Assembly: GCA_035549255.1 (NCBI GenBank) | Contig: DASZRD010000006.1 | Location: 18,546 to 82,545 of the forward strand | Origin: Minisyncoccota bacterium | Lineage (GTDB): Bacteria; Patescibacteriota; Minisyncoccia; Phycocordibacterales; SBAW01 | Direction: 5' to 3' | Length of the DNA stretch: 64,000 nucleotides | Shown: positions 1 through 64,000 of the stretch, in pieces | Layout: every line of letters starts with the position of its first letter | How positions within the stretch are numbered: the first letter of the stretch is position 1 | The notes under the pieces: model-generated | The model's database searches: none | What the model was told of the DNA's origin: nothing | What the model saw: the letters and a program-made list of their open reading frames with translations, nothing else | Program-made: the position numbers and the translations under genes

Positions 1-947
1 CGGACAAGCTCGATGCCGAGATTGCGCAGATGCCATTCGAGTGCAAGGTTCGACATCACTGTCCCAACGATGAGCTTTTTGGCAAGCATATCGGCTTCGA
101 GCCAGGTCTCGGCGATGAGCGCCAGGACCTGATCGCCGTCAATGAGCCTGCCGTGCTCGTCGCAGAGCACCACCCGGTCGGCATCGCCATCGAGCGCGAT
201 GCCGATATCGGCGCGGACTCCCTTTACCCTGCGGGAGATCGATTCGGGATGCGTCGAGCCGCACTCGTCGTTGATGTTGTACCCATCGGGCTCGACGCCG
301 ATCGTGAACACCTCGGCGCCGAGCTCGCGCAGCGCCTGCGGAGCCACCTTGTAAGCGGCGCCGTTGGCGCAATCGAGAACGATCCTGAGCCCGTCGAGGT
401 CGAGGTTCTTGGGGAACGTTCCCTCAACGAATTCGACGTAGCGATCCTGCGCGCCGTCGATCCGCTTCGCCCGCCCGATCGAATTGCGATCGGCGAGGCT
501 TCCCATCAGGAACGGGTTGTTGATCATCGCTTCGATTTGATGCTCCTTGTCGTCGGAGATCTTGTAGCCGTCGGGGCCGAACAGCTTGATGCCGTTGTCC
601 GCGTACGGGTTGTGCGACGCCGAGATCATGACGCCCAAGTCCATGCGCATCGCGCGCGTGAGCGCGGCAACGCCGGGGGTCGGGATCGGGCCCGTCTGGT
701 CGACATTCATGCCGGCAGAGAGGAACCCTCCGGTGAGCGTCTGCTCGATCATGTAGCCGGAGAGCCTCGTATCCTTGCCGATGAGAACCTTGCGGTCCCC
801 GCCGTTCTTGAACACGAGCCCAGCGGCCTGGCCCACCTTGAGCGCGAGTTCGGCGGTGAGGTCGAAGTTGGCCTCGCCGCGGATGCCGTCGGTGCCGAAG
901 TGGCGCCGCCAGACCTGCGTCGACTTTTCTTCCTTGGGTTTCTTCAT
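1..947 (-). CDS. glmM: Phosphoglucosamine mutase, N-terminal ~315 codons; 3' end lies outside the window
   Basis: Manual minus-strand translation from the ATG at ~947 gives [43 protein letters not shown]...[23 protein letters not shown]...[24 protein letters not shown]. The GTDGIRG N-terminal signature and the SASHNP phosphoserine loop are both present, and the sequence is colinear with GlmM. A GAAGGAG SD lies 6 nt upstream. The gene is absent from the ORF track because it runs off the window edge; the 30..965 plus ORF is its antisense shadow. Confidence 0.85.
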
Positions 948-1050
948 GGAACGTACTCCTTCTGAATCTGATTGAGAATCGTCAAAGAATCCGCCGGGAA
1001 CAATAGAATTGTTCCCGGCGGATGTCAATCGTTCCCTGTTTAGTTTGAAA

Positions 1051-1521
1051 TTACCACGCGAAGTGCGCGAATGCCTTGTTGGCTTCGGCCATGCGCAGCG
1101 TGTCGTCGCGCTTCTTGATCGCTGAGCCCTCGTTGTTGGCAGCAGCCATGATTTCAGCCGCGAGTTTCTCGGCCATCGGCTTGCCCTTCCCGCCGCGCGC
1201 TGCGATAAGGATCCAGCGGAACGCGAGCGCCATCTTGCGCTCGGCGCGCACCTCGCGCGGCACCTGATAGTTGGCGCCGCCGACGCGACGCGAGCGGATC
1301 TCCATGGCCGGCCCCACGTTGCGGATCGCGGTTTCGAAGAGCTCGACCGGGTTCTCCACCTTGGCCTTCTCTTTAATAATCTCGAGCGCGTCGTAGACGA
1401 CCTGGCGCGCGGTCGACTTCTTGCCGTCCTGCATGACGGAGTTGATGAACTTCTCCACGCGGACAGAATTGTACTTCATGTCCGGTCCGACGATATTGCG
1501 ATTTTTAACGGGGCGACGCAT
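1051..1521 (-). CDS. rpsG: 30S ribosomal protein S7
   Basis: 156 aa; the conserved S7 sequence (…[17 protein letters not shown]…[20 protein letters not shown]…) is recognisable directly. Confidence 0.97.
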
Positions 1522-1544
1522 ACAATTAAATAGTCTTTACAAAA

Positions 1545-1952
1545 TTATTTGGGGCGCTTGCCGCCGTAGCGCGAGCGGCTGACGCGGCGCTTCTCGAGAC
1601 CGGAGGCGTCGAGCTTGCCGCGTACGATCTGATAGCGAACGTTGATGTCCTTCACGCGGCCGGCGCGCACAAGCACGACCGAGTGCTCTTGCAGGTTGTG
1701 GCCCTCGCCCGGAATATACGCGGTGATCTCCTGGCCGTTGGTGAGCCGCACGCGGGCGATCTTGCGGATCGCTGAGTTCGGCTTGCGGGGAGTCGTCGTC
1801 GTCACCTTGGTACAGACACCGCGCTTGAAGGGGCTCGGGTAGAAGACCGGGCGGTTCTTGAGCACGTTGAAGCCGCGCCCGAGCGCCGGGGACTTGGATT
1901 TGCTAGTGCGGTTTTTGCGGCCCTTGCGGACCAGTTGCGAGATGCGTGCCAT
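1545..1952 (-). CDS. rpsL: 30S ribosomal protein S12
   Basis: 135 aa; the S12 hallmark motifs [26 protein letters not shown] and a Lys/Arg-rich C-terminus are present. Confidence 0.97.
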
Positions 1953-1959
1953 CTTTCAA

Positions 1960-1982
1960 GTAAAAACGCCCGGAAGGCGTTG
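1960..1982 (-). terminator. Intrinsic terminator-like hairpin (AACGCC-CGGA-AGGCGTT plus a T-run on the minus strand) downstream of the giant gene; it could also be part of the rpsL leader
   Basis: An inverted repeat followed by TTTTT when read on the minus strand. Confidence 0.4.
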
Positions 1983-2034
1983 GCAGTACTTTACTATATA
2001 TAGGCAATCCCTGCAAACCCCCTTCTGCCGCAAG

Positions 2035-5000
2035 CTATATCTCTTGATAGGATGGCACAATGTCCACGGTTTGTGATGCGCTTGTAGTTGTCGTACCGTC
2101 AGGCGCCGTACAGACAAGCTTGAATGTGGTCGTCTGAGTGATTATAGAAGATACGCCGGCCAAATTGCTCCAGCTTGTCGCATTGGCGGGAGAAGACTGC
2201 GGGAATCCTGCACCCCCCGGACTGCGGCTTACGGTGCAGGAGTCGCTGTTGTTACCGTTTGCCCCGGTGACCATACTCGGCACGCTCCAGGTGATAGTTG
2301 CCGTTGCGCCGGTACGCACGCGACCCGGGGAGACTCCAAGATTGCAGCTCGTTCCTGCGGAGCCATAGCAAGCGGCAAGGGAACTTGAAGGGAGCGAGGC
2401 AGCGCTCTGTTGGTCAGTGATGGTTACCGTATCGCTGCTTGGCGTACCTACGGTATAGCTCGAATCGCCGGGACTCTGCACCGCCATAGTCACCGGTTCA
2501 TTACCTTCGTACAGCGAGTCCTGGATGGGCGTCACCGTCACATCAACTGACGCGGCATTCGCAGGAATAGTGAGGGTTGTTCCGGTCGTCCCGGAGATAC
2601 TCGCGCCGGAGAGCGTGTAGTCGGTGTTGCGGACTGCATTATTTCCACCCGTAATGATATTAAAGAGCACGTTAAGTGCCGAGGAAATATCGAGATTTCC
2701 GGAACTCGGCGTATAGGTTATGACGATGATTCCGGACGCTCCTGCGCCGCCGGTACCGCATGTAGGACCATTATAGCTTGCACCGCCGCTGCTTCCTCCG
2801 CCCCCATAGAGCCCTCCTGCAGAGCCGGTTGTCATTCCATTATTCAATTTACCCGGGGCTCCTCCTCCGCCACCAGAGCCGTGCGAAGAGTCGAATTCTG
2901 TTCCCGCTCCTCCCGCGCCTCCGACATTGCTTCCGCCGGAACCGCCGCCTCCGCCTCCGCTCGTGCCTGGACCGCCGGCCTGGGTATCTCCACCATGCGC
3001 GCCCCCTCCCGTACCATCGGCATTATTGCCGCCATCGCCGCCTGTATATGCGTTATAGGGCATGTTGCCCGCAGCACCCCCGCCATTTCCCCCTCCTCCT
3101 GCGCCCGATCCGCCTAATCCTCCAATTGCATCTCCGCCAACACCGCCGTTCCCCCTTGGTCCGGCTGCGCCGCCGCCGCCAGCAGCAGTCGCCCCGTATC
3201 CCTTGCCTCCGTTTCCTCCGGAGAATTTCGTCGCGCCCTTGCCGCTGCTGGCCGCTCCGCCTGCGGCAGCAGTACTTGGCGCTCCCGAACTACCTCCCTT
3301 CCCGCCCTGCGCACCAACTACTACAGCGGTTCCCGCAAGAGATGCGCAATTTGAAGTCGAGTTGCACAGATAGGTATCACCGCCCGCAGCGCCGACATTG
3401 CAGGAAGGATACGATCCTCCCGAAGCGCCGCCGCTCCCTCCAGCGCCAACAGCAAAGGCAATAGAAGCTCCCGGCGTAAGCGATACATTCGTAGAGGAGG
3501 AAAATCCGCCGCCTCCGCCGCCTCCGCCCACCGCCGAACCGCCGCCGCCCGCGCCGATTACTTGAATGGAATTATTGGAAGAATTCCAGTCTCCAGGAAC
3601 GACCCATGGAGACGCGTTACTGGTAAACAGATAGCCGCGGCACTGCCCTCCGCCAATGGGAGACCCGAACCCGCAGGCGCTTGAGCCATTGGCGGTCCGC
3701 GTGACTGTAAATTTGCCGGTTGTTATCGGGCTTTCTGTCGCAGTCGGATCGCTCGCAGTAATCGTGACCGTCGGCGCGGATGGCGGGAACCAGACACTTG
3801 CCCCGCCGGACACCGCGGCCAGGGTAGAAGCATCCGTACACATAAGGGAGAAAGACGTAGTCTGCGAGAGCGACTGCGTATCGGCAATATTGGCCGAGCC
3901 GTCGGTTCTCCACGGCTCCATCGCATACCCTTCGAACGGGAACGCGCCGTTGATGGGCGTACGATAGATAATGTTGGTGTAGCTGGCTGAATTTACGCCG
4001 CCCAACAGATACAGATAGTTGTTGGCAACGATAATCGCGGAGTAATCGACCGCCGATGGCAGCGCTTTCCCAGTGTCATACCACGTGGTCGGGTCCGTCG
4101 TAGAAGCGGCGTATATTTCGGATGTGACGAAATTTGAAGTGCCATTGGCTGCATTTCCGCCAAACAAATAAAGAGAATCTCCGACAACCGCCAACGCAGA
4201 GTTCGACAAGGGTACCGGGAGCGTCTTGCCCGAGACTACGCTCCACGATGTTGGGTCAGACAAGGGAGCGCGCAGAATAGTATTTATCGGATTAGCGTCA
4301 TCGGTTGAGCCGCCGAATATATATACGTAATTACCCACTATGCCAACACGCCCTTTCTCTATATTAATAGGCATGGTCTTGCCAGTATTCGACCATGAGG
4401 TCGGGTCGGAAATAGGGGCGCGATAAATGACGTTAGTGGGTCCCGAGCTTAAGACCCCGCCGAAGAGGTAGACATAGCCGCCAATAATGGCAAGTTCGCT
4501 TCTCTCGATAGCGGCAGGCAACGTTTTGCCTGAGACGACGCTCCAGTTTGTCGGGTCAGACACCGGAGCGCGATAAATAAGGTTGGAGACGGAGCCGTTG
4601 TTGCATCCGCCGTACAAATAAATGTAGCTCCCCACGGCTGCCAGTTGGAAGCAGCTCATCTTGTTGGGCATGGTTTTGCTGCTGGTGTACCACTTGGTAG
4701 GATCCGTCAAATTCGAAAAGTAAATAGTGTTCTTGAAATTCGTACCATCATACCCGCCGTAGATATATATCTGCCCATTAACGGTAATGGCCTGGAATTT
4801 ATTCATGCTCGCGGGTATGGTCTTGCCGGTATTAATCCACGAAGAAACCGGATCATCCGTTCCAGAGGAGGCGGGAGCGGGAGAAACATTCATAGTGCAG
4901 GAGCCTGGCACGACGCCCGTAGCGCTCCAGGTGACCGACGTCGTACCCTGACCCGACTTCATTGAAGAGGAAGCGACTAGGACTGAAATCGAAGCCGAGC

Positions 5001-5247
5001 CTCCGGCACCCCCTACAGCTCCCAACAGCGAACCTGAACCACCGGGAATATTTGAAAATGGCTGTGCAGGCTGTTCCGAAGACGGCAAAGGATTATTTGC
5101 AGAGAATCTCGGCCCGGTTCCATCGATAGCCTCTATGCACGGACCAACCGATGTCGAAGAAACCTTCGGGAAAATCTGCGGCTGAGCCAAAGCTACCGCA
5201 AAGAGCATGAGCAGCGCCACGCCGCCAGTGAGCTTCGCGATGGTCAT
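2035..5247 (-). CDS. Large secreted protein: signal peptide, about six Kelch-type repeats, a long glycine-rich low-complexity region, and a Ser/Thr-rich C-terminal domain
   Basis: The 1083-aa ORF is trimmed to the internal ATG giving MTIAKLTGGVALLMLFAVALAQ (signal peptide-like). A repeated Y.Y.GG motif recurs about every 50 aa (QIYIYGGYDG, YIYLYGGCNNG, YVYLFGGVLSSG, YVYIFGGSTDD, SLYLFGGNAANG, YLYLLGGVNSAS). A central ~330 aa is >50% Gly (GGGGGGGG runs). Confidence 0.75.
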   Translation of the reverse strand: MTIAKLTGGVALLMLFAVALAQPQIFPKVSSTSVGPCIEAIDGTGPRFSANNPLPSSEQPAQPFSNIPGGSGSLLGAVGGAGGSASISVLVASSSMKSGQGTTSVTWSATGVVPGSCTMNVSPAPASSGTDDPVSSWINTGKTIPASMNKFQAITVNGQIYIYGGYDGTNFKNTIYFSNLTDPTKWYTSSKTMPNKMSCFQLAAVGSYIYLYGGCNNGSVSNLIYRAPVSDPTNWSVVSGKTLPAAIERSELAIIGGYVYLFGGVLSSGPTNVIYRAPISDPTSWSNTGKTMPINIEKGRVGIVGNYVYIFGGSTDDANPINTILRAPLSDPTSWSVVSGKTLPVPLSNSALAVVGDSLYLFGGNAANGTSNFVTSEIYAASTTDPTTWYDTGKALPSAVDYSAIIVANNYLYLLGGVNSASYTNIIYRTPINGAFPFEGYAMEPWRTDGSANIADTQSLSQTTSFSLMCTDASTLAAVSGGASVWFPPSAPTVTITASDPTATESPITTGKFTVTRTANGSSACGFGSPIGGGQCRGYLFTSNASPWVVPGDWNSSNNSIQVIGAGGGGSAVGGGGGGGGFSSSTNVSLTPGASIAFAVGAGGSGGASGGSYPSCNVGAAGGDTYLCNSTSNCASLAGTAVVVGAQGGKGGSSGAPSTAAAGGAASSGKGATKFSGGNGGKGYGATAAGGGGAAGPRGNGGVGGDAIGGLGGSGAGGGGNGGGAAGNMPYNAYTGGDGGNNADGTGGGAHGGDTQAGGPGTSGGGGGGSGGSNVGGAGGAGTEFDSSHGSGGGGGAPGKLNNGMTTGSAGGLYGGGGSSGGASYNGPTCGTGGAGASGIIVITYTPSSGNLDISSALNVLFNIITGGNNAVRNTDYTLSGASISGTTGTTLTIPANAASVDVTVTPIQDSLYEGNEPVTMAVQSPGDSSYTVGTPSSDTVTITDQQSAASLPSSSLAACYGSAGTSCNLGVSPGRVRTGATATITWSVPSMVTGANGNNSDSCTVSRSPGGAGFPQSSPANATSWSNLAGVSSIITQTTTFKLVCTAPDGTTTTSASQTVDIVPSYQEI

Positions 5248-5337
5248 GAGCTTGTTGTGGGAGAGGTGCGGTGAAAAATGCCCCATGCACCATCAGTATA
5301 GGGTCGGACCAAATTCCCCGCTCTGCTGTTATCAACA

Positions 5338-5976
5338 CTACGAAAGGGAGACGCCCGTCAGGAGCGTAAAAAGCGATTGCAGAAAGCCCGTGAAGACAGG
5401 CGCCAACAGGAAGTAAAAGACGAGCAGCACCACAAGCGTACCGCCGAGGACCCCGAGCCGCTCGAAGCTCGCGCGGAGGCTGTCGTACGCGCGGCCGAGC
5501 TCGCCCGGAAGTATCGCCGAGAGCACTTTCGAGCCATCCAACGGCGGAATCGGGATGAGGTTAAAAAGCGCAAGCAACATGTTGATGTACGTAATAACCG
5601 CGAGCGCGGATAAGAGGCTCGGGTCGGTGATATCTGCGAATCGGATGATGAGCCCGAAGATAAGCGCGATCACGATATTGGTGCCCGGCCCCGCGAAGGC
5701 GACCAGCGCCTCGTCCCATTTGCCACGGAGGTTGTACGGGTTATAGGGAACCGGCTTGGCGTAGCCGATAAGAAACGGCGAATTGGTAAGGACCAAGAGC
5801 GCGGGCAGGATCACCGTACCGACCGGGTCGATATGCGAGAGGGGGTTGAGCGTAAGGCGGCCTTGGAGCCGCGCGGTCGGGTCGCCAAGCCAATTGGCCA
5901 TGTAGCCATGCGCCACCTCGTGGAGAATGACCGAAAATATGAGGATTATGATGCTGAAGAGGATGTCTGTTGGCAT
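5338..5976 (-). CDS. Site-2 protease family zinc metalloprotease (peptidase M50, SpoIVFB-like)
   Basis: 212-aa polytopic membrane protein with HEVAHG (HExxH) in the first TM helix and an LDGS motif. Confidence 0.85.
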   Translation of the reverse strand: MPTDILFSIIILIFSVILHEVAHGYMANWLGDPTARLQGRLTLNPLSHIDPVGTVILPALLVLTNSPFLIGYAKPVPYNPYNLRGKWDEALVAFAGPGTNIVIALIFGLIIRFADITDPSLLSALAVITYINMLLALFNLIPIPPLDGSKVLSAILPGELGRAYDSLRASFERLGVLGGTLVVLLVFYFLLAPVFTGFLQSLFTLLTGVSLS

Positions 5977-6015
5977 ATCTATAAAGTCATGATATCATGC
6001 CTGAACATTCGATTT

Positions 6016-6258
6016 ATGGCCAAGATTTGCCCCGTAACCAAGAAAGGCTCGCTTGTCGCAGGCGGCTACGATAACAGCGTACGCGCCGGGAAGTTTAACC
6101 CTACCGGTAAAGTACGCAAGTACGCGAACCTTCAGAAGAAGCGTATTTTCGTGCCGGAGCTCAACCGCACGGTGACCCTTACGCTATCTACCAAAGGCAT
6201 GCGCACGATCACCAAGAACGGCGCGTACAAGACCCTCAAGGCCGCGGGCGTTATATAA
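6016..6258 (+). CDS. rpmB: 50S ribosomal protein L28
   Basis: Internal ATG of track ORF 5833..6258; MAKICPVTKKGSLVAGGYDNSVRAGKFNPTGKVRKYANLQKKRIFVPELNRTVTLTLSTKGMRTITKNG matches the L28 family. Confidence 0.85.
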   Translation: MAKICPVTKKGSLVAGGYDNSVRAGKFNPTGKVRKYANLQKKRIFVPELNRTVTLTLSTKGMRTITKNGAYKTLKAAGVI

Positions 6259-6274
6259 CTTAAGAAATCTCAAA

Positions 6275-6306
6275 GCAAAATCGCTCCGGAGCAATCCGGG
6301 GCGTTT
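6275..6306. terminator. Hairpin plus T-run after rpmB; bidirectional, as it abuts the 3' end of the MBL gene
   Basis: GCTCCGGAGCAATCCGGGGCGTTTTTA. Confidence 0.4.
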
Positions 6307-7176
6307 TTATTTGCGCACAAATGTCGTGCCGTCGGAGACAAATTCTACTGTTCCCTCTTCGTCGGTGCGCAGCACCTGCACATTATGCGCGGCGAGGGTG
6401 TCTAGGGTCACTTGCTTGGGGAAGCCGTAGCGGTTGTTGGCGCCAAGCGAGATGATCGCAATCCTAGGATCAACTTCCCCAACAAAGTCGCTCCCGGTCG
6501 AGCCTGCCGAGCCGTGATGGCCGACTTTTAAGATATCGCTTTTGAGTTGCGTCGTGGACCCAAACGCCATCAAACTATTCTCGACATCCATCGGCGCGTC
6601 GCACATGAAGATCATCGAGGTGTTGCCGTAGACCAAGTGCGCGACGATACAACCCTCATTTGCATCGTCGGGCTTGAGAGTCGAGGCGTCGAAATCGGGC
6701 CAGAGGATATCGAGGCGCGCCCCGCCACCGAGATCGAGCCACATGCCGCGACGCGCCAATACGCGCGGGATATGCTCCGTATCGATTTCTTTTTCAAGAG
6801 TCTCTGCCGTAAGCGTCGGCTTCGGGATCCCGGGTTCTATAAAATCACCGACTACGTAGCGTTTAAGCAGGTCAATAAAGCCGGTGATATGGTCGGCATC
6901 GGGGTGCGTCTCCATGACTGCGTCGAGCGAGCGGTCGGCGAGCGGCATGAGTTTGGGCAGCTCGTGGAGGAGCGAGTCATCCGGCCCGCCGTCGATCACG
7001 ATCTGTGCCCCGGTCGGAGATTCTATAAATATGGAGTCGCCCTGCCCCACGTCCATGACGGCGACCGTAAGCACGCCCGGCGGCGTCTCTCCGAACACCT
7101 CCGCCCAGATGCCGACGCACAGGACCGCGAGCGCGCCGAGCGCCAGATATGAAAAATTGCGCCGCAAAAACTCCAT
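6307..7176 (-). CDS. ComEC-type metallo-beta-lactamase domain protein with an N-terminal TM anchor (stand-alone ComEC C-terminal domain)
   Basis: LTVAVMDVGQGDSIFIESPTGAQIVIDGG is followed by HPDADHITG (HxHxDH), the MBL fold typical of the ComEC C-terminus. A TATACT -10 lies 6 nt upstream of the ATG on the minus strand. Confidence 0.75.
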   Translation of the reverse strand: MEFLRRNFSYLALGALAVLCVGIWAEVFGETPPGVLTVAVMDVGQGDSIFIESPTGAQIVIDGGPDDSLLHELPKLMPLADRSLDAVMETHPDADHITGFIDLLKRYVVGDFIEPGIPKPTLTAETLEKEIDTEHIPRVLARRGMWLDLGGGARLDILWPDFDASTLKPDDANEGCIVAHLVYGNTSMIFMCDAPMDVENSLMAFGSTTQLKSDILKVGHHGSAGSTGSDFVGEVDPRIAIISLGANNRYGFPKQVTLDTLAAHNVQVLRTDEEGTVEFVSDGTTFVRK

Positions 7177-7195
7177 GCGAGCAGTATACCTAGAA

Positions 7196-7231
7196 AAGAA
7201 AAAGGCGCGAGATTTCTCTCGCGCCTTTTTA
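7196..7231. terminator. Bidirectional intrinsic terminator between convergent genes
   Basis: AAAAAGGCGCGAGATTTCTCTCGCGCCTTTTT: a perfect 9-bp stem flanked by an A-run and a T-run. Confidence 0.55.
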
Positions 7232-7251
7232 TGCCCTTCTCGCCATAGAGG

Positions 7252-7755
7252 CTAGTTGCCGGTGGCCGAAGCAATCATCGGCGTCGGCGGCGCAGGCGGT
7301 GCGTACGGATCGGTTGTGTCGAAATGAGCAGACCGTTCGATGAGCGCCAGCGTGTGGATGTACCAAAGCGGGTCATCGATTACGAGCGGCATGATCGACC
7401 CCCCAAGAAGCGGGTAGACGCCCGCGTCTTGGTTGCTCTGGGCATACTCTTCGGCTTCAGCCCACGTCATGAACGCATGGCAGGTCTGGTCTTCGCCGTC
7501 TTCGTCCAGGCAGATGATCGCGTCGCCCTGTCCGACGATTACCGGACCGTCATCGTCAGTGGCGCTCCAGTCAGTATTGACCGCCGAGACCGGCGGATCC
7601 TGCTCGGTCGAAACAAGAAGGTTCAACGGCGGCGATTGATAAATGGACGCCGAGGAATAGAAATCGAAACCCGCTTCCGGGTCCGACTTGCCCGCCGCCT
7701 GAACGGCAGACGTTACCGCAAAGGCTGCCACAAGGGCAGCAAGCACGACTTTCAT
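7252..7755 (-). CDS. Secreted acidic hypothetical protein
   Basis: 167 aa; signal peptide MKVVLAALVAAFAVTSAVQAAG; Asp/Glu-rich mature part. Confidence 0.6.
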   Translation of the reverse strand: MKVVLAALVAAFAVTSAVQAAGKSDPEAGFDFYSSASIYQSPPLNLLVSTEQDPPVSAVNTDWSATDDDGPVIVGQGDAIICLDEDGEDQTCHAFMTWAEAEEYAQSNQDAGVYPLLGGSIMPLVIDDPLWYIHTLALIERSAHFDTTDPYAPPAPPTPMIASATGN

Positions 7756-7891
7756 GTCACTTCCCTCCTAGTTGTTGCAGAACTCGCGAAAAGCTAACAC
7801 CAGCGCAACTATGCAATGATTTGAGTATTTTTGCAACCCTTCTGTGGATATCTTTATCCGCGCTTCAGGAAGAGGGTGGTTTACTAAACGC

Positions 7892-8485
7892 ATGCAATAC
7901 GAAGAAAAAAAGTTCGCTATCCCCGAGCTCGATGGCATCTCTAAGGAGTCTGTTGATCAGCACCTCGGCCTCTATGCGGGCTATGTAAAAAATTTCAACG
8001 CGATCAGCGCCGCGATAGAGGAATTATTGAAGGATCCGGAGAAGAACGCGCTCGCTATCGCCGAGCTGCGCCGCCGGCATTCCTTCGAATTCGACGGCAT
8101 GAAATTGCACGAGCTCTACTTCCCACAGCTCGAGGGCGGCGCATCTTCCCTTTCTCCCGACAGCGCGCTGGCGCAAGCAGTCGCCAAGCATTGGGGCAGC
8201 GCCGATGCGCTCGTGGCGCGCGCGCGGCAGACCGCAACGATCCGCGGGCCAGGTTGGGCTATCCTGTACTACAACCCCGAAGTAAAAGCATTCCACATGG
8301 GCTTCGTCGGCGAGCAGCATCAGGGGCACTTCGCAACGCTCCCCATCGTGCTCGCGCTCGATGTCTGGGAGCACGCGTACGTGCTCGACTACGGCGCCTC
8401 CGGCCGCGGCAAGTATGTCGACGCGTTTTTCAAAAATCTTAATTGGAAGGTTGTCGAGAAGCGGTTTGAAGATATCTCCAAGTAG
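7892..8485 (+). CDS. Fe/Mn-family superoxide dismutase
   Basis: DVWEHAYV (the DxWEHAYY metal-ligand motif), conserved His in QHLG and in MKLHELYF, and N-terminal ISKESVDQH typical of Fe/Mn SODs. The start is placed at the first ATG (MQYEEKK); the track ORF begins at an upstream GTG at 7844. Confidence 0.8.
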   Translation: MQYEEKKFAIPELDGISKESVDQHLGLYAGYVKNFNAISAAIEELLKDPEKNALAIAELRRRHSFEFDGMKLHELYFPQLEGGASSLSPDSALAQAVAKHWGSADALVARARQTATIRGPGWAILYYNPEVKAFHMGFVGEQHQGHFATLPIVLALDVWEHAYVLDYGASGRGKYVDAFFKNLNWKVVEKRFEDISK

Positions 8486-9782
8486 CAAACGTGGTGAGCG
8501 GAATATAGATGAGCACGAGCAGCCACGCGGGGTAGGCTGTTACGATGGCCGACGAGAACGGCAGTGCAGTTGCTGTGGTCGCGATGAGTATCATCCATTT
8601 GAGCAGCGCGTCGCCGAGAATGGTAAACGGCAATGCGAGTACTGGGTGTATAAGGCCGAGCATGCCCGCGATAAATCCTAAGAGCATCGCGAAGGACACC
8701 ACTGGGAGCGCGAGCAGGTTGGCCGGCAGCGCAATAAACGAAAGTACGCCGTTAAAGTAGAGCAGTGCCGGGAGCACAAATATCTGCACAGAAATTGTTG
8801 CGGCAGTTATGGCACGGATATTGAATTTCTCCGGCACCCACGAGACCCAGTGCGAGACCGTGGGTTCGAGCGTAATGAGGCCGAAGGTCGCAAGCACGCT
8901 CAAGATAAATGACGAGTCATAGAGCGCTACGAGCGGGTTCCAGAGGATCATCGCACCGGCAGCGGCAATTAAGCTCCGCATCGCGATTGTCGGCCGCTGC
9001 ATATATTGCGCGACAATCGAGATGAGCCCCATGATGCACGCGCGCACGGTCGTGGCACCCGCGCCCGTCATGAGCGCGAAGAGGATCATGAGCACGCCGC
9101 CGAAGCTGTAGGAGAGCGTGCGCGGCAGGAAACTCGTTACGTAGAGCATCGCGTTGGCGACGATCGAGATGTTATAGCCCGAGAGCACAACCACGTGTAC
9201 GAGGCTTGCGACGATGAACGCATGGTTGAGTTCTGCGGGGAGGCCCGAGCGCTCGCCGAGGAGAATCCCTTCGAGCAGCGAGTTGTCCGGCTCGGGAAAT
9301 AATTTCTCAATCGAGTGCTCGAACGTATGTTTGATAGAAAATAAGAATTTTTGTAGCGACCACTTCCCTATCGTGACATTCGTGATCGTTGCCGGACTCA
9401 TCATTGCCGAGACACCTTGTACGCGCAGATAATCTGCGTAGTCGAACGTCCGACCGGTGTCGGTGTCGAATGATTGCGCTTTTTCAACCTTGCCGCTCAC
9501 GGTTATCGTATCGCCATACTGGACGTCCGCTTGCCGCGCCACGATTGCGAGCAGCACTCCTCGCGCCGGCTGACTATTTATCGTCGCAACATCGACATTG
9601 AGGTGTGCCGAAGTCGCGCGCACGTCCGGGTCGGCAACCACTTTGCCAACCACCGTCACCTGTTGGTCTTGATACCTGAGCAGCGTATCCCCTGCCTCAT
9701 GCCGCCAAAGGAGCCCCACGCGCACAAAAAGGAAGAACCCGTAGGCCGTGAGCAAAAGTATCCAAAGCAGAGCCCGCTGCAT
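8439..9782 (-). CDS. comEC: ComEC/Rec2 DNA-uptake channel, membrane (DUF4131 plus competence) domains only; it lacks the MBL domain
   Basis: 447-aa polytopic protein; an N-terminal OB-fold-like segment is followed by about eight TM helices typical of the ComEC competence domain. The MBL-type partner is encoded separately at 6307..7176. Confidence 0.78.
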   Translation of the reverse strand: MQRALLWILLLTAYGFFLFVRVGLLWRHEAGDTLLRYQDQQVTVVGKVVADPDVRATSAHLNVDVATINSQPARGVLLAIVARQADVQYGDTITVSGKVEKAQSFDTDTGRTFDYADYLRVQGVSAMMSPATITNVTIGKWSLQKFLFSIKHTFEHSIEKLFPEPDNSLLEGILLGERSGLPAELNHAFIVASLVHVVVLSGYNISIVANAMLYVTSFLPRTLSYSFGGVLMILFALMTGAGATTVRACIMGLISIVAQYMQRPTIAMRSLIAAAGAMILWNPLVALYDSSFILSVLATFGLITLEPTVSHWVSWVPEKFNIRAITAATISVQIFVLPALLYFNGVLSFIALPANLLALPVVSFAMLLGFIAGMLGLIHPVLALPFTILGDALLKWMILIATTATALPFSSAIVTAYPAWLLVLIYIPLTTFATWRYLQTASRQPSN

Positions 9783-9797
9783 GCGGGCAACTTACCG

Positions 9798-10223
9798 TTA
9801 TTTCCCCGCGGCGTCTATAGCTTTGTTGACGAGTTCGTCGGCGTGGGCGTTCTGCTCTCTATATACATGCTTGAAGGTCATGTTGGGCGCATCTTCGAGG
9901 CGGATTTTCGCCACGCGTGCGAAGCGCTCTTTCATGCCGGGGTCCTTCACCTTGTAGATGCCCGAGAGCTGGCGCACGACCAGCTCGGAGTCCATCTGTA
10001 CCTCGACTTCCATATCGCGCATCGATGTACCAAATAACTTTTTACACTCCTCAAGCGCGCGGATGAGCGCTTCGTACTCGGCGACGTTGTTGGTCGTCTC
10101 TCCGATATAATCAGAAATTTCTTTCAATACTTCCCCGCTATCGCTCTCGATAACGGCACCAATGCCCGCAGGACCTGGGTTGCCTCTTGATCCGCCATCG
10201 GTATGAATAATGATTTTCTGCAT
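9798..10223 (-). CDS. rnhA: Ribonuclease HI
   Basis: 141 aa; IHTDGGSRGNPGPAGIGAV…NNVAEYEALIRALE…HADELVNKA are RNase H catalytic motifs. Confidence 0.9.
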   Translation of the reverse strand: MQKIIIHTDGGSRGNPGPAGIGAVIESDSGEVLKEISDYIGETTNNVAEYEALIRALEECKKLFGTSMRDMEVEVQMDSELVVRQLSGIYKVKDPGMKERFARVAKIRLEDAPNMTFKHVYREQNAHADELVNKAIDAAGK

Positions 10224-10290
10224 GGTTGCAGTATAGCGTAAAAGTAAGTACGATGCGGATGGAAGAAATTGTAAACCGCAGGAGGCGGAA

Positions 10291-10875
10291 ATGGAACTAA
10301 GAAAACGTGCCCAGGGCGACTATTGGATGAACGAAGCACCCATCACCGACTCATTAGAGGCGCTGCATGTATTGCGCGAGGAGTGGAACGACACAGGATA
10401 TCGCTATATCTCACTCAGGGAAGAAAAGCCAGAAATTCACCTAGGTTGGTTCAACGAGGGCGACAGCGGCGGAGCCACAAGCGGAGTCGATTATCTGGAA
10501 ATCGATCCGGCAATCGCAAAGAAACTGAGAGATGAGCAGTGGGTCGAGCCGCGCAGGATCCCACACTGGGGCTACACCGAGGTGAGGCAGGATCAGCTTG
10601 TCTTATCGCAATGGGGTAAGCGAGAGATGGAACGGCTTCTCGAGGAAGCCATGACATCTGTCCGCGCTCAACTGAAACCCGGCACACATTCTGAAAAGAG
10701 CGACGTCTTCAAGGATGCTGGCTACGGACGCGACCATGGGCGTTGGGGTGGACGGCTCTACTTCGACTTCAGGACTCCTGTTGGCGAAAAGGTTCGCATG
10801 TACGCCGACAACGGCGAGTTCACGCAGCTTGAGCCTGAAAAAATCAGTACTCCGCAACCGGTACCCGGCGCCTAA
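10291..10875 (+). CDS. Hypothetical protein
   Basis: 194 aa with balanced composition; a strong SD (GGAGG) lies 5-6 nt upstream; no recognisable family. Confidence 0.55.
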   Translation: MELRKRAQGDYWMNEAPITDSLEALHVLREEWNDTGYRYISLREEKPEIHLGWFNEGDSGGATSGVDYLEIDPAIAKKLRDEQWVEPRRIPHWGYTEVRQDQLVLSQWGKREMERLLEEAMTSVRAQLKPGTHSEKSDVFKDAGYGRDHGRWGGRLYFDFRTPVGEKVRMYADNGEFTQLEPEKISTPQPVPGA

Positions 10876-10890
10876 GGGCGCCGGACTTTT

Positions 10891-12546
10891 TTATATAATA
10901 TCAACCACTCTGATTCTTGGCTTGCCGCGCCAATCGTTCTCTATGTGGCCCACTACGTTGACGGTCACGCCTCCCATCGGCTTCTTTTCGAATGAGTCCG
11001 GGGTCGAGAAGAATGACACCCCCGCGATCTGTGTTGCGCCCTTGTTCATCATGATCTCGAGATGATCGTTCGCTTTGCCGAAGGCGCGCGTGCGCCCGAT
11101 CTGTACTTTAGGAAAAAGGAGTAGCGGCTTTTCGTTGCCGACACCGAATGGTGCGAGCTGCGAGAGCGCTCTGTTGGCGTGCGCGACTTCTTCAAGGCCG
11201 ACTTCCCGCTCAAGCACGGTTGAGGGTACCTCGCTTTTGGCAGCGCTTATTTTAATAAATGCTGCTTCGAGCTTGCTTCCCAGCTCGTGTACGCGGCCCT
11301 CCTCGACCGAGAACCCTCCCGACGCCGAGTGCCCGCCGAATTCGATAAACGCATCACGCGCGGCACTCATAAGCTCGACCAAGTTTACGTTATCCGGCGC
11401 GCGGCACGAGCCCTTGATCGTGTCACCGCCTTCCCGCCCCCAGAGGAAGACCGGCTTGTGATGCGCTTCAACAAGCGAATTAGCGACGAGTCCCAAAATC
11501 CCCGGCCGCCAATTGGGATTGCCCATCACGATGACCGAGCCTTCGGTTCCCTGCTCGGCCAAGCGCCGGTTCACTTCCTTGGTTGTCGCGGCGACCAAGC
11601 CCTTGCGCTCGTCGTTGATGCGGTTGAGATCGTATGCAAGCGCCTGCGCGTCTTCTTGCGACTCGGCAGCCAAGAGTTCGGCGGCCTTCTGCGGCTTATC
11701 CATGCGCGAGGCCGCGTTGATGCGCGGAGAGACCATGAAACCGATATCATCTTCGGTTAAGGTTGATGCTTTTATTTTGAGGAGTGCCAAGAGCGAAGCG
11801 AGCCCGGGCCTACGATTGCGGCGCAGCACGCGCAAACCGAAGTGCGCGATCATCCGATTCTCCCCCACCAAGGGCACCATGTCCGAGAGCGTCGAGATCC
11901 CCACAAGGTCGAGGAACCATTTCTCTTGGCCCTCAGCGATGCCATACCGCTCTTTACTCAACACGCCTTGAATGAGTTTCCAAGCAACACCCGCGCCGCA
12001 CAGGCCGTCGAAGCCGTACTTGCTCTCAGGATGCTTGGGGTTAATGAGCGCAAAGGCGTCAGGCAAGTCATGCTGCACGATGTGATGGTCGGTCACGATT
12101 ACATCAATTCCTTTTTTGTTGGCAAAAGCGATCTGCTCAACCTCGGTCGTACCAAGGTCGATCGTGATGATAAGCGTGATGCCTTGATTCGCAAGTTCTC
12201 CAATTCCGTCCTCGTTAAGCCCATAGCCTTCGGTATGGCGATGCGGAATGTAATGCTGCACGTTAAGCCCGATCGAGCGCAAAAATTGCGTGAGCATGAC
12301 ACCACCGGGTATGCCATCGCAATCGTAATCGCTCCAGACGCATACTTTTTCATTATTCTTCACTGCCAAGCGTATCCGATCGATCGCCTTCTCCATATCG
12401 GGAAGTAACATCGGGTCGCCGGAGTCGCGCTCAAAATCTGGCAAGAGAAATTGCTTCTGTGCTGCCTCATCCTCGACGCCGCGCGCAAGAAGCAGGTCTT
12501 GCAAGAGGTCATCATGCGCTCGCGGGCGCAAGGTGTAGGAGGTCAT
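10891..12546 (-). CDS. recJ: Single-stranded-DNA-specific exonuclease RecJ
   Basis: DHH motifs (VWSDYDCDGI, VTDHH) and a DHHA1-like C-terminus. The start is trimmed to the internal ATG (MTSYTLRPR…) so that it does not overlap the divergent HIT gene. Confidence 0.82.
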   Translation of the reverse strand: MTSYTLRPRAHDDLLQDLLLARGVEDEAAQKQFLLPDFERDSGDPMLLPDMEKAIDRIRLAVKNNEKVCVWSDYDCDGIPGGVMLTQFLRSIGLNVQHYIPHRHTEGYGLNEDGIGELANQGITLIITIDLGTTEVEQIAFANKKGIDVIVTDHHIVQHDLPDAFALINPKHPESKYGFDGLCGAGVAWKLIQGVLSKERYGIAEGQEKWFLDLVGISTLSDMVPLVGENRMIAHFGLRVLRRNRRPGLASLLALLKIKASTLTEDDIGFMVSPRINAASRMDKPQKAAELLAAESQEDAQALAYDLNRINDERKGLVAATTKEVNRRLAEQGTEGSVIVMGNPNWRPGILGLVANSLVEAHHKPVFLWGREGGDTIKGSCRAPDNVNLVELMSAARDAFIEFGGHSASGGFSVEEGRVHELGSKLEAAFIKISAAKSEVPSTVLEREVGLEEVAHANRALSQLAPFGVGNEKPLLLFPKVQIGRTRAFGKANDHLEIMMNKGATQIAGVSFFSTPDSFEKKPMGGVTVNVVGHIENDWRGKPRIRVVDII

Positions 12547-12567
12547 CGGAAGAAGTATACTAGAGGG

Positions 12568-12900
12568 ATGGACAACTGCATATTTTGTAAGATCGTCAGA
12601 GGCGAAATCCCCGCGCAAAAGGTCTACGAAGATGAGCATTTCATCGCCTTCCTAGACATTAATCCACGGGCCCCAGGACACACTCTTCTTATTCCCAAAC
12701 AGCATTACCAGTGGTTTATTGAATTGCCTGACGACCTATATATCGAATTGTTTAAAGAAACGAAGAAATTAGCACTTGAGCTTAAGGAAAAATACGCTGC
12801 TGATTATGTACAATTAGGTATCGTCGGGAAAGACGTTCCTCACGCTCACGTTCATCTTATACCCCGCCAACTAAACGACGCCAGCGTTCCTGCAGCTTAA
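12568..12900 (+). CDS. HIT-family (histidine triad) hydrolase
   Basis: MDNCIFCKIVRGEIP…HAHVHLIP histidine triad; an AGAGGG SD precedes the ATG. Confidence 0.8.
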   Translation: MDNCIFCKIVRGEIPAQKVYEDEHFIAFLDINPRAPGHTLLIPKQHYQWFIELPDDLYIELFKETKKLALELKEKYAADYVQLGIVGKDVPHAHVHLIPRQLNDASVPAA

Positions 12901-13973
12901 ACTTTCAACGGCTCAATACCCGGCAGTGTACCTTGTGCCAAGAACTCGAGCATCGCTCCCCCACCGGTCGAGAGAAATACTTTTTGCGGGTCGAACGTAA
13001 ACTTCGATACCGCTTCGATAGTGTTACCGCCGCCCACTACCGCACTAACACCACTCGTAGCGAGCGCTTCTGCAATCGCGTTCGTACCGGAGCTATAGCC
13101 CTGTTCGTAGAGGCCGGTAGGGCCGTTCCATAACACGAATGAGGCTTGAGAAATACGTTTAACCCACTCCTGCACGGTTGCCTCGCCGATATCAAATCCT
13201 ATTTCTCCATCAACAATATCGCCGATTGCTGCCGTGCGTTTGGTATGAGTTGATTGATTTTCAACCACAAGGTCGGTTGGCAAAACAATTTTAGGATTAG
13301 TGATGATCGCTTCCGGCGGCGGTGTCGCTGAAGAGACTACCGAGCCCACGCGCGAGCCACGCGCCTTCAGAAGTTCGTTAGCTATTGCACCACCAATGAG
13401 CAAAGTGCTGTATATCGAAACCATTTTTGTAAGAAGCGGAACTTTTGTCTCGAGCTTCGCGCCGCCCAAGATTGCGATCGCACCCTGGGGCGGTGTGAGT
13501 GCCTTCGAGAGATGCTCGACTTCTTTCTCCATAAGGAGCCCCGCATAACTCGGGAGAAACTTTGTGATGCCAACTGTGGAGGCGTGCGCGCGATGCGAGA
13601 CTGCGAATGCATCATTTACAAAAATATCCCCCTTGCTTGCGAGCTCTTTGGCAAATCCTTCATCGTTTGCTTCTTCGCGTGCATCGAAGCGCAAGTTCTC
13701 GAGCATCTCGATATCGCCCTGCACGTATTGCGCGAGCTGTTTCGCAAGTGGCGCAGTACGCAGCTCCTCAACCACTTTGCCGTCGGGCCGGCCGAGGTGC
13801 GTAAGCAGGACCACATGCGCACCGCGCTCGAGGAGAAGCTTAATCGTCGGCACCGCTGCGGTAATGCGCGTGTCGTCGGTAACGTTTCCCTCCTGTATCG
13901 GGACATTGAAGTCAACCCGCAGAAGTACGCGCTTATTACTTACGTCTGCATCACGCACCGATCTCATTTGCAT
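12897..13973 (-). CDS. pgk: Phosphoglycerate kinase
   Basis: RVDFNVP, a THLGRP-like segment, NDAFAVSHRAHAS and GGGA…GG motifs; 358 aa. Confidence 0.9.
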   Translation of the reverse strand: MQMRSVRDADVSNKRVLLRVDFNVPIQEGNVTDDTRITAAVPTIKLLLERGAHVVLLTHLGRPDGKVVEELRTAPLAKQLAQYVQGDIEMLENLRFDAREEANDEGFAKELASKGDIFVNDAFAVSHRAHASTVGITKFLPSYAGLLMEKEVEHLSKALTPPQGAIAILGGAKLETKVPLLTKMVSIYSTLLIGGAIANELLKARGSRVGSVVSSATPPPEAIITNPKIVLPTDLVVENQSTHTKRTAAIGDIVDGEIGFDIGEATVQEWVKRISQASFVLWNGPTGLYEQGYSSGTNAIAEALATSGVSAVVGGGNTIEAVSKFTFDPQKVFLSTGGGAMLEFLAQGTLPGIEPLKV

Positions 13974-14725
13974 GCCTGTAGTATAGCGAGAAATTGCTCA
14001 AGGTCAGCGCTTGCATGACCGACAAGAAAACCGGATACGCCGCTTTCTTTGACAAGCTCGGATGCATTCGCGGGCTCCACCGAGCCGCCGTAGAGGATCG
14101 GGACCTTGAGCGCCATCTTGCGGTCGAGCAGTTCCGCAAGCGTCTTTTTTATGAATATGACCATTTGCTGCAGGTCTTGCGGCTTCATAGCATCCTCCGC
14201 ACGCTTGCCTATGGCCCACACCGGCTCGTAGGCGACAACGAGCTTCTTCATCGCGCCCTTGGCTGAGTTCTTAAGCGCCGAGGAAAGCTGATCCTCGATA
14301 TCGGAAAAATGTTCGCCTTCGGCGCCGCGCTCACGCTCGCCGATGCATAACACCGGCGCAAGCCCCGCCTCCGCCGCGCGCAGGAGCTGCTCGCGCACGC
14401 TCGCCTCGCCTTCCCCGCTCGCACGGCGCTCGGAGTGGCCGACGATCACGAAGGAGGCGCCCGCCCACTTGAGCATCGTCCCCGAAACTTCGCCAGTGTG
14501 CGGCGCATCAGCGTGAGAAGAGAGCGCCTGTGCGCCCACTTCGACCGGCGAGCTCTCCAACACTTCGACCGCTTCGGGTATGAGCACGTAGGGGGGTGCA
14601 AGCCACACCTCGATGCCGCTCATGCCGCGGGCCCGCTTGCGCAGCCCCAGGAAAAACTCTCTCGCTTCCCGAGGATCGTCCATGTACATCTTCCAATTGC
14701 CGACGACGAGACGCTTTTTTGCCAT
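13964..14725 (-). CDS. tpiA: Triosephosphate isomerase
   Basis: VVGNWKM, GHSERR, AYEPVWAIG, YGGSV; overlaps pgk by 10 nt. Confidence 0.93.
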   Translation of the reverse strand: MAKKRLVVGNWKMYMDDPREAREFFLGLRKRARGMSGIEVWLAPPYVLIPEAVEVLESSPVEVGAQALSSHADAPHTGEVSGTMLKWAGASFVIVGHSERRASGEGEASVREQLLRAAEAGLAPVLCIGERERGAEGEHFSDIEDQLSSALKNSAKGAMKKLVVAYEPVWAIGKRAEDAMKPQDLQQMVIFIKKTLAELLDRKMALKVPILYGGSVEPANASELVKESGVSGFLVGHASADLEQFLAILQACK

Positions 14726-15025
14726 GGAGCAAATATACCATTCTGGGCCAAATACAAAAAACCGCCCCCCTCTTACGGGACGGTTTTTTGGTTCGCGGCC
14801 TTGGGGCTACAAACGGGTCGCTTCAATGGACGCGAGTCCCAGGACTCTTGGCCGTTGAAGTGTAGAGGATCCGTTTATAGCCCAAAAACCGCCATGATAC
14901 AGAAAGGCAACGGCAGCTTGCCATTCCGTTCCTCGAGACGCCGTACCAGCCCTCGAGTACTAAGAAGACAAGCTGCCGCGCCATCGCGCGCGAGGCCACG
15001 GAGGAGAAGCCTGCGCTGCGAGAGG

Positions 15026-15106
15026 AATTCATTCCCCTTTCAAATCTTCGAATTGCTTCAAAAACTTGAAAGGGGCAGCGATTGCAATAGTATTGATCCA
15101 TTGCAA
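15026..15106. repeat. Paired-hairpin module, copy 1 (CCCCTTTCAA…TTGAAAGGGG followed by GGCAGCGATTGCAAT…ATTGCAATCGCC)
   Basis: Two adjacent perfect inverted repeats; the same module recurs four times in a 1.1 kb stretch. Confidence 0.6.
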
Positions 15107-15119
15107 TCGCCACCGAATG

Positions 15120-15416
15120 CTAGGCGTTGTGGCACCATTTGCGATGCCTCTCGGCCTTGCGAGCCTTGGCGTCTCGGTAGCAACCCCTGTAAAAGGCCGC
15201 ATCGCGAGCATTATACTCGCGGATTTCCAGAGTCTTCGACCCGCAAACCAAAGCTGCGAGGAAAAGCCCCTGAAGGAATGCCAGCCACCGGTATTTGGTG
15301 ACCGGACCCTCTACGGAATAGTCATACTCGATCCAGACGAATTTCTCGGCCTGGTAGTACTTGCGATTCTTACTCACTTTATACTCCCTGCAGGGAACTA
15401 TTCCCCGTTCAAACAT
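15120..15416 (-). CDS. Small hypothetical protein B with one TM segment (start uncertain: ATG at 15416, or GTG at 15377 behind a GGGAG SD)
   Basis: ORF ends …AKARKAERHRKWCHNA; it is paralogous at the DNA level to the C-terminus of the next small ORF (GCCGAG.GGCAT…TGG…CAYAAC). Confidence 0.35.
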   Translation of the reverse strand: MFERGIVPCREYKVSKNRKYYQAEKFVWIEYDYSVEGPVTKYRWLAFLQGLFLAALVCGSKTLEIREYNARDAAFYRGCYRDAKARKAERHRKWCHNA

Positions 15417-15463
15417 TCGACAACTCAAATGCTTGAAAGGGGCGGCGAGACAGACTCGCCACC
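15403..15463. repeat. Paired-hairpin module, copy 2
   Basis: CCCCGTTCAAA…TTGAAAGGGG plus GGCGGCGAGACAGACTCGCCACC. Confidence 0.55.
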
Positions 15464-15478
15464 ACTGAACTCGAAGAA

Positions 15479-15697
15479 CTAACGATTGAATGGACGGAAC
15501 CTGTTATGGCCGCCCCAGATGCCAACATGCCGCTCGGCCTCGAGCGCTGAAGAAGCGAGCGAGGCAATATCAGGCCTCGCTACCTTGCGCCGCTCGGCTG
15601 GAGGAAGAGCGGAAGTTGCCGCTGAAGCGGCGTCCCGGCCGAGACGAGCATATCCGCACTGTTCACCTTGTTTGTTGAATACCAGTATCCGCCTCAT
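15479..15697 (-). CDS. Small hypothetical protein C (72 aa)
   Basis: A CAGGAGA SD lies 6 nt upstream of the ATG; MRRILVFNKQGEQCGYARLGRD…EAERHVGIWGGHNRFRPFNR; shares the ERH..W..HN C-terminal motif with ORF B. Confidence 0.45.
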   Translation of the reverse strand: MRRILVFNKQGEQCGYARLGRDAASAATSALPPAERRKVARPDIASLASSALEAERHVGIWGGHNRFRPFNR

Positions 15698-15734
15698 GCC
15701 CCATCTCCTGTGTTTGGGTATCAAGAATTGATAG

Positions 15735-15797
15735 CCCTTTCAAAACCTCCATGTAAGATGAAGGGTTTGAAAGGGCGGCAGATACATTGTCTGCCGC
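15735..15797. repeat. Paired-hairpin module, copy 3
   Basis: CCCTTTCAAAA…TTTGAAAGGG plus GCGGCAGATACATTGTCTGCCGC. Confidence 0.6.
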
Positions 15798-15828
15798 TCG
15801 AACGCCTCACTGTCAGAGCAATTGGACG

Positions 15829-15966
15829 CTACGCGAGTGAGATCTTGTATTCCAGACCGCGCGTGCGACACTCGTCGATGACGGCCTGGACGGTGCAGTT
15901 GAAGCCGACCCACGCCCGGTGCCAGCGACGGTTGCTGCCAATCTTGCGAACAGAGATCTTAATCAT
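15829..15966 (-). CDS. Small hypothetical protein D (45 aa)
   Basis: A GGAGAA SD lies 5 nt upstream of the ATG; MIKISVRKIGSNRRWHRAWVGFNCTVQAVIDECRTRGLEYKISLA; it carries a related RWHRAW.GFN motif. Confidence 0.45.
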   Translation of the reverse strand: MIKISVRKIGSNRRWHRAWVGFNCTVQAVIDECRTRGLEYKISLA

Positions 15967-16023
15967 GACACTTCTCCTCGAATTGCGACGAGCACCATGC
16001 TCGTCTTTGGGCCGCACAATGGA

Positions 16024-16084
16024 CCCATTCAAATACTCAAACTTTTAAGTACTTGAATCGGGGAGGGTTTTTAAGGAACCCTCC
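16024..16084. repeat. Paired-hairpin module, copy 4 (most diverged)
   Basis: CCCATTCAAATACT…AGTACTTGAATCGGGG plus GGAGGGTTTTTAAGGAACCCTCC. Confidence 0.5.
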
Positions 16085-16390
16085 GGAAACCTTAGAAGAG
16101 GTGCTGCTATGCAGTTGTCAGAGATCGGTTTACGAAAAAAGGCGATTGGGCAGTCCTCCTCCTAGAAGAAGTGTTCCCCAATCGCCTCTCTATATAGAAT
16201 GACTCCTATATAGGTGCTGATGGTTCGCTGCCTCCTCTAAAAGCTGCGTCCCAAACCTATGTGATCGTACCTGCTCTTAATCATACACCCTATTAGACAA
16301 TCTGTCAAGTATGTGTCTATATGATCTCCTGGTAGGGGTAAGAAGTGGCTCAAAATAAGGCTTTTTGTCCGCCTTGGCGTCGAGACGGGG

Positions 16391-18076
16391 TTATTCCCCG
16401 GTTGTTCCCGCTTGGGAGGCCCGAACTAGCTCTTCAACGCTCGTAATACCGGCCGCCGCCTTGAATAACCCGTCCTCCTCGAGAGTCAGCATCCCCTCTT
16501 CTCTCGCCTGAGCGAGCAGGTCATAGCCTGGAGCGTCTCTATATATAGAGTCGGCAAGAGCTCGGCTCGTCATACATACGCTCTGGAGCCCTACCAACCC
16601 GCGGTAACCGCCCTCGCACTCGGGGCAAGGATGCGCACGAGCGAAGAGGACTTCTTTCCATTGCATATCTTTTTCCACTATCCCTTCCTCTTTAAGAGCG
16701 GCGAGTACTCTGCCAAAATTCGCCAGGGGTTCGAGCGGCGCACCTTCCGCACGCGAGAGTCGATATTCTTCTTTCTCATGCGGGCAGAGACGCTTCACGA
16801 TATCGATCGCCACGATACCCTGGAGCGTGCTCGCAAACAACTTACTCGGGACCCACGCGCGCATGCGTTCAAGTGCAGCGACCGCCGATGGCGACTCGAT
16901 GCAGCCGATCACAAGCACGCCGCGCGACGCTGCCTGCACACACAGGAGCGCCGTGTCGTCGTCGGCAATAGAGCCGACAAAAATAATGTCCGGATCATGG
17001 CGCAGTACCGCGCGCAGCGCAGCTGCGGAAGTAATACCGAGGTCGGGCCGGATTTCAGTCTGCAACACATGCGGGAGGCGATGTTCGATCTCAGTTTCTA
17101 CCGTTGCGATCGACACCGCACGGCGGCCAAGTTCATCGAGCATCGTGTAGCCAAGTGTTGTCTTGCCAGCGTTCTCGCGGCCAGCAATGAGAATAAGCCC
17201 CGATCGTTTGGTGAGGAGCGTATGCACCGCATCAAGCGAGGCGCCATGAAAACCGAGTGACTCCAGCGCGAATCCTTTGCGTGTTTGATATACACGCCTG
17301 AGGTTAAGGAGCATCGACTCCCCGCTTGCCGTGGGGGCGCTATGTACGCGCACGTGGGCGGTCTCGCCACCAAACAGCTCCGTTGAGAACGATCCTTCCT
17401 GTGGCACATGGAGCGTGAGGGACATCTTTGCCAGATTCTTTATGCGCTCGAAAATATGCCCCGCCTCTTTGGGGAGCAGCATCGCTTCGTGCATGAGCCC
17501 CTCGATGCGATAGCGCACGAGGAGGCCTGTCTCGCGCAAGTCGAGGTGCACGCCATGCGCGTTGGAGAGGAGCGCATGAGCGAGGAGCGCATTGAGGGTC
17601 TGCTCACTCTGCGCCAGAAGAGACGCGAACTTTTCTTTGAGATATTTCTGATAGGTACGCAGGGTCTTGCGCAGAGACTCGGCAGTTGTGAGCCGTGGCA
17701 CGGGCACCAAGCCGTAGTCGCGCCGCAGGTAAGAAATCTTATCGAACGCATCGAGGTCGAGCATGGCAACCTCTACCCTGTTGCCTTCGCGGGCATACGC
17801 GACAATATTATGAGCGCGAGCAAGCGGCTCAGGAATTATAGAAAGCGTCTCGAAAGAGATCTGTTCCGGCTCGAGCTGGACGAACTCGACGCCCGATGCG
17901 TGCGCCACTGCACGACGCAACTCGTCCTCGGCGATGATTCCGCGCTTCACGAGCGCATCGTAGAGCGCCTCGCCCTGGCCGCTCTGCATGACATCGGCAA
18001 GCTGCGAGCGGGTTACAAGCCCATTGCCCACCAAAAAATCCTTAAGCGCCTTCTCTTCGACGTACATTGGCACCAT
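16391..18076 (-). CDS. pilB: GspE/PilB-family secretion/pilus-assembly ATPase
   Basis: 561 aa; N-terminal GSPII-E-like domain; P-loop GRENAGKTT (non-canonical: the usual form is GPTGSGKT); Asp/His boxes; tetracysteine CPHE…CPEC zinc motif. Confidence 0.82.
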   Translation of the reverse strand: MVPMYVEEKALKDFLVGNGLVTRSQLADVMQSGQGEALYDALVKRGIIAEDELRRAVAHASGVEFVQLEPEQISFETLSIIPEPLARAHNIVAYAREGNRVEVAMLDLDAFDKISYLRRDYGLVPVPRLTTAESLRKTLRTYQKYLKEKFASLLAQSEQTLNALLAHALLSNAHGVHLDLRETGLLVRYRIEGLMHEAMLLPKEAGHIFERIKNLAKMSLTLHVPQEGSFSTELFGGETAHVRVHSAPTASGESMLLNLRRVYQTRKGFALESLGFHGASLDAVHTLLTKRSGLILIAGRENAGKTTLGYTMLDELGRRAVSIATVETEIEHRLPHVLQTEIRPDLGITSAAALRAVLRHDPDIIFVGSIADDDTALLCVQAASRGVLVIGCIESPSAVAALERMRAWVPSKLFASTLQGIVAIDIVKRLCPHEKEEYRLSRAEGAPLEPLANFGRVLAALKEEGIVEKDMQWKEVLFARAHPCPECEGGYRGLVGLQSVCMTSRALADSIYRDAPGYDLLAQAREEGMLTLEEDGLFKAAAGITSVEELVRASQAGTTGE

Positions 18077-18196
18077 TTTACCACGCGCTTGACGAGTAAC
18101 TATGAAAAGAGTATCCTTTGAGTATCTGGTAACCGCCCCGAGTGGGTGGTTTTTTCTTACCCAGATTTCAACTCGCTACAAAATAACTACACGAAT

Positions 18197-19429
18197 ATGT
18201 TTGACCTTAAAGTAATGAATTCGGTTCTCTCCGAGCTCGAGGAAGAACGCGGCATTCCGCGCGCGAAGGTGATCGAGGCGATCGAGGCCGCGCTCGCGAC
18301 CGCGTACAAGAAGGAGTATGCCAAGAAGGGGCAGATCATCCGCGCCGTTATCGATATGGACGCCGGCACGACGCAGTTCGTCCAAGTAAAGCAGGTTGTC
18401 GATGATACGACCGTGCGCTTCGCAGCCGAAGGCGAAGAGGAAGAGGTGCCTTCAGAGCCCAAGCTCGATGCCGAGGGCAATGTGATTCCGGAGCTCCCCT
18501 ACTTCAACGAGGAGCAGCACATCATGCTCGCGGATGCCAAGTTTATTAAGCGTGACGCGCAAGTGGGCGACGAGCTTGTCTTCCCGCTTGAAACGAAAGA
18601 CGATTACGGTCGCATCGCCGCGCAGACCGCCAAGCAAGTTATCATCCAAAAGATTCGCGAAGCAGAAAAAGTTTCTGTGGTTGCAGAGTACGGCGCACGC
18701 GAGGGCGAGATTGTCAGCGGCACCGTGCAGCGCATGGAGCGCGGCAACCTCTATGTCGACCTTGGCCGTGCAACAGGTATCCTTCCCTACGAAGAGCAAA
18801 TCCCGGGTGAGCGCTTCCGCCAAGGCGAGCGCATCCGCGCACTCCTCTACCAAGTAGAAGAGTCGCCGCGCGGCATCTACCTGCGCCTCTCGCGTGCCAA
18901 TGGCGCATTTCTCGCAAAATTGTTTGAAATGGAAGTGCCCGAAGTCGCACACGGCACCGTGACCTTCAAGGCAATCGCGCGCGAGGCGGGCAGCCGCTCC
19001 AAGGTCGCGGTCGCATCATCCGACCCGCACGTCGACCCGGTGGGCAGCCTCGTCGGCCAGCGCGGCGTACGCGTCTCGACCGTTACCTCCGAGCTCGGCG
19101 GCGAAAAGATCGACATCATAGAATGGTCTGAGGATACCAAGGCGTTTATCGAAGAGGCGCTCTCGCCCGCTCGCGTGCTTGCGGTCGACCTCGACGACGC
19201 CGAGCATAAGGCGACGATCAAGGTTGCCGAGGACCAGCAGAGCCTCGCCATTGGCCGCGGCGGGCAGAACGTCCGCCTCGCCGCCAAGCTTACCGGCTGG
19301 CGCATCGACATCCAGTCGACTGGCGGCGCGAAAGTAGCCGAGGTTAACGAAGTCGGCGAAGAGACCGAGGCCGTACCCGAAGCAGAAGCCGAATCGAGCG
19401 AAACTACTGAAGAGAAGTCGGCAGAGTAA
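18197..19429 (+). CDS. nusA: Transcription termination/antitermination factor NusA
   Basis: N-terminal LSELEEERGIPRAKVIEAIEAALATAYKKEY, an S1 domain, two KH domains (GxxG) and an acidic C-terminal tail. Start chosen at MFDLKV; the track ORF begins 51 nt upstream. Confidence 0.9.
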   Translation: MFDLKVMNSVLSELEEERGIPRAKVIEAIEAALATAYKKEYAKKGQIIRAVIDMDAGTTQFVQVKQVVDDTTVRFAAEGEEEEVPSEPKLDAEGNVIPELPYFNEEQHIMLADAKFIKRDAQVGDELVFPLETKDDYGRIAAQTAKQVIIQKIREAEKVSVVAEYGAREGEIVSGTVQRMERGNLYVDLGRATGILPYEEQIPGERFRQGERIRALLYQVEESPRGIYLRLSRANGAFLAKLFEMEVPEVAHGTVTFKAIAREAGSRSKVAVASSDPHVDPVGSLVGQRGVRVSTVTSELGGEKIDIIEWSEDTKAFIEEALSPARVLAVDLDDAEHKATIKVAEDQQSLAIGRGGQNVRLAAKLTGWRIDIQSTGGAKVAEVNEVGEETEAVPEAEAESSETTEEKSAE

Positions 19430-19452
19430 TTACTCGTCGTATACTAGTCACT

Positions 19453-20037
19453 ATGGCAAATATCGATCACAAGCCCTCCAAGTACATGCTGAACCTCTTG
19501 CATGTGCTGCCGCCGTTCGCAAACGAGGAAGACGGGATCGTCAACACGATCGTCGAAGTCTCGACGGGTTCGATCAACAAGTATGAGATCATCACCGAGT
19601 CCGGCCAGCTCAAGCTCGACCGCGTCGGTTACTCGTCACTTTCTTACCCTTTCACGTACGGAGCGATCCCTCAAACGTGGGACCTCGACAACGACCCGCT
19701 CGACATCGAGATTGTTAACATTACGGAGCCGCTCGTACCAGGATCGGTCTGCGAGGTGCGCATCATTGGTGCCATGAAGTTCGTCGACGGTGGCGAGGTT
19801 GACGACAAGATCATCGGCGTCCTCTCCGACGACAAGCGCGTCGAGCATATCAAGGCCGTTGAAGACCTTGGCGAATACTTCAAGAAAGAAACCAAATACT
19901 ATTGGGAGAATTATAAAGCGCTCAAGAAGCCGGGCACTGGTGTCGTAGGCGAATTCCTCGGCCGCGACGAGGCCCTGAAGATCGTCAAAGAGTCGATGGA
20001 GCGCTACAGACAGGATTACGCGCCCAAGCTCGACTAA
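19453..20037 (+). CDS. ppa: Inorganic pyrophosphatase (family I)
   Basis: Family I PPase acidic motifs, including DNDPLDIEIV; 194 aa. Confidence 0.92.
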   Translation: MANIDHKPSKYMLNLLHVLPPFANEEDGIVNTIVEVSTGSINKYEIITESGQLKLDRVGYSSLSYPFTYGAIPQTWDLDNDPLDIEIVNITEPLVPGSVCEVRIIGAMKFVDGGEVDDKIIGVLSDDKRVEHIKAVEDLGEYFKKETKYYWENYKALKKPGTGVVGEFLGRDEALKIVKESMERYRQDYAPKLD

Positions 20038-20059
20038 TAGATTTGTATTGGAAGCACCA

Positions 20060-20088
20060 AAAATCCCTCTTAAAAGGGGGATTTTTGC
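20060..20088 (+). terminator. Intrinsic terminator after ppa
   Basis: AAAAATCCCTCTTAAAAGGGGGATTTTT. Confidence 0.55.
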
Positions 20089-20110
20089 TACCTATGCTAT
20101 ACTCAGGGTC

Positions 20111-20287
20111 ATGGAAATCCCCTCTCCTGACGAGTTGCAGCAACGCCAGGCTCAAAAAGAAGGGGTCGGGCCCTTCTTCGCGATCATAATCATCATCGTG
20201 CTCTTGCTTGCGGGCGCAGTGTACTTTTTTATCAACTGGGAAACGACGCACCAACAAACGCCGAGCGCGGAGCAGGCAAATTCCTAG
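20111..20287 (+). CDS. Small membrane protein (58 aa), probably leaderless
   Basis: A TATACT -10 lies 7 nt upstream of the ATG; MEIPSPDELQQRQAQKEGVGPFFAIIIIIVLLLAGAVYFFINWE… has one TM helix. The track start at 20048 falls inside the ppa terminator. Confidence 0.5.
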   Translation: MEIPSPDELQQRQAQKEGVGPFFAIIIIIVLLLAGAVYFFINWETTHQQTPSAEQANS

Positions 20288-20308
20288 CGGGTGTGCTAGT
20301 GTAGGCCG

Positions 20309-21391
20309 ATGCCAGCAGCAGATATAGCAAAAACATTTACGCGCAAGGAGTTGCCGGGCTCGATGGTCGAGCTCTCAGGCGATATCCCGTACGAGGCGCT
20401 TGCGCCTTTTCGCGAGGCAGCGCTCAAGCACTTGGCCGAACATATGGAGCTGCCTGGCTTCCGCCCCGGCAAGGTGCCTGCCGACATGGCGCTGAAGAAA
20501 ATCGGCGAGGTGGGCGTTATGGAGGAAGCGGTCGAGATGTACATGCAAGAGCTCTACCCAGTGCTCCTCGACGCTCACAAGGTCGACGCGGTCGGCCGCC
20601 CGGATATCCGCATTACCAAGCTCGCGCCCAATAACCCTGTGAGCCTCACCGTCCGCGCGGCGGTGTATCCAGAAGTGACGCTCCCCAAAGATTGGAAGAA
20701 GACGAGCAACAAGATCGAGCTTGAGACTGCATTGCCTGCGACCGACGAAGAGGTTGAGAAGACTATCCAGTCTCTGCGCGAGAACCGCGCTGCGCGCGAG
20801 GAAGGCAAGGAGCCTGTGCTCCCGGAGGTTACTGACGAATGGGCCCAGTCGCTCGGCGCGTTTGAGAATGTCGCGGCGCTACGCGAGCAGATCAAGAAAG
20901 GCATTACCGAGGAGAAGAAGCGCGCTGCCAAGGATGCCCGCCGCGGCAAGATCGTCGACGCGGTCATTGCTGATACGAAAGTCGACGTGCCGGATGTCTT
21001 CGTCGAGAGCGAGCAAGACAAGATTATGAGCCAGATGCGGGAAGATATCACCCGCATGGGGCTTACCTTTGAGGATTACCTCAAGCATATCAATAAGACC
21101 GAGGAAGCGGTGCGAGAGGAATTCCGCGACCAGGCGAAGAAGCGCGCCACGCTTCAGCTCGTGCTCAACAAAGTAGCGCAGGAGGAAGATATTAAGGCCG
21201 ACCAGCCGTCAGTCGAGACCGAGATGCAGCATGCGCTCCAGCACTTCCCCGATGCCAACCCCGAACTTCTGCGTATTCATATAGAGACAGTCTTGCGCAA
21301 CGAGCTGACGCTGCGCCGACTTGAGGGAGACGCCACCCCGCTCGAGCCAACCACGCACGATCATGATCATAGCGAGCATCTGCACGAGTAA
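20309..21391 (+). CDS. tig: Trigger factor lacking the central PPIase (FKBP) domain
   Basis: GFRPGKVP ribosome-binding signature in the N-domain; the C-terminal chaperone domain is present; only 360 aa; tig-clpP synteny. Confidence 0.82.
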   Translation: MPAADIAKTFTRKELPGSMVELSGDIPYEALAPFREAALKHLAEHMELPGFRPGKVPADMALKKIGEVGVMEEAVEMYMQELYPVLLDAHKVDAVGRPDIRITKLAPNNPVSLTVRAAVYPEVTLPKDWKKTSNKIELETALPATDEEVEKTIQSLRENRAAREEGKEPVLPEVTDEWAQSLGAFENVAALREQIKKGITEEKKRAAKDARRGKIVDAVIADTKVDVPDVFVESEQDKIMSQMREDITRMGLTFEDYLKHINKTEEAVREEFRDQAKKRATLQLVLNKVAQEEDIKADQPSVETEMQHALQHFPDANPELLRIHIETVLRNELTLRRLEGDATPLEPTTHDHDHSEHLHE

Positions 21392-21413
21392 TATTTAGCT
21401 ACATAGAGATAGA

Positions 21414-21447
21414 AAAAGGCCCGACCGTAGGAAACGGCGGGCCTTTT
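21414..21447 (+). terminator. Intrinsic terminator after tig
   Basis: AAAAAGGCCCGACCGTAGGAAACGGCGGGCCTTTTAT. Confidence 0.6.
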
Positions 21448-21509
21448 ATCGAACAGCCGCTGCAGACAGCTCGAACCGAACGAAAGAACATCTGCAGGGT
21501 ATCTCGGCC

Positions 21510-21647
21510 TCAGTTGAAGCCGCAATGTTCAGTGCAGTAATGCACTGAAGGGGCAAAGGGCCCATTGCCATCATTGTAGAGTTCCGAACCGATCATGAGA
21601 ACGGCGAAAATCCCAAGGATGGAAAATACTGCGATCTTAGCAAACAT
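21510..21647 (-). CDS. Small SD-led ORF (45 aa) with a hydrophobic N-terminus and a CxxxC C-terminus
   Basis: AGGAGG lies 5 nt upstream of the ATG; MFAKIAVFSILGIFAVLMIGSELYNDGNGPFAPSVHYCTEHCGFN. Too short for the ORF track; translated manually. Confidence 0.45.
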   Translation of the reverse strand: MFAKIAVFSILGIFAVLMIGSELYNDGNGPFAPSVHYCTEHCGFN

Positions 21648-21719
21648 GAAACCCTCCTATTGAGCGGCCTTCGCAGAATGCGAAAGCTCAAGAGAAACCC
21701 TGTGGTTTATATTTTCCGC

Positions 21720-21748
21720 TTGAAATACTCTCCCGTCAAGCGTATAGT
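21720..21748 (+). promoter_or_regulatory. Sigma70-like promoter of clpP (TTGAAA, 17 nt spacer, TATAGT; 6-nt leader)
   Basis: cTTGAAAtactctcccgtcaagcgTATAGTgtgcacATG. Confidence 0.5.
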
Positions 21749-21754
21749 GTGCAC

Positions 21755-22390
21755 ATGCAAAATAACCCTATACAAAGCCAATTGGTGCCGATGGTGGTCG
21801 AGAAGTCCCCTTACGGCGAGCGGGCTTTCGACATCTACTCGCGCCTCCTCAAGGAGCGCATCATCTTCCTCTCCGGCGCTATCGAGGATCATACGGCCAA
21901 TCTTATCATCGCGCAGCTCCTCTTCCTGGCGTCCGAGGATCCCAAGAAAGATATCCAGCTCTATATCAACTCCCCCGGCGGCTCGGTCACGGCCGGTCTC
22001 GCCATCCTGGACACCATGAACTTCGTGAAGCCCGACGTCGCGACGGTATGCGTCGGCATGGCGGCCTCCGCAGCAGCAGTAATCCTCGCCGCAGGCCAGA
22101 AGGGCAAGCGCTACGCGCTCCCCAACGCCGAGGTGATGATCCACCAGCCGTGGGGGGGCGCACAGGGACAAGCTACCGATATCGAGATCACCGCCAAGCA
22201 CATCGTCGCCACCCGCGAGCGCCTTAATAAGATCCTCGCCAAGGCGACCGGCCAGGCGCTCGAGAAGGTCGAGAAGGACGTCGACCGCGACTACTTCATG
22301 ATGGCCGAGGACGCCAAGAAATACGGCATCATTGACGACATTTTCAGCGGCAAGGCCCCTGCTGCAAAGCCGTCCGGCAAGAAGGACTAG
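21755..22390 (+). CDS. clpP: ATP-dependent Clp protease proteolytic subunit
   Basis: [13 protein letters not shown], the MAASAA Ser site and an HQP His motif; start placed at the first ATG (MQNNPIQ). Confidence 0.94.
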
Positions 22391-22417
22391 GGTTGCCTTA
22401 CCCTCGGATTCCTGGTA

Positions 22418-22450
22418 CCCTGAAGATGTTCGCTTCAGGGTATTTCTTTC
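22418..22450 (+). terminator. Intrinsic terminator after clpP
   Basis: CCCTGAAGATGTTCGCTTCAGGGTATTTCTTTC. Confidence 0.6.
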
Positions 22451-22597
22451 GTAATTTAATTTTGAACTGTTCCCCCTCCCTCCGATTCCTATCAATGATT
22501 ACATCTGTGACTAAAGCGCCAGAAGCAGCAGTTCGAAAGGGCTAAGCACAGCATCCGCATTGCGGGGCGTCGAGCGGTTTGGGGACCCAAATCGTTT

Positions 22598-24127
22598 ATG
22601 TCGCTTACATACGCATTCATCCTCATGGGGATTGCCGGGCTCGCGGGCATTGCGATCGGATACATCTTCCGATTGCTCTTCGCGCGCGCGCAAAGGAATT
22701 CCCTCGAGGTCGAGGTTAAAAACATCCTCTTCAACGCCCGCGAGGAGGCAAAGCGGATTACTGACGAGGCCGAGAACAAGTCCCGCGAGCTCGTAGAGAG
22801 CGGCGAAGCTGCGCTTAAGGAGAAGGAGGAGAAGCTCACGCGCGCCGAGGACCGCGTCTTCAAGCGCGAGGAAGCACTCGACAAAAAGTCGTCCGAGTTC
22901 GACCGCGAAGTCGAGGGGCTGAAGTCACGTATTGAAGAAGTAAAAACGATCCGTGAGCGCGCCGAAGGGCTCGTACAGCAGCGCGGTGAGGAACTGGCTC
23001 GTGTGGCCGGCCTCACCAAAGACCAGGCTAAAGAGCAGCTCATGGCCGAAATCGAGCGCGAGAACGGCGAGGATTTCATGATGCGCGCGGCCAAGCTCGA
23101 GCGCGAGGGCTACGAGCGCCTTGAGCGCAAGGCCAAGGATATCCTTACGACCGCGATCCACCGCCTTGGCAACTCGGTCGCCTCCGACACGATGGCGACC
23201 GCGATCACGATTCCCAACGACGACATCAAGGGCAAGATCATCGGCAAGGAAGGCCGCAACATCAAGGCATTTGAGCGCGCCAGCGGCGTCGAGGTCATTA
23301 TCGACGACACGCCCGGCTCGATCGTGCTTTCTTCTTATGACCCGATCCGTCGTGCAATTGCCCGCGTCGCGCTCGAGAATCTCATCATCGACGGCCGCAT
23401 TCAGCCCGCCAAGATCGAGGATACAGTCGAGAAGGCAAAAAACGAGGTCAACAAGATCATCAAAGAGAAGGGCGAACAGGCCGCCTTCGAGGCCGGCGTG
23501 CTCAATCTCGACCCGCGGCTGATCATGATTCTCGGCCGTCTCCACTTCCGCACTTCCTACGGGCAATCGGTACTACAGCACAGCGTGGAGATGGCGCATA
23601 TCGCCGGCATGATCGCCGAAGAGCTCGGCGCCAATCCGCAAGTCGCTCGCGCCGGGGCGCTCCTTCACGACATCGGCAAAGCGCTCGACCACGAGGTCCA
23701 GGGTACGCACGTCGAGATCGGTCGCCGAGTGCTCCAGAAGTTCGGCGTTTCCGAGGAAGTGGTCAAAGCGATGCAGGCGCACCATGAGGAATACCCGTAC
23801 GAAACGACCGAGTCGGTCATCGTCCAAGTCGCAGACGCCATTTCGGGCGGCCGCCCCGGTGCACGCCGCGACAGCGTTGAGAATTATCTCAAGCGTCTCG
23901 GCGATATCGAGGCGATCGCCAACTCCTTCACCGGCGTTGAGAAGTCCTATGCTATTTCTGCCGGCCGCGAGGTGCGCGTCTTCGTCAAACCCGATGAAAT
24001 GACAGACTTCGCCGCCCGGGAATTGGCCCGCAATATAGCCCTGCGCATCGAAAACGAGCTCAAATATCCCGGCGAGATCAAAGTAACAGTGATCCGCGAG
24101 ACCCGCTCGATCGAATTTGCGCGTTAA
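22598..24127 (+). CDS. rny: Ribonuclease Y
   Basis: N-terminal TM helix, a coiled-coil segment, a KH domain (GKIIGKEGRNIKAFE) and an HD domain (HDIGK). Confidence 0.92.
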   Translation: MSLTYAFILMGIAGLAGIAIGYIFRLLFARAQRNSLEVEVKNILFNAREEAKRITDEAENKSRELVESGEAALKEKEEKLTRAEDRVFKREEALDKKSSEFDREVEGLKSRIEEVKTIRERAEGLVQQRGEELARVAGLTKDQAKEQLMAEIERENGEDFMMRAAKLEREGYERLERKAKDILTTAIHRLGNSVASDTMATAITIPNDDIKGKIIGKEGRNIKAFERASGVEVIIDDTPGSIVLSSYDPIRRAIARVALENLIIDGRIQPAKIEDTVEKAKNEVNKIIKEKGEQAAFEAGVLNLDPRLIMILGRLHFRTSYGQSVLQHSVEMAHIAGMIAEELGANPQVARAGALLHDIGKALDHEVQGTHVEIGRRVLQKFGVSEEVVKAMQAHHEEYPYETTESVIVQVADAISGGRPGARRDSVENYLKRLGDIEAIANSFTGVEKSYAISAGREVRVFVKPDEMTDFAARELARNIALRIENELKYPGEIKVTVIRETRSIEFAR

Positions 24128-24343
24128 TTCTCCATTTTCGGCAAAAAATAACAAAATTTACTGAGATTTTGTCAAATTTTTCTATCCCCGTGGCTCTATT
24201 GCGCGGTTTTTTGAGATCACTATACTAAAGGGCAGGTTTTTTCGCCTCTTACCAGGGCGAAAAGCGAAAGAACCCCCAATTGGGTGTGCGTGATATACCG
24301 CGGCATTAGGCCGTATTTATCCGTTATTGTAACCATAAGCCCT

Positions 24344-24616
24344 ATGAACAAGCAGGATATCGCAGAAAAAGTGCAGGGAGTCCTTGGCGGGACCAAGGCT
24401 GACGCCGAGCGCGCCGTGGAGAGCATGATCGACACGGTCGTAAGCGCGCTCAAGCGCAATGAAGAGGTCTCGATTGCCGGCCTCGGCATCTTCAAGACCA
24501 AAATGCGCGCGGCCCGCACCGCCCGCAACCCTCGCACTGGCGAGTCGGTCAATGTGCCTTCGATGCGCGTGCCGAAGTTCCAGCCGGCCAAGGCGCTCAA
24601 GGACGCCGTCAAGTAA
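24344..24616 (+). CDS. hup: DNA-binding protein HU
   Basis: MNKQDIAEKV…GLGIFKTKMRAARTARNPRTGESVNVP (HU arm motif RNPRTGE). Confidence 0.9.
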   Translation: MNKQDIAEKVQGVLGGTKADAERAVESMIDTVVSALKRNEEVSIAGLGIFKTKMRAARTARNPRTGESVNVPSMRVPKFQPAKALKDAVK

Positions 24617-24641
24617 GGCAAGGTCTGATCCTCTCGAAACG

Positions 24642-24668
24642 AAAAACCCGCACCTGGTGCGGGTTTTT
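24642..24668. terminator. Bidirectional intrinsic terminator
   Basis: AAAAACCCGCACCTGGTGCGGGTTTTT. Confidence 0.7.
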
Positions 24669-24677
24669 CGTTGCTGT

Positions 24678-25445
24678 TTAATTAATCTCCGGCTTGAGGA
24701 TGTCTTTCACGTCCGCCAAGAGGACTTGGACCTCGAACGACCCCGCCGCATACGCGGCGGCCTGATACGGAGGGATAAAAATCCTGATACGATCGCTGTC
24801 GACTACGAAATTCTCAAAATTCTCCGCTTTGGGCGCTACGCCGTCTGCAATCATGTCTTGGGAATCTCCCCCTTCTTTCTGCAGCTGAGCCGCAACCTGC
24901 TGCTGCGCCGCTTGGGATAGCCGGTTGAGATAGTCCGAGCCGCTCATAAAGAGATCTCCCAGGCTTACCGTATCACCGTTCATGTCGAATACGAGCGTCT
25001 TATAGGAGTTGATTGGGTGCGCGCCGCCCGTATCGGTGTAGATATCAAACTCGTAGGATACGAACGAGCCCGAAGAGTAAGCATGGTAGCCGATATCCAG
25101 AGAATATTTGATATTCGCGGCAGTCAGTCGGTCCTTCTCATCCTGGCTTACGGAATTCGCTTCTTCCTTGAATTGGGAGATGAAACCGTTGAGGGTTGTC
25201 GCGATAGTATTCTCCGCTTTGCTCTCAGCTCCCCAGCTGCCGCGCGTCGCGAGCGAGGTCGTTGCAGTATAATTGATCTGAATCGTGTAATACGGCGTGT
25301 CTTCGCGGTGCTGGCGATCGCCCGTCTCAGCGAGCGTGTAGGAGAGCGAGCTCCCCGGCGCGGCGCGAGAATAATACAAAGCTCCCGCCGCAGCGATAAT
25401 GAGCGCAACGATACCAATAATCGTTATGAGGCTATTTCTCGACAT
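24678..25445 (-). CDS. Membrane-anchored DUF3298/DUF4163-like protein (RsiV-like extracytoplasmic domain)
   Basis: N-terminal TM anchor followed by an extracytoplasmic domain; family assignment is from memory of the RsiV-type fold and is tentative. Confidence 0.5.
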   Translation of the reverse strand: MSRNSLITIIGIVALIIAAAGALYYSRAAPGSSLSYTLAETGDRQHREDTPYYTIQINYTATTSLATRGSWGAESKAENTIATTLNGFISQFKEEANSVSQDEKDRLTAANIKYSLDIGYHAYSSGSFVSYEFDIYTDTGGAHPINSYKTLVFDMNGDTVSLGDLFMSGSDYLNRLSQAAQQQVAAQLQKEGGDSQDMIADGVAPKAENFENFVVDSDRIRIFIPPYQAAAYAAGSFEVQVLLADVKDILKPEIN

Positions 25446-25487
25446 AGTATGTTATTGCAGCACACTTGGATGAACATTAGATGATGT

Positions 25488-25558
25488 GCGGGATGGGAGA
25501 ATCGGACTCCCGACTTCAGTTTGGAAAACTGACGTTTTACCATTAAACCAATCCCGCG
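25488..25558 (-). tRNA. tRNA-Trp (anticodon CCA); 3' CCA not encoded
   Basis: Minus strand GCGGGATTGGTTTAATGGTAAAACGTCAGTTTTCCAAACTGAAGTCGGGAGTCCGATTCTCCCATCCCGCA has a 7-bp acceptor stem, anticodon loop TTCCAAA and T-arm GGGAG/CTCCC. Confidence 0.8.
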
Positions 25559-25588
25559 TACGAGCATAAGCGTATACTATAGGTAACT

Positions 25589-26731
25589 ATGGAATTTATC
25601 CATACGCTGCTCAATCTCCTTGGCGCCTTGGCAGCTGCGGTCTCTCTGTTTTTCGGCAACCTTGCGGCAACGTACTTGCCGTCGGAGACGCTTGTATCTA
25701 TCAGCCCGCCCGCTGAGACGCGCATGGCATCGTCAACGCCGGCGGCCGGATCAACCAGCACCGCAAGCTCCTCCCCTGCCGCGCAGAAGGCGGCGTCCAA
25801 GCTTCCTGTGGACGCCAGCACAGTCGCGACCATGCCGATAGCTCCCCGGCCCGCAACCCTCCCGCCGGAAACCCCACCAGCCGATCCCGTGGCGCTCAAC
25901 AGCCAGACCCGCGCGGCGCTGGTTAATATCCTCTGCCTCGCCGGGAGCGGCGTACATTCCATCTCCGCCAGCGGCGTCTTCGTTGACTCGCGGGGTGTCA
26001 TTCTGACCAACGCACACGTCGGAGAATTTTTCCTGCTTAAAGATTATCCGACGCCCAACAACGTGAACTGCACCATACGTACCGGCAGCCCCGCGCAGGC
26101 CGCCTATCATGCTACGCTCGTCTACTTGCCCCCAGCTTGGATCGCCAAGAACGCCTCGCAAATCGCCCTACCGCAGGCGGTAGGCACCGGCGAAGACGAC
26201 TATTCGTTTCTTTTGGTTACGGACAGCGTCTCGGGTACCCCCTTGCCCACTTCCTTCCCCGCCCTGCCCATGACTTCAGACGAGCCTTCGCAGGGAGAAA
26301 ACATGCTTTTGGCCGGATATCCCGCGGGCTTTCTTGACGGCTTCACTATAGAACAGAACCTGTATATCTCTTCGGCATTCGCCAACGTGACGCAGCTCTA
26401 CACCTACGGAGACGGGCAGACAATCGACCTTGTCTCCATAGGCGGTACGATTGTTTCGCAAGGAGGCGCATCGGGCGGCGCCGCGGTCCGCGCGAGCGAC
26501 GGCAGCCTTCAAGGCATTATCGCGACTGCCACGAGCGCCGACACCACCGCCGAGCGCGATCTGCGCGCCGTTACGCTAGCGCATATAAACCGCAGCCTCG
26601 CGGCGTACGGCATGGGAGGTATAGCAGCGCTCCTGTCGGGCAATATCGCCAATGAAGCGGCCCAATTCAGCGCAAACGTAGCCCCGGCTGAAAAGGCCGC
26701 ACTCGTGAACGTCCTTCAAGGGGGCAATTAG
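25589..26731 (+). CDS. Membrane-anchored trypsin-like serine protease
   Basis: N-terminal TM anchor, a Ser/Thr/Pro-rich linker, a GVILTNAHV His motif and a GGASGG Ser motif. Confidence 0.65.
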   Translation: MEFIHTLLNLLGALAAAVSLFFGNLAATYLPSETLVSISPPAETRMASSTPAAGSTSTASSSPAAQKAASKLPVDASTVATMPIAPRPATLPPETPPADPVALNSQTRAALVNILCLAGSGVHSISASGVFVDSRGVILTNAHVGEFFLLKDYPTPNNVNCTIRTGSPAQAAYHATLVYLPPAWIAKNASQIALPQAVGTGEDDYSFLLVTDSVSGTPLPTSFPALPMTSDEPSQGENMLLAGYPAGFLDGFTIEQNLYISSAFANVTQLYTYGDGQTIDLVSIGGTIVSQGGASGGAAVRASDGSLQGIIATATSADTTAERDLRAVTLAHINRSLAAYGMGGIAALLSGNIANEAAQFSANVAPAEKAALVNVLQGGN

Positions 26732-27594
26732 GCCTTCCAGCGCGCAAATATCCCGCACGGAAGCGCCCGCTTCCCTTCCCGCTCTTCTATCGTCAAATCG
26801 CCGTATGCCACCTCTCCGCCGTATTTTCTTGCAAACGGCTCGAGGTTATAGGCGAAGGCAAGCGGCGAATAGCCCGCGGCATAGCCGTTTACTAAAATTC
26901 CTACAGGCTTATCAGAAATGAGTTTTTCGCATGCCTCCATAAGCGGCAAAAGGTCCTCTTCGATCTTCCAGAGCTCATCGTTGGGCCCGTGGCCGAAGGC
27001 GGGCGGGTCCATAAGGATAAAATCATACTTATTGCCGCGTTTGATTTCGCGGCCAACGAATACCATCACATCCTCAGTAATCCATCGTATAGATTTATCA
27101 GCCAAGCCTGAGAGGATCGCATTCTCACGCGCCCACGCGACAGCTGTCTTAGAGGCGTCGACATGCGTAACCTGTGCGCCAGCCTGTGCCGCGGCGAGCG
27201 ACGCTCCGCCGGTGTAGCCGAAAAGGTTGAGCACTTTTACCTCTTCCCTTCCTCTTATCACTTCCCTCACCCACTCCCAATTCGGTTCCTGCTCCGGGAA
27301 GAGGCCGGTGTGCTTAAAGGACGTCAGCCGTATAAGGAAGGTTAGCCCGCCAAATTCTATCGGCCACTCTTTGGGCAAGTCCTTTCCCGCTTCCCACTTC
27401 CCTTCGCTACCCTGGCGAACATACCGCGCGTCGGCCTTGGCCCACTCCTCCGGCGAACTAGCCTTATTCCACAACGCTTGCGGATCAGGCCGGCTCAAAA
27501 GGACATTGCCATAGCGCTCGAGCTTCTCTTCCCTGCCGGAATCTATAAGCTCGTAATCTTTTGAAGATTTGGTTACTAGTGTTTGACGTTCCAT
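26728..27594 (-). CDS. Class I SAM-dependent RNA methyltransferase (RlmI/RlmK-like)
   Basis: NLFGYTGGAS (motif I) and MDPPAFG (motif IV); the start is trimmed to MERQT… so that the gene does not run into tRNA-Pro. Confidence 0.72.
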   Translation of the reverse strand: MERQTLVTKSSKDYELIDSGREEKLERYGNVLLSRPDPQALWNKASSPEEWAKADARYVRQGSEGKWEAGKDLPKEWPIEFGGLTFLIRLTSFKHTGLFPEQEPNWEWVREVIRGREEVKVLNLFGYTGGASLAAAQAGAQVTHVDASKTAVAWARENAILSGLADKSIRWITEDVMVFVGREIKRGNKYDFILMDPPAFGHGPNDELWKIEEDLLPLMEACEKLISDKPVGILVNGYAAGYSPLAFAYNLEPFARKYGGEVAYGDLTIEEREGKRALPCGIFARWKA

Positions 27595-27603
27595 GTGTAA
27601 CGA

Positions 27604-27674
27604 TCGGGGCGCCCAGAATCGAACTGGGTCATCTTGCTCCCAAAGCAAGCGTACTACCGGTATACGACGCCCCG
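27604..27674 (-). tRNA. tRNA-Pro (anticodon TGG); CCA not encoded
   Basis: CGGGGCGTCGTATACCGGTAGTACGCTTGCTTTGGGAGCAAGATGACCCAGTTCGATTCTGGGCGCCCCGA; anticodon loop TTTGGGA. Confidence 0.78.
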
Positions 27675-27693
27675 CAGTACCCCGAGAATAGCA

Positions 27694-28089
27694 TTACAAT
27701 ACAACATTCTCCAGCAGTTCGACCTGTGCCGTGTGGGTAGAAAAGTTGAGATACGCGCATGCGAGGTCGAGTTGCCACTTTTTACTCTCCGGTACTTTAT
27801 GATCTAAGAGATACGTCTGAATAGCTCGATAGAGGCGTTTTATCTTTGCCGGATGCATGTTTTCTTCTGGGCGGTATGTTCCACGTGAACCCTCCTCCTT
27901 ATTTGTATCACGTGAAACTGATTTAACCTCTACAAAACTTAAAAGGCCTGCTTTTTCGGCCACTATATCTATTTCTCCCCAGGGTTTCCAGTAATTACGC
28001 TCTAAAATCGTATATCCCCTGCCCTCTAAATACTTGCAGACTACGCCTTCGCCGGTATCACCTATCTCCCGCTTTCGCGATTTGGCCAT
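27694..28089 (-). CDS. YraN/UPF0102-family endonuclease
   Basis: GDTGEGVVCKYLEGRGYTILERNYWKPWGEIDIVAEK matches the UPF0102 signature. Confidence 0.8.
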   Translation of the reverse strand: MAKSRKREIGDTGEGVVCKYLEGRGYTILERNYWKPWGEIDIVAEKAGLLSFVEVKSVSRDTNKEEGSRGTYRPEENMHPAKIKRLYRAIQTYLLDHKVPESKKWQLDLACAYLNFSTHTAQVELLENVVL

Positions 28090-28204
28090 ATTTTGCTTGG
28101 GATTTTACGGTTTCATGTGAACCAATACCTTCTCTATAAGACCCTTTCAAGGACGTCCTTTATGCACATGTCCCCAATTTTATCCACAGAATGTCTGTGA
28201 AAGC

Positions 28205-28278
28205 TGGTGCGGATAGGGAGAATCGAACTCCCACCTCGTCCTTGGCAAGGACGCGTCCTACCACTAAACGATATCCGC
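28205..28278 (-). tRNA. tRNA-Gly (anticodon GCC); 3' CCA encoded
   Basis: GCGGATATCGTTTAGTGGTAGGACGCGTCCTTGCCAAGGACGAGGTGGGAGTTCGATTCTCCCTATCCGCACCA. Confidence 0.85.
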
Positions 28279-28333
28279 GGTAAGAAACATTTGAGACTAT
28301 AGCACACTCTCGCCGGCACGATAACGTACCTTG

Positions 28334-28406
28334 CGCGCCCGGCAGGACTCGAACCCACAACCCCCTGGTTCGAAGCCAGGTGCTCTATCCATTGAGCTAC
28401 GGGCGC
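28334..28406 (-). tRNA. tRNA-Arg (anticodon TCG); CCA not encoded
   Basis: GCGCCCGTAGCTCAATGGATAGAGCACCTGGCTTCGAACCAGGGGGTTGTGGGTTCGAGTCCTGCCGGGCGCG; anticodon loop CTTCGAA. Confidence 0.75.
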
Positions 28407-28440
28407 ATGGCCCTAAAGGAGGGCGTGCTAAGATTGTGCC

Positions 28441-29910
28441 ATGGAGTTGCGGCCGAGCCAAATACCTCATGAAGTGACAGACGCCATAAAAACCCTTGAA
28501 AACGCCGGATTTGAGTCCTGGGCGGTGGGGGGATGTATCCGCGACCTTCTCCTTAAGAGGTCGCCCAAAGATTGGGATATCACTACCAACGCGACACCCG
28601 ATGAGATACAGAAGGCATTCCCGGAAACGTATTACACAAACGACTTTGGCACGGTTGGCGTCGTAACCGGCTCCGAGGAGCCTGCTCTCAAGGTCATAGA
28701 AGCGACGCCATACAGGCTGGAAGGGAAGTACAGTGACGCACGCCGCCCAGATAACGTTATTTTTAGCCATAATTTGGAAGACGACCTTAAAAGACGCGAT
28801 TTTACGGTCAATGCTTTGGCCTATAGCCCCACAAAGGACAAACTGGTTGACCTTTATGATGGTATAAAGGACATAAAGGACGGCGTGCTCCGCGCGGTGG
28901 GGGAGCCGGGCGAGCGATTCGAGGAGGACGCTTTACGCATATTGCGCGCTATACGCATCGCAGCCGAGCTTAACTTCACGATAGAAGAGGGGACGCGTGC
29001 TGCTATGGCCAAGCATGCCAAACAGCTCGAGAAGATCTCCAAAGAGCGCATTCGTGACGAGTTTATCCGGATCCTCAACTCCGATAAGCCCATGAAGGCG
29101 CTTATGCTGGCTCAAAGTATCGGGGTATTGCGCTATATAGCGCCGGAACTTGAGGAGGGGATGGGGGTGGAACAGAACCAGGCGCACTCGTACGACGTCT
29201 TCGAGCACAATCTTCGGGCGCTCCAGCATGCGGCGGACAAGGGCTGGAGCCTCGATGTGCGCCTCGCAGCTCTGTTTCATGATATAGGCAAGCCCAAGAG
29301 CCGCCGCTGGTCGCCAGAGAAAGGAGATTGGACCTTCCATGGCCATGAGGTAGTAGGCGCTCGGATGACCAGGAAGGCGCTCGAAAACCTTCATTTCCCT
29401 CGGGAGCTTATCGACAAGACCGAAAAGCTCGTCCGTTGGCATATGTTCTTCTCCGATCCGGACAAAGTGACGCTTTCGGCAGTCCGGAGGATCATAAACA
29501 ACGTTTCTCGTGAAAACATCGAGGACCTTGTGGAGCTGCGCATCTGCGACCGGATCGGGACGGGGAGGCCCAAGGAGCAGCCCTTCCGCCTCCGTAAGTA
29601 CCACTCGATGATCGAACAGGCGCTGCGTGACCCCATCTCTGTCGGCATGCTCGCCGTGGATGGGAAGTCGGTCATGGAGGCAGGGGAGAAGCCGGGCCCA
29701 AGGATCGGTTGGATGCTCCACGCACTCCTTGAGGAAGTGTTGGACGATCCTTCGCGCAACACGAAAGAATATTTGGAGAAAAAAATTGTCGAACTTTCAA
29801 AACTTTCTGATGCGAAATTGCGCGCGATAGGTGAAGCAGGGAAGGAGAAAAAAGATGAGGCCGAAGAAGCGGAGATAAAAAAGCTCCGTCAAAAACACTT
29901 TGTAGAATAA
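28441..29910 (+). CDS. cca: CCA-adding tRNA nucleotidyltransferase with an HD domain
   Basis: GGCIRDLLL…DWDI head domain and an HD phosphohydrolase motif (FHDIGK). Confidence 0.9.
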   Translation: MELRPSQIPHEVTDAIKTLENAGFESWAVGGCIRDLLLKRSPKDWDITTNATPDEIQKAFPETYYTNDFGTVGVVTGSEEPALKVIEATPYRLEGKYSDARRPDNVIFSHNLEDDLKRRDFTVNALAYSPTKDKLVDLYDGIKDIKDGVLRAVGEPGERFEEDALRILRAIRIAAELNFTIEEGTRAAMAKHAKQLEKISKERIRDEFIRILNSDKPMKALMLAQSIGVLRYIAPELEEGMGVEQNQAHSYDVFEHNLRALQHAADKGWSLDVRLAALFHDIGKPKSRRWSPEKGDWTFHGHEVVGARMTRKALENLHFPRELIDKTEKLVRWHMFFSDPDKVTLSAVRRIINNVSRENIEDLVELRICDRIGTGRPKEQPFRLRKYHSMIEQALRDPISVGMLAVDGKSVMEAGEKPGPRIGWMLHALLEEVLDDPSRNTKEYLEKKIVELSKLSDAKLRAIGEAGKEKKDEAEEAEIKKLRQKHFVE

Positions 29911-30242
29911 GAGTTTTTTGTTCGTGTCCTTTAAGATTATCGAGATATCCACATCAATGTCCTTTACGATGTCCGTTATAAACGTATTATTAATCTCAGA
30001 CAAATTCTCACGCTGAGATCAGCCCTGGCTCAGAAGTTGAGTAAAAAGTTCTGTCTGCCAAATGCGCTGTACACGCATTGAAATAGGGCACCATAAAGTT
30101 GTGTCATTAGGTCATTGTCGGTCGGCCACTCGTGTGGCATCCTCTCAATGTTCTATAAAAAGTGGATCAAGCGACACGCAGCAGTTGATCTGGATTTCAT
30201 AATCCATTCCCGGTGACACTCCGACTTTAGGCCCTGTTCAAA

Positions 30243-30272
30243 CCTCCGACGCCTCCGTTGTCGGAGGTTTTT
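30243..30272. terminator. Intrinsic terminator (CCTCCGAC…GTCGGAGG plus TTTTT) at the end of a 390-bp low-GC non-coding region; it also lies directly downstream of xth on the opposite strand
   Basis: Perfect 8-bp stem followed by TTTTT. Confidence 0.55.
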
Positions 30273-30297
30273 CATATCTCTACCTCACGCCTCTGTC

Positions 30298-31089
30298 TTA
30301 CAGCTCTATCAGGACAGGACAGTGGTCGGAGCCCATGACCTCGGGCAGGATCTCGGCCTTCTTAAGCTTCGGGGCGAGCTTTTTGGATACGAAGAAGTAG
30401 TCTATGCGCCAGCCGATGTTGCGCGCCCGGGCATTGGCCCAGTGGGTCCACCAGGTGTAGTGGCCATTGCCCTTGGGAGTGAAGTGGCGGAATGAGTCTA
30501 CAAAGCCAGCTTCGACCACCTTGTCGAGCCCCTCGCGCTCTTCGGGGGTGAAGCCATGCTCGCCTTCGTTGGCCTTGGGGTTGGCAAGGTCGTCGGCCGT
30601 ATGGGCAGCGTTGAGGTCGCCGCAAAAGATAACCGGCTTACTCTTCTCGAGCTCCTTCATATAGGCCAGGAAGGCAGGGTCCCAATGCTTGTGGCGCATA
30701 GAAAGGCGCGAGAGGTCGGGCTTGGAGTTGGGAGTGTAGACGGTCACGACCCAGAAGTCCTTAAATTCCGCGGCAATAATCCGGCCTTCCAGGGTCGTGT
30801 CGCCGTAATCGTCTTCAAGCTTGTATTTCTTTGCTATTTCGTCAGGCAAGCCTAATCGGACACTGAGAGGCTTCACTTTGGTAAAGATCGCCGTGCCGCT
30901 GTAGCCCTTCTTTTCGGCTGAGTTCCAGTACTCCTCATATTCAGGGAGGTCGATCTCCGCCTGGCCCTGCTGAGCCTTTGTTTCCTGCAAGCAGAGGATA
31001 TCCGGCTGGTATTTCTTAACAAAAGGCATAAAAAGCCCCTTGGTATGCACAGCCCGAATCCCATTAACGTTCCAGGAGATGAGTTTCAC
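30298..31089 (-). CDS. xth: Exodeoxyribonuclease III
   Basis: MKLISWNVNGIRA…; EEP-family catalytic motifs (QETK, GDLN, SDHCPV). Confidence 0.93.
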   Translation of the reverse strand: MKLISWNVNGIRAVHTKGLFMPFVKKYQPDILCLQETKAQQGQAEIDLPEYEEYWNSAEKKGYSGTAIFTKVKPLSVRLGLPDEIAKKYKLEDDYGDTTLEGRIIAAEFKDFWVVTVYTPNSKPDLSRLSMRHKHWDPAFLAYMKELEKSKPVIFCGDLNAAHTADDLANPKANEGEHGFTPEEREGLDKVVEAGFVDSFRHFTPKGNGHYTWWTHWANARARNIGWRIDYFFVSKKLAPKLKKAEILPEVMGSDHCPVLIEL

Positions 31090-31101
31090 CTCCGTATGAT
31101 A

Positions 31102-32037
31102 CTACTTTCGCCTTATTCCGTGGAATTTTTTGTGGATCTCTCTTAGATGCTTGTCGGTGACGTGGGTATAGACCTGCGTTGTCGTGATGTTGGAGTGGCC
31201 CAGGAGTGCTTGGACAGAGCGCAAATCGGCGCCGTTCTCGAGGAGATCGGTCGCAAAGCTGTGGCGGATGACATGTGGGGTTACTTTGCGCGTGATGCCT
31301 GCCTTAGTGGCGTACTTTTTGATAATGCGCTCGACTGAGCGCGAGGTGATGCGCAGGTTTTTGGCATTCTTCGATGTTTTGCCCATTTGAATGAAGAGTG
31401 CATCGTCGATGTCGCCGCGCTTGTCGAGATAGTCTTTGACCGCCTTCTTGGCGTCGGGGGAGAGGAAGACGACGCGGACTTTCTCGCCCTTGCCGCGGAC
31501 ACTAAATTCATCGCGCGAAAGGTCGAGGTCACGATCGAGCGAGCAGAGCTCGGAGACGCGCAAGCCGGTCGAGAAGAAGAGCTCCATGATCGCGCGGTCG
31601 CGCAATGCCGGGAGGGAAGTGCCCTTGGGGCCTTGAAGCAAGCGACTAAGTTCATCCGTCGATATGAGGTCGAGGTCGCGCGCACCAACCTTCGCTAACT
31701 CAATGCGCTCGGGGTTGAGCGACTCGATATCGCGCTTGCGCAGGAATTTGAGAAATGCACGTAATGCGATGAGGTAGAAATTTTGTGTCTTGTGCTTCAT
31801 GGTGCCCGCGGTGCCCGCTTGGCGATTGAGATGGAGCCTAAACTCGCGCACCTTAGACTCCTCTATATGAGAGGGAAGTGTCGCTCTGGAGAATGCGAGG
31901 AAGCGGCTGATGTAGCGGTCATAGCTCTCGACTGTTTTGACCGAGCGGCCCTTCTCGATCTCGAGGTATTCGAGGAACTCGACTTTGAGCGATTTGAGGT
32001 CGCGGGATGCCATACGTCGCACAATATTATACGACAT
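31102..32037 (-). CDS. Tyrosine site-specific recombinase (XerC/XerD family)
   Basis: R…HxxR…Y catalytic motifs ([39 protein letters not shown]); the start may be the internal M at 32013. Confidence 0.88.
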
Positions 32038-32157
32038 ATACCAGGAATCCTTGTGGTTAAGCCATTACTTGACAAATATTACAATCTATGATAGAATAGA
32101 AGATAGTAGTGTCGTTGGGGTCAGTATCGAATCAAACCAACGAAGGAGTACCATGAA

Positions 32158-32706
32158 ATGCGGCATATCTACAGTGTTATCGGGCTTATCCTGCTTGCGG
32201 TCATTGCGGCAGGGCAGACCCGCGCAAATGCTGGGAACGGCGAAGAAGCCTTCTACCGCTCGCAAATTACCCCCATGGCTCTCAATATCTACAACGAGGG
32301 CCGCGGAGAGAAGGAGCTGGGCCAGATGATGGTGGCGTACGTCACCCTCATGCGGGCTCGGGACAACCGTCAAGAGTGGGGCGGGAGTAGCATCCTTGGG
32401 GTCGTGTTCAAGGGACATCAGTTCTCCTGGACCAGCTCCAAGGCAAAAGCGAAGCTCCCGCAGGGTCCCGCATGGGACAAGGCGGTGGCTGTTGCCACCT
32501 GGGTGGCGTTGGGCTTCTTTGAAGCCCCCGACGTGCTCATAGAGGCCCGGTACTACATGAACCCGGACACGAGCAACCCGAGCAACCGCTGCTGGATGGC
32601 GACGCATATGGTCCAGGTGGGGGTGGTGGGCAACCACTACTTCTATCGGGAGCCGAAGCCGGGCGAGAAGGTAAAGTATGTCCCGCCGCGGTTCAATTGC
32701 ACCTGA
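32158..32706 (+). CDS. SleB-like cell-wall hydrolase (Hydrolase_2 family) with a signal/anchor
   Basis: NIYNEGRGEKELGQMMVAYVTLMRARDN…GVVFKGHQFSW. Confidence 0.68.
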   Translation: MRHIYSVIGLILLAVIAAGQTRANAGNGEEAFYRSQITPMALNIYNEGRGEKELGQMMVAYVTLMRARDNRQEWGGSSILGVVFKGHQFSWTSSKAKAKLPQGPAWDKAVAVATWVALGFFEAPDVLIEARYYMNPDTSNPSNRCWMATHMVQVGVVGNHYFYREPKPGEKVKYVPPRFNCT

Positions 32707-32720
32707 AGATTGAGAAGACT

Positions 32721-32750
32721 CCGCCGCACAACCGGCGGGGTTTTTCTTTT
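32721..32750 (+). terminator. Intrinsic terminator after the SleB-like gene
   Basis: CCGCCGCACAACCGGCGGGGTTTTTCTTTT. Confidence 0.6.
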
Positions 32751-32762
32751 GCAGGAGAGGCC

Positions 32763-32791
32763 TTGCGTAAATGGAAAGGCTGTGATAGTAT
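32763..32791 (+). promoter_or_regulatory. Sigma70-like promoter of rpsO (TTGCGT, 17 nt spacer, TAGTAT; 6-nt leader)
   Basis: cTTGCGTaaatggaaaggctgtgaTAGTATgtcttcATG. Confidence 0.45.
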
Positions 32792-32797
32792 GTCTTC

Positions 32798-33064
32798 ATG
32801 CTGACCAAGCAGAAGAAAGCGAAGGCAATAAAGGAAGTGGCTATCCACGACGCGGACACGGGCTCGCCCGAGGTCCAGATTGCCGTGCTCACCAAGCGCA
32901 TCGACGAGCTTACCAGCCACCTGCGCAAGCATCTCAAGGACAAGCACTCCCGCCGCGGCCTCCTCCAGATGGTTGCGGACCGCCGCGCGCACCTCAAGTA
33001 CCTCGAGGGCTCCGACAAGAAGCGCTACAACGCCGTCATCAAGAAGCTCGGTTTGAAGAAGTAG
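32798..33064 (+). CDS. rpsO: 30S ribosomal protein S15
   Basis: GSPEVQIAVLTKRI…HLK.HKKDHHSRRGLL…. Confidence 0.95.
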   Translation: MLTKQKKAKAIKEVAIHDADTGSPEVQIAVLTKRIDELTSHLRKHLKDKHSRRGLLQMVADRRAHLKYLEGSDKKRYNAVIKKLGLKK

Positions 33065-33176
33065 GAACCTTTTACACTTCTTCGTCGTATACTTACAGTG
33101 CAGGTCGATATTTTGTGTGTGTTCTTCACGTTTGCGAGTCAGCAGTTCTTCATTTTTAGTAATTTAGTGTTTTTAT

Positions 33177-33839
33177 ATGGCTATCATCAAACATAAAAGC
33201 CAGCGTGTCGGCATTTTCATAGACACGCAAAACCTCTACCACAGCGCGAAAAATCTTTATAAATCAAAAGTGAACTTCGGCAACGTCGTTGCCAAGGCGC
33301 TCGCCGGGCGCCAGCTCATCCGCGCGATCGCGTACGTCATACGCACCGAGAGCGAGGAGGAGAAAGGCTTCTTCGAGGCGCTCAACAAGCTCGGCATCGA
33401 GACCAAGGTGAAGGACATCCGCGTCTTCGCCGGCGGCGCCAAGAAGGCGGACTGGGATATCGGCATGGCGATCGACGCGATCGCGATGTCCGAGAAGCTC
33501 GACGCGATCGTGCTCGCGACCGGCGACGGCGACTTCGTGCCGCTGGTCGAATACCTCAAGTACACGCAGGGGACGCAGGTCGAGGTCATTGCCTTCGGCA
33601 AATCCGCGGCCGGCGTGTTGCGCGAGTCGGTCGACGACTTCATCGACATGTGCGACAACCCCAAGGAATATCTCATCGGCTACCGAGGGGGAGGGCGCTG
33701 GATACCAAGCTTCACCTCGGGCTCCAACGACCGCCCGCAGAACGCCGACACGAGCCCGCTTAATACCGAGGCGAAGGAGGACTTCGAAGATATGAGCGGA
33801 GACGGGGAAGACCCGGCGATAAAGATGTCGGGAGAGTAA
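33177..33839 (+). CDS. NYN-domain (LabA-like) putative ribonuclease with an acidic C-terminal tail
   Basis: VGIFIDTQNLYHS…IVLATGDGDFVPLVEYL. Confidence 0.72.
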   Translation: MAIIKHKSQRVGIFIDTQNLYHSAKNLYKSKVNFGNVVAKALAGRQLIRAIAYVIRTESEEEKGFFEALNKLGIETKVKDIRVFAGGAKKADWDIGMAIDAIAMSEKLDAIVLATGDGDFVPLVEYLKYTQGTQVEVIAFGKSAAGVLRESVDDFIDMCDNPKEYLIGYRGGGRWIPSFTSGSNDRPQNADTSPLNTEAKEDFEDMSGDGEDPAIKMSGE

Positions 33840-33867
33840 ACAATAATAATATATAGAAAAAAGAAAA

Positions 33868-33896
33868 AGCCCCGCTGGAAACAGCGGAGCTTTTTT
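33868..33896 (+). terminator. Intrinsic terminator
   Basis: AAAAAGCCCCGCTGGAAACAGCGGAGCTTTTTT. Confidence 0.5.
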
Positions 33897-33990
33897 GCTA
33901 CAGTCCTTATATATAGGTAATCGCGAAGCGGATGGATAGGTAGCTCTCGATCAGTCGAGACCTAAAATCCAGTCGTTTCGCACACGCGAA

Positions 33991-36177
33991 ATGATGCAAA
34001 AGAAAACGTACGAGCTCGAGGTCGGCGGCAAGAAAATGATTGCCGAGTTCAGCGACTTGGCCGAGCAGGCGAGCGGCTCAGTCATACTGCGCTATGGGAA
34101 CACGGCCGTGCTTGCGACCGCGGTGATGTCGAGCAAAACTCGCGACGATATCGATTACTTCCCGCTCACGGTCGACTACGAAGAAAGATTCTATGCCGCG
34201 GGACAAATCCTGGGCAGCCGCTTCGTGCGTCGCGAGGGGCGCCCCTCCGAGCAAGCGATACTCTCCGGCCGCGTCGTCGACCGCACGATTAGGCCGCTCT
34301 TCCCGCAGCATATCCGCAACGAGGTGCAGGTCATCATCACCGTGCTCGCGCTCGATGAGGAAGACCCCGACCAGATCGCGGTCAACGCCGCCTCGCTCGC
34401 GCTGGGTACCTCTAATATTCCGTGGGCCGGACCCGTTGCATCGGTGCGCATAGGGCGGGGGAGCGACAACCAATTCATAATCAATCCTACTTACAAAGAG
34501 CGTGACGCTTCGACGCTCGATATACTCGCGTGCGGCAAAGACTCTACTATTAATATGATCGAGGTCGCGGCTGACGAAGCGTCTGAAGACGAAGTTGCTG
34601 CGGGCTTCGCGCGCGCCGTAGAGGAGCATAACAAAATTATCGCGTGGCAGCAGGCTATTATCGCAGAAATAGGAAAGGAGAAGACTAATGCAGCCAAGCC
34701 TGAGATCCCCGCGGCATTGCAAGAACTTTTTGACACAGAGTTTGCGCAGAAAGTGCGTGATGCGGTCTTCTGCGGCGTTGCTGGCAAAGACGCGATCCAT
34801 CATGCGCAAGATGAGTGGAAGACAAAATTGAAGGAGGAGCAGTATGCGGACATCAACCCGGGTGTCGCGAAGCGATTTTTCGACGACAAGGTCGATGAAG
34901 AGATTCATCGCGGCGCGATCGAGGACAACAAGCGCCCCGACAACAGAGCGTTCGGCGAGATCCGCCCTTTGTATGCGCAAGCCGGGGGCGTATCAGACAT
35001 CCTCCATGGCTCAGGCATCTTTTATCGCGGCGGGACGCATGTGTTCACCGCGCTTACGCTCGGCGGTCCGGGCGACAGCCAAGTCGTCGACACGATGGAA
35101 GAGCAGGATGTGAAGCAGCGCTTCATGCATCACTACAACTTCCCGCCGTACTCGGCCGGCGAGACCGGCCGCATGGGCGGGCTCAACCGCCGCATGATCG
35201 GGCACGGCGCGCTTGCGCAGAAGGCGCTCGAAGCGGTGATCCCGCCTGCAGAGCAATTCCCGTACACGATACGCCTCGTCTCCGAGTGCTTTGCCTCCAA
35301 TGGCTCGACCTCGATGGGCTCGGTATGTGCCTCGACGCTCGCGCTCATGGACGGCGGCGTGCCGATCAAGCGCGCGGTCGCAGGTATCGCGATGGGCGTC
35401 ATGACGCACAACGGAGAAAATAAAGTATTGACCGATATCCAGGGGCCGGAAGACGAGTTCGGCGGGATGGACTTCAAGGTTGCCGGTACGCGCGAGGGCA
35501 TCACCGCGATCCAGCTCGATATTAAACTCGACGGCATCCCGCTTGAAGTATTGAGCGAGGCGCTCGGTGGTGCTAAGAAAGCGCGTTTCGAAATATTGGA
35601 TGTGATTGAGGCTACGATCGCGGCACCGCGCGCCAATATTTCGCCGCGCGCGCCGGAGATTGTCACGATGAAAGTGAAGCCCGACCAGATCGGCCTCGTT
35701 ATCGGTGGCGGCGGCAAGACCATCAATGGCATCAAAGACACGTCTGAGGTCGACGATATTACGATCGAGGATGACGGCTCGGTATTTATTACCGGCAAGA
35801 ACGGCGCTGCGCAGATGGCCAAGGCCATGATCGAGGCACTCGTGAAGGAATACAAGCCGGGGGAAATCTATGACGGCGAGGTAACGCGGCTCATGGACTT
35901 CGGCGCGTTCGTGCGCATCGGCCCGGGCAAAGATGCTGAGGGCTTGGTGCACGTTTCTGAAGTCGCACCGTTCCGCATCGACAAGATATCTGACGCGGTT
36001 AAGGTAGGGGATAAAGTACGGGTTATGATAAAGGAGATAGACGAGAAAGGCCGCATCAACCTCTCCATTAAAACTGTCGATCCGGATTTCGCGTCTCGCA
36101 AAGGCTTGCTGCCTTCGACACAACCCCATGCCTCAAGACCCGATCGTCCCCAGCGCCCCCCAAGGAGGGAGTTCTAA
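33991..36177 (+). CDS. pnp: Polyribonucleotide nucleotidyltransferase (PNPase)
   Basis: 728 aa; two RNase PH domains, KH (GGGGKTI) and S1 domains. Confidence 0.95.
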   Translation: MMQKKTYELEVGGKKMIAEFSDLAEQASGSVILRYGNTAVLATAVMSSKTRDDIDYFPLTVDYEERFYAAGQILGSRFVRREGRPSEQAILSGRVVDRTIRPLFPQHIRNEVQVIITVLALDEEDPDQIAVNAASLALGTSNIPWAGPVASVRIGRGSDNQFIINPTYKERDASTLDILACGKDSTINMIEVAADEASEDEVAAGFARAVEEHNKIIAWQQAIIAEIGKEKTNAAKPEIPAALQELFDTEFAQKVRDAVFCGVAGKDAIHHAQDEWKTKLKEEQYADINPGVAKRFFDDKVDEEIHRGAIEDNKRPDNRAFGEIRPLYAQAGGVSDILHGSGIFYRGGTHVFTALTLGGPGDSQVVDTMEEQDVKQRFMHHYNFPPYSAGETGRMGGLNRRMIGHGALAQKALEAVIPPAEQFPYTIRLVSECFASNGSTSMGSVCASTLALMDGGVPIKRAVAGIAMGVMTHNGENKVLTDIQGPEDEFGGMDFKVAGTREGITAIQLDIKLDGIPLEVLSEALGGAKKARFEILDVIEATIAAPRANISPRAPEIVTMKVKPDQIGLVIGGGGKTINGIKDTSEVDDITIEDDGSVFITGKNGAAQMAKAMIEALVKEYKPGEIYDGEVTRLMDFGAFVRIGPGKDAEGLVHVSEVAPFRIDKISDAVKVGDKVRVMIKEIDEKGRINLSIKTVDPDFASRKGLLPSTQPHASRPDRPQRPPRREF

Positions 36178-37303
36178 TCCTCCGGCAGTAGATCCCAAGA
36201 GTTTCCTGCTGCCCAAAAAAGAGACTGCAGCCCCCGACACCGCTCAGCGCGTAAACGCCGGCGCGCTTTTGGCGCAGGAGGAGGCCGCGGCGACACAACC
36301 TCTCCAGCCCTCGGCTCCTGCCGCCCCAAAACCAGCGCCTATCACCATTACGCCCAAGCCGGCAGGCGGTGTCAGACAGATCGAGACCTATCAGGGCGAC
36401 ATTGAGAACCTGGTTGCCAATAAGAATGTCTCGGTAGTCTCGATCGCCGCCGCCGAGGCGGCGCGACGCGGAAGCAATCAAGAACCCGCTCCAGCCTCCG
36501 CACCGATCGACTGGGGCAGCCTCGGCAAGCGCGCAGGGATGGTTATCGCCGGCATGGTGCTCATCATGGTAGCGGGCGCGGCCGTCTGGTACGTGCTCAG
36601 GCCCGCGCCGTCAGTGCAGATTGCCGCGCCGGAAGACTCGCCATTTATAGAGGTCGATGATACGAAGGTGCTCTCAATCCCGGGCGGATCGATCGACCAT
36701 TCGGATTTTATACAGGCGCTCACGCAACAGCGCGACAACGTACAGGTAAGTTTAGGGCTCATTGAGCGTTTCATATTAGCCACCGCTTCGACCACCGCGG
36801 GAGGTCAACAGGCTTACACGCCCCTTTCAGCAACGGACGTATTGTCCCTGCTCTCGCCCGACGTGCCGTCAAGCCTCCTGCGGTCGATCGACCCGACACA
36901 GTACCTCCTCGGCGTGCATGCCTACGACGGCAATCAGGCGCTCCTTATATTCAAGGCGACGTCGTACGAAGGAGCCTACGCCGGCATGCTCGAATGGGAG
37001 AAGGACATGCGGGCCGACCTCTCGCCGCTTTTCCTGCGCATGCCCCCGGTCGCGATCAATACCGACACCGGGAGCTCTACGGCAAGTTCGACGCCGGAAG
37101 AAACGCCCAGCGTCACTACGACCGGCTTCGTGGACATGGTGCTCGAGAACCACGACGTGCGCGCGATCACCGACAGCGCGGGGAATATCCTCATGCTCTG
37201 GAGCGCGCTCGACCGGCAGACCTTCGTCATCACCACCAACGAAGCGACGCTGCGCGAAGTCATCTCAAGGCTCCAGAACCCCGCGATCGTCCCGACGCCG
37301 TAG
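36128..37303 (+). CDS. Hypothetical bitopic membrane protein (Pro/Ala-rich N-terminus, one central TM helix)
   Basis: 391 aa; overlaps the pnp 3' end by 50 nt; start uncertain. Confidence 0.5.
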   Translation: MPQDPIVPSAPQGGSSNPPAVDPKSFLLPKKETAAPDTAQRVNAGALLAQEEAAATQPLQPSAPAAPKPAPITITPKPAGGVRQIETYQGDIENLVANKNVSVVSIAAAEAARRGSNQEPAPASAPIDWGSLGKRAGMVIAGMVLIMVAGAAVWYVLRPAPSVQIAAPEDSPFIEVDDTKVLSIPGGSIDHSDFIQALTQQRDNVQVSLGLIERFILATASTTAGGQQAYTPLSATDVLSLLSPDVPSSLLRSIDPTQYLLGVHAYDGNQALLIFKATSYEGAYAGMLEWEKDMRADLSPLFLRMPPVAINTDTGSSTASSTPEETPSVTTTGFVDMVLENHDVRAITDSAGNILMLWSALDRQTFVITTNEATLREVISRLQNPAIVPTP

Positions 37304-37343
37304 CAAAAGTTGCGCTGACGCTCTGCCTTGGTACTATTGAGCC

Positions 37344-37661
37344 ATGCAAACCGAACACTTCAAGCAGAAGCTCGAGGAAGAATTGAAAACTCTCGACACG
37401 CAGATCGCGGATAACGCAGACGCGCCGCACGAGGAAGATGCGAGCGCGACCGAGCCCGACGAAGTTGCCGACAAGATCGAGGATTTGGAAGAGGAGCAAG
37501 AAGAGAATGCCGGCCTCAGGGCCCGCCGCAACGATGTCAAAGCTGCGCTTGATAAAATCTCCCGGGGCGCGTATGGTGTGTGCGAAGTAGGCGGGGAACC
37601 TATTGAAGAAGATCGTCTTGAAGCAGACCCGGCAGCGCGGACCTGCACGAAGCATATGTAG
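37344..37661 (+). CDS. DksA/TraR-family protein with a partially degenerate C4 zinc finger
   Basis: Acidic coiled-coil N-terminus; C-terminal GAYGVCEVGGEPIEEDRLEADPAARTC matches the DksA/TraR finger spacing but retains only 2 of 4 Cys. Confidence 0.55.
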   Translation: MQTEHFKQKLEEELKTLDTQIADNADAPHEEDASATEPDEVADKIEDLEEEQEENAGLRARRNDVKAALDKISRGAYGVCEVGGEPIEEDRLEADPAARTCTKHM

Positions 37662-37706
37662 TTTGAGTTCGTTGGGGAACCAGCCGTTATCAATTTTCAT
37701 AACGGC

Positions 37707-39251
37707 ATGCACTACGCTAGCGTCTACGGCGCGCAGACTTCTCTGCTCTCGCCGTACTTAGTTTCGATAGAAACCGACCTCTCGCGCGGCCTCCACGCCT
37801 TCACGATCGTCGGGCTGCCCGACAAGGCAGTTGAAGAATCGCGCGACCGCGTCGCGGCAGCTATAAAGCACAGCGGGTTTGATAGTCCAAAATCGCGCAA
37901 CCAGAAGGTCGTCATCTCCCTCGCACCCGCCGACCTCAAGAAAGAAGGGCCGCTTTTTGATTTGCCCATCGCGCTCTCGTATCTCCTCGCCGCAGAAGAT
38001 ATCACGTTCGACCCGGAGCCGTACGTATTCATCGGCGAGCTGGCGCTCGACGGGACGCTCCGCGCAGTGCGCGGCGTACTACCGCTGGTAAACGAAGCGA
38101 AGAAGCAAGGGAAAAGGGCAGTCTTCGTGCCGAAGGAAAATGTCGAGGAAGCGGCGCTCGTGGGCGGCATCGATATCTTCGGCGCAGAAACGCTCGCCGA
38201 CGTTATCGCGCACCTCAACACGCGCACAAGCGACGACCCTAAGAAGCCTGCGAAGAAATTGATTCCCGCGGTGCAGACGAAAGTAGAGCCAGATTTTGCG
38301 GAAGGGAAGTTTGCGCTCGAGGACATCCGCGGCCAGGCGGGCGCCAAGCGCGCGGCCATTATCGCCGCTGCCGGCGGCCACAACCTCGGCCTCTCGGGGC
38401 CGCCGGGCACAGGGAAGACCATGCTCGCCCGCGCGCTGGCCTCGGTCCTCCCGCCGCTTACCTTCGATGAGCTCATGGAGGTGAACTCGATACATTCGGT
38501 CGCGGGGATTCTGCGCGGCAGCCTCATCACAATGCCGCCGATGCGCAGCCCGCACCATACGGCTTCATACGTTTCGATCGTCGGCGGCGGGGCAAACCCG
38601 CGCCCCGGCGAGGCGACGCTCGCGCATCGCGGCGTGCTCTTCCTCGACGAGTTTCCGGAGTTCGAGCGCCGCGTCATCGAGGCGCTGCGCCAGCCGATGG
38701 AAGATCGGATCATTTCTGTTTCTCGCGCACGCGGCACGGCGCAATTTCCGGCTCGTTTCACGCTCGTAGCCGCGATGAACCCGTGCCCCTGCGGCAACTA
38801 CGGCCACCCCGAGATCGCGTGTACTTGCACGCCGCTTGCACTCGAGCGTTATCGCCGCAAGATTTCTGGCCCGATCAATGACCGCATCGACCTCTGGGTC
38901 ACGATGGGACCGGTTGAGCTGGGCGAGCTTGGCAAAAGAAATAAAGAGGGGACAGAAACCCTGTCGGCGCGCGAACAAGTCACGCGTGCCAGAGCGATGC
39001 AGCAAAAAAGATTCGGCAAGGAAGGGAAGCTTAACAGCGAGCTTAGCCCGCGAGAACTCGACGACCTCGTACCGCTCTCGCCAAAAGTCCGCTCGACCCT
39101 TGAGGCAGCGGGCATGCGGCTGGCGCTTAGTCCGCGCGCATTCCACCGCGTTATCAAAGTCGCGCGCACGATTGCAGACCTCGACGGCAGCGAAGAGCTC
39201 ACCGAGTCGCATGCATTAGAAGCGCTCCAGTACCGCGAACGAAAAAGTTAA
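37707..39251 (+). CDS. comM: YifB/ComM-family Mg-chelatase-like AAA+ ATPase
   Basis: LSGPPGTGKTM, VLFLDEFPEF, CPCG zinc motif. Confidence 0.9.
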   Translation: MHYASVYGAQTSLLSPYLVSIETDLSRGLHAFTIVGLPDKAVEESRDRVAAAIKHSGFDSPKSRNQKVVISLAPADLKKEGPLFDLPIALSYLLAAEDITFDPEPYVFIGELALDGTLRAVRGVLPLVNEAKKQGKRAVFVPKENVEEAALVGGIDIFGAETLADVIAHLNTRTSDDPKKPAKKLIPAVQTKVEPDFAEGKFALEDIRGQAGAKRAAIIAAAGGHNLGLSGPPGTGKTMLARALASVLPPLTFDELMEVNSIHSVAGILRGSLITMPPMRSPHHTASYVSIVGGGANPRPGEATLAHRGVLFLDEFPEFERRVIEALRQPMEDRIISVSRARGTAQFPARFTLVAAMNPCPCGNYGHPEIACTCTPLALERYRRKISGPINDRIDLWVTMGPVELGELGKRNKEGTETLSAREQVTRARAMQQKRFGKEGKLNSELSPRELDDLVPLSPKVRSTLEAAGMRLALSPRAFHRVIKVARTIADLDGSEELTESHALEALQYRERKS

Positions 39252-39359
39252 ATGGGTTTCTTTCCTCCGACATTGAACACAAAGATTGTAGGGGAAATGG
39301 CACGGAAAAAATCATCAGGAAGAATATGCTGATGTATATTCCGAAGACACTGGTATGAC

Positions 39360-40790
39360 TTACATCAGTAGAAAGTAGTCGAGCGGTAGTTTAACGACGT
39401 TGTCTTCCTTAGAGAGCATGAGGTCGGTAGTACAAACCACGACACCGAAATCGGTTTTGTAGTTTTTCATTGTCTGCTTTGCCTGCTCATAACCCTTTCT
39501 TCCGATACCCACCTCAAAAGCAATCTGCTTCTTGTTCGCGATTTGGAGGATGAAGTCAGCGCCACCTTGTGACACGTCGTAGGTCAGCGTTCCTGTGCGA
39601 GTAGCGACAAACTCACGGTAAAAGTGAAGTCCTGCAACATCCTCCAAGAATTTTCCACGTCTCCCCATAAAGGTTTCTCCAATGCCCGTCACATTCAATA
39701 GTGCAGCGCGCATCGCAGGACTCATAAATAGGTACTTAGCAGGCTTCCTTGCCTGTGCTGCGTTAGAACCCTGAGCTGGGACCTTGATGATGAGCTCTGC
39801 TTTTTCCAGCGCATCAAGCACGGCTTGTATAGTGTTATAGCTTATTTTGAGAATATTGCTCGCCTTGTTCGCACTAAGTACATCGCCCTCAGCCATCATA
39901 AAGAGCAGTCGCTTGGCAGCACTCAGCGTTGCAGCATCAAACTGACCAAGGTCTTTAATATCCTTATCTATGATGCGATCGAGAAGAATGCTGATGTTGT
40001 CATACGCACTCGGTGTAAGCTCCTTCAGGGTAAACGGAAGCGTGCCGTTCATGAGGTATTCGTTGATGTCTGAGCGGTCAAAACGCGCCCACTGAGCGGC
40101 CACTGTTGATTCGAGCTTCTTCAGACGATTGAACGCATCCTCTGCGCTTGCCGCTTCGTACAAAGCTTCCTTTATCTGATTCTTGAGACCAGCGGAAGGA
40201 AACTTATTATTCTTAATCATCTGATACTCGCCAAAGCTGAGCGGGTACAACTTCTCGAACTTCGCACGTCGTGCAACATCAGGATTGGACTGGAGAGAAA
40301 CAGCGGAGGAACCTGTCGTAAATATAAAAATGTTTCTTGCGCGATCATGCAAAGATTTCAGTACTGCCGCCCAGTTCTTATCTTGCTGCACTTCGTCTAT
40401 GAATAGAAGAGTGGGGCGATCCAACTTCTCGAATGGCACATTGAGTACGTATTCATACGCATCGAGAGCATCGGTGAGCGAAAGACCACGTGTGACCAGG
40501 TCATCAGTCGAGAAATATAGAAAATTTGCAGCCGTCGGTACCGTGTTCCTCTTCGTGCTCAGGAATACTTGCGCCATGACGGTAGTTTTGCCGACGCCGC
40601 GGAGTCCCGGTACCACAACCCAGCGATAATCACGTTCGCCTTTCAAGAAGTCACGAACGTATTTCATAACCTTGATAACCATGTGTCGTTCAGGGTAGGT
40701 GAAGGTCGGACTCTTGAAGACATACGGAACAAGCCGGGCTTCGCCTCGGTTTATCTGCTCCTGTATGTATGTTACGGCTTCAGTTTTCAT
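39360..40790 (-). CDS. AAA+ ATPase of the COG1373/DUF4143 type, on a low-GC island
   Basis: Walker A GLRGVGKTT, Walker B LLFIDEVQ; GC is markedly lower than in flanking DNA. Confidence 0.72.
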   Translation of the reverse strand: MKTEAVTYIQEQINRGEARLVPYVFKSPTFTYPERHMVIKVMKYVRDFLKGERDYRWVVVPGLRGVGKTTVMAQVFLSTKRNTVPTAANFLYFSTDDLVTRGLSLTDALDAYEYVLNVPFEKLDRPTLLFIDEVQQDKNWAAVLKSLHDRARNIFIFTTGSSAVSLQSNPDVARRAKFEKLYPLSFGEYQMIKNNKFPSAGLKNQIKEALYEAASAEDAFNRLKKLESTVAAQWARFDRSDINEYLMNGTLPFTLKELTPSAYDNISILLDRIIDKDIKDLGQFDAATLSAAKRLLFMMAEGDVLSANKASNILKISYNTIQAVLDALEKAELIIKVPAQGSNAAQARKPAKYLFMSPAMRAALLNVTGIGETFMGRRGKFLEDVAGLHFYREFVATRTGTLTYDVSQGGADFILQIANKKQIAFEVGIGRKGYEQAKQTMKNYKTDFGVVVCTTDLMLSKEDNVVKLPLDYFLLM

Positions 40791-41012
40791 ATTTCTACTT
40801 ATTCAGTTGGTTGAATAAGTAAACCAACTTACTTAGTCATTCTATTGAATAAGTAAGTTCTGTCAAGGACATATCCTTATAAACAAGGATATTTTTGCCT
40901 ACTTACTTTTTATCCACATATCCACAAAAGGCCTCAAAATAACGGTTTTCATGAAAAAGAACATTGCTGCGCTTAACGATACTACCACTTTGCAAACCGA
41001 CCGTCCTAACAG

Positions 41013-41039
41013 TTGTCTCGAATAAACCCCGGCGCGGAC
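41013..41039 (-). terminator. Intrinsic terminator on the minus strand (CCCCGGCG-CGGA-CGCCGGGG followed by TTTATT)
   Basis: Perfect GC-rich 8-bp stem plus a T-rich tail. Confidence 0.5.
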
Positions 41040-41334
41040 GCCGGGGTCAGGAACGGAAAGAGATGATCGGTCACTGGCTACGCTTGGCAGCGAGGCGCTC
41101 GGCCTCAATTTCTGCGGCAGTGACGATATCGAGTGTGCCACGCGCATCGGCAGGCAACTCGGTTGCGTCATCACACATGAAACGGAATGCGTGATCGGGC
41201 GGCAGATCAAGCCGCGCGTCGTGAAGTGGTTGGATCTTTTGTATCACCGCTCTATCCGCTGTTGGTGAAAGGGCTTACATTTCGACCTTACCATACTTTG
41301 GTTTCGAGTAACATTTCTGCTAGTATGAGCGTGC

Positions 41335-42183
41335 GTGAAAAAGATTTGGATATACATCGGGCTTGGCGTACTTGGCGTCTTTGCACTTATCGGCGTCCTC
41401 TTTACGGGAGTATATATCGCCATGCAATTTAATCTCCTTAATGTGCGCGGCTCCATCGCCGAGCGCAACGCATTTTTCTTGGGTTCAGCGACCTCGACGG
41501 TCGCCAAGCAGCCGTGCGACGATGTCACACAGACCATCTGCGCGTGGAATGACACGCCCGAGTGGGCGGTCGTTAAAGGCGGCCTTACGAAAGACGCGTC
41601 GGTAATTGCGCGCGTCTCCCAGGAAACCGGGGTCGACCAGCGCATGATCGCGGCGGTCGTCGTACCAGAGCAGATACGCTTCTTCACCTCAAACAGGGAA
41701 GTGTTCAAGCGCTACTTCGAGCCGCTCAAGATTTTGGGCTCGCTATCGCAATTCTCGCTCGGCGTCTCGGGTATCAAGGAAGATACCGCGAAGGCGATCG
41801 AAGCATACGCGGGAGATCCGACATCGCCCTTTTATCCGGGCGACGGCATAGCTGCGCTCATTGCATATCCTGCAGGTGTCGACCACGACGAGGAACTCTA
41901 CAACCGCCTCACTGATGCAAAAGATCATTATTATTCAATCCTCTATACCGCGCTCTATATCAAAGAGATCGAGGCCCAATGGGCGCGCGCTGGCTACGAC
42001 GTATCGAAGAATCCCGGCGCGATCACGACGCTCTTTAATATCGGCTTCGGCGCATCGCACCCGAACCCCAACCCTCAAGCCGCCGGCGCGGCGATCGTAG
42101 TTGGCGGCCACACGTACACGTACGGCGAACTCGGCGCAGACTTCTACACCTCAGACGAGCTCACGGATATATTCCCCGAATAA
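41335..42183 (+). CDS. Hypothetical membrane-anchored protein (GTG start)
   Basis: 282 aa with an N-terminal TM helix; no recognisable family. Confidence 0.55.
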   Translation: MKKIWIYIGLGVLGVFALIGVLFTGVYIAMQFNLLNVRGSIAERNAFFLGSATSTVAKQPCDDVTQTICAWNDTPEWAVVKGGLTKDASVIARVSQETGVDQRMIAAVVVPEQIRFFTSNREVFKRYFEPLKILGSLSQFSLGVSGIKEDTAKAIEAYAGDPTSPFYPGDGIAALIAYPAGVDHDEELYNRLTDAKDHYYSILYTALYIKEIEAQWARAGYDVSKNPGAITTLFNIGFGASHPNPNPQAAGAAIVVGGHTYTYGELGADFYTSDELTDIFPE

Positions 42184-42197
42184 AAAACGGGAGAAAT

Positions 42198-43313
42198 TTA
42201 ATTAGCGAAAGGATTCTGCGCGCCGCGGACTTCGAAATGGAGATGGTTGCCGGTTGCCTCGCCGGTCATGCCAACCTTGCCTATAGTCTGGCCCTGAACA
42301 ACCTGGTCGCCGACCGATGCGAGCACCTGGCTCATGTGCGCGTAGAGCGTCTGCGTGCCGTTGGAATGCTGAATGACGACGTAGTTGCCATAGCCGCCGT
42401 TCCACGCGCCGTTATTCTTGGCGACAATAACCGTACCTGCAGCCGCAGCAAAGATCGATGTCCCCTTGGGCGCGCCGATATCGACGGCGTTCCAGCCGTG
42501 GAGCCCCTGCGTGATGATGCCGCCGTCCAGAGGCCAGGCGAAGTAGCCGGGGATCGCCGGCCCGCTGCCGCCGAGATAGGGCTCCGTGGTCGCACCGCTC
42601 GCAATGCTCTTGATGGCGGCCGTGTGCGACGACGAAGCGGAGGGCGCTTTGGTAGAACTTGGCGTCGAGGCAATGACGCCGTCCGGTATGATAACGACCG
42701 TTCCTACGGCAAGCGTTGAAGAAGCGTCAAGATTGTTATAATCCGCAATATCGCGGGCGTTTGATTTATATTTGGTAGCAAGATTGGCAATAGTGTCTCC
42801 TGCCACGACCGTGTGTCTGATGCCCGTAACAGGAAGGATGATAAGCTCCTCGCCCGGGTGGATAACCCCGCCTTGGATATCGTTGGCCCAGACGATGGTA
42901 TTGACTGAGACATTGAACATCGCCGCGATGCCGGACAAGTTGTCGCCGCTGCGGACGGTGTAGACGCTGATTTGCGAAGACTGCGGGGTATCTTCGGTAT
43001 CCGACACGACACCCGAGGGGCCGTCGGCAGGCACCAGTGCGCTGCCATCAACAACCGTAATATCCCCGCCGCCCTTGGCAGGGTTGGGGTCGAGATTCAC
43101 CGCCGGCTCGAGGAGCGCCATGGTCTGAGAGTTCGACGCAGTGGTATCAGCGCTGGCTAATTGGGCCGACTTTTCAAAGAGGAGCGTAAAGATCGAGAGC
43201 ATGCCCGCCTGCGCAAAGAGGGGAACTGCAAGCATAGAAATAGACGCCAAACCCAGTGAGAGCTTGAAAAATAAGGCGTTTTTAGCCTTCTTCGGGAAAT
43301 ATGGCTTAACCAC
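42198..43313 (-). CDS. LysM-domain M23 family metallopeptidase (peptidoglycan endopeptidase)
   Basis: Two LysM motifs (YTVRSGDNLSGIA, HTVVAGDTIANLA) and an M23 HxH motif (NHLHFE). Confidence 0.85.
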   Translation of the reverse strand: MVKPYFPKKAKNALFFKLSLGLASISMLAVPLFAQAGMLSIFTLLFEKSAQLASADTTASNSQTMALLEPAVNLDPNPAKGGGDITVVDGSALVPADGPSGVVSDTEDTPQSSQISVYTVRSGDNLSGIAAMFNVSVNTIVWANDIQGGVIHPGEELIILPVTGIRHTVVAGDTIANLATKYKSNARDIADYNNLDASSTLAVGTVVIIPDGVIASTPSSTKAPSASSSHTAAIKSIASGATTEPYLGGSGPAIPGYFAWPLDGGIITQGLHGWNAVDIGAPKGTSIFAAAAGTVIVAKNNGAWNGGYGNYVVIQHSNGTQTLYAHMSQVLASVGDQVVQGQTIGKVGMTGEATGNHLHFEVRGAQNPFAN

Positions 43314-43476
43314 CGAAGAAGGGTCTGTTTTTTGGGGAGCTATAAGCCTAAATTAACCAGAATTTCACCCTTTTCTGTCAATAAATGGCTTGGTTGAGCC
43401 ATTTAATCCTCCGTTCATACCGCACTTACCCACTATACCGAAGTGAGAGGGAGGGTCAACGTAGTTAAAATTGCCC

Positions 43477-43485
43477 TGTGGATAA
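43477..43485. promoter_or_regulatory. Perfect DnaA box (TGTGGATAA) 25 nt upstream of uvrD
   Basis: Exact match to the reverse complement of TTATCCACA. Confidence 0.4.
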
Positions 43486-43507
43486 CTCGCCCCGATGGTA
43501 TATATGA

Positions 43508-45430
43508 GTGATGGAGCATCTTTCAGGACTCAACGAGGCTCAAAAGGAGGCGGTTTTGACGACCGACGGGCCGCTTTTGGTGCTCGCGGGCGCCGGGGCG
43601 GGGAAGACGCGCGTCATTACACACCGGATACTCGAAATCGTGCGAAAGGGTACGGCGCCCGAGCATATTCTGGCGATCACGTTTACCAACAAGGCCGCCG
43701 CCGAGATGCGCGAGCGCGCCATGGCGCTCTTGCGCGGCAATGCCGACCTGGCGCGCCCCGCTTTCGAAGTCGCCCGGCCGCCATTTATATCGACCTTCCA
43801 CTCGCTGGGACTCACTTTAATTAAGGAAAACTCGAAATTGCTCGGCTTTAAGCGCTCGCCGGCCATCTACGACCGTGCGGATTCCATGCGCGCCATCAAG
43901 GAGGCGCTCAAATCCGTGGGCCTCGAGGAAATCGAGCCGAGAGCGGCGCTCTCGTTCATTTCGCGCAACAAGGGGGAGGGGGTACGCGCGAGCGAGTTTG
44001 AGAGCGAGAGCCCCTACGAGCGCTCGATCGCCGGCGTGTGGCTTGCCTACGAACGGGCGCTCGCCCAGGACGGCGCGCTCGACTTCGATGACCTCCTGCT
44101 GCGCGCGCTTATCCTGCTGCGCGACAACCCGGAGGCGCGCGCCAGGTACCAGAAGCGCTGGCCCTACATCCTTATTGACGAGTATCAGGACACTAACCGC
44201 ATCCAGGCAGAGATGGTTGAGCTCCTGGTCGGCGAGAATAAAAATATCTGCGCGGTCGGCGACATCGACCAGACCATCTACGGCTGGCGCGGCGCGCAGA
44301 TCGCCAACATACTCTCGTTCGAAAAGACCTATCCGGGCGCAAAAGTAATTTTGCTCGAGGAGAACTACCGCTCGACTAAGAATATACTTTCGGCGGCCAA
44401 CGATGTGATCGCCAAGAACATGTACCGCCGCGAGAAGAACCTCTATACCAAAAATGCCGACGGGGATCTCATATCCTTCTACCAGGCGTTCGACGAGGGG
44501 GACGAAGGGCAGTTTATCGCGCGAACGATACGGGAGAAGGTGCGGGCCGGCGCGCAACCCAAGGACTTCTGCGTGCTCTATCGCGCCAACTTCCAATCGC
44601 GCGCGATCGAAGAAGCGCTGCTCAACTCGGATATCTCCTACCAGGTGCTCGGGACGAAGTTCTTCGAGCGCAAAGAAGTGAAGGATGCGCTCTCATTCAT
44701 CCGCGCGGCGCTCTATGAGACGTCGGCCGACGTTGCGCGCGTCGCGAACGTCCCGCCGCGCGGCATCGGCAAAGTGACGCTCCTCAAGATGCTCGGGGGA
44801 TTCGAGAGCGAGATTGCCGGCGCAACGGGGGAGAAGGTGCGGGCATTTAGGACGCTGCTTAAGAAGATACGCGATGCCGCGGAGAGACTGCTGCCCTCGC
44901 AGCTCGTGCAATTTGTCATGATCGAGACTGGCATGGAGCGTACGTACAAGGAAGACATGCAGGAGGGCGGCGAGCGCCTGGAGAACGTGCGCGAGCTGGT
45001 CTCGCTCGCAACGCGGTGGGATGCGGCGAGCGAGACGCCGATCGAATGTACGGAGAAATTCCTAGAGTCCGCCGCACTTCAGTCCGATCAAGATGAGTTG
45101 AAGGATGAGCAAAACGCCGTGCGCCTCATGACGGTGCACGCGGCCAAGGGGCTTGAGTTCCCGCACGTGTTCATCACTGGCTTAGAAGAAGGACTTTTCC
45201 CGTATGAGCGCGACGAGGGGGATGCGGCCGACAAGGAGGAGGAGCGCCGCCTCATGTACGTGGCGCTCACCCGCGCACGCGAGAAGGTGTACCTAAGCTA
45301 TGCCTCCTATCGCACGGTCTTCGGCTCCAAGAACGCGACCATCCCTTCGCAATTCCTCTCCGACATACCCGAGGGCCTCCTTGAGTATGAGGCGCCGGAG
45401 CGTATCGGCCGCACGATTTACCTCGACTAG
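43508..45430 (+). CDS. uvrD: UvrD/PcrA-family ATP-dependent DNA helicase
   Basis: AGAGAGKT Walker A, DEYQDTN, and SF1 motifs through VALTRAR. Confidence 0.93.
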   Translation: MMEHLSGLNEAQKEAVLTTDGPLLVLAGAGAGKTRVITHRILEIVRKGTAPEHILAITFTNKAAAEMRERAMALLRGNADLARPAFEVARPPFISTFHSLGLTLIKENSKLLGFKRSPAIYDRADSMRAIKEALKSVGLEEIEPRAALSFISRNKGEGVRASEFESESPYERSIAGVWLAYERALAQDGALDFDDLLLRALILLRDNPEARARYQKRWPYILIDEYQDTNRIQAEMVELLVGENKNICAVGDIDQTIYGWRGAQIANILSFEKTYPGAKVILLEENYRSTKNILSAANDVIAKNMYRREKNLYTKNADGDLISFYQAFDEGDEGQFIARTIREKVRAGAQPKDFCVLYRANFQSRAIEEALLNSDISYQVLGTKFFERKEVKDALSFIRAALYETSADVARVANVPPRGIGKVTLLKMLGGFESEIAGATGEKVRAFRTLLKKIRDAAERLLPSQLVQFVMIETGMERTYKEDMQEGGERLENVRELVSLATRWDAASETPIECTEKFLESAALQSDQDELKDEQNAVRLMTVHAAKGLEFPHVFITGLEEGLFPYERDEGDAADKEEERRLMYVALTRAREKVYLSYASYRTVFGSKNATIPSQFLSDIPEGLLEYEAPERIGRTIYLD

Positions 45431-45432
45431 CC

Positions 45433-46209
45433 ATGTTTGAAAAAAAGAAATCGCTCGGGCAAAACTTCCTTACCTCAACGCATTACCTTGCCCTGATCGC
45501 AGACACCGCGCGCCTTGAAAAAGATGAATGGGCGCTTGAGATCGGCCCGGGGGAGGGAACGCTTACGCAAGAGTTACTCGCGCGCGGCGCGAATGTCGTC
45601 GCGGTCGAGAAAGATCACCGGCTCATACCGATCCTCGCTGAAAAATTTGCACAGGAATTAGGTGAGGGAAGGCTCTCGCTCATCGAGGGCGACGCGCTCG
45701 AGAAAAATATCGAGATCGTCGAGCCGTATAAACTCGTAGCAAACATCCCGTATTATGTGACCGGCGCTATACTCGAGAAGTTTCTCTCGCACGAACATCA
45801 GCCAACGAGCGCGGTACTCTTGGTGCAAAAAGAGGTTGCGGAGAGAATCGCGCGCGAGAAGAAGGAGAGCATCCTCTCGCTCTCGGTTAAGGCGTATGGT
45901 AACCCAAAATATATAAAGACGGTTCCTGCGGGAGCGTTCTCTCCGCCGCCCAAGGTAGACTCGGCGATACTTTCTATAGAAAATATTTCTCGAGCGAATT
46001 TTACAGACCGCGCGCACGAGAAAAAATTCTTCGACCTTCTGCACGCCGGCTTCGCGCATAAGCGCAAGCTTTTAGCACGCAACCTTGAAGCGGTGCTAGG
46101 CGACAAAGCGGCAGGCGCGCTCGCAAGCGCGAACATCGCCGCGAACGTGCGCGCGGAGGACGTGCCGCTCAAGGGGTGGCTTGAGCTCGCAAGATTTAGA
46201 TACCGATAA
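45433..46209 (+). CDS. rsmA: 16S rRNA (adenine1518/1519-N6)-dimethyltransferase
   Basis: KKSLGQNFL N-terminal signature and the NIPY motif. Confidence 0.92.
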   Translation: MFEKKKSLGQNFLTSTHYLALIADTARLEKDEWALEIGPGEGTLTQELLARGANVVAVEKDHRLIPILAEKFAQELGEGRLSLIEGDALEKNIEIVEPYKLVANIPYYVTGAILEKFLSHEHQPTSAVLLVQKEVAERIAREKKESILSLSVKAYGNPKYIKTVPAGAFSPPPKVDSAILSIENISRANFTDRAHEKKFFDLLHAGFAHKRKLLARNLEAVLGDKAAGALASANIAANVRAEDVPLKGWLELARFRYR

Positions 46210-46606
46210 CGGGTATTGATCCGCCCGGGAAACTCGTACCAATATAGGTCATGCGCTGGCCGTATGAATAACTGAGGAATGTAAAAAGCCCGAACAAGCC
46301 GCCTTTGATCGGGTTCCAGCAGGCGAAGGGTATATCAGCAATACCCAGGATCTGTCCGCCGAGAATCGGCGGCCCAACGAGCATGGTAATCGTCGCTGGA
46401 GTCCAGATGTAATTCTTTACTATGGGGTTAATACCTGTAGACTTCACGCCCACCACCAATGAAGGACCCAAGGGGCTAATGCAAGGCGCTTCAGAGACTA
46501 TTCTTCCGCCAAAGGAGCCGGGTAATAGTTGCGCGGATGCCATCCCCGGGAGCAACAAACTGCCGACAAGCATGAATGCGGGAATAAAACGCAGATATCT
46601 ATGCAT
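46196..46606 (-). CDS. Small secreted hypothetical protein (leaderless; TATACT 6 nt upstream of the ATG)
   Basis: Signal peptide MHRYLRFIPAFMLVGSLLLPGMASAQ; Gly/Pro/Ile-rich mature part. Confidence 0.55.
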   Translation of the reverse strand: MHRYLRFIPAFMLVGSLLLPGMASAQLLPGSFGGRIVSEAPCISPLGPSLVVGVKSTGINPIVKNYIWTPATITMLVGPPILGGQILGIADIPFACWNPIKGGLFGLFTFLSYSYGQRMTYIGTSFPGGSIPVIGI

Positions 46607-46648
46607 GCATACAGTATAGCGCGGAAAAACCCTGCTATACTTTAGTCA

Positions 46649-47548
46649 ATGAATATTGCACGGTATCTTCCGAGTACCCAATTCTCCCTCATCGTATTTT
46701 CAATCCTGGCCGCCGGCGGCCTCGTACTTGCGGCGCAATACGTCACGACCCCGCACCCGACGGCAATGCCCAAGATAACAAGCTCGTCGACGCCGACATT
46801 GCCCGCACCGGATGCTAACTGGCAGGCGGCGCTCGACGCGATCCAGAGCCAGACGGGCATTACAGCGCCGGCTGCGCCAAGCGGCGACACCGTCAACAAT
46901 CTCCTGACCGCTGCGCAAAGCGACAATCTCACCACTACGGTAGGCCGCACGTTGCTGGTCAACATCTCGGCCGCCAAATCGCAAGGATTGGGGAGCGATA
47001 TCCCGACCCAGGACCAGCTCATTGCCCAGGCGAGCAGTCAGATCTCGGTAGGAGCTGACGCCCATGTCTACAAAATATCCGATCTTACGACTGCCCCGCA
47101 GACTTCGGACGCGCTTAAGGCCTATGGCAACGCGGTTATAGCAGCTATCAGCACCCACCCCAGCGCCTCCTATGATGCGACCATGAAAGTAGTCGCACAA
47201 GCCTCAGACTCCGGCAGCTCGGCGCCTCTCTCGCAACTCACTGCGATCGGGAAGGATTATCAAGGCCTCGTGAAGGATCTGCTTGCCGTGCCGGTGCCTC
47301 CGACATTCGCTCCGTTTCATCTCAAGGTCATCAATGATTTCTCAACCATGGCGGCCTCATTTACCGACATGCAAGCTATGATCGACGACCCGCTGCGCGG
47401 TATCGCCGCGCTCCAGACGTACCAATCGAATAATAACGAAGCGACGCGAGTGTTTATAAATATCGCCCAGGCACTCAATCAGCAAGGTATACTTTTCAAT
47501 ACGAGCGAACCCGGAGCGGCGTGGGCACAACTTCTCTCTGCGCAATAA
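46649..47548 (+). CDS. Membrane-anchored hypothetical protein (first gene of the T4SS-like region; leaderless with a TATACT -10)
   Basis: 299 aa; N-terminal TM helix then a Ser/Thr/Ala-rich extracytoplasmic domain. Confidence 0.55.
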   Translation: MNIARYLPSTQFSLIVFSILAAGGLVLAAQYVTTPHPTAMPKITSSSTPTLPAPDANWQAALDAIQSQTGITAPAAPSGDTVNNLLTAAQSDNLTTTVGRTLLVNISAAKSQGLGSDIPTQDQLIAQASSQISVGADAHVYKISDLTTAPQTSDALKAYGNAVIAAISTHPSASYDATMKVVAQASDSGSSAPLSQLTAIGKDYQGLVKDLLAVPVPPTFAPFHLKVINDFSTMAASFTDMQAMIDDPLRGIAALQTYQSNNNEATRVFINIAQALNQQGILFNTSEPGAAWAQLLSAQ

Positions 47549-47551
47549 CAT

Positions 47552-49402
47552 ATGACGCGAAGAATCTTATATATCATCATCGGCGGGGTGCTTTTGCTCG
47601 CGCTGTTGCTCGGGTTGTGGTTCTGGTTCTTCGGACGGGGTGCCTCGGAAGTGTCCAACCAAAGTGGGCTCTTTGGAAGCTCCGGCGACCGTACGAGCGC
47701 CGACACCTCCGGGAGCACGGGCGGTAACGGCGTAGCGCCAATAGGCTCCAACGCCGGGACCGGCGTCTCGGGGACCGGCGCCGGAGGCGCCAACACGCAA
47801 TACACTATACCTCCCGCATCAGGCGGCGGCTCGATAATCGCCTACAGCACCACCTCGTCAAGCGGCAGCTTCCAGAACCCGGCGTGGCTCGGCGGCAATT
47901 CCGGCTCGGCAGGAGGCTCGGTGAGCTTCACGCCGACGCCGATCAACACGGTTAACAACACTACTGTCTCGGGCAATCCGTACATCAACGTCAATAACGG
48001 CGACAACGCCGGCGGCGGGAGCGGCAACAGCTTTACGAGCGGGCTTTTGGGCGTAGCGGGCAGCTGCCTTGCCAACTTCCTGGCGCAGCAGGCAGGCTCC
48101 GGACTTACCTCGGCAATCGGCAGCCTCTTCGGCTCGGCCCTGGGCCAGGTACAGGTAACCGACCCTTCTACGCACGCCAACCAGCAGACCGACTCGATCC
48201 TTACCTGTGTTACCAAGGCACTCGCGCGCGCCGCGATCCAGCAGATCACCAACGACACTGTCAACTGGATCAACTCCGGCTTCGATGGCCAGCCGGCCTT
48301 CGTGCAGGACTACAACAAGTTCTTCAATGATGTATCCGACGAAGCGGCAGGCAGCGTAATCCAAGGCGGCGACCTCGCATTTCTCTGCAGTCCCTTCCAG
48401 CTCCAGGTGCGCGTCGCTATCGCGCAAAGCTACGCGCGCCGCAACCAGGCGCCTTCGTGCACGCTGAGCGGCATCACTGGCAACATTGAGGATTTTGCCA
48501 ATGGCACATTCTCCGAGGGTGGGTGGCAAGGACTCATCGCCTATACGACTGACCCAAGCAACAACCCCTATGCCGGCTACATGTATGGACAGTCGGTGCT
48601 CCAAGGGCAGATTGCGACCGCCAAACAGAACGCTACGCTACAGCTCTCGCCGGGCGGCTTCCTCTCGCAGCAGAAATGCACGACCGACAGCTCCGGCAAG
48701 AAAACGTGCACCATCCAAACGCCGGGTACGGTTATCGAATCAAATCTTGAGCAGGTATTTGGCAAGAATATCGACCAGCTCGAGCTTGCGAGCAGCATCG
48801 ACGACATCCTCAACGCGCTCATCAATCAGGTTATAACAAAGACACTCTACAAGGGCTTGGCGAGCCTCGGCAACGGGCAGAACGGCTACGGTGCCTCGCT
48901 CTCAAGCGAGGATGTAGATGCGGAGGTGCAGGCAGACAACCTCATCAACGACATATCGCAGGACGTGCAGTATGCGCAGCAATACGGCGCAACCGCGCAA
49001 GGGAGCATCAGCGACCTTCAGACCGCTCAAAGCAACCTCACCACCCTGGAGAACTGCTGGATCGGCAAGACTTCGACCGGCGCGGCGGCGAGCGCGCAAG
49101 CGGCGGGCGATCAAGTGACCGCGCTCGAGGCACAGGTAGGGGTATACAACAACAAGATTGCCGCGGCCAACAGCACCATCGCGTCGCTGCAAGATATCCA
49201 AACCCAAGCCCTTAACTCCGCCTCTTCGGCCGACGTGGCGAACGCCCAGGACGCCTTCGACCAATTCCAGGCTTCGGGCAACCTCATTACTCAGACGCAG
49301 GTGCAGTCGGCACAGCAGGACCGCACCACGCTCCAGGCGCAGATGGCCTCGCTCAACACCACAACCAATGCAAAACTCGGCCAATGCAATGTCGCGAATT
49401 AG
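47552..49402 (+). CDS. Large membrane-anchored Gly/Ser-rich protein with a Gln/Ala-rich coiled C-terminus
   Basis: 616 aa; N-terminal TM helix. Confidence 0.6.
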   Translation: MTRRILYIIIGGVLLLALLLGLWFWFFGRGASEVSNQSGLFGSSGDRTSADTSGSTGGNGVAPIGSNAGTGVSGTGAGGANTQYTIPPASGGGSIIAYSTTSSSGSFQNPAWLGGNSGSAGGSVSFTPTPINTVNNTTVSGNPYINVNNGDNAGGGSGNSFTSGLLGVAGSCLANFLAQQAGSGLTSAIGSLFGSALGQVQVTDPSTHANQQTDSILTCVTKALARAAIQQITNDTVNWINSGFDGQPAFVQDYNKFFNDVSDEAAGSVIQGGDLAFLCSPFQLQVRVAIAQSYARRNQAPSCTLSGITGNIEDFANGTFSEGGWQGLIAYTTDPSNNPYAGYMYGQSVLQGQIATAKQNATLQLSPGGFLSQQKCTTDSSGKKTCTIQTPGTVIESNLEQVFGKNIDQLELASSIDDILNALINQVITKTLYKGLASLGNGQNGYGASLSSEDVDAEVQADNLINDISQDVQYAQQYGATAQGSISDLQTAQSNLTTLENCWIGKTSTGAAASAQAAGDQVTALEAQVGVYNNKIAAANSTIASLQDIQTQALNSASSADVANAQDAFDQFQASGNLITQTQVQSAQQDRTTLQAQMASLNTTTNAKLGQCNVAN

Positions 49403-51575
49403 CGGCCCAACAAAGAGACTTCTCGCAATCGGCTCAAAAGCGGTGGTGGCATTCACCCTGCTCGTGGTCGTCTTCTCCCCGGTAGGACAACTTCTACAAA
49501 CACCTTGGGTAGAAGCTGCGGGTTGTCCCGATGGATCTCGAGCAGATCAGGGGTATGGCGGTGCTTATCCCTGCTACAACCAGACTACGGAGGCCGAGGT
49601 AGGGTACGTTGATCAGAAGGGCACATTCGTACCGACAGACGCGCAAGGCCACCCCACGAGCGGCGACAACACAGGTGCCGCTTTCTGTAACGACTTCGGC
49701 AACTGTTTGGCGCAGATTGTCTATGTATTTACGGCGGGGCTCGGCGGCTGGGTCGCGGGCATTGCTTCTTTCATATTCAATACCACCGTTCAGCTCTCGC
49801 TCAGCAGTACTGCCTATGCGCAAGGGTTCTTAAGCCAAGGGTGGGCAACGTCCCGCGACCTCGCGAACATGTTCTTTATCCTTATTCTTGTCTACATAGC
49901 AGTTACTGTCGTGCTCAAGGCCGATACGCACGGCACCATCCAGAGCCTGGTGTGGGTTATATTCATCGCGCTCATTATCAATTTCAGCTTCTTCTTCACT
50001 CGGGTCGTCATAGACGCGGGCAACTTCGCCGCCGTGCAGTTCTATGACGCTATTCAGGTACCGAAGGCAGCGGATGAGACGACCGCGAGTCAGGCGGTAA
50101 CCGCAACGACCGGCAAGAAAGATCTCGCCGCCGCCATCATGCAAGATCTTGGCGTCACCAATATATTGAGCAGTAACTCGTTCAAGGCCTTCCAAGCGAA
50201 CAATCAAGATCCTTCCTTCCTCACGGAGTTTATTACGCTCTCGGTTATTTATCTCTCAACCGGCATCATGCTCTTCGTCCTGGCGGCTGGGCTGGCGGCG
50301 GCGGCAATCAAGTTTCTTATGCGCGTTGCTACGCTTTGGATCATTATTATCGTCTCGCCGCTGGCATTGGTCGCAAGCGCGATGCCGCCTGTCAGGAAGT
50401 ATTTTGATCAGTGGCGCGACGCGCTTATTGCCAACGCCTTCTTCCCGGTGGCGTTTCTCTTTATCTTCTGGATCATCACGCTCTTTGCGAGCGGGCTCAA
50501 CATACAAGACACATTTGATAAGCTTACCGCTTCTTCTCCAACTGCCGCCAGTTCGGGGATCGAGACACTCCTCAACCTCATCGCCAACATTACGATACGC
50601 ATGGGCTTCGTGATCGCGCTCATCTTCCTCGGGCTTCGCGCGGCCGATCAAGTCGGCATCATGGGCGCCCAGCTCGCCAACAACTGGGGCAACAAGCTCG
50701 CTTTTGGCGGAAGTGCATGGGTAGGAAGGCAGACTGCTGGCCGCGCCGGGCTTGCCGCGACGCGCAGCGAAGGCTTGCGTCAGTGGGCGAGCGAGAGCGC
50801 GGTGGGCGCCATGGTCTTCCGCGGCGCCGGGGCGCTTAGCCGAGGGAGCTTCGACGTGCGCAGTCTCCCGGGTGCCGGCAATCTCAAGGGTCAATTGGGT
50901 GAGGCAGGGGGCAAAGGTGGCATAGCAGCGTCCGTAGACAAGAAAGACAAGGCTCGAGAAAAAGCAATCCATGACTTTGGCGAGAGCCTCAAGCCCGACA
51001 TCAAAGACCAGAATAGAATCCAGCAAGAACACATTGAAAGTGTGGGGGGCAGGGCTGAGTTTAACGCTCTGGTAGAAAGTCTTACGAGAGATATGAACCG
51101 CACAAAGGCAGAGGCTGAGAGCAACCGAGATAAAGCAAAGGTGGAGACAGACGAGGCAGAAAAGAAGAGACTTAATCAAGAGGCGACTGTCGCAGAAAAT
51201 AGGGTAAAGGCGCTCCAAAAGGAGATTAAGGGTCACGTTGAGCATGGTAAAAAAGAGGCGGATGATATTGGCAAAGAACGCACGCATGAACTCGCGGAAC
51301 GTCTCGCAAGCAATACGGATTTCTGGACTTCGCGCGGCACGCTTAAGGGCATTGCCAGCCTGACCCACCACGAGACCAAGGAACAAAAGCTCGCTAAAGC
51401 CGCTAAAGATCTTATTGACGGAGACGAGCATGGGACTACAGATAACCACGATGAGGAACATAGTCCTGCTACAACACCTACAAAATCTGCACCTACACCC
51501 TCTAAAACGGGACCTGCGAATGATAACCACGCGCCAGCTGCAAATGATAACCATGGCGGGGATCACGGTCATTAA
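49368..51575 (+). CDS. VirB6/TrbL-like polytopic membrane protein with a periplasmic N-domain and a long charged C-terminal extension
   Basis: At least six predicted TM helices after an ~170-aa secreted domain; C-terminal 270 aa are Lys/Glu-rich coiled coil ending in His/Asp repeats. Start ambiguous (ATG at 49368 or 49389). Confidence 0.55.
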   Translation: MQNSANAMSRISGPTKRLLAIGSKAVVAFTLLVVVFSPVGQLLQTPWVEAAGCPDGSRADQGYGGAYPCYNQTTEAEVGYVDQKGTFVPTDAQGHPTSGDNTGAAFCNDFGNCLAQIVYVFTAGLGGWVAGIASFIFNTTVQLSLSSTAYAQGFLSQGWATSRDLANMFFILILVYIAVTVVLKADTHGTIQSLVWVIFIALIINFSFFFTRVVIDAGNFAAVQFYDAIQVPKAADETTASQAVTATTGKKDLAAAIMQDLGVTNILSSNSFKAFQANNQDPSFLTEFITLSVIYLSTGIMLFVLAAGLAAAAIKFLMRVATLWIIIIVSPLALVASAMPPVRKYFDQWRDALIANAFFPVAFLFIFWIITLFASGLNIQDTFDKLTASSPTAASSGIETLLNLIANITIRMGFVIALIFLGLRAADQVGIMGAQLANNWGNKLAFGGSAWVGRQTAGRAGLAATRSEGLRQWASESAVGAMVFRGAGALSRGSFDVRSLPGAGNLKGQLGEAGGKGGIAASVDKKDKAREKAIHDFGESLKPDIKDQNRIQQEHIESVGGRAEFNALVESLTRDMNRTKAEAESNRDKAKVETDEAEKKRLNQEATVAENRVKALQKEIKGHVEHGKKEADDIGKERTHELAERLASNTDFWTSRGTLKGIASLTHHETKEQKLAKAAKDLIDGDEHGTTDNHDEEHSPATTPTKSAPTPSKTGPANDNHAPAANDNHGGDHGH

Positions 51576-51614
51576 TAATGCTTACTAAAAAGCTCAAAAG
51601 TGTAGAATAGATAT

Positions 51615-52376
51615 ATGCCGGAACAAAACGACATCGCCAAACAAATAGAAGAGCGCATCGCGCAACTGCCCGAGGACATCCGCAATGCGGTGCTTGCGAG
51701 CGATTTCGACCAGAAGATCCAAGCGATAGGGAAGGCGCACAACCTCCATATCGACCAAGCCCAGCAGCTTGGCACCGAAACGTCGCTCGTGATGCTTGGA
51801 GTCCTGCCGATGAGCGATTACGCCGACAATATCGCGCGGGAAGTCCGCGTGTCGCGTACAGAGGCCGACAAGATTATTGCGGACGTTAACACGCAGATCT
51901 TCGCTCCCATCCGCGAGTCGATGAAGCGCACCTACGAAGAAGCGTCGACCGCGCAGGCAGCGCCGGCAAATCCGCCCGCGATGGGCATGAGCAACGGCAA
52001 ATCTGTCGTGATGCCTTCGCGGGCGGCCGCACAAACACCTGTGCCTGTAATGCCTCCGGTACCTCCGTCGCGTCCGGTGCCCAAGATGCCGCCGGCTCCA
52101 GATACGCCTCCGATGACGCCTCCGGGCCCAAGCCCCATACCCGCTCCTCCGATGGTGCCTCCCATGGGGAGCAAGGCTGCAATGCCGCTTCAGATCGGCC
52201 CTACTACGCAGCTCGCCGGTATGCCCAAGCCTTCTATACCCGTAGCTCCGAGTATGCATGCGGCGGATGTAGTGATCACTCAAAAAACAGTCGAGGTGCA
52301 AGCCGCTCCCGCGGCAGTACCGCCCAAACCGCAATCGTACAAAGCAGACCCGTATCGCGAGCCGATTGAGCCATAA
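51615..52376 (+). CDS. Proline-rich hypothetical protein (leaderless; TAGAAT 6 nt upstream)
   Basis: Structured N-terminal 100 aa followed by a Pro/Ala/Met-rich low-complexity C-terminus. Confidence 0.55.
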   Translation: MPEQNDIAKQIEERIAQLPEDIRNAVLASDFDQKIQAIGKAHNLHIDQAQQLGTETSLVMLGVLPMSDYADNIAREVRVSRTEADKIIADVNTQIFAPIRESMKRTYEEASTAQAAPANPPAMGMSNGKSVVMPSRAAAQTPVPVMPPVPPSRPVPKMPPAPDTPPMTPPGPSPIPAPPMVPPMGSKAAMPLQIGPTTQLAGMPKPSIPVAPSMHAADVVITQKTVEVQAAPAAVPPKPQSYKADPYREPIEP

Positions 52377-52397
52377 AGGTGCGGTATACTGGTAGCG

Positions 52398-52841
52398 ATG
52401 CGCTATCAAGTGCCGCAGTTTATCGAGATCGAAGACAAGATCTTCGGCCCCCTAACCCTCAAGCAGTTCATCTATTTGGCGGGCGGGGCGGGGCTGTGCC
52501 TCATTTTCTTTTCACTGTTGCCGCTATGGCTCACCATCATATGCTCGATACCTGTAATGGCACTATGCGCCGGGCTCGCTTTCTATCAGATCAATGGCCG
52601 ACCGCTTATCGTGGCGCTCGAACATGCCACAGGCTACCTCTTCGGGCACAAGCTGTACCTCTGGAAGCAGCGCGAAGCTAAGGCTTCAATCGCTGCGGCT
52701 CCTGCGACGGCAGGGGCGGCGCTTCCGCCGGTACCTAAGCTCTCGGAGAGCAAGCTCAAGGATCTCGCGTGGTCGCTCAATATCAAGGATCGCAATATCA
52801 TGGGCGTGAACACGCAGCAGCGCACAGGATTTGAGATTTGA
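52398..52841 (+). CDS. VirB3/PrgI-like small two-TM membrane protein
   Basis: 147 aa; QFIEIEDKIFGPLTLKQFIYLAGGAGLCLIFFSL hairpin of two TM helices, placed just upstream of the VirB4 homolog; its own TATACT -10 lies 7 nt upstream. Confidence 0.5.
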   Translation: MRYQVPQFIEIEDKIFGPLTLKQFIYLAGGAGLCLIFFSLLPLWLTIICSIPVMALCAGLAFYQINGRPLIVALEHATGYLFGHKLYLWKQREAKASIAAAPATAGAALPPVPKLSESKLKDLAWSLNIKDRNIMGVNTQQRTGFEI

Positions 52842-53511
52842 TATGGCAGACGCACCCGTCAAAGCACAAGCGACGCAGGAATTCGTACCCCTCAAGGAGG
52901 TGCGCGACGGCGTCGTGATCATGAAAGACGGCAGCCTCCGTGCCCTCCTCATGGCATCTTCGATCAACCTCGCACTCAAGTCGACTGACGAGCAGAACGC
53001 GATCATCGGGCAGTTTCAGAACTTCCTCAACTCTCTCGAATTCACGACACAATTTTTTATTCAAAGCCGCGACCTCGACATCCGCCCCTACGTCGCGTTG
53101 CTTGAAGAGCGCTACGCCGCCGAGCTTGACGATCTCATGAAAATCCAAATCCGCGAGTATATCGTCTTCATCAAGGATTTCACCGAGCGCGCGAATATCA
53201 TGACCAAAAACTTCTTTATTGTCGTACCGTACGATCCTAGCCTCGTGGCGCGTGGCGGGGGAGTGAGCGCGCTCGGAAGCCTCATCCCAGGAAAAGGCGG
53301 AAACAATTCTTCTGCGCTTACCGACGAGCAGTTCGAGCAATACCGCACGCAGCTCGAGCAGCGCATCGCAGTCGTGGAGCAGGGCCTCGTGCGCACCGGC
53401 GTGCGCGTCGTGAAGCTCGGCACTGAGGAGGTGATCGAGCTCTTCTACAAGCTCTTCAACCCCGGCGAGCTTGAAAAGCCGCTTCAGGTAAGCCAGATGG
53501 CAGCGCAATAA
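52831..53511 (+). CDS. VirB4/TraC-family ATPase, N-terminal region (separated from the ATPase part by one in-frame TAA)
   Basis: Same reading frame as 53515..55329; the combined length (830 aa) matches full-length VirB4. The N-terminal EFVPLKEVRDGVVIMKDGSLRALL resembles VirB4 N-termini (inference from memory). Confidence 0.55.
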   Translation: MRFDMADAPVKAQATQEFVPLKEVRDGVVIMKDGSLRALLMASSINLALKSTDEQNAIIGQFQNFLNSLEFTTQFFIQSRDLDIRPYVALLEERYAAELDDLMKIQIREYIVFIKDFTERANIMTKNFFIVVPYDPSLVARGGGVSALGSLIPGKGGNNSSALTDEQFEQYRTQLEQRIAVVEQGLVRTGVRVVKLGTEEVIELFYKLFNPGELEKPLQVSQMAAQ

Positions 53512-53514
53512 TAT

Positions 53515-55329
53515 ATGGCACTCTTGGGATTTTTAGGTAAAAAAGAGACGCCTCCGCCGCCCATGGCGCCGATTCTCCCCGAGCAGATCTACAAGCAGGG
53601 AATACTCGAGCTTCAGGACGTCATCGCGCCCTCAGCCTTAAAGATCACGCCGCGGGAAATCAACCTCGGCGACAAGATCGCGCGGACCTTCTTCGTCATG
53701 TCGTACCCGCGCGTGCTCACCGACTCGTGGTTCGCGCCCATTATCAACCTCGACCGCGTGCTTGATATATCCATCTTCGTGCACCCGATCGACTCGGCCG
53801 AAATCCTGCGCAAGTTCCAAAAGAAAGTCGCCGAGGTGCAGAGTCAGATCATGTCACGCGAGCAGAAGGGCCTCGTGCGCGACCCGGTACTCGACACCGC
53901 CTACCGCGACCTTGAGGACCTGCGCGATCAACTCCAGCAGGCGCAGGAGCGCATCTTTGACGTCGGCGTATACATCACCATCTACGGCGCCACCGTCGAA
54001 GAACTCGACAAGGCGGAGAGCGAGATCAAGTCGATGCTCGAGTCACGTCTCGTGTATGTGAAGCCGGCGCTCTTCCAGCAGGAGCAGGGCTTCAAGTCGG
54101 TCCTGCCGCTGGGCCACGATGAGCTCAACGTCAATTCAAAACTGAATTCGAGCCCGCTCTCGAGCATCTTCCCGTTCGTCTCCTTCGACCTTACGAGCGA
54201 CAAGGGCATACTCTACGGGGTCAACCGCCACAACGCTTCGCTCGTACTCTTCGACCGCTTCAGCCTCGAGAACTACAACTCGGTTATCTTCGCCAAGTCC
54301 GGCTCCGGCAAATCGTACGCGACCAAACTCGAGATACTCCGCACGCTCATGTTCGACACCGACGTGATTGTGATCGACCCCGAGCGCGAGTACGAGTTCC
54401 TCGCGCAGGCAGTCGGCGGACGATACTTCAATATCAGCCTCAACTCTGAGCACCACATCAACCCGTTTGATCTCGCGCCTCCGCGCGAGGACGAGTCGCC
54501 AGCCGACGTATTACGCAGCAACATCGTAGCGCTGGTTGGCATGTTCCGCATTATGCTCGGGGGCCTCACGCCCGAGGAGGACGCGATCATGGACAAGGCC
54601 ATCACCGAGACGTATGCGCTCAAGGATATTACCGTCGACTCTAACTTCGCGGAGATCGAGCCGCCGCTTCTTTCCGACTTCGAATTGGTGCTCGCCGGCA
54701 TGGAGGGGAGCGAGTCTCTCGTGCAGCGCCTCAGCAAATACACCAAGGGTACGTGGGCAGGCTTCATCAACCAGCCGACCAACGTCGACCTCAACAAGCG
54801 CTTCGTCGTCTTCTCGGTCCGCGACATGGAAGACGACCTCAAGCCGGTCGCGATGTACCTCATTACGCACTTTATCTGGAACGCGGTCCGCAAGAACCTC
54901 AAAAAGCGCCTTCTGGTCATCGACGAGGCGTGGTGGATGATGAAGACCGAGGATACCGCCTCCTTCCTCTACGGCATGGCCAAGCGCGGCCGCAAGTACT
55001 ACCTCGGCCTTGCGACGATCACGCAGGACGTCGACGACTTCCTCAAGTCGCCCTATGGGCTGCCGATGATCACCAACTCGAGCCTCCAGCTCCTCCTCAA
55101 GCAATCGCCGACGACGATCGACAACCTCCAGAAGACGTTCAATCTCTCTGACGAGGAAAAGTATCTCTTGCTCGAAAGCGACGTAGGGGAGGGGATCTTC
55201 TTCGCGGGGCTCAAGCATGTCGCGATCAAGATCATCGCCTCGTATACTGAGGACCAGATCATCACGTCCGATCCAAGCCAGGTGCTTGCCCTGCGTAAAC
55301 AGAAAGAGAACCCCCAACAAACGCCATGA
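53515..55329 (+). CDS. VirB4/TraC/CagE-family conjugative-type ATPase, C-terminal part including the ATPase domain
   Basis: Walker A FAKSGSGKSYATK and Walker B RLLVIDEAWWMM. Confidence 0.85.
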   Translation: MALLGFLGKKETPPPPMAPILPEQIYKQGILELQDVIAPSALKITPREINLGDKIARTFFVMSYPRVLTDSWFAPIINLDRVLDISIFVHPIDSAEILRKFQKKVAEVQSQIMSREQKGLVRDPVLDTAYRDLEDLRDQLQQAQERIFDVGVYITIYGATVEELDKAESEIKSMLESRLVYVKPALFQQEQGFKSVLPLGHDELNVNSKLNSSPLSSIFPFVSFDLTSDKGILYGVNRHNASLVLFDRFSLENYNSVIFAKSGSGKSYATKLEILRTLMFDTDVIVIDPEREYEFLAQAVGGRYFNISLNSEHHINPFDLAPPREDESPADVLRSNIVALVGMFRIMLGGLTPEEDAIMDKAITETYALKDITVDSNFAEIEPPLLSDFELVLAGMEGSESLVQRLSKYTKGTWAGFINQPTNVDLNKRFVVFSVRDMEDDLKPVAMYLITHFIWNAVRKNLKKRLLVIDEAWWMMKTEDTASFLYGMAKRGRKYYLGLATITQDVDDFLKSPYGLPMITNSSLQLLLKQSPTTIDNLQKTFNLSDEEKYLLLESDVGEGIFFAGLKHVAIKIIASYTEDQIITSDPSQVLALRKQKENPQQTP

Positions 55330-56093
55330 TACGCGGCACACTGCTCATACTCCTCGCGCTCTTTATCGACCTGGTGCAGGCAGGGATCTCAATGGCGATT
55401 TTCGCCATAGCCTCTGCGCCCGGCACAGCGCTCGGCGGCGCAGGCGGCGCCATAGCCGGCGCGAAGCTGTGCGGCGTTGCCGGCTCGTTCCTCAGCGGGT
55501 TGTGTGCCACAGCGGGAGGATTCGTCTTCGGCCTACTTGGCAGTACGCTCAACCCGATTCTCCTTCCTTTTACCGAGCCCGTGGGCGCGGCGGCGGGCTT
55601 CGCGATCGATATATGTCTGAGCGCAACTCTCGGGTCCTTCCTCATAGTCATGGTGTATATATTCGTCGGTAAGGTGCCCGTATCGAGGCTTTTCTTCGGG
55701 CTTGGCGAGATAATCCCCGGCATCAACAACCTCCCGTTCTGGACGGCTTTCGTCATATTCTGCCTCATCAAAAAGGAGGCTCAAGAAGGGAAGGGGGCAC
55801 TCGGGGTTGCGGCGCGCATTACTCTTGCCGGGACGTCTCCCGGCAACTTGCTCGGGGCTGCCGCAGCCGGCATACAAGCTATAAACAACGGCAGCGGGCG
55901 GGCGCAGCCTCCTGTGCCGCAATTTTCGCAAAGACCGAAAGAGGAGGCTTTCCCTTCGGCACGCGGCATGATTCCGCTGGCACGGACCATGAACGCCGAC
56001 ATCCGGCCCTCCACACCGCACACAACCAACGACAACATACCTCCCGCGGCGAATGATAATCTACTAAGAGGAATCCAAGCGCATGCGACCTAA
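55326..56093 (+). CDS. Glycine-rich polytopic membrane protein (start overlaps VirB4 stop as ATGA)
   Basis: 255 aa with about five TM helices. Confidence 0.5.
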   Translation: MIRGTLLILLALFIDLVQAGISMAIFAIASAPGTALGGAGGAIAGAKLCGVAGSFLSGLCATAGGFVFGLLGSTLNPILLPFTEPVGAAAGFAIDICLSATLGSFLIVMVYIFVGKVPVSRLFFGLGEIIPGINNLPFWTAFVIFCLIKKEAQEGKGALGVAARITLAGTSPGNLLGAAAAGIQAINNGSGRAQPPVPQFSQRPKEEAFPSARGMIPLARTMNADIRPSTPHTTNDNIPPAANDNLLRGIQAHAT

Positions 56094-57117
56094 AGTAATC
56101 ATCATTTTCGTCCTGGCATTACTCTTCCTTGGCGCGCCCGCCGCCTATGCTCAAATAAGCGGGGCGGCTGCGATCGACCCCGTGAATTTTGTCATTACTC
56201 CTGAGGCGCCCGCACCGAACCAGCAGGTCACGGTCGAGGCACAGGGCGTAGGCACCTTCCTCGGCGACGCGATGATTACCTGGCAGCAAAACGGCAAGAC
56301 CGTATCCTCCGGCATCGGACAAAAAGTATTTTCTTTCACAGCTGGCAGCCTTGGCATGCCGACGCGCGTCCACGTCGTCATCAATTCCTCGGTGCAGGGG
56401 ACTATTGCGCGCGATTTTACCTTCATCCCGACGACCATCAACCTCCTATGGGAGGCCGATACGACGGTACCGCCATTCTATCGGGGCAAGGCGCTCTACT
56501 CGGCTGGCTCGAGCTTCAAGGTGCTCGCGCTCCCGCAAGTAGTGGTGAGTGGCGCGACCGTCTCGCCCTCGGCACTCTCGTACCAATGGTCGGTCAACGA
56601 TACGCCGGTAGTCGACCAATCGGGCAAGGGGCGCACCGTGCTTCAGGTTGACGGCAACCAGTTGCATACCGACGAAGAGATCTCTGTCGCGGTATACCTC
56701 AATAGTTCGCATATCGGCGATGCAGATATCACCATCCCCGCAGTCGACCCAAACCTTGTTCTGTATGTAAAGGATCCGTTGCGCGGGGTTCTCTTTGACC
56801 AGGCGCTTCCTTCGAGCGTCTCGCTCACCGGCCAGGAGATAACACTCCAGGCAGAGCCATATTACTTCTCAAACGACAGCAAGGAGAGCGGCTCGCTCTC
56901 GTATGCATGGACGCTCAACGGATCAAGCACATCGGGCCCCGACTCCGCCAACGGCACGCTCACCTTGCGCCAGGCTGGAGCCGGAGAGGGAGCGGCGTCC
57001 CTTGGGGTGCAGCTTCAGAACATGGATTCGTCTAGAATAGTACAGGCGGCCCAGGCCGCGCTTCAGATATTCTTTGGCGGGCAGACAACGTCCTCGGGCC
57101 CCACATTCGGCATATGA
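56083..57117 (+). CDS. Secreted hypothetical protein
   Basis: Signal peptide MRPKVIIIFVLALLFLGAPAAYAQ; beta-rich composition. Confidence 0.55.
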   Translation: MRPKVIIIFVLALLFLGAPAAYAQISGAAAIDPVNFVITPEAPAPNQQVTVEAQGVGTFLGDAMITWQQNGKTVSSGIGQKVFSFTAGSLGMPTRVHVVINSSVQGTIARDFTFIPTTINLLWEADTTVPPFYRGKALYSAGSSFKVLALPQVVVSGATVSPSALSYQWSVNDTPVVDQSGKGRTVLQVDGNQLHTDEEISVAVYLNSSHIGDADITIPAVDPNLVLYVKDPLRGVLFDQALPSSVSLTGQEITLQAEPYYFSNDSKESGSLSYAWTLNGSSTSGPDSANGTLTLRQAGAGEGAASLGVQLQNMDSSRIVQAAQAALQIFFGGQTTSSGPTFGI

Positions 57118-57821
57118 AAAAGCAATCTTTCATAATTACACTCGCAACCATCGCCCTATTTTTTGCTGCTGCTCATGCCGCCTTTGCGGCGCCGGCCACA
57201 AGCGTTACCGGGGGAGACAACGCCGGCCTCAAGTGCGATAGCAGCGGCAACTGCACTTACGTACCCCTCGAGCCACTCCCTGGCTATGACCAAGCGCAGC
57301 CAACTGACCTCGGCTCGTTTCTTACACTCGGCTTTCGGGTCATCTTTTCCCTCAGTGCCATCTTCGCAGTGATGATGCTCGCCTTCGCCGGCGTGCAATA
57401 TATGGTTTCTGACGTTGCGCATGTGAAGGCATCGGCCATGGACCGCGCCTGGGCCGCCATATATGGAATACTCATACTCGCCGGATCATGGCTCATCCTC
57501 AACACCATCAACCCACAGCTCCTCAATTTCAACTTCCAAGTTCCTGGCTCTGGTTCAATTGGTGCACCGGGCAATACGACCGGCGTCAGCGCCTCCGGGA
57601 GCGGCGGCAACGGTACGGGCTCGAGCATTCCTGAAATCACTGTTACTGTTCCGTATGTGCATATCTATCAGTCTGATGACACTGCAACTAGGAATCAAAA
57701 GTATCAATCACTTAAGAGTCAGTGTACCGGAGCGAGACATATTGTTGTAAATAACTATACCGGCACTGACGTCAACGGGAGTTACGTTGAGGTGGAGTGT
57801 GTGGGCAATCAATCACAATGA
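57114..57821 (+). CDS. VirB2/TrbC-like candidate pilin (signal peptide plus two hydrophobic helices)
   Basis: MKKQSFIITLATIALFFAAAHAAFA, then LGFRVIFSLSAIFAVMMLAFAGV and AWAAIYGILILAGSWLILNTI. Confidence 0.45.
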   Translation: MKKQSFIITLATIALFFAAAHAAFAAPATSVTGGDNAGLKCDSSGNCTYVPLEPLPGYDQAQPTDLGSFLTLGFRVIFSLSAIFAVMMLAFAGVQYMVSDVAHVKASAMDRAWAAIYGILILAGSWLILNTINPQLLNFNFQVPGSGSIGAPGNTTGVSASGSGGNGTGSSIPEITVTVPYVHIYQSDDTATRNQKYQSLKSQCTGARHIVVNNYTGTDVNGSYVEVECVGNQSQ

Positions 57822-59059
57822 CTACACAACGCATGATCTACATAGTTGGCGGAGTTATAGCAGTACTGCTAGTTATATGGAGTATATGGTTCCTGTTCTT
57901 TAAGAGCTCGGCAACTCCTTCAACATCACAAGAGGGGAGCGGTTTTGGGGTAGGGGACGATCGCACGATAAACGTTACTTCGACCTCCGGCTCCGACGCT
58001 TCGGATAATACGGCCGTATCTCTACCGTCTTCAAACGGGCAGCTGGTCTTCAAGATAGCCGATGGCCCCGTCACGACGGCGGCTCTCATCCAGACATCAA
58101 ACCCAACCACGACATTGGCGCGCTATGTGTTGCAGGAAAATGGCCATGTATTCGACCAGGTGATCGACAACCCGGGCGCCGTGCCGCGAGCAATATCAAA
58201 CACCACCATCCCCGGGACTGAGCGTGGCGTGTGGCTTAATGGAAATGCCGTCATACTCCAATATCTCGACGATACGAATATTAAAAGCGTGTATTTGGGG
58301 TTCCCGCCGCAGGCAACCAGCACGGCACCCGCTACGCGACCCGTGCAGATAAAATTCCTGCCGGACAATATCGAGGATGTAGCGGGGTCGCCCGACGGCT
58401 CGAGTATCGCCTATCTCCTCCCGTCAGCATCCGGCATTACCGGCTATACCGCCAAAGCAGACGGGACGGGAAGCAAGAATCTTTTCTCCATGCCGCTTTC
58501 GGACTTTGTTATCTCATGGCCATCAGCATCGACTCTCTTGCTGCAGACAAAAAATTCTTCCTCGGCTCCTGGAGCAGCATTCTCGGTTAGCGCACAAACG
58601 GGCGGCATTGTACCTATCTTGTACGCTTACGGCCTGAGCGCTATAGCCGATCGTACTTTTAGCGAAATTGTATATCGAACGTCCAATGGTACGGGCGGCT
58701 CGACCTTTATACATAGCGTAAAGGCTGGTAACGATATGCCCCTCTCCTTTGATCCTATCCCTGAGAAATGTATTTGGAGCAATGTGAACGCAGTGGTCAT
58801 GTATTGTGCATTGCCATTCCAAAGTTTGCCGACAAATTATATCGACTCATGGCATCAGGGCACCGCGTCGTTGGCAGATACAATCTTTTCATTTAATACC
58901 GCAACGGGGGATAGTACGATTATTGCCTCTCCCGGCACTGCCGATGGCGGCGTCCTCTCGGACATCGCAGAAATGAACATCGCTCCCGACGACTCGTATC
59001 TCGTGTTTATTAAAAAAGGCGACCGCTCTTTGTGGGGCGTCCGCCTTGGCTCACACTAG
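57797..59059 (+). CDS. Membrane-anchored extracytoplasmic hypothetical protein (last gene of the cluster)
   Basis: 420 aa; N-terminal TM helix. Confidence 0.5.
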   Translation: MCGQSITMTTQRMIYIVGGVIAVLLVIWSIWFLFFKSSATPSTSQEGSGFGVGDDRTINVTSTSGSDASDNTAVSLPSSNGQLVFKIADGPVTTAALIQTSNPTTTLARYVLQENGHVFDQVIDNPGAVPRAISNTTIPGTERGVWLNGNAVILQYLDDTNIKSVYLGFPPQATSTAPATRPVQIKFLPDNIEDVAGSPDGSSIAYLLPSASGITGYTAKADGTGSKNLFSMPLSDFVISWPSASTLLLQTKNSSSAPGAAFSVSAQTGGIVPILYAYGLSAIADRTFSEIVYRTSNGTGGSTFIHSVKAGNDMPLSFDPIPEKCIWSNVNAVVMYCALPFQSLPTNYIDSWHQGTASLADTIFSFNTATGDSTIIASPGTADGGVLSDIAEMNIAPDDSYLVFIKKGDRSLWGVRLGSH

Positions 59060-59097
59060 GCGAGACAGGTTCGCCTGCGTTAGACCGCGCTTGCGGC

Positions 59098-59586
59098 TTA
59101 CGAACCCTGGTATTTGAGGACAATGTGGCGGAATTTGCCCTCGCCCGCCGACTCGGTCTTGATGTCGGGATCGTTCGAGAAGAGTTCGTGCACGACGAGG
59201 CGCTCGTAGGGGCTCAGAGGCTCCATCTCGACATCGTGCTTGAAGAGCCGCGCGCGCTGGGCGAGCATGCGGGCATTGGCGCGGACCGCCTCCATCTTCT
59301 CCTCGTAATAGCCGTTTATGTCGATAAGAAAGCTTGCCGCCTCCTCGCCGTACCTGGTTTCCGCGAGCCGACGGGCGATCGTGTTGAGCGCGCGGACATG
59401 GTCGCCGTGCGGGCCGATCAGATCTTTGGAATCTTTGGAAGAGACTGCTACCACGGTGCGCTGTTCGCCCACGATGTCTATCGTCTCGGCCTCATACCCG
59501 AGCGCCGCAAGCAGGGAAGAGGCAAGTGTTTTGAGCGAAGCGGCATCCATAAAAACACAATACCCCACATCCGCCGCTTCGCGCAA
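59098..59586 (-). CDS. Jag/KhpB-like RNA-binding protein (KH plus R3H domains)
   Basis: R3H motif LSPYERLVVHELFS; conserved position downstream of yidC. Confidence 0.78.
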   Translation of the reverse strand: MREAADVGYCVFMDAASLKTLASSLLAALGYEAETIDIVGEQRTVVAVSSKDSKDLIGPHGDHVRALNTIARRLAETRYGEEAASFLIDINGYYEEKMEAVRANARMLAQRARLFKHDVEMEPLSPYERLVVHELFSNDPDIKTESAGEGKFRHIVLKYQGS

Positions 59587-59615
59587 CGTTTGACAGAAAA
59601 CGGCTCAGTGTATGG

Positions 59616-60332
59616 CTATTTCGCGGCGAGCTGCCGGCGGATGAGAAATTCCTGCAGCAGGGAGAAGAGATTGCCGGTAATGAAGTAGATCGCGACCGCC
59701 GCCGGAACGCTGTAGGAAATGACCCCCATGATGATCGGAAACATGTAGAGCATCATATTGGCCTGCATGCGCTGCGCCGCCTGCTTTTCGGGAGCAAGAG
59801 AAGTAGTGGCTGCGGCCGTGCGGGCGGTGCTGAAGTAGGCGACCAGATATTGAAGGCCCGCCACAAGGATGCTTAGGGCGATAGTGTGGGGCTCAAGAAG
59901 GTTAAAAATGCCGAGAAAGTCAACATTAACCGCAGCCGGCGCATGGACAAAGGAGTAGAGGAGCCCAGTCGAGACATGGGGCAGCCCTTCGCGAAAAAAT
60001 GCGAAATAAAGGGCCAGGAATATGGGAATTTGGACAATAAGGGCTACCAGGCTCGCGAAGGGGCGTATCTTCTTCTCCTTATAGAGCGCCAGTGTGTGGC
60101 GGGCTTTCGCCTCGGAATCGTCCTTATACTTGCGGTTTATTTCATCGAGCTCGGCCTGCGCCGACTGCATCCCCATCTGGGTGCGTATCGAGGCGGCAAA
60201 CGCCGGGTAGAAGAGGACGCGCATGAGGATAGTAAGGGCGATGATGGCAAGGCCGACGCTCCCGCCCGGGGCAACCCCGATAAAGAATATGAAAATGTTA
60301 TAGAGAGGCTTAACGAGGAGAGTTTCAAACAT
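59616..60332 (-). CDS. yidC: Membrane protein insertase YidC (short form)
   Basis: 238 aa; five TM helices with conserved YidC core motifs. Confidence 0.9.
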   Translation of the reverse strand: MFETLLVKPLYNIFIFFIGVAPGGSVGLAIIALTILMRVLFYPAFAASIRTQMGMQSAQAELDEINRKYKDDSEAKARHTLALYKEKKIRPFASLVALIVQIPIFLALYFAFFREGLPHVSTGLLYSFVHAPAAVNVDFLGIFNLLEPHTIALSILVAGLQYLVAYFSTARTAAATTSLAPEKQAAQRMQANMMLYMFPIIMGVISYSVPAAVAIYFITGNLFSLLQEFLIRRQLAAK

Positions 60333-60639
60333 GAAGAAGCGTTTTTAGGTTCGAGCTGAAGGCAGTCGCAAGGTCGCCGGGGGGTATGGACTGTACAAAC
60401 AGTATCGCATGCCCGGTGGGGGGCAGGGAAGCCGCCCCAAGCGCGCGGTAGCCCGCCCGGCGCAGCCGGTTGCGCATGACGGCGGTCTTGGCGACCTTTT
60501 TCGATACCACCACCGCACAACGGAAAACCGTTGTCGTTTCTAGGTATTTGAGCGAAAACGGCCCCGCCCGGCGGGTGCTGCCCCGGGAGAGGACCTCGCG
60601 TACTTCATCCGCGCGCAGTCGGCGGCGAGAGGGGATCAT
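60325..60639 (-). CDS. rnpA: Ribonuclease P protein component
   Basis: Basic 104-aa protein (RNR motif KTAVMRNRLRR); rpmH-rnpA-yidC synteny. Confidence 0.88.
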   Translation of the reverse strand: MIPSRRRLRADEVREVLSRGSTRRAGPFSLKYLETTTVFRCAVVVSKKVAKTAVMRNRLRRAGYRALGAASLPPTGHAILFVQSIPPGDLATAFSSNLKTLLHV

Positions 60640-60774
60640 TTACACGGTCAGGCGGGCGCGGCCTTTGCGGGCGCGGCGCTTCATGGTCTTGCGGCCGGAC
60701 GTCGTGCTCTTGCGCTTGAGGAAGCCGTGCGCGCGGGCACGCTTGCGCTTCTTGGGCTGATACGTTTGCGACAT
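60640..60774 (-). CDS. rpmH: 50S ribosomal protein L34
   Basis: Manual translation [44 protein letters not shown] (44 aa); below the ORF-track length cutoff. Confidence 0.9.
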
Positions 60775-60880
60775 AGGGCCTATAGTAGCCTATCCCCACG
60801 TTCTCCACAACTTGTACACAAAAACGGGCGTTTTGACCAAGGTATGGGGCGAGCGTATTCTTAGGCGTATCGTGCAGACT

Positions 60881-62215
60881 ATGACGACCACAAAAGAACT
60901 CTGGGAAAACGCGCTCGTCGAGCTTGAGTTGGTCATTTCGAAAGCGAACTTCAATACCTGGTTCAAAGACACGCATCTTCTGCGCGTAGAGGAAGGCGTC
61001 GCGTACCTTGGCGTGCCTTCGCAATTCGCCCGCGACTGGCTGTCGACCAAGTTCCATAAGGATATCCTCCACACATTGCGCGGGCTTTCCGAAAATATTC
61101 GCACCGTCGAGTACGTAATCTCCCGCGGCTCAAAAAAGGCCTCCGAGGAGGTGCCGGCCGCAGCGCCGACCGAGCTCCCGCTCGAGTCAGTCCATCAGAA
61201 AACCAACCTCAACCCGCGCTTTACGCTCGCTTCTTTCGTCGTGGGGCCCTTCAACGAGCTCGCGCACGCCGCCGCGCAAGCGGTCATTCGCAAGCCGGGA
61301 ATAGCCTACAACCCGCTTCTAGTCTACGGCCCAACCGGCTTGGGGAAGACCCACCTTATCCAGGCTATCGGCAACCACTTCCGCGTGAACGCCCCCGACC
61401 GCAAAGTGCAGTACATGACGTCGGAGAAATTCGCGATGGATTACGTATCATCGCTTTCCTCCGGCAAGGTGCAGTGGTTTAAGGAGAAATACCGCCAATA
61501 CGACGTCCTTATCATGGATGACGTGCAGTTCCTCGCCAAGATGGACAAAATCAAGGAAGAATTCTTCCACCTCTTCAATTTCCTCCATAACAACAACAAG
61601 CAGCTCGTATTTACGAGCGATCAGCACCCCAATGTCATCCAAGGCCTTGAAGACCGCCTGAAGTCGCGACTCAATGCGGGCATGATCGTCTCGGTAACGC
61701 CGCCGGACCACGAGTCCCGGCTCGCCATCGTGCGCGCCAAGGCGGCGCAGCACAACTTTATCGTCGCCGACGACGTAACGGAGTATCTCGCTTCGACCGT
61801 GGAGGGCAATGTGCGCGAGCTCGAAGGCGCCCTTAACACGCTCCTTATACAGTTCGAGATGCGCGGCAAGCCGATCGCGCTTGCCGACGCAAAGCTCCTC
61901 CTGCGCGGGGCTGGGAATGCCGCCAAAAAGGCCGTATCGGTGCAGGAGGTGGTGAAAACGATCGCCAACTTTTACGGTATCGAGGAAGCGAGTATTTACG
62001 AGAAGACGCGCCGCAAGGAAGTAGTGCGGCCCCGGCAGGTCATCATGTTCCTCCTGCGCGAGGATTTCCACATCTCATTCCCCACCATAGGCGACAAGCT
62101 CGGCGGCCGCGACCACACCACTGTCATCCACTCCTGCGAAAAAATAAAAAATGATCTCCATTCCGACTCGGTGCTCGGACAGGAAATCCACCAGATCAGA
62201 CTCATGTTGAAATGA
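60881..62215 (+). CDS. dnaA: Chromosomal replication initiator DnaA
   Basis: Start at MTTTKELWEN; Walker A GPTGLGKTHL, AAA+ sensor motifs, and the C-terminal DNA-binding domain HTTV. Confidence 0.95.
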   Translation: MTTTKELWENALVELELVISKANFNTWFKDTHLLRVEEGVAYLGVPSQFARDWLSTKFHKDILHTLRGLSENIRTVEYVISRGSKKASEEVPAAAPTELPLESVHQKTNLNPRFTLASFVVGPFNELAHAAAQAVIRKPGIAYNPLLVYGPTGLGKTHLIQAIGNHFRVNAPDRKVQYMTSEKFAMDYVSSLSSGKVQWFKEKYRQYDVLIMDDVQFLAKMDKIKEEFFHLFNFLHNNNKQLVFTSDQHPNVIQGLEDRLKSRLNAGMIVSVTPPDHESRLAIVRAKAAQHNFIVADDVTEYLASTVEGNVRELEGALNTLLIQFEMRGKPIALADAKLLLRGAGNAAKKAVSVQEVVKTIANFYGIEEASIYEKTRRKEVVRPRQVIMFLLREDFHISFPTIGDKLGGRDHTTVIHSCEKIKNDLHSDSVLGQEIHQIRLMLK

Positions 62216-62413
62216 TGGGTATAACTATGGGGCGAACTGTTGAAATCCGCATGATAATCCACACCATAAAAAATCTTACACACACTCATCCTCACCAAAT
62301 CAAGCGCTTATCCTTTTTACACAGGCAAGAAATACCGATAATTAAAAGCCTTTAGCCGACTTATCACCACTCTCCACACCTCTAGTAATAGTAATAGGAT
62401 TAAAAACACTGAT
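62216..62413. promoter_or_regulatory. dnaA-dnaN intergenic region with DnaA-box-like motifs and an AT-rich tract: candidate oriC/DUE
   Basis: TAATCCACA (62255..62263, 1 mismatch), TTATCACCA, TCTCCACAC, and AT-rich ATTAAAAG / AATAGTAATAGGATTAAAAAC. Confidence 0.5.
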
Positions 62414-63511
62414 ATGAAATTCGAATCCCCAACAGAACAATTCCTTTCGGCAGTGTCGCTCGCATCGCGATTCGTCGAGAAGCGCGCCAATCTCCCGGTG
62501 TTAGGAAGCATTTTACTTGTTGTGGAACGCGGACGGATTATTTTGCGTGCCACCAACCTTGAGTGCGGCGTCGAGGTGTCTATTCCGGCGAAGGTGTCGC
62601 AGGAGGGGATCACTGCAGTGCCCGGCTCGGTACTTGTCGGGTTCCTTGGCAACGCGCGCGGCAAGTCGGTGACAGCAACGCTTACGGGCGGCACGCTCAA
62701 GGTAGAGGCTGACCGAGCCTCTGCCTCGATTAAAGTCGTGCCGCACGAGGATTTCCCGACTTTGCCACAAGTATCAGCCTCCGCCTCTTTCAGCGCCAAG
62801 GCGGCCGATATAGCGCGATTAGTGCGAAGTGTGGCGTATTGCGCCTCGACGTCGGCTATCAAGCCAGAACTTCAGAGCGTGCTCATCTACGGCGAGGGCA
62901 ATAAGCTTATTGCGGCCGCAACCGACTCCTTTCGGCTCGCGGAGAAGACCGTCCCGCTGCGCTCGCAGGGGAGCGTGCCGCAGCTCCTCCTCCCAGCACG
63001 CAACGCAGTAGAATTTAACCGTATCCTAGAAACGGGGAGTGGCGACGTTGAGGTCTACTACAACGAGCACCAGATATCGTCGCATATTGGGAACGTATAT
63101 TTCACGAGCCGGCTTATCGACGGCGCCTTCCCGAACTATCGCCAGATTATCCCCAAGGAGTTCTCGACCGAAGCGGTCGTGTTGCGCGAGGATATGTCCT
63201 CGGCGCTCAAATCCCTCTCGATATTCGCCGACAAGTTCGCACAAGTGTCGCTCGCAATAGAGCCGAGCAAGAAGTCAGTACTCCTTACTTCGCGCAATCC
63301 GGATGTAGGTGAGCAAGTTTCTACCCTCAATGCAACAATTTCCGGCGAGCCAGTTGCAGTAAATTTCAATAGCAAATATTTGGCCGATAGCCTCCAGCCG
63401 ATCGCGGGCGAAAGCGTGCGCCTTCACTCCAACGGCCCCGGCAAGCCGCTCCTTGTCAAAGATGCCTCAGAAGATTCCTTCTTCTACCTAGCAATGCCGA
63501 TGAATCGGTAG
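62414..63511 (+). CDS. dnaN: DNA polymerase III beta sliding clamp
   Basis: 365 aa with the three-domain beta-clamp architecture; dnaA-dnaN synteny. Confidence 0.95.
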   Translation: MKFESPTEQFLSAVSLASRFVEKRANLPVLGSILLVVERGRIILRATNLECGVEVSIPAKVSQEGITAVPGSVLVGFLGNARGKSVTATLTGGTLKVEADRASASIKVVPHEDFPTLPQVSASASFSAKAADIARLVRSVAYCASTSAIKPELQSVLIYGEGNKLIAAATDSFRLAEKTVPLRSQGSVPQLLLPARNAVEFNRILETGSGDVEVYYNEHQISSHIGNVYFTSRLIDGAFPNYRQIIPKEFSTEAVVLREDMSSALKSLSIFADKFAQVSLAIEPSKKSVLLTSRNPDVGEQVSTLNATISGEPVAVNFNSKYLADSLQPIAGESVRLHSNGPGKPLLVKDASEDSFFYLAMPMNR

Positions 63512-63537
63512 TTGACTTGAAGAATTTTTTTCAACTT

Positions 63538-63912
63538 ATGGAGGTTACATTTAAAAATGAATTAAAGATAATAAAAAAGTATCGGACTCCTACGAAAGAG
63601 GCTGATGATTTGAAAAAAGCACTCGAAAAAAGAGGTGTACGTGTTTTAGTGGAAGTTCATGATGGTTATAAGCATGTTGATCTTGCTATCCCTAGTGCAA
63701 AAATAAACATTGAAGTTGATGGCATTCAGCATCTTACTAATCCTAAGCAAATAGTGGCTGATTTAAACCGCGGATATTATTCTCACAAGAATGGATTTAA
63801 TACGATGCACATTCCAAATGAGATGATTCGTAATCATCTGGAAGAAATTTCTGAGGCGTTAGCTGAGGCCTCAAAAATGAGAGAAAAAGTTCTCTATATT
63901 CATCTGGACTGA
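63538..63912 (+). CDS. DUF559-like endonuclease-fold protein on an AT-rich island
   Basis: HVDLAIPSAKINIEVDGIQH core; GC far below the genome average. Confidence 0.55.
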   Translation: MEVTFKNELKIIKKYRTPTKEADDLKKALEKRGVRVLVEVHDGYKHVDLAIPSAKINIEVDGIQHLTNPKQIVADLNRGYYSHKNGFNTMHIPNEMIRNHLEEISEALAEASKMREKVLYIHLD

Positions 63913-64000
63913 CAAGTTGATTCTTCCTAGATACTCGTACTCGTGGTAGTTGCGGGCGTGAGAGTTTGGTTGGTGTTGCCTATGTAGCCGTGGCTCACGA

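Follow-up and report, generated by a model that had tools for sequence, protein, structure and literature searches.

Structured RNA elements that take part in the processing of polycistronic mRNAs are known from phages and from Firmicutes. The T7 early region (R0.3-R1.3) and Bacillus phage SP82 carry intercistronic RNase III processing hairpins; these are imperfect, of about 20 bp, share common features of sequence and structure and recur between the genes of one long transcript. The stem that is left after cutting shields the 3' end on its upstream side and can make the ribosome-binding site of the next gene accessible. Operon maturation in Firmicutes, as in cggR-gapA of B. subtilis and the sae operon of S. 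aureus, depends on RNase Y and PNPase, with cuts positioned by nearby stem-loops and flanking hairpins that give the cistrons unequal stability. The put RNA of phage HK022 is a pair of stem-loops, joined almost without a linker, which act in cis on the nascent transcript (processive antitermination), and is found once or twice per genome, downstream of early promoters. At the DNA level, integron arrays, including the integrase-less attC clusters termed CALINs, hold, behind a fixed promoter, short ORFs in one orientation that lack an assigned function and each have a Shine-Dalgarno (SD) site, and the R''/R' boxes of attC follow the consensus RYYYAAC/GTTRRRY. REP/BIME, ERIC, BOX and Correia repeats are palindromes of transcribed intergenic regions; they can make the mRNA upstream of them more stable or serve as RNase III targets.

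The locus described here, in an uncultured Candidatus Paceibacterota (CPR), resembles each of these systems in part. Like the phage hairpins, its modules are imperfect stems of about 20 bp with common features, lying between the genes of what would be one long transcript. Unlike them, they occur in a cellular CPR genome, always have an abutting GC-rich hairpin and are putative cleavage sites; the window (the whole stretch of 64,000 nucleotides that was analysed) showed no RNase III gene, the island had no blastn match among phages and plasmids, and pattern scans of viral contigs returned nothing apart from two 13.6-bit matches at chance level. RNase Y and PNPase, the enzymes that the processing model favoured below would need, are encoded in the window, whereas the Firmicutes RNase Y sites are not a repeated conserved motif. 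Repeats with conserved ends and variable centres, varying cassette content and toxin-antitoxin cassettes are features in common with integrons; the absence of IntI, of RYYYAAC/GTTRRRY boxes and of extrahelical bases, the better folding of the sense strand, the two-hairpin architecture and the lack of a single fixed breakpoint position are not. REP/BIME, ERIC, BOX and Correia repeats are dispersed genome-wide as whole-unit copies, whereas the modules occupy one island and are conserved in sequence over only half their length. In contrast to put, to which they bear no sequence likeness, they recur before each gene. CPR/Patescibacteria do not grow alone, and to our knowledge very little has been learned about their gene regulation at the RNA level or about how their gene content comes to vary. 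The island ties a conserved structured element to a strain-variable locus of orphan mini-proteins, with toxin-antitoxin pairs in one relative, and whichever role the element has, the covariance model R1 makes it possible to detect such arrays in metagenomes and to catalogue them.

Layout of the island between pilB and tpiA

The island, with pilB on one side and tpiA on the other, is best read as a lineage-specific, hypervariable small-gene array transcribed from the minus strand. The array was found just upstream of tpiA in every related locus with enough flank, and pilB was visible on its far side in four lineages; a TpiA scan of the genome collection yielded a single locus, L013. The drop in GC content noted in the first-pass annotation is present but modest (0.529 versus 0.563 in the window). 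The ORFs (31-165 aa) are mutually unrelated orphans, each with its own SD site, and are separated by the modules; within a locus, all modules keep one orientation, the SD-led ORF usually beginning 25-75 nt downstream of the module. The features are listed below from the head of the island to its end, with bit scores from R1 and related loci designated by L numbers.

16280..16308, minus strand: sigma-70 promoter, TTGACA-17-TATGAT with a TG extended -10 (promoter scan, 11/12 matches)
16133..16272, minus strand: structured leader RNA (fold z-score -4.06)
16141-16188, minus strand: long terminator-like hairpin that ends the leader, with its U-run at 16133-16140
16114..16128, minus strand: segment CCGAUCUCUGACAAC, almost invariant, which follows the leader hairpin (alignments)
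16062..16084, minus strand: hairpin A of module M4, GGAGGGUU-loop-AACCCUCC (folding; identical in L013)
16024..16061, minus strand: hairpin B of M4 (51.0 bits, versus 24.7 on the plus strand)
15829..15966, minus strand: ORF D, 45 aa, SD GAGGAGAAG, orphan
15776..15797, minus strand: hairpin A of M3, GCGGCAGA-loop-UCUGCCGC (folding; same hairpin after ORF D' in L013)
15735..15775, minus strand: hairpin B of M3 (54.3 bits)
15479..15697, minus strand: ORF C, 72 aa, SD AGGAG, predicted ORF without a gene call in the public record
15443..15463, minus strand: hairpin A of M2, GGUGGCGAG-loop-CUCGCCGCC (folding)
15403..15442, minus strand: hairpin B of M2 (56.4 bits)
15120..15377, minus strand: ORF B, 85 aa, GTG start, SD AGGGAG, lineage-restricted orphan
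15076..15114, minus strand: hairpin A of M1, GGUGGCGAUUGCAAU-loop-AUUGCAAUCGCUGCC (inverted-repeat scan, folding)
15034..15075, minus strand: hairpin B of M1, with a GCAA tetraloop (63.0 bits)
14796..15033, minus strand: non-coding tail, conserved in part (for instance UGGCGGUUUUUGGGCUAUAAACGGAUCCUCUA)
14755..14790, both strands: bidirectional intrinsic terminator at the end of the island, immediately upstream of tpiA (inverted repeat, 14-nt arms)

The head promoter, the only one that the promoter scan detected on the minus strand of the island, lies at the same position in L003/L004, L013, L021, L022 and L033, and promoter and leader together are conserved in six other lineages. The leader hairpin showed compensatory changes at seven pairs among six homologues, and the Rfam searches gave no match to the leader. 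The closing terminator has arms that are 93% complementary and T-runs on both strands, and is conserved in L013 and L004; the two true terminators of the island, at 14755-14790 and at 16133-16188, both have U-runs. The tail region gave no informative alignment.

The two-hairpin module and its functional strand

The pattern CCC(N)TTCAA...TTGAA(N)GGG occurs on the plus strand at 15034-15075, 15403-15442, 15735-15775 and 16024-16061, that is, four copies in 1.3 kb. Within the 64 kb, a pattern scan found the full TTCAA-N12-34-TTGAA palindrome in the island only, and R1 matched the four modules alone, with none in the other 62.7 kb; shuffles of the window gave an expectation of 0 chance matches to the strict 22-base pattern. 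Each module consists of a GC-rich hairpin A of variable sequence that abuts (0-3 nt) a conserved 19-bp hairpin B, which reads CCCCUUUCAAGnnnUUnA-loop-UnGAnnnUUUGAAAGGGG on the gene strand and is often followed by a small third hairpin. The modules had folding z-scores of -4.7 to -8.6 on the minus strand, with energies of -31.6 to -50 kcal/mol there versus -23.7 to -35.2 kcal/mol on the plus strand. M1 is the last module, with no ORF after it, and has orthologous last modules in L013, L004 and L034. A fifth, degenerate module considered at 14822-14859 was rejected, as R1 made no detection there.

Hairpin B was compared over 26 distinct copies from contigs of related Paceibacterota. In this set, 90.9% of cells were paired and compensatory changes occurred at 9 of the 19 pairs (64 cells), giving a covariation score of 0.303 versus 0.101 in shuffles, none of which reached the observed value in 500 trials; slid controls scored at most 0.083. 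Two wobble pairs were nearly invariant, G14.U40 (24/26) and U19.G35 (26/26). The hairpin was more stable on the sense strand in 25 of the 26 copies (mean -21.2 versus -15.4 kcal/mol), and this strand was still favoured with DNA parameters. Because C.A/A.C cells outnumber G.U cells elsewhere on the sense strand, outside the wobble columns (17 versus 4), it is the two invariant wobbles, together with overall stability, that carry the strand argument. The functional strand of the modules is the minus (gene) strand, and the order is therefore GC-rich hairpin A first and conserved hairpin B second. The compensatory changes and conserved wobbles indicate selection on the folded strand rather than on the duplex sequence. 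Column identity averaged 66%, with a loop of 4 to 13 nt between the arms, and this conservation of sequence implies that a putative trans-acting factor recognises hairpin B.

Hairpin A, which directly precedes CCCCUUUCAAG, the 5' arm of hairpin B, is constant in position. A predicted hairpin ended 0-3 nt before hairpin B in all 28 modules, with dG <= -9.5 kcal/mol in 24, whereas 7.9% of random positions passed under a stricter simple-hairpin test and 37.6% under a lenient one. It has no U-tract, unlike the clear terminators of this genome. Rfam gave no relevant match over 13500-17500 at E<=10 and none over eight related loci at E<=1, and at the gathering threshold only tRNAs were reported in the whole window. 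The two-hairpin module is a conserved structured element that covariation supports and that Rfam does not contain.

These results allow the first-pass annotation of the locus to be revised. Its four modules are where it placed them and nowhere else in the 64 kb, by pattern, z-scores and R1, and the 26 copies of hairpin B bear out its suggestion of conserved RNA-type structures, although no Rfam family could be assigned to the module. Its spacing of 330-380 bp does not hold, the distances being 369, 331 and 289 bp. The second, GC-rich hairpin of its plus-strand reading exists in all four modules, but that of M4 is GGAGGG...CCCTCC rather than GGCGGC...GCC, and the hairpin order, correct as read on the plus strand, is reversed on the functional strand. 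It rightly set CRISPR aside, since the repeats have 66% column identity and the 289-369 bp between them encode ORFs, and classical terminators as well, since there is no consistent T-tract and a terminator scan flagged none of the modules. Its proposal of free-standing structured sRNAs is unlikely, because there is no promoter room between successive units and the single minus-strand promoter lies at the head of the island.

Variation among relatives and the proposed role of the modules

The gene content of the island differs among relatives, and even among strains, with breakpoints at module edges. Relative to the window, L013 differs by a 688-nt indel that comprises the ORF C and ORF B units and has, at the A|B junction, a flanking repeat of 15 nt, and in L018 and L022 homology is lost at the 3' end of hairpin B; the breakpoints fall on either side of hairpin B and not at one fixed point. 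Strains carry either E1 or E2 alleles between identical flanks, and L004 has an 'empty' unit between its modules b and c. Orthologous modules are more alike than neighbouring ones, and units common to relatives (a 72-aa ORF, ORF D and ORF B) keep their relative order. Hairpin B is conserved over many lineages, and the intervening ORFs are swapped, lost or unique, which is the pattern that the first-pass annotation had named as contradicting a small-protein family. Two toxin-antitoxin pairs (RelE/HigB-like and PIN) are found between modules of L026 and are oriented the other way; such reversed pairs are not required by pure mRNA punctuation and resemble integron arrays.

We tentatively favour the reading of the module as an intercistronic element for RNA processing, stability or translation insulation in a polycistronic array of variable small genes. 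The island would be transcribed as one polycistronic RNA, assuming read-through past the terminator-like hairpin and U-run of the leader into the array, and would be punctuated by the module at the RNA level. Hairpin B, of about two helical turns and with sequence-specific features, could be the recognition or cleavage site of a ribonuclease or RNA-binding protein, candidate enzymes being double-strand-specific or structure-guided (RNase III-type or RNase Y-type). Hairpin A would be left as a 3' cap that shields the cistron before it from PNPase and other 3'-exonucleases, and the remaining structure would define the 5' end of the cistron downstream and how ribosomes reach it. In this way, small genes unrelated to each other could be expressed from one promoter and tuned independently. 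The modules, being direct repeats, would also serve as recombination breakpoints, the sites of unit gain, loss and exchange between relatives. A covarying 19-bp stem of about two turns, placed between co-oriented ORFs behind a single upstream promoter, is what an RNase III site would look like. If this reading is true, the module is a compact natural part for operon punctuation and a handle on CPR RNA metabolism.

A role in DNA recombination is a less likely explanation, although it accounts for several features of the island. The modules would be recombination sites, analogues of attC that fold as single-stranded DNA, at which a putative recombinase captures, excises and reshuffles cassettes behind the fixed promoter, with the leader, or an extra hairpin of relatives, in the role of attI. 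As in a cassette array, the SD-led orphan ORFs are co-oriented, mostly promoterless and placed behind one strong promoter, and their content varies among relatives; the differences concern whole units (the L013 indel, L018, L022, the E1/E2 alleles and the 'empty' unit of L004), and the repeats are conserved in structure and at their ends and variable at the centre. The reversed toxin-antitoxin cassettes of L026 would also be at home in a chromosomal integron. On the bottom strand, the two invariant wobbles turn into fixed A.C mismatches above a stem of 10-11 bp, which loosely recalls the R-box and unpaired spacer of attC, but there are no extrahelical bases. In attC, the folded form of the recombinogenic bottom strand has extrahelical bases, and its central spacer is unpaired (PMC2727003). 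In contrast, it is the ORF-sense strand of hairpin B that folds better in 25 of 26 copies, and hairpin A has no counterpart in attC. R''/R' boxes are absent, the base of hairpin B being CCCCTTTCAAG...TTTGAAAGGGG on the gene strand, a consensus without the AAC/GTT core. No integrase is adjacent, the neighbours being pilB and tpiA; the sole tyrosine recombinase motif in the 64 kb (31102-32037, 15 kb away) scores as XerC/D at 244 bits and reaches only 135.9 against the integron integrase model TIGR02249 (cutoff 265). Furthermore, the greater likeness of orthologous modules and the preserved unit order fit vertical descent with indels, and breakpoints on either side of hairpin B are expected for homologous recombination between repeats. 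A broader version, to which we give slightly less credence, is that the island is an unrecognised CPR system of gene-cassette capture, in which the module is an attC-like site of unrelated sequence and architecture, a non-integron recombinase is encoded elsewhere, and the promoter and leader form a platform for expression and insertion. A recombination site of this kind, if real, would represent a second, independent answer to the cassette-array problem that integrons solve.

It is improbable that the modules control transcription elongation, with the adjacent stem-loops acting in cis on RNA polymerase as a put-like antiterminator or as an attenuator or pause, and thereby setting how far transcription runs along the hairpin-rich array. 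The 0-3 nt between the stem-loops match the geometry of HK022 put, terminator-like GC hairpins are numerous, a conserved leader with a terminator hairpin stands at the start, and the sequence of hairpin B is kept as in an RNA that touches a conserved protein surface. However, hairpin A lacks U-tracts, so there is possibly nothing to antiterminate; a module stands before every gene instead of once near the promoter, and no sequence likeness to put or to any Rfam antiterminator was found.

Still more doubtful is an array of autonomous, moron-like units, in which hairpin A terminates the upstream gene and the DNA of hairpin B is an unconventional promoter or operator for the next. The succession of a terminator-like hairpin, a conserved element of about 45 bp, a 25-75-nt UTR and an SD-led ORF would suit such units, the 3' arm contains TTGAAA, similar to a -35 hexamer, and by eye ...GAAAGGGGA is loosely reminiscent of the starts of phage-type promoters. 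Yet the four window modules and L013_1 have, by eye, no -10-like element at a constant distance from either arm, the promoter scan found no minus-strand promoter at the modules, and a loop of 4 to 13 nt is incompatible with fixed promoter spacing; a sigma-70 promoter within either arm of hairpin B was rejected on these grounds. The compensatory changes and wobbles, which point to selection on the folded strand, and the absence of a U-tract from hairpin A likewise argue against these units. Finally, selfish repeats of the REP/BIME, ERIC, BOX or MITE type, gathered in a permissive intergenic region without a host role, are very improbable: each locus does have several of these imperfect palindromes in its transcribed intergenic DNA, but no copy lies outside the island in the 64 kb, the same island stands upstream of tpiA wherever flank is visible, orientation is uniform with a fixed geometry to stop and start codons, hairpin A is unconserved in sequence and the module is therefore not a copied unit, and neither terminal inverted repeats or target duplications nor phage, plasmid or viral matches were found.

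The small ORFs

Minus-strand, SD-led small ORFs between the modules had been predicted, and ORFs B, C and D are present in a cassette-like layout; the sequence family that was thought to unite them did not withstand comparison. The motif strings claimed for B and C (ERH..W..HN) and for D (RWHRAW.GFN) are not preserved in orthologues, which have ERRRQWCHNR in P0002, the syntenic homologue of ORF B, and KTWKQVWKGAA in L013, BLASTP of ORF B against ORF C gave no alignment at E<=100, and the supposed DNA-level homology between B and C amounts to two short two-copy matches (21-25 nt, 72-81% identity). Nor do the three ORFs have a common family in Pfam, PHROGs or PADLOC, where the window ORFs and ten island ORFs of relatives gave sub-threshold noise only. 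The ORFs are mutually unrelated orphans and not a tandemly duplicated small-protein cassette. A type I toxin-antitoxin or tandem paralogue family was likewise rejected, there being no homologous small ORFs in tandem.

Word-indexed protein searches with ORFs B, C and D reached one syntenic lineage only. For ORF C, protein searches found a homologue nowhere, and its coding status is therefore unproven. A full HMMER profile search with ORF B against 1.8e9 representative proteins found no relative beyond one syntenic lineage. ORF B and P0002 are about 70% identical (62/85 aa), with 17 synonymous codon changes, and its start and SD are conserved. In the protein, one hydrophobic segment precedes a basic helix at the C-terminus; structure prediction gave a long helix of low confidence. 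ORF D has a weak positional homologue in L013 (14/43 identical). AlphaFold2 predicted a compact beta-beta-alpha-beta fold for it (pLDDT 83), and the model had no significant fold match in the PDB. Several of the island mini-proteins have hydrophobic, likely membrane, segments.

Repeated two-hairpin modules between tpiA and pilB

In the window, tpiA and pilB are separated by 1.66 kb (the island), in which four modules and three small ORFs lie:

12897-13973, minus: pgk
13964-14725, minus: tpiA
14755-14790: bidirectional terminator closing the island
14796-15033, minus: ORF-less tail after the last module
15120-15377, minus: ORF B, 85 aa
15479-15697, minus: ORF C, 72 aa
15829-15966, minus: ORF D, 45 aa
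16133-16308, minus: strong conserved promoter, then a structured leader of ca. 140 nt
16308-16280, minus: promoter-like site TTGACA-17-TATGAT, the sole one on this strand of the island
16391-18076, minus: pilB

The first-pass annotation had described four two-hairpin modules in a region of reduced GC content. A repeat finder, a palindrome scan and shuffles bore out the modules as real and non-random; the GC content is indeed lower, if only mildly (0.529 vs 0.563). The repeat finder recovered a CCC(N)TTCAA... repeat at 15035, 15404, 15735 and 16024 (spacing of 369, 331 and 289 bp) with its matching inverted arms. Across the whole window, the full TTCAA-N12-34-TTGAA palindrome was limited to the island, and a strict 22-base pattern had an expectation of zero in shuffles. 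A second hairpin, rich in GC, flanks every palindrome, the gene-strand order being a variable GC-rich hairpin A followed by the conserved hairpin B. RNA folds of the four modules reached -50, -41.2, -37.1 and -31.6 kcal/mol on the minus strand, compared with -30.7, -27.5, -35.2 and -23.7 kcal/mol on the plus strand.

Hairpin B, represented by 26 distinct copies, aligned cleanly, with 90.9% of cells in its 19-bp stem paired. Both sides had changed at nine pairs of the stem (64 cells), and the covariation score of 0.303 (0.101 in shuffles) was reached in 0 of 500 shuffles; slid partners scored ≤0.083. The UUCAAG/UUUGAA and UUNA/UNGA segments are almost invariant, variation lying in the loop and the three pairs between these segments, and a mismatch is frequent at position 15:39. 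Two wobble pairs are fixed on the gene strand (G14.U40 in 24/26 copies, U19.G35 in 26/26), and the sense-strand hairpin was the more stable in 25 of the 26 copies under RNA parameters and in as many under DNA parameters. Outside the two fixed wobble columns, C.A/A.C cells exceeded G.U cells on the sense strand (17 vs 4); therefore, the RNA-strand call rests on the fixed wobbles and overall stability.

Hairpin A was predicted in all 28 modules examined, its 3' end 0–3 nt from hairpin B, and had a dG of -9.5 kcal/mol or lower in 24; with the criterion made stricter and limited to simple hairpins, only 7.9% of randomly chosen positions in these loci passed. Its sequence is not conserved, although many copies end in GGYGGCGA...TCGCCRCC, and orthologous copies keep the stem with differing inner sequences. 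Unlike the leader hairpin and the 14755-14790 terminator, it lacks a U-tract. A third small hairpin (hairpin C) often begins at or just past the GGGG of hairpin B.

The element is conserved, covarying, strand-biased and restricted to one island. The first-pass annotation had proposed searching the module against Rfam, and this search returned no match for modules or leader in the window and eight related loci. The two-hairpin element is an RNA-type motif that is new, and so, for CPR bacteria, is the kind of setting in which it occurs.

Promoter, leader and tail

The promoter, which has a TG extension, is conserved in L003/4, L013, L021, L022 and L033; between the units, no promoter matched and there is no room for one. 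The leader (fold z = -4.06) contains UUUAGAGGAGG, a hairpin of the form CUAUAUAG...CUAUAUAG and a long hairpin that resembles a terminator and carries a U-run; a nearly invariant CCGRUCUCUGACAAC follows. The leader is conserved in six other lineages with compensatory changes, including seven compensatory pairs in the long hairpin, and may serve the array as a riboswitch or attenuator, or be an sRNA in its own right. Most relatives carry after the leader an extra conserved long hairpin that is absent from the window (GUUGUUCCUCGUYGCCGGRCURAC-loop-GUYGGYACGGUACGAGGG; L004 2190-2270, L013 5140-5215, L022 ~5250-5300, also L015/L020, L018, L021 and L033). This hairpin occupies the place of hairpin B ahead of the first gene unit, and the two are interchangeable by position in blastn comparisons.

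The ORF-less tail is partly conserved across the window, L013 (5845-5940) and L004 (3765-3960), sharing UGUGCGUACCCCCGCC... and UGGCGGUUUUUGGGCUAUAAACGGAUCCUCUA, and has, besides a putative additional terminator, a GGGCUAUAAACGG...CCGUUUGUAGCCC hairpin. In the window, the tail hairpin bears an inserted TTCAA...TTGAA palindrome (14822-14859), which was rejected as a module.

Small genes and related loci

Judging from sequence comparison, ORF B is a real gene. Its single homologue cluster, P0002 (70% identity), shares 62 of 85 residues, retains the GTG start and SD site and differs by 17 synonymous codon changes; no other relative was found in 5.8e9 or 1.8e9 proteins. Differences between the L004 and L013 copies of the 72-aa ORF clearly favour the third codon position (34, vs 14 and 12 at the other two). 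ORF D, predicted with confidence as a beta-beta-alpha-beta mini-protein (pLDDT 83), has a weak positional homologue in L013 (14/43 identical), and its model had no significant PDB match. The public record has no gene call for ORF C, and its homologue search was negative. The motif family said to unite the ORFs did not hold: ORF B has no similarity to ORF C, and orthologues do not retain the motifs. Pfam, PHROGs and PADLOC gave no match for island ORFs apart from two pairs in the related array L026, a RelE/HigB-like toxin with antitoxin (563-1060) and a PIN (VapC) toxin with antitoxin (1434-2015), which sit between modules and antisense to them.

The P0002 contigs (L003-L012) share the window's synteny (pilB, small ORFs, ORF B homologue, tpiA) and have at least five two-hairpin modules, separated by different ORFs: one of 68 aa and one of 72 aa, both with two hydrophobic segments, and one of 31 aa. 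Some 300 nt ahead of the ORF B homologue, this single population has two alternatives for a 31-aa ORF, MYSWSDSRGCVHFGRT... and MYVQDRYGNLHFGRT..., which occur in different contigs with identical flanks. In L003, an N-gap falls at this very spot, which would fit an assembly broken by a repeat or variant. A TpiA-based scan yielded L013, a Paceibacterota MAG (TpiA 87% identical) with two modules. A metagenome scan with a strict hairpin B pattern retrieved 21 contigs, ca. 15 being clear family members with the layout GC hairpin, hairpin B, UTR, SD site and ATG; a looser regular expression and a covariance model added further copies. No real matches came from viral contigs, plasmids or phage genomes.

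In all-against-all blastn, L013 corresponds to the window without a 688-nt block that contains the units of ORFs C and B. The two homology blocks overlap by 15 nt at the junction of hairpins A and B, leaving a hybrid module in L013 that joins the M3 hairpin A to the M1 hairpin B of the window; in L018 and L022, homology breaks off where hairpin B ends on its 3' side. Modules resemble their orthologues more than their neighbours, and the relative order of the common units (72-aa ORF, ORF D, ORF B) is maintained, in line with descent accompanied by indels at the repeats.

Interpretation and surroundings of the island

The modules keep a fixed geometry with respect to the stop and start codons of small genes that are unrelated to one another, and one conserved promoter lies upstream. 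We infer one transcript for the whole island, with the module punctuating it between cistrons. In this reading, hairpin B would be where recognition or cleavage takes place, hairpin A might form a 3' protective cap, and structure downstream of hairpin B could set ribosome access. The main rival is an integron-like recombination site. The cassette-like variation, toxin-antitoxin cassettes and single promoter speak for it; against it, the window has no integron integrase, attC boxes are lacking, the modules show strand preference and the breakpoints are not fixed. The sole tyrosine recombinase motif in the window (31102-32037, minus; XerC/D-like, 244 bits) falls under equivalog cutoffs and scores well under the integron-integrase cutoff. 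Less likely readings are control of elongation, gene units that are each transcribed autonomously, and selfish repeats.

The window's TpiA has an exact match on GCA_964442315.1 (a Candidatus Paceibacterota MAG), and NCBI names the organism of the ORF D protein 'Candidatus Paceibacterota bacterium'. The extended -10 of tpiA (TGGTATATT; 14723-14740, minus) stops 6 nt ahead of the ATG and tpiA has no Shine-Dalgarno sequence, suggesting a leaderless tpiA-pgk mRNA; this arrangement recurs in L013 and L004. No more than 20 kb separates the island from several genes for RNA metabolism: RNase Y (22598-24127), CCA-adding/poly(A) polymerase (28441-29910), an NYN-domain nuclease (33177-33839) and PNPase (33991-36177). 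L002 (Logan SRR12170510, 2710-3042), from a second sample, matches the window exactly across the island, tpiA and pgk, after which it has a HIT-family gene where the window has recJ, a local rearrangement or strain difference.

Follow-up and report, generated by a model that had tools for sequence, protein, structure and literature searches.

A conserved origin-proximal type IV secretion locus of Paceibacteria as a probable non-conjugative host-interaction device

Introduction

For the type IV secretion systems (T4SS) of Patescibacteria it was shown that the VirB4 ATPases form a clade nested in, and derived from, MPF_FATA, that TrsD, PrgI, VirB6 and VirB2 are encoded near virB4 and that relaxases are rare (Quinonero-Coronel 2025, PMC12102498). 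VirD4 homologs are common in these genomes and usually lie far from virB4, and the Paceibacteria T4SS locus is found close to dnaA, dnaN, rnpA, ksgA and rpmH (PMC12102498). In the saccharibacterium S. epibionticum, where the T4SS cluster likewise follows dnaA/recF, Tn-seq showed the T4SS and its pilins to be essential, and protein export or an alternative role was favored for the system (Wang 2023, PMC10633639), whereas the distant t4cp gene of this species is non-essential (PMC12102498). Competence of S. epibionticum depends on T4P and ComEC; deletion of comEC abolishes transformation while viability is kept and the T4SS is still essential, and uptake through ComEC does not account for this essentiality (reviewed for the Saccharibacteria T4SS in PMC12857230). 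Moreover, a recent preprint describes tubular structures, possibly T4SS pili, at a parasite-host interface, proposes host-RNA feeding and notes a monophyletic VirB4 in the phylum (bioRxiv 10.64898/2026.06.21.733656).

Here, we describe a T4SS locus in a 64-kb stretch of DNA (the window) from a Candidatus Paceibacterota metagenome-assembled genome (candidate phyla radiation; Paceibacteria). A preliminary description made from the sequence implied that the apparatus was novel. However, the same system, its missing parts and its origin-proximal context were already reported (PMC12102498), as was its essentiality (PMC10633639), and the subject has been reviewed (PMC12857230); as the non-conjugative origin-proximal system was described in papers of 2023–2025, the locus adds a well-resolved case to a known system and is no discovery in itself. 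What is added to the published work is a TolB-like β-propeller in g420, Ig-like domains in sp344, a four-helix bundle in g299, swappable adhesin domains in the orthologs of g616, a DPYRE motif in pro253 and a conservation of VirB4 that exceeds that of DnaA in 53 of 53 genomes. We consider it likely (probability about 0.75) that the locus encodes the Paceibacteria form of a vertically inherited chromosomal Patescibacteria T4SS, derived from the monoderm MPF_FATA type and acting as a non-conjugative host-interaction device.

Locus organization and chromosomal context

Eleven co-oriented, mostly overlapping plus-strand genes fill positions 46649–59059 of the window. Gaps of 3 nt separate g299 from g616 and trsD from virB4, overlaps of 4 nt are found at virB4/gly255 and sp344/pilin and overlaps of 11 nt at prgI/trsD and gly255/sp344; further overlaps measure 35 nt and 25 nt (4 nt if g420 starts at the ATG at 57818), and the only two larger gaps are 39 and 21 nt long. 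The tightly packed T4SS-like cluster that had been reported is thus real and its coordinates were essentially right, although it comprises 11 and not about thirteen genes. The earlier start at 46196 is the end of a 136-aa signal-peptide ORF on the minus strand (46196–46606), which overlaps the ksgA stop and lies outside the plus-strand cluster.

On its right side the cluster immediately adjoins jag-yidC-rnpA-rpmH on the minus strand, followed by dnaA-dnaN, the neighborhood noted before. The resulting order uvrD-ksgA-[11 genes]-jag-yidC-rnpA-rpmH/dnaA-dnaN is kept in 80 of 80 related species-level Paceibacteria genomes, wherever the contig extends far enough, so that the suggested comparison of synteny with Patescibacteria T4SS-like loci yields a fixed position. 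The GC content of the cluster equals that of the remaining window. This synteny, the GC content and the conservation of VirB4 (see below) identify the locus as a core chromosomal gene set and not a mobile element.

The gap between rpmH and dnaA spans ~105 bp and contains one imperfect DnaA box, and no clustering of DnaA boxes was found within it; the placement of oriC at ~60.8 kb is therefore an assumption. Transcription of the cluster towards dnaA is a conserved orientation, and the 64-kb window offers no usable GC skew and no bias of genes to one strand. The proposal that the cluster runs head-on to replication would hold only under the assumed position of oriC.

The VirB4 motor

The gene at 53515..55329 (plus strand) encodes the middle and C-terminal P-loop domains of a VirB4 ATPase of the monoderm CD1110/MPF_FATA type. 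The protein scores 392 bits against the NCBIfam equivalog conju_CD1110 (E 4.9e-117), exceeding the curated cutoff of 325, matches the VirB4 C-terminal domain structure 4AG5 (E 1e-42) and carries intact Walker A (AKSGSGKS, residues 260–267) and Walker B (LLVIDE, residues 466–471) motifs. To residues 205–754 of a Clostridium perfringens plasmid VirB4 it shows 32% identity over 557 residues (E 9e-91); the best plasmid relatives are all monoderm with ≤ 36% identity, and the nearest relatives outside the CPR belong to conjugative plasmids from Bacillota and Actinomycetota. Across the 80 Paceibacteria genomes VirB4 is 76–94% identical, and in the 53 genomes compared it is more conserved than DnaA throughout, by a median of 23 points; VirB4 is under strong purifying selection.

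A secondary Pfam match to DUF87, the HerA central domain (E 2.2e-7), raises the alternative that the ATPase is an FtsK/HerA-type translocase with unrelated membrane proteins as neighbors, so that no T4SS would be present at all. Some orthologs are named ‘DUF87 domain-containing protein’ in the databases. This assignment, which the preliminary description had itself named as a possible objection, is refuted by the conju_CD1110, 4AG5 and plasmid VirB4 matches, and PrgI, TrsD, a VirB6-like protein and a VirB2-like pilin flank the ATPase in a fixed order, making this alternative extremely improbable; the enzyme is a bona fide VirB4.

The preceding gene, trsD (52831..53511, plus strand; alternative ATG at 52843), was not recognized as such in the earlier parts list. 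It encodes a TrsD-like protein (NCBIfam TrsD, E 3.2e-9) corresponding to a detached N-terminal domain of VirB4, and also matches positions 101–233 of VirB4_plasma and positions 2–114 of conju_CD1110 (both NCBIfam). The profile of its orthologs aligns to residues 20–194 of the full-length, 783-aa C. perfringens plasmid VirB4 (hhalign E 9e-6, probability 83%), and TrsD and VirB4 are therewith collinear with residues 20–194 and 205–754 of one full-length monoderm plasmid protein. TrsD is present in 80 of 80 loci with a median identity of 61%; trsD and virB4 share a reading frame in no more than 14 of 77 loci, so that TrsD is made as a polypeptide of its own.

Membrane partners and pilin

PrgI, the VirB3 equivalent (52398..52841, plus strand), is a two-TM hairpin with segments at residues 25–43 and 44–62, which matches PF12666 with E 2.1e-10 and 41.4 bits (gathering score 27) and is found in 77 of 80 loci with a median identity of 50%. 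The identities of VirB4, TrsD and PrgI are firmly established, bearing out the VirB4-family ATPase with both Walker motifs and the VirB3-like two-TM protein of the preliminary description.

For the VirB6/TrbL-like and VirB2-like proteins named there, the copies in the window score below the Pfam gathering thresholds, and the assignments draw on orthologs and profiles. The gene at 49368..51575 (plus strand; start uncertain, ATG 49368 or 49389) encodes a polytopic membrane protein with ~8 hydrophobic segments followed by a hydrophilic C-terminal region of ~310 aa, in which 170 aa (residues 520–690) are 40% charged and the end is His-rich. It matches PF04610 TrbL with E 0.0046 and 17 bits (gathering score 25.9), and 6 of 41 orthologs match TrbL, the best with E 1.6e-4. 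The ortholog profile aligns to R388 TrwI over a common FDQW segment (hhalign E 4.3e-4, probability 34%), and the PDB profile match to TrwI reaches only E 0.33. These ortholog and profile data are weak but consistent, suggesting that the protein is an extended VirB6.

The pilin gene (57114..57821, plus strand) encodes a signal peptide, two hydrophobic helices (residues 74–92 and 114–132) and a C-terminal extension of ~100 aa consisting of a Gly/Ser linker and a small Cys-containing domain. While the window copy matches PF18895 T4SS_pilin below the gathering score (E 4.2e-4, residues 76–132), 29 of 33 orthologs match this family, the best with 2.2e-11, and four of the same 33 match TrbC/VirB2; with this ortholog and profile evidence, the family is a VirB2-like T4SS pilin. 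A single pilin gene per locus is present in 66 of 70 loci. The extension is atypical for VirB2, and the protein might not fit a canonical pilus lattice.

Conjugation genes and possible DNA uptake

In agreement with the preliminary description, no VirD4 (T4CP), VirB11 or relaxase was found by Pfam in any large ORF of the cluster or the whole 64-kb window. R388 TrwB and TrwC queries gave no match among its six-frame ORFs, and the only match of R388 TrwD was a PilB-type ATPase at 16.4–18.2 kb (E 0.005). Neither an integrase nor an oriT-associated gene is present at the locus, and searches of the cluster gave no VirB8-like (NTF2) or VirB1-like component; the nearest candidate for a cell-wall hydrolase, an M23+LysM peptidase, is encoded 3.3 kb upstream of it. 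As relaxase, coupling protein and VirB11 are absent within these 64 kb, the system is judged not to be conjugative.

The closest plasmid comparator shares the PrgI-VirB4 order with the cluster. However, it also carries MobC, relaxase, VirD4 and an SLT hydrolase, whereas the cluster has neither relaxase nor VirD4. A decayed or domesticated conjugative element, i.e., an ICE or plasmid remnant that still transfers DNA or did so recently, would explain this shared order, the membership of VirB4 in a conjugative family and its relatives on conjugative plasmids. This is very improbable considering the missing mobility genes, the identical chromosomal position in 80 species-level genomes and a GC content equal to that of the host genome; moreover, VirB4 evolves more slowly than DnaA, the opposite of what is expected for a decaying element.

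The Helicobacter ComB T4SS and the archaeal Ced system need no relaxase, T4CP or VirB11. VirB2, VirB3, VirB4 and VirB6 without VirD4, VirB11 and relaxase make up the parts list of a ComB-type uptake system, and the locus might accordingly be read as a ComB/Ced-like machine importing nucleic acids or other macromolecules to feed a cell unable to make nucleotides. VirB4 weakly matches the P-loops of CedB and CedD and is constrained like a housekeeping gene, ComEC, ComM and RecJ are also encoded in the window, and the host-RNA feeding, possible T4SS pili and monophyletic VirB4 of the preprint fit with such a role (bioRxiv 10.64898/2026.06.21.733656). However, the CedB/CedD similarity is confined to ~50–70 P-loop residues, there is no diderm ComB core (VirB7/9/10), and ComEC is encoded 37 kb from the cluster and is not syntenic with it. 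In S. epibionticum, loss of comEC costs transformation and not viability, in contrast to loss of the T4SS (PMC12857230). Import is thus regarded as unlikely.

Accessory envelope and cytoplasmic proteins

The first gene, g299 (46649..47548, plus strand), encodes a membrane protein of bitopic topology, in which a TM segment near the N-terminus (residues 14–32) leads through a linker of low confidence to a four-helix bundle at the C-terminus. The following g616 (47552..49402, plus strand) is a candidate for an adhesin at the surface or associated with a pilus. Behind its N-terminal TM anchor come a low-complexity spacer of ~170 aa rich in Gly and Ser, a conserved ‘WINSGF’ domain that contains Cys (about residues 200–440) and a Q/A/S/T-rich C-terminal region; its orthologs carry swappable adhesin domains, and no structural match to g616 was found.

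The Gly-rich polytopic protein noted earlier is gly255 (55326..56093, plus strand), a small Ala/Gly-rich membrane protein with ~4 TM segments encoded directly after virB4. Iterative searches place its family in the same slot in 55 loci, and in L004, L005 and L007 it is fused to the next gene, sp344. It has no Pfam or NCBIfam match, and a local pilin profile showed that it is not pilin-like.

Two of the four proteins formerly listed as being of unknown fold are recognizable. The sp344 protein (56083..57117, plus strand), present in 76 of 80 loci, has a signal-like N-terminus and tandem Ig-like β-sandwich repeats: in the PDB its profile matches the Hoc Ig-like domains (E 1.6e-4), followed by antibody and Ig domains, and 8 of 43 orthologs match BiPBP_C, others PKD, Ig_3 or TIG. 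The last gene, g420 (57797..59059, plus strand; alternative ATG 57818), found in 66 loci, encodes an N-terminal TM anchor and a TolB-like (PD40-type) β-propeller with two invariant Cys. The profile of its orthologs matches TolB β-propellers in 12 distinct PDB chains (E 2e-6 to 8e-5), and single orthologs match PD40 and DPPIV_N. For four of the 11 cluster proteins no informative homolog or fold match was obtained.

The proline-rich protein, pro253 (51615..52376, plus strand; 17% Pro), is predicted to be cytoplasmic, having neither TM segment nor signal peptide. A conserved helical N-domain of ~110 aa is followed by a variable linker rich in Pro, and a DPYRE motif stands at a fixed place, 7–9 residues from the C-terminus; DPYR[ED] is present at this end in 58 loci. 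Searches of Pfam and PDB gave no match to pro253, which may be a tethered docking factor or a substrate. A strictly placed C-terminal motif in a cytoplasmic protein, as a secretion signal or part of an adaptor, would suit a T4SS that injects effector proteins into a host bacterium via a coupling protein encoded elsewhere. As VirD4 homologs are common and often lie far from virB4 in Patescibacteria (PMC12102498), a T4CP elsewhere in the genome could still serve protein or DNA export, and protein export is among the roles favored by Wang 2023 (PMC10633639). However, no T4CP is encoded within the 64 kb, effector-like or immunity-like gene pairs were not seen in the cluster, and the dispensable distant t4cp of S. 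epibionticum contrasts with its essential T4SS (PMC12102498), leaving effector injection rather improbable.

Proposed function

The protein families, the missing T4CP, VirB11 and relaxase and the synteny support the earlier view of a non-conjugative VirB4/VirB6-based apparatus in a reduced-genome episymbiont lineage. In such a host-interaction device, the motor would be made as two polypeptides, TrsD (N-domain) and VirB4 (ATPase), probably anchored at the membrane through the PrgI/VirB3 hairpin, next to the extended VirB6-like polytopic platform. Most likely, it extracts the Sec-exported VirB2-like pilin from the membrane and polymerizes it to build a pilus or tube that crosses the cell wall. 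The lineage-specific envelope proteins g299, g616, gly255, sp344 and g420 might make up the extracellular part or be attached to it, and touch the host cell, and pro253, with its C-terminal DPYRE peptide, may dock at the cytoplasmic side. The device would thereby serve host attachment and possibly act as a contact-dependent conduit. The system is core and probably essential in Paceibacteria, with essentiality extrapolated from Saccharimonadia, another class.

Putative promoters and operons

A −10-like box, TATACT (46636..46641, plus strand), precedes the ATG of g299 by 7 nt, and a first leaderless operon, comprising g299, g616 and virB6, may begin there. The box was not detected by a strict two-hexamer scan; a TANNNT box 3–9 nt upstream of the g299 start occurs in 24 of 36 orthologous loci compared to 15–25% for internal genes. 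The same hexamer recurs at 52385..52390 (plus strand), again 7 nt ahead of an ATG, here that of prgI. A second leaderless operon, with prgI as its first gene and g420 as its last, may begin at this point, and a −10-like box before prgI is kept in 48 of 74 loci. A similar box, TAGAAT (51603–51608, plus strand), precedes pro253.

Organization and conservation of the cluster

The cluster comprises 11 plus-strand genes between 46649 and 59059 that encode a type IV secretion system (T4SS)-like apparatus and leave almost no intergenic space: apart from two gaps of 39 and 21 nt, neighboring genes overlap by 4-35 nt or are separated by 3 nt. Rfam and tRNA scans revealed no Rfam or tRNA element within it. 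Its location in the preliminary description holds except for the left end at 46196, which belongs to a 136-aa signal-peptide ORF on the minus strand (46196-46606) located between ksgA and the cluster and overlapping the ksgA stop codon; a counterpart of this ORF was detected in only two related loci (L008 and L009). The cluster is preceded by uvrD/pcrA (43508-45430) and ksgA (45433-46209); on its other side follow jag (59098-59586, minus strand), yidC (59616-60332, minus), rnpA (60325-60639, minus), rpmH (about 60640-60775, minus) and dnaA (60881-62215, ATG at 60881), followed by dnaN. The gene calls from 59098 to 62215 thereby bear out the jag-yidC-rnpA-rpmH/dnaA neighborhood reported before.

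A genome scan gave 80 species-level Paceibacteria loci (L001-L080), and every contig of sufficient length shows the identical order uvrD-ksgA-g299-g616-virB6-pro253-prgI-trsD-virB4-(small polytopic)-sp344-pilin-g420-(jag)-yidC-rnpA-dnaA-dnaN, in which g299, g616, pro253, sp344 and g420 denote cluster proteins. Carriage on a plasmid or an integrative conjugative element was considered and is contradicted by the fixed chromosomal position in 80 genomes and by the finding that no integrase adjoins the cluster.

The conservation of the encoded proteins differs strongly. Across the related loci, the median identity to the window protein amounts to 79% for VirB4 and 61% for TrsD, followed by DnaA (55%), UvrD (51%), KsgA (50%), PrgI (50%), DnaN (41%), YidC (37%) and finally the accessory proteins (25-34%). 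VirB4 exceeds DnaA in identity in 53/53 genomes with a median margin of 23 points, a comparison made within the same genome pairs although the loci were ranked by VirB4 similarity. Conservation above that of DnaA, UvrD, KsgA, DnaN and YidC is unusual for a T4SS ATPase and is consistent with a housekeeping role. The shared gene order and the conservation of VirB4 show that the cluster is a strongly constrained set of core genes that is inherited vertically, and not a mobile element.

The split VirB4 motor and its proposed membrane anchor

The ATPase encoded at 53515-55329 (plus strand) matches the NCBIfam model conju_CD1110 with 392 bits (cutoff 325; E 4.9e-117), the Pfam TraG P-loop domain, the solved C-terminal domain of Thermoanaerobacter VirB4 (E 1e-42) and R388 TrwK (E 4e-10), and carries the Walker A motif AKSGSGKS and the Walker B motif LLVIDE, confirming that a VirB4-family ATPase with both motifs is present. 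It is 76-94% identical to VirB4 of the 80 Paceibacteria genomes and at most 36% identical to any plasmid VirB4. By these family matches, VirB4 is of the monoderm (CD1110/MPF_FATA) type and appears to group with the VirB4 proteins of Patescibacteria. The possibility that the ATPase is an FtsK/HerA protein, in which case the cluster would not encode a T4SS, is backed by a secondary DUF87/HerA match (E 2.2e-7), which is far weaker than the match to the VirB4 models (E 4.9e-117); the reading as something other than a T4SS is hence nearly excluded.

The gene directly upstream (52831-53511, plus strand), which the preliminary description had left unidentified, encodes a TrsD-like protein. It matches NCBIfam TrsD with E 3.2e-9, under the full-length cutoff. 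A profile built from its orthologs aligns to residues 20-194 of a 783-aa VirB4 from a Clostridium perfringens plasmid (hhalign E 9e-6, probability 83%), and the window VirB4 covers residues 205-754 of this plasmid protein (32% identity, E 9e-91). Because the two alignments cover consecutive parts of one polypeptide, trsD and virB4 represent a collinear split of a monoderm VirB4. The alignment of TrsD with the N-domain of R388 TrwK was not significant (E 0.046, probability 1%), and it was the monoderm comparator that aligned instead. The genes are adjacent in 80/80 loci. In the window their junction is in frame (TAA TAT ATG), and joining of both proteins by stop-codon readthrough was rejected, as only 14/77 loci are in frame, which also indicates that the split is genuine.

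Upstream of trsD, a two-TM hairpin protein of the PrgI/VirB3 family (52398-52841, plus strand) matches PF12666 with 41.4 bits, above the gathering score of 27, in agreement with its earlier description as VirB3-like.

The VirB6-like protein and the pilin

The protein encoded at 49368-51575 (plus strand) is polytopic with a long charged tail, as described before, and its topology and position fit VirB6. Its assignment to the VirB6/TrbL family is weak but consistent: the match to Pfam TrbL (E 0.0046) stays below the gathering score, TrbL is matched by 6/41 orthologs, and the ortholog profile aligns with R388 TrwI at E 4.3e-4 and a probability of only 34% over a common segment with an FDQW motif.

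The candidate pilin (57114-57821, plus strand) is composed of a signal peptide, two hydrophobic helices and an atypical C-terminal extension (about 100 aa). The window copy matches PF18895 with E 4.2e-4, below the gathering score, and 29/33 orthologs match this family (best 2.2e-11) and four match TrbC/VirB2, so that the VirB2-like nature proposed earlier is sustained by orthologs and topology. A pilin-core HMM finds one pilin gene per locus. The Gly-rich protein gly255 (55326-56093, plus strand), a member of a small polytopic family occupying the same slot in 55 loci, is not detected by this HMM and was rejected as a second pilin. The identities of the motor and pilin components are shown by this family evidence.

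Accessory proteins

Four secreted or membrane-anchored proteins were previously described as being of unknown fold; this does not apply to two of them. The protein g420 (57797-59059, plus strand) is anchored in the membrane and is a TolB-like beta-propeller, its profile matching TolB structures with E 2e-6, and sp344 (56083-57117, plus strand) is secreted and consists of Ig-like beta-sandwiches in tandem. In L004, L005 and L007, a single ORF of about 550-567 aa in the slot after virB4 combines the gly255 and sp344 families, a fusion which points to a physical association of the two proteins.

For g299 (46649-47548, plus strand; locus tag VG934_01920), a confident AF2 model shows an N-terminal TM helix followed by a C-terminal four-helix bundle. 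The suggested structural comparison with VirB5 and VirB8 turned out negative, since the bundle resembles generic four-helix bundles only, and g299 was rejected as either component. Likewise, g616, which carries the conserved WINSGF domain, has no sequence or fold similarity to VirB5 in the comparison with the VirB5/TraC/TrbJ pilus-tip proteins.

The Pro-rich protein pro253 (51615-52376, plus strand) is predicted to be cytoplasmic, lacking TM helices and a signal peptide. It is built from a conserved N-domain, a highly variable Pro-rich linker and a DPYR[ED] (DPYRE) motif, which in 58 loci is always located 7-9 residues from the C-terminus. This tail resembles a short linear motif for docking at the end of a tether, or else a signal for secretion at the C-terminus.

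Missing conjugation and wall-remodeling components

Pfam searches with the 20 other sizeable ORFs of the window, including all above about 450 aa, revealed no VirD4/TraG, relaxase or VirB11, and phmmer searches with R388 TrwB, TrwC and TrwD against all six-frame ORFs of the 64 kb confirmed the absence of a coupling protein (T4CP), a relaxase and VirB11. Within the 64 kb the earlier statement on these missing parts therefore stands. Only one ATPase, encoded at 16391-18076 on the minus strand, belongs to the T2SSE family; it has an MshEN domain in addition and is of the PilB pilus type. This T4P/T2SS protein is the only member of the VirB11 superfamily in the window and belongs to a separate pilus system. 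A remnant of a conjugation system is nearly excluded, as the vertically inherited, strongly constrained gene set indicates. Export of effectors through a T4CP encoded at a distance is a less likely reading. Patescibacteria almost lack relaxases, and a T4CP seldom adjoins the system (Quinonero-Coronel et al., 2025, PMC12102498).

Among the 11 cluster proteins, fold models of which cover two, no family match to a VirB8-like (NTF2) protein or a VirB1-like hydrolase was found. Outside the cluster, about 3-5 kb upstream, an exported LysM + M23 peptidase is encoded (42198-43313, minus strand), which adjoins a membrane-anchored protein with a weak DUF1402 match (41335-42183, plus strand). These two proteins could supply the VirB1-like wall remodeling missing from the cluster.

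Comparison with known secretion systems

Of 3,035 Patescibacteria genomes, about 80% were reported to encode VirB4; these proteins constitute one monophyletic group within MPF_FATA, and TrsD, PrgI/VirB3, VirB6 and VirB2-like pilins are encoded near virB4 (Quinonero-Coronel et al., 2025, PMC12102498). The authors found the locus near dnaA, dnaN, rnpA, rpmH and ksgA in Paceibacteria and Microgenomatia and interpret this position as a gene-dosage effect (PMC12102498). The window cluster has in common with these systems the MPF_FATA-derived VirB4, the adjacent TrsD, PrgI/VirB3, VirB6-like protein and VirB2-like pilin, the lack of a relaxase or T4CP in the locus and the chromosomal position beside dnaA/dnaN, in Paceibacteria also beside rnpA, rpmH and ksgA. 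For S. epibionticum, Tn-seq showed that epibiotic growth requires the cluster SEML1_0006-0019, which follows dnaA/recF and holds VirB4, TrsD-like, PrgI and VirB6-like proteins and six pilins; the flanking SEML1_0004 and 0005 score essential as well (Wang et al., 2023, PMC10633639). Whereas Saccharimonadia encode an array of six pilins, Paceibacteria encode a single pilin with a long C-terminal extension, a further difference being that the window cluster has no NTF2/VirB8-like protein, lysozyme or peptidase inside. Its accessory set, i.e., the TolB-like propeller, the Ig-repeat protein, the four-helix-bundle anchor, the WINSGF protein and the DPYRE-tailed Pro-rich protein, was not described component by component in either study (PMC12102498; PMC10633639).

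With the conjugative MPF_FATA systems (CD1110/CTn2; TrsD-TrsE of pGO1; C. perfringens pSXP-169_2), the cluster shares the VirB4 family (32% identity), a PrgI directly upstream of VirB4, a TrsD-like protein corresponding to the VirB4 N-domain and the lack of an outer-membrane core (VirB7/9/10). The plasmid pSXP-169_2 carries MobC, a relaxase, VirD4 (CD1115 family), PrgI, VirB4 and a large SLT hydrolase and no pilin; the window has none of its MobC, relaxase, VirD4 and SLT hydrolase, but encodes a VirB2-like pilin that the plasmid lacks. Moreover, VirB4 is one 783-aa polypeptide in pSXP-169_2 and split into 226 + 604 aa in the window, and the plasmid system is mobile whereas the window system is a fixed chromosomal core locus. 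With the minimized Gram-negative VirB/Trw system of R388 (MPF_T), a VirB2-type pilin, a VirB3-like hairpin, VirB4 (E 1.4e-10 to TrwK) and, in the putative VirB6, the segment with the FDQW motif are shared, whereas homologs of VirB1, B5, B7, B8, B9, B10, B11, VirD4 and the relaxase were undetected in the window and the envelope is monoderm.

The ComB system of Helicobacter pylori and the archaeal Ced system are VirB4-driven and dispense with relaxase, coupling protein and VirB11, as would the system encoded here, and a ComB/Ced-like import of nucleic acids is for this reason a less likely alternative to be considered. However, ComB has a diderm VirB7/8/9/10 core, which the cluster does not encode, and the NCBIfam models CedB and CedD match weakly, the similarity to Ced being confined to the P-loop. 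ComEC is encoded in the window, but 37 kb from the cluster. In Saccharibacteria, deletion of comEC abolished competence and left viability intact, so that T4SS essentiality and ComEC-dependent uptake are genetically separate (PMC12857230). The competence and recombination genes of the window are located at 6307-7176 (minus), 8439-9782 (minus), 10891-12639 (minus) and 37707-39251 (plus). They encode ComEC (Competence + DUF4131), a separate protein with a metallo-beta-lactamase fold, RecJ and a ComM-like ATPase of the Mg-chelatase family; with them the cell probably has T4P/ComEC uptake of DNA that does not depend on the T4SS.

Proposed mechanism and significance

The assembly steps of T4SSs were established from the structural biology of R388 and other VirB systems, and by analogy those of the present system would follow them. 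In the best-supported reading, the VirB4 motor (TrsD + VirB4), anchored by PrgI beside the VirB6-like platform, would build a pilus or tube through the monoderm envelope from subunits of the VirB2-like pilin. Outside the cell, the lineage-specific exported proteins would form this structure or decorate it and make contact with the host; on the inside, the DPYRE-tailed protein of the cytoplasm may dock. Tubular structures, possibly T4SS pili, were observed at a parasite-host interface (2026 preprint, bioRxiv 10.64898/2026.06.21.733656). The observation in the preliminary description is confirmed with minor corrections, and its interpretation is supported. As rival readings, nucleic-acid import, effector export via a distant T4CP, a conjugative remnant and an apparatus other than a T4SS jointly account for about a quarter of the probability. 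A further, rather unlikely suggestion is that the accessory set (g616 with swappable adhesin domains, the anchor, gly255, the propeller and the DPYRE protein) forms an extracellular or docking module without counterpart in characterized T4SSs and that the machine, instead of secreting, is a housekeeping conduit for feeding that imports host macromolecules; if true, this would account for the greater constancy of VirB4 relative to DnaA within the class. Elsewhere in the window, a 1083-aa exported protein with Kelch beta-propeller repeats (2035-5286, minus strand) may be a surface or host-interaction protein.

The Patescibacteria T4SS is the only T4SS so far reported to be essential for its carrier bacterium. 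It is also among the leading candidates for the means by which ultrasmall episymbionts exploit their hosts, and its mechanism is of importance for both reasons. As the system, the missing conjugation parts and the origin-proximal position are already known from published work, the window opens no new question; its value is that of a clean, fully syntenic Paceibacteria reference locus annotated component by component. It offers specialist leads that leave the overall picture unchanged, namely the split VirB4, the single extended pilin, the TolB-like propeller and the Ig-like protein, and furthermore g616 with its exchange of adhesin domains, the putative docking tail with DPYRE, the probable leaderless starts of two operons and the hyper-conserved VirB4.

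Probable operon starts and orientation

TATACT/TAGAAT -10-like boxes are present at 46636-46641, 52385-52390 and 51603-51608 before the ATGs of g299, prgI and pro253, respectively. They are located 6-7 nt upstream of the ATG, leaving no room for a Shine-Dalgarno sequence, and for g299 and prgI the box is kept in about two thirds of the orthologous loci, compared to 15-25% for internal genes. This spacing and conservation suggest that g299 and prgI are probable leaderless operon starts.

The virB4 operon points towards dnaA, an orientation conserved across the related loci, and would be head-on to replication if oriC lay beside dnaA. The S. epibionticum virB4 operon likewise points towards dnaA (PMC10633639); orientation of the locus is not discussed by Quinonero-Coronel et al. 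(2025, PMC12102498). No replication component emerges from the GC skew once it is split by gene strand (a = -0.012), and left of dnaA 57% of the coding bases lie on the supposedly head-on strand, suggesting that the lineage may have little strand bias to begin with. DnaA boxes are not clustered near dnaA, the rpmH-dnaA gap of about 105 bp containing a single imperfect box. Two adjacent DnaA-box-like sequences, TTATCCACA and ATATCCACA, are found at 40910-40926 beside an AAA_14/DUF4143 (STAND-like) ATPase (39360-40790, minus strand), and a second such pair is located at 28160-28188 near a tRNA cluster.

Follow-up and report, generated by a model that had tools for sequence, protein, structure and literature searches.

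A stretch of 64,000 nt from a metagenome-assembled Paceibacterota genome (hereafter the window) carries a T4SS gene cluster in which a gene for a small PrgI/VirB3-like membrane protein, a trsD-like gene and a virB4 ATPase gene follow one another in this order (Table 1). At the boundary between the latter two, positions 53500-53520 read ...GCA GCG CAA TAA TAT ATG GCA..., and the ORF list places one ORF of 226 aa, opening with TTG, at 52831..53511 and another of 604 aa at 53515..55329. Both ORFs lie in a common frame with the TAA stop and 3 nt (TAT) between them, an arrangement that the original prediction had reported and that the sequence confirms. The real start of the upstream gene is most likely the ATG at 52843, since the resulting product of 222 aa is as long as P0001, its 100%-identical counterpart in the database, and as almost all homologs; together with the 604 aa of the downstream product, the pair then amounts to 826 aa. 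For virB4, the source gene call on the identical contig (L082 6721) starts from a downstream ATG (window position 53563) and yields a protein of 588 aa. The 604-aa start at 53515 is supported by conservation of its ATG, and of the MALLD-type N-terminus that it opens, in 79 species.

Table 1 Features of the T4SS gene cluster and its surroundings, in window coordinates
Feature	Position	Strand	Remarks
ksgA (KsgA)	45433..46209		Pfam scan of window ORFs
Large polytopic membrane protein, weak VirB6/TrbL-like candidate	49158..51575	+	Pfam TrbL, E 0.0041, below cut-off
Putative -10 promoter box TATACT	52385..52390	+	7 nt upstream of the prgI ATG; possible start of a leaderless operon
prgI, VirB3-like small membrane protein gene (147 aa)	52398..52841	+	Pfam PF12666 PrgI, E 2.1e-10, 41.4 bits against a cut-off of 27
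trsD-like gene (222 aa), stand-alone homolog of the VirB4 N-terminal subdomain	52843..53511	+	TAA stop at 53509-53511
Intercistronic spacer TAT (3 nt)	53512..53514	+	Window sequence
virB4 ATPase gene (604 aa)	53515..55329	+	Own ATG; stop overlaps the ATG of the next gene (55326)
Two downstream genes with overlapping ends	55326..56093 and 56083..57117	+	Same tightly packed operon; ORF list
Weak VirB2-like T4SS pilin candidate	57114..57821	+	Pfam T4SS_pilin, E 4.2e-4, below cut-off
dnaA	60812..62215	+	Pfam Bac_DnaA, 4e-62
dnaN	62414..63511	+	Pfam DNA_pol3_beta

The 805-aa ORF listed for the polytopic membrane protein upstream of prgI opens with TTG and overlaps the preceding 616-aa ORF (47552-49402) by ~245 nt, and the source annotation of this region has a 728-aa protein instead; the true start is probably located downstream of the listed TTG. 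In the Pfam scan, the upstream 616-aa and 299-aa proteins were without a match, as were the products of the two genes that follow virB4. The dnaA-dnaN pair (60812..63511) places the T4SS cluster in a replication-origin context, and the scan of the ORFs at 39-64 kb detected neither a relaxase nor a coupling protein. The motif seen ahead of prgI, TATACT followed by 7 nt and an ATG, occurs five times in the window (0.13 expected; 0 of 100 shuffles reached five). The sites lie at 52385-52400, 46636-46651, 19440-19455 and 20098-20113 on the forward strand and at 12544-12559 on the reverse strand, several of them at the starts of long ORFs (prgI at 52398, and those starting at 46649 and 19453). Most genes of the window have no Shine-Dalgarno motif. 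The recurrence of the motif suggests that the TATACT sites could be -10 boxes placed for leaderless mRNAs in this Paceibacterota genome.

The downstream member of the pair retains both ATPase motifs intact in its translation (Walker A, GSGKS; Walker B, LLVIDEA), and its Pfam matches to P-loop_TraG (9.4e-27), AAA_10 and DUF87 are above their cut-offs. Against the NCBIfam model NF045971 (VirB4-like conjugal transfer ATPase, CD1110 family) it scores 392.1 bits where 325 are needed, with residues 31-570 aligned to profile positions 185-733 of 752; matches to diderm VirB4 models (TIGR00929 and others) are well below their cut-offs. Sequence searches of structural data connect the protein with the C-terminal domain of Thermoanaerobacter VirB4 (PDB 4ag5, 1.1e-42) and with residues 285-735 of TrwK, the VirB4 of plasmid R388 (4.1e-10). 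It is also co-encoded with membrane parts of a T4SS, i.e., PrgI, which lies two genes upstream and exceeds its cut-off, and the TrbL/VirB6 and T4SS_pilin candidates, both weak and below theirs. By family, as assigned from these matches, the 604-aa product is a VirB4-type ATPase. Its placement within the Patescibacteria VirB4 clade appears near certain from the 76-98% identity to Paceibacterota orthologs.

The upstream product resembles the stand-alone proteins of ~200-230 aa that are encoded directly upstream of a VirB4 ATPase gene, both in its length of 222 aa and in its 3-nt distance from virB4. More than 7700 homologs were found, the best 120 of which are all 218-235 aa long, share 80-100% identity with it and come from Paceibacterota/Patescibacteria MAGs. 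Among cluster representatives at 50% identity, an exhaustive search gave 2172 relatives. Nearly all of the best 150 have 200-250 aa; the single exception of ~800 aa is a fused protein of 797 aa. The match to NCBIfam NF041427 (TrsD/TraD; 3.7e-9, profile positions 15-142 of 201) reaches 36.7 bits, short of the curated cut-off of 200 bits, and by its sequence the product is a remote homolog of TrsD/TraD that stands outside the family by the NCBI threshold. It also matches the extreme N-termini of two models of full-length VirB4, with residues 12-122 aligned to positions 2-114 of 752 in NF045971 and a second match at positions 101-233 of 894 in NF045975. An hmmscan search of the local Pfam copy, from which the PF26593 model may be missing, returned no match for this protein even at E = 10; precomputed annotation assigns PF26593 ('TraC-like') to the identical protein and to all 120 best homologs.

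A fold model provides a further link to VirB4. The AlphaFold model of the TrsD-like protein, computed from a 63-sequence alignment, has a mean pLDDT of 86 and a pTM of 0.74, and in a Foldseek search against the PDB its top 14 matches are all chains of R388 TrwK/VirB4 (probability 1.00) before the probability drops to 0.08 for the next match. The similarity is moderate (TM-score 0.43-0.53; identity 13-16%), and the Foldseek output names the TrwK chain but not the part of it that is matched. Sequence searches of the PDB with the protein and with its family profile (A1) gave chance-level matches only, TrwK not being among them. Since the ATPase accounts for TrwK residues 285-735 by sequence, the N-terminal region of TrwK is left free for the TrsD-like protein. 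A beta-beta-helix sequence pattern shared by this protein and the N-terminal 235 aa of the ATPase had prompted the idea that the two are internal duplicates; it was rejected after an hhalign comparison of the family alignments (probability 0.2). In a tblastn search against plasmids, the TrsD-like protein retrieved 370 records, mostly from Bacillus, Clostridium and Paenibacillus with a few from haloarchaea, in which stand-alone homologs of 21-30% identity and about 90% coverage are labelled 'hypothetical proteins'. The split VirB4 architecture thus appears, from these sequence matches, to be widespread on monoderm and archaeal plasmids.

Taken together, the two products cover full-length monoderm VirB4 in a colinear manner and without overlap. 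This is the case for the NF045971 model, for the VirB4 of Mycoplasma ICEs (NF045975) and for the fused Colwellbacteria protein, each of which is one polypeptide where the window has two. On the fused 797-aa protein (P0234), residues 5-212 of the TrsD-like product correspond to residues 2-214 (38% identity, E 9e-47) and residues 29-598 of the ATPase to residues 226-796 (57% identity). The break therefore falls within a linker of ~11 residues, as the alignment of the upstream product ends at residue 214 of P0234 and that of the downstream product begins at residue 226; in place of this linker, the window has the C-terminal tail of the TrsD-like protein and ~28 N-terminal residues of the ATPase. 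Fused TrsD-VirB4 proteins were seen on three MAG contigs of Candidatus Colwellbacteria (P0234; P0271, MBI3088895.1; P0272, MBI2506916.1). As judged from these alignments and from the predicted fold, the window pair is an evolutionarily split VirB4 that consists of a TrsD-like N-domain protein and an ATPase. A VirB4 of two chains (N-domain plus ATPase) had been among the readings first offered for the locus, along with the proposal that both halves be aligned to full-length VirB4, and it is borne out by the colinear, non-overlapping products and the VirB4-like fold of the smaller one. The accompanying description, a VirB4 homolog split by a single in-frame TAA, holds for the homology to VirB4; it overstated the role of frame and stop codon, as the two genes of most species differ in frame and have other stop codons and spacers.

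The junction was compared across 80 orthologous loci fetched from distinct species-representative genomes, 79 of which were informative. The trsD-like gene ends on its own stop codon in every one of the 79 (TAA in 58, TAG in 16, TGA in 5), and in every one the ATPase gene has a separate ATG start that aligns with residue 1 of the window protein, and the MALLD-type N-terminus is conserved. The shortest spacer between both genes measures 1 nt and the longest 507 nt, with no more than 13 nt in 63 loci. The genes share a frame in 17 of the 79 pairs only, compared with about one third expected by chance, and the in-frame arrangement with a 3-nt spacer is present in the window, in L001, a species of 95% identity, and in L026. 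Ahead of virB4, a 5-mer resembling a Shine-Dalgarno sequence is absent from all 79 orthologs. The comparison of related loci had been suggested in the original prediction, in which two genes with separate starts, if consistent among orthologs, were taken to indicate a conserved split and not a lesion; such gene pairs were found throughout.

Identity to the window goes down to 62% for the TrsD-like protein and 76% for VirB4 across the 79 loci, with medians across distinct species of 80% and 91%, respectively. Median divergence from the window at codon positions 1, 2 and 3 is 0.18, 0.10 and 0.54 for the trsD-like gene and 0.12, 0.055 and 0.515 for the ATPase gene, so that third positions diverge ~5 times more than second positions in both. 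By this measure, both genes are under strong purifying selection. Conservation of the whole segment from 52843 to 55329 is unusually high for Patescibacteria, with third codon positions differing by ~52-54%, which indicates, at the level of sequence, a very strong constraint on the T4SS machine.

A few orthologous loci depart from the common layout. In two of them (L070, ~4310-4756; L071, ~811-1320), the trsD-like and virB4 genes lie 442 and 507 nt apart, and a complete PF05635 gene occupies the gap. The inserted gene encodes a four-helix-bundle protein of the 23S-rRNA-intervening-sequence type (PF05635, 7.5e-38 and 1.8e-22) that is also weakly bAvd-like. In L010, the trsD-like stop is followed by a 60-nt spacer of CTAG-rich short repeats (ctagcttctaggtgctagctagttcctagcccctagtacctag). 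In L004 (~5542-5554) and L068 (~4956-4970), virB4 itself is broken by a frame change unique to one genome in each case; tblastn locates the frame switch at ATPase residues ~289-298 and ~94-105, respectively, inside conserved virB4 sequence. These breaks are either real lesions that mark pseudogenes or errors of MAG assembly.

Of the explanations that would make the TAA something other than a gene boundary, programmed readthrough or recoding of the codon retains the most standing, and even so we consider it very improbable. Its product would be one fused VirB4 chain, if only as a minor isoform. The in-frame 3-nt spacer shared by the window and the two orthologs named above would permit this, and the fused architecture is evidently functional in Colwellbacteria. 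However, in-frame pairs are fewer than the chance third, so that frame continuity is evidently not selected for. TAA, TAG and TGA all serve at the boundary, no stop context is conserved, and the most frequent of the three, TAA, ends the upstream gene in 58 loci. The MALLD-type N-terminus, conserved on an ATG of its own, further indicates independent initiation of virB4.

A recent nonsense mutation, or pseudogenisation, of a single virB4 of ~830 aa can be given next to no weight. It would account for two ORFs that share one frame with only TAA-TAT between them, and a fused 797-aa form does exist in Candidatus Colwellbacteria. Such a lesion is nevertheless at odds with a stop and a separate ATG in all 79 loci, where stops, spacers and frames vary, with strong purifying selection on both parts and with the thousands of stand-alone homologs of the ~222-aa product. 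The breaks in L004 and L068 look different, being frameshifts inside conserved virB4, each confined to one genome. An assembly or sequencing error that created a false stop is no more credible: the window comes from a metagenome-assembled genome, in which local errors occur and with which the broken frames of L004 and L068 would be compatible, but the junction of the independently assembled locus L082 (GCA_964442315.1) is identical base for base, CAATAATATATGGCA recurs at this point in L001, the identical 222-aa protein is present on three contigs, and the boundary is conserved across 79 species.

The most likely explanation, to which we assign a probability of roughly 0.94, is that positions 53509-53514 are an ordinary meeting point of two cistrons within a chromosomal T4SS operon of closely packed genes, and that the split of VirB4 is ancient, conserved and located in a short linker. 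The TAA is a normal gene boundary because the genes are separate in all 79 related loci, with varied stops, spacers and frames, because virB4 has its own ATG, and because purifying selection acts on both genes. Viewed across these sequences, the frame common to both ORFs is a coincidence. The cistrons are independent and closely spaced: the TGA stop of prgI is followed by 1 nt and then by the trsD-like ATG, the next gap measures 3 nt, the virB4 stop overlaps the following ATG, and more overlaps occur downstream.

Such an operon could be transcribed from the TATACT box, possibly as a leaderless mRNA that begins at prgI. Translation of virB4 and the other internal cistrons would then proceed by termination-reinitiation coupling from the respective upstream cistron, as suggested for virB4 by its 3-nt spacer and by the lack of a Shine-Dalgarno motif. 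Coupling of this kind would be expected to yield the TrsD-like protein and the ATPase in roughly equimolar amounts. Tight coupling is common and not obligatory, given the orthologs with spacers of 100-500 nt or an inserted gene. The two polypeptides would presumably reassemble non-covalently into an equivalent of VirB4. In structures of the R388 T4SS, the N-terminal domain of VirB4 reportedly anchors the ATPase at the membrane. By analogy with this domain of R388 TrwK, the TrsD-like subunit may dock the ATPase to PrgI/VirB3 at the membrane.

Among known systems, the closest counterpart is the T4SS of Patescibacteria. According to a recent survey (Quinonero-Coronel et al. 2025, PMC12102498), Patescibacteria contain 2,272 TrsD homologues, 1,664 of them next to virB4, and TrsD is remotely homologous to the N-terminal portion of VirB4. 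The survey also reports that relaxases are absent from most Patescibacteria clusters and that the Paceibacteria cluster is found near dnaA, dnaN and ksgA, and it lists the TrsD homologue of Ca. S. epibionticum ML1 as essential. Epibiotic growth of Ca. Southlakia epibionticum ML1 requires the homologous T4SS locus (SEML1_0006-0019; Wang et al. 2023, PMC10633639). The window agrees with the system described there: it derives from a Paceibacterota taxon, encodes PrgI/VirB3, TrsD-like and VirB4 proteins as well as VirB6-like and pilin-like candidates, has no detected relaxase or coupling protein among the ORFs at 39-64 kb, and has KsgA, DnaA and DnaN adjacent. The two do not differ in anything substantive. 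The term 'TrsD' does not occur in the main text of Guglielmini et al. 2014 (PMC4027160), which the survey cites for the homology between TrsD and VirB4.

Plasmids pSK41 and pGO1, conjugative MPF-FATA elements of Gram-positive cocci, have the same gene order as the window, with a small gene, a TrsD of ~225 aa and a VirB4 ATPase of ~600-670 aa as separate genes. In pSK41, trsC is followed by trsD (227 aa, annotated as TrsD/TraD family) and trsE (672-aa ATPase), with 14 nt between trsD and trsE. The window ATPase matches pSK41 TrsE with 2e-33, the alignment running from residue 35 to 36 onward, and the TrsD-like protein matches pSK41 TrsD weakly (24% identity over 59 aa). On the plasmid, the genes encode a conjugative system that includes a relaxase and a VirD4-like coupling protein, whereas the window system is chromosomal, lies beside the replication origin and has neither of the two detected. 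A likeness to TraD and TraE of pIP501 follows solely from the NCBIfam family name 'TrsD/TraD'. TrwK/VirB4 of R388 (PDB 7O41, 7O43, 8RTB, 8RTD) resembles the pair in both halves, with the ATPase aligned to its residues 285-735 and the TrsD-like model matching only TrwK chains in the PDB, but comes from an MPF-T system of the diderm type and has its 823 aa in one chain.

The arrangement of a trsD-like gene next to virB4 is thus already published for the ultra-small Patescibacteria and known from some Gram-positive plasmids. Our additions are modest and comprise the junction statistics over 79 species, the colinearity with the fused Colwellbacteria form and the link in fold between the TrsD-like protein and TrwK/VirB4, points that the available portions of the survey (PMC12102498) do not mention. 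It is conceivable, though doubtful, that the separate N subdomain is exploited functionally in an essential, non-conjugative T4SS, as a dissociable subunit that is bound to PrgI/VirB3, serves membrane docking or regulation, and would control assembly through its stoichiometry or timing relative to the ATPase, and that Colwellbacteria and others have re-fused it. In a narrower variant, the in-frame TAA and 3-nt spacer found here may allow a minor fused isoform through readthrough.

With the TAA read as an ordinary gene boundary, the junction should not be annotated as a pseudogene, a frameshift or a recoding site; the product of the upstream gene is best named TrsD-like protein (VirB4 N-terminal domain), and that of the downstream gene VirB4 ATPase, with its start at 53515. 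The natural split in the window and the natural fusion in Colwellbacteria mark a domain boundary of VirB4 and could serve structural and interaction studies. Overall, the locus adds one more case to a widely conserved Patescibacteria T4SS that is essential for epibiotic growth in the one species tested experimentally.
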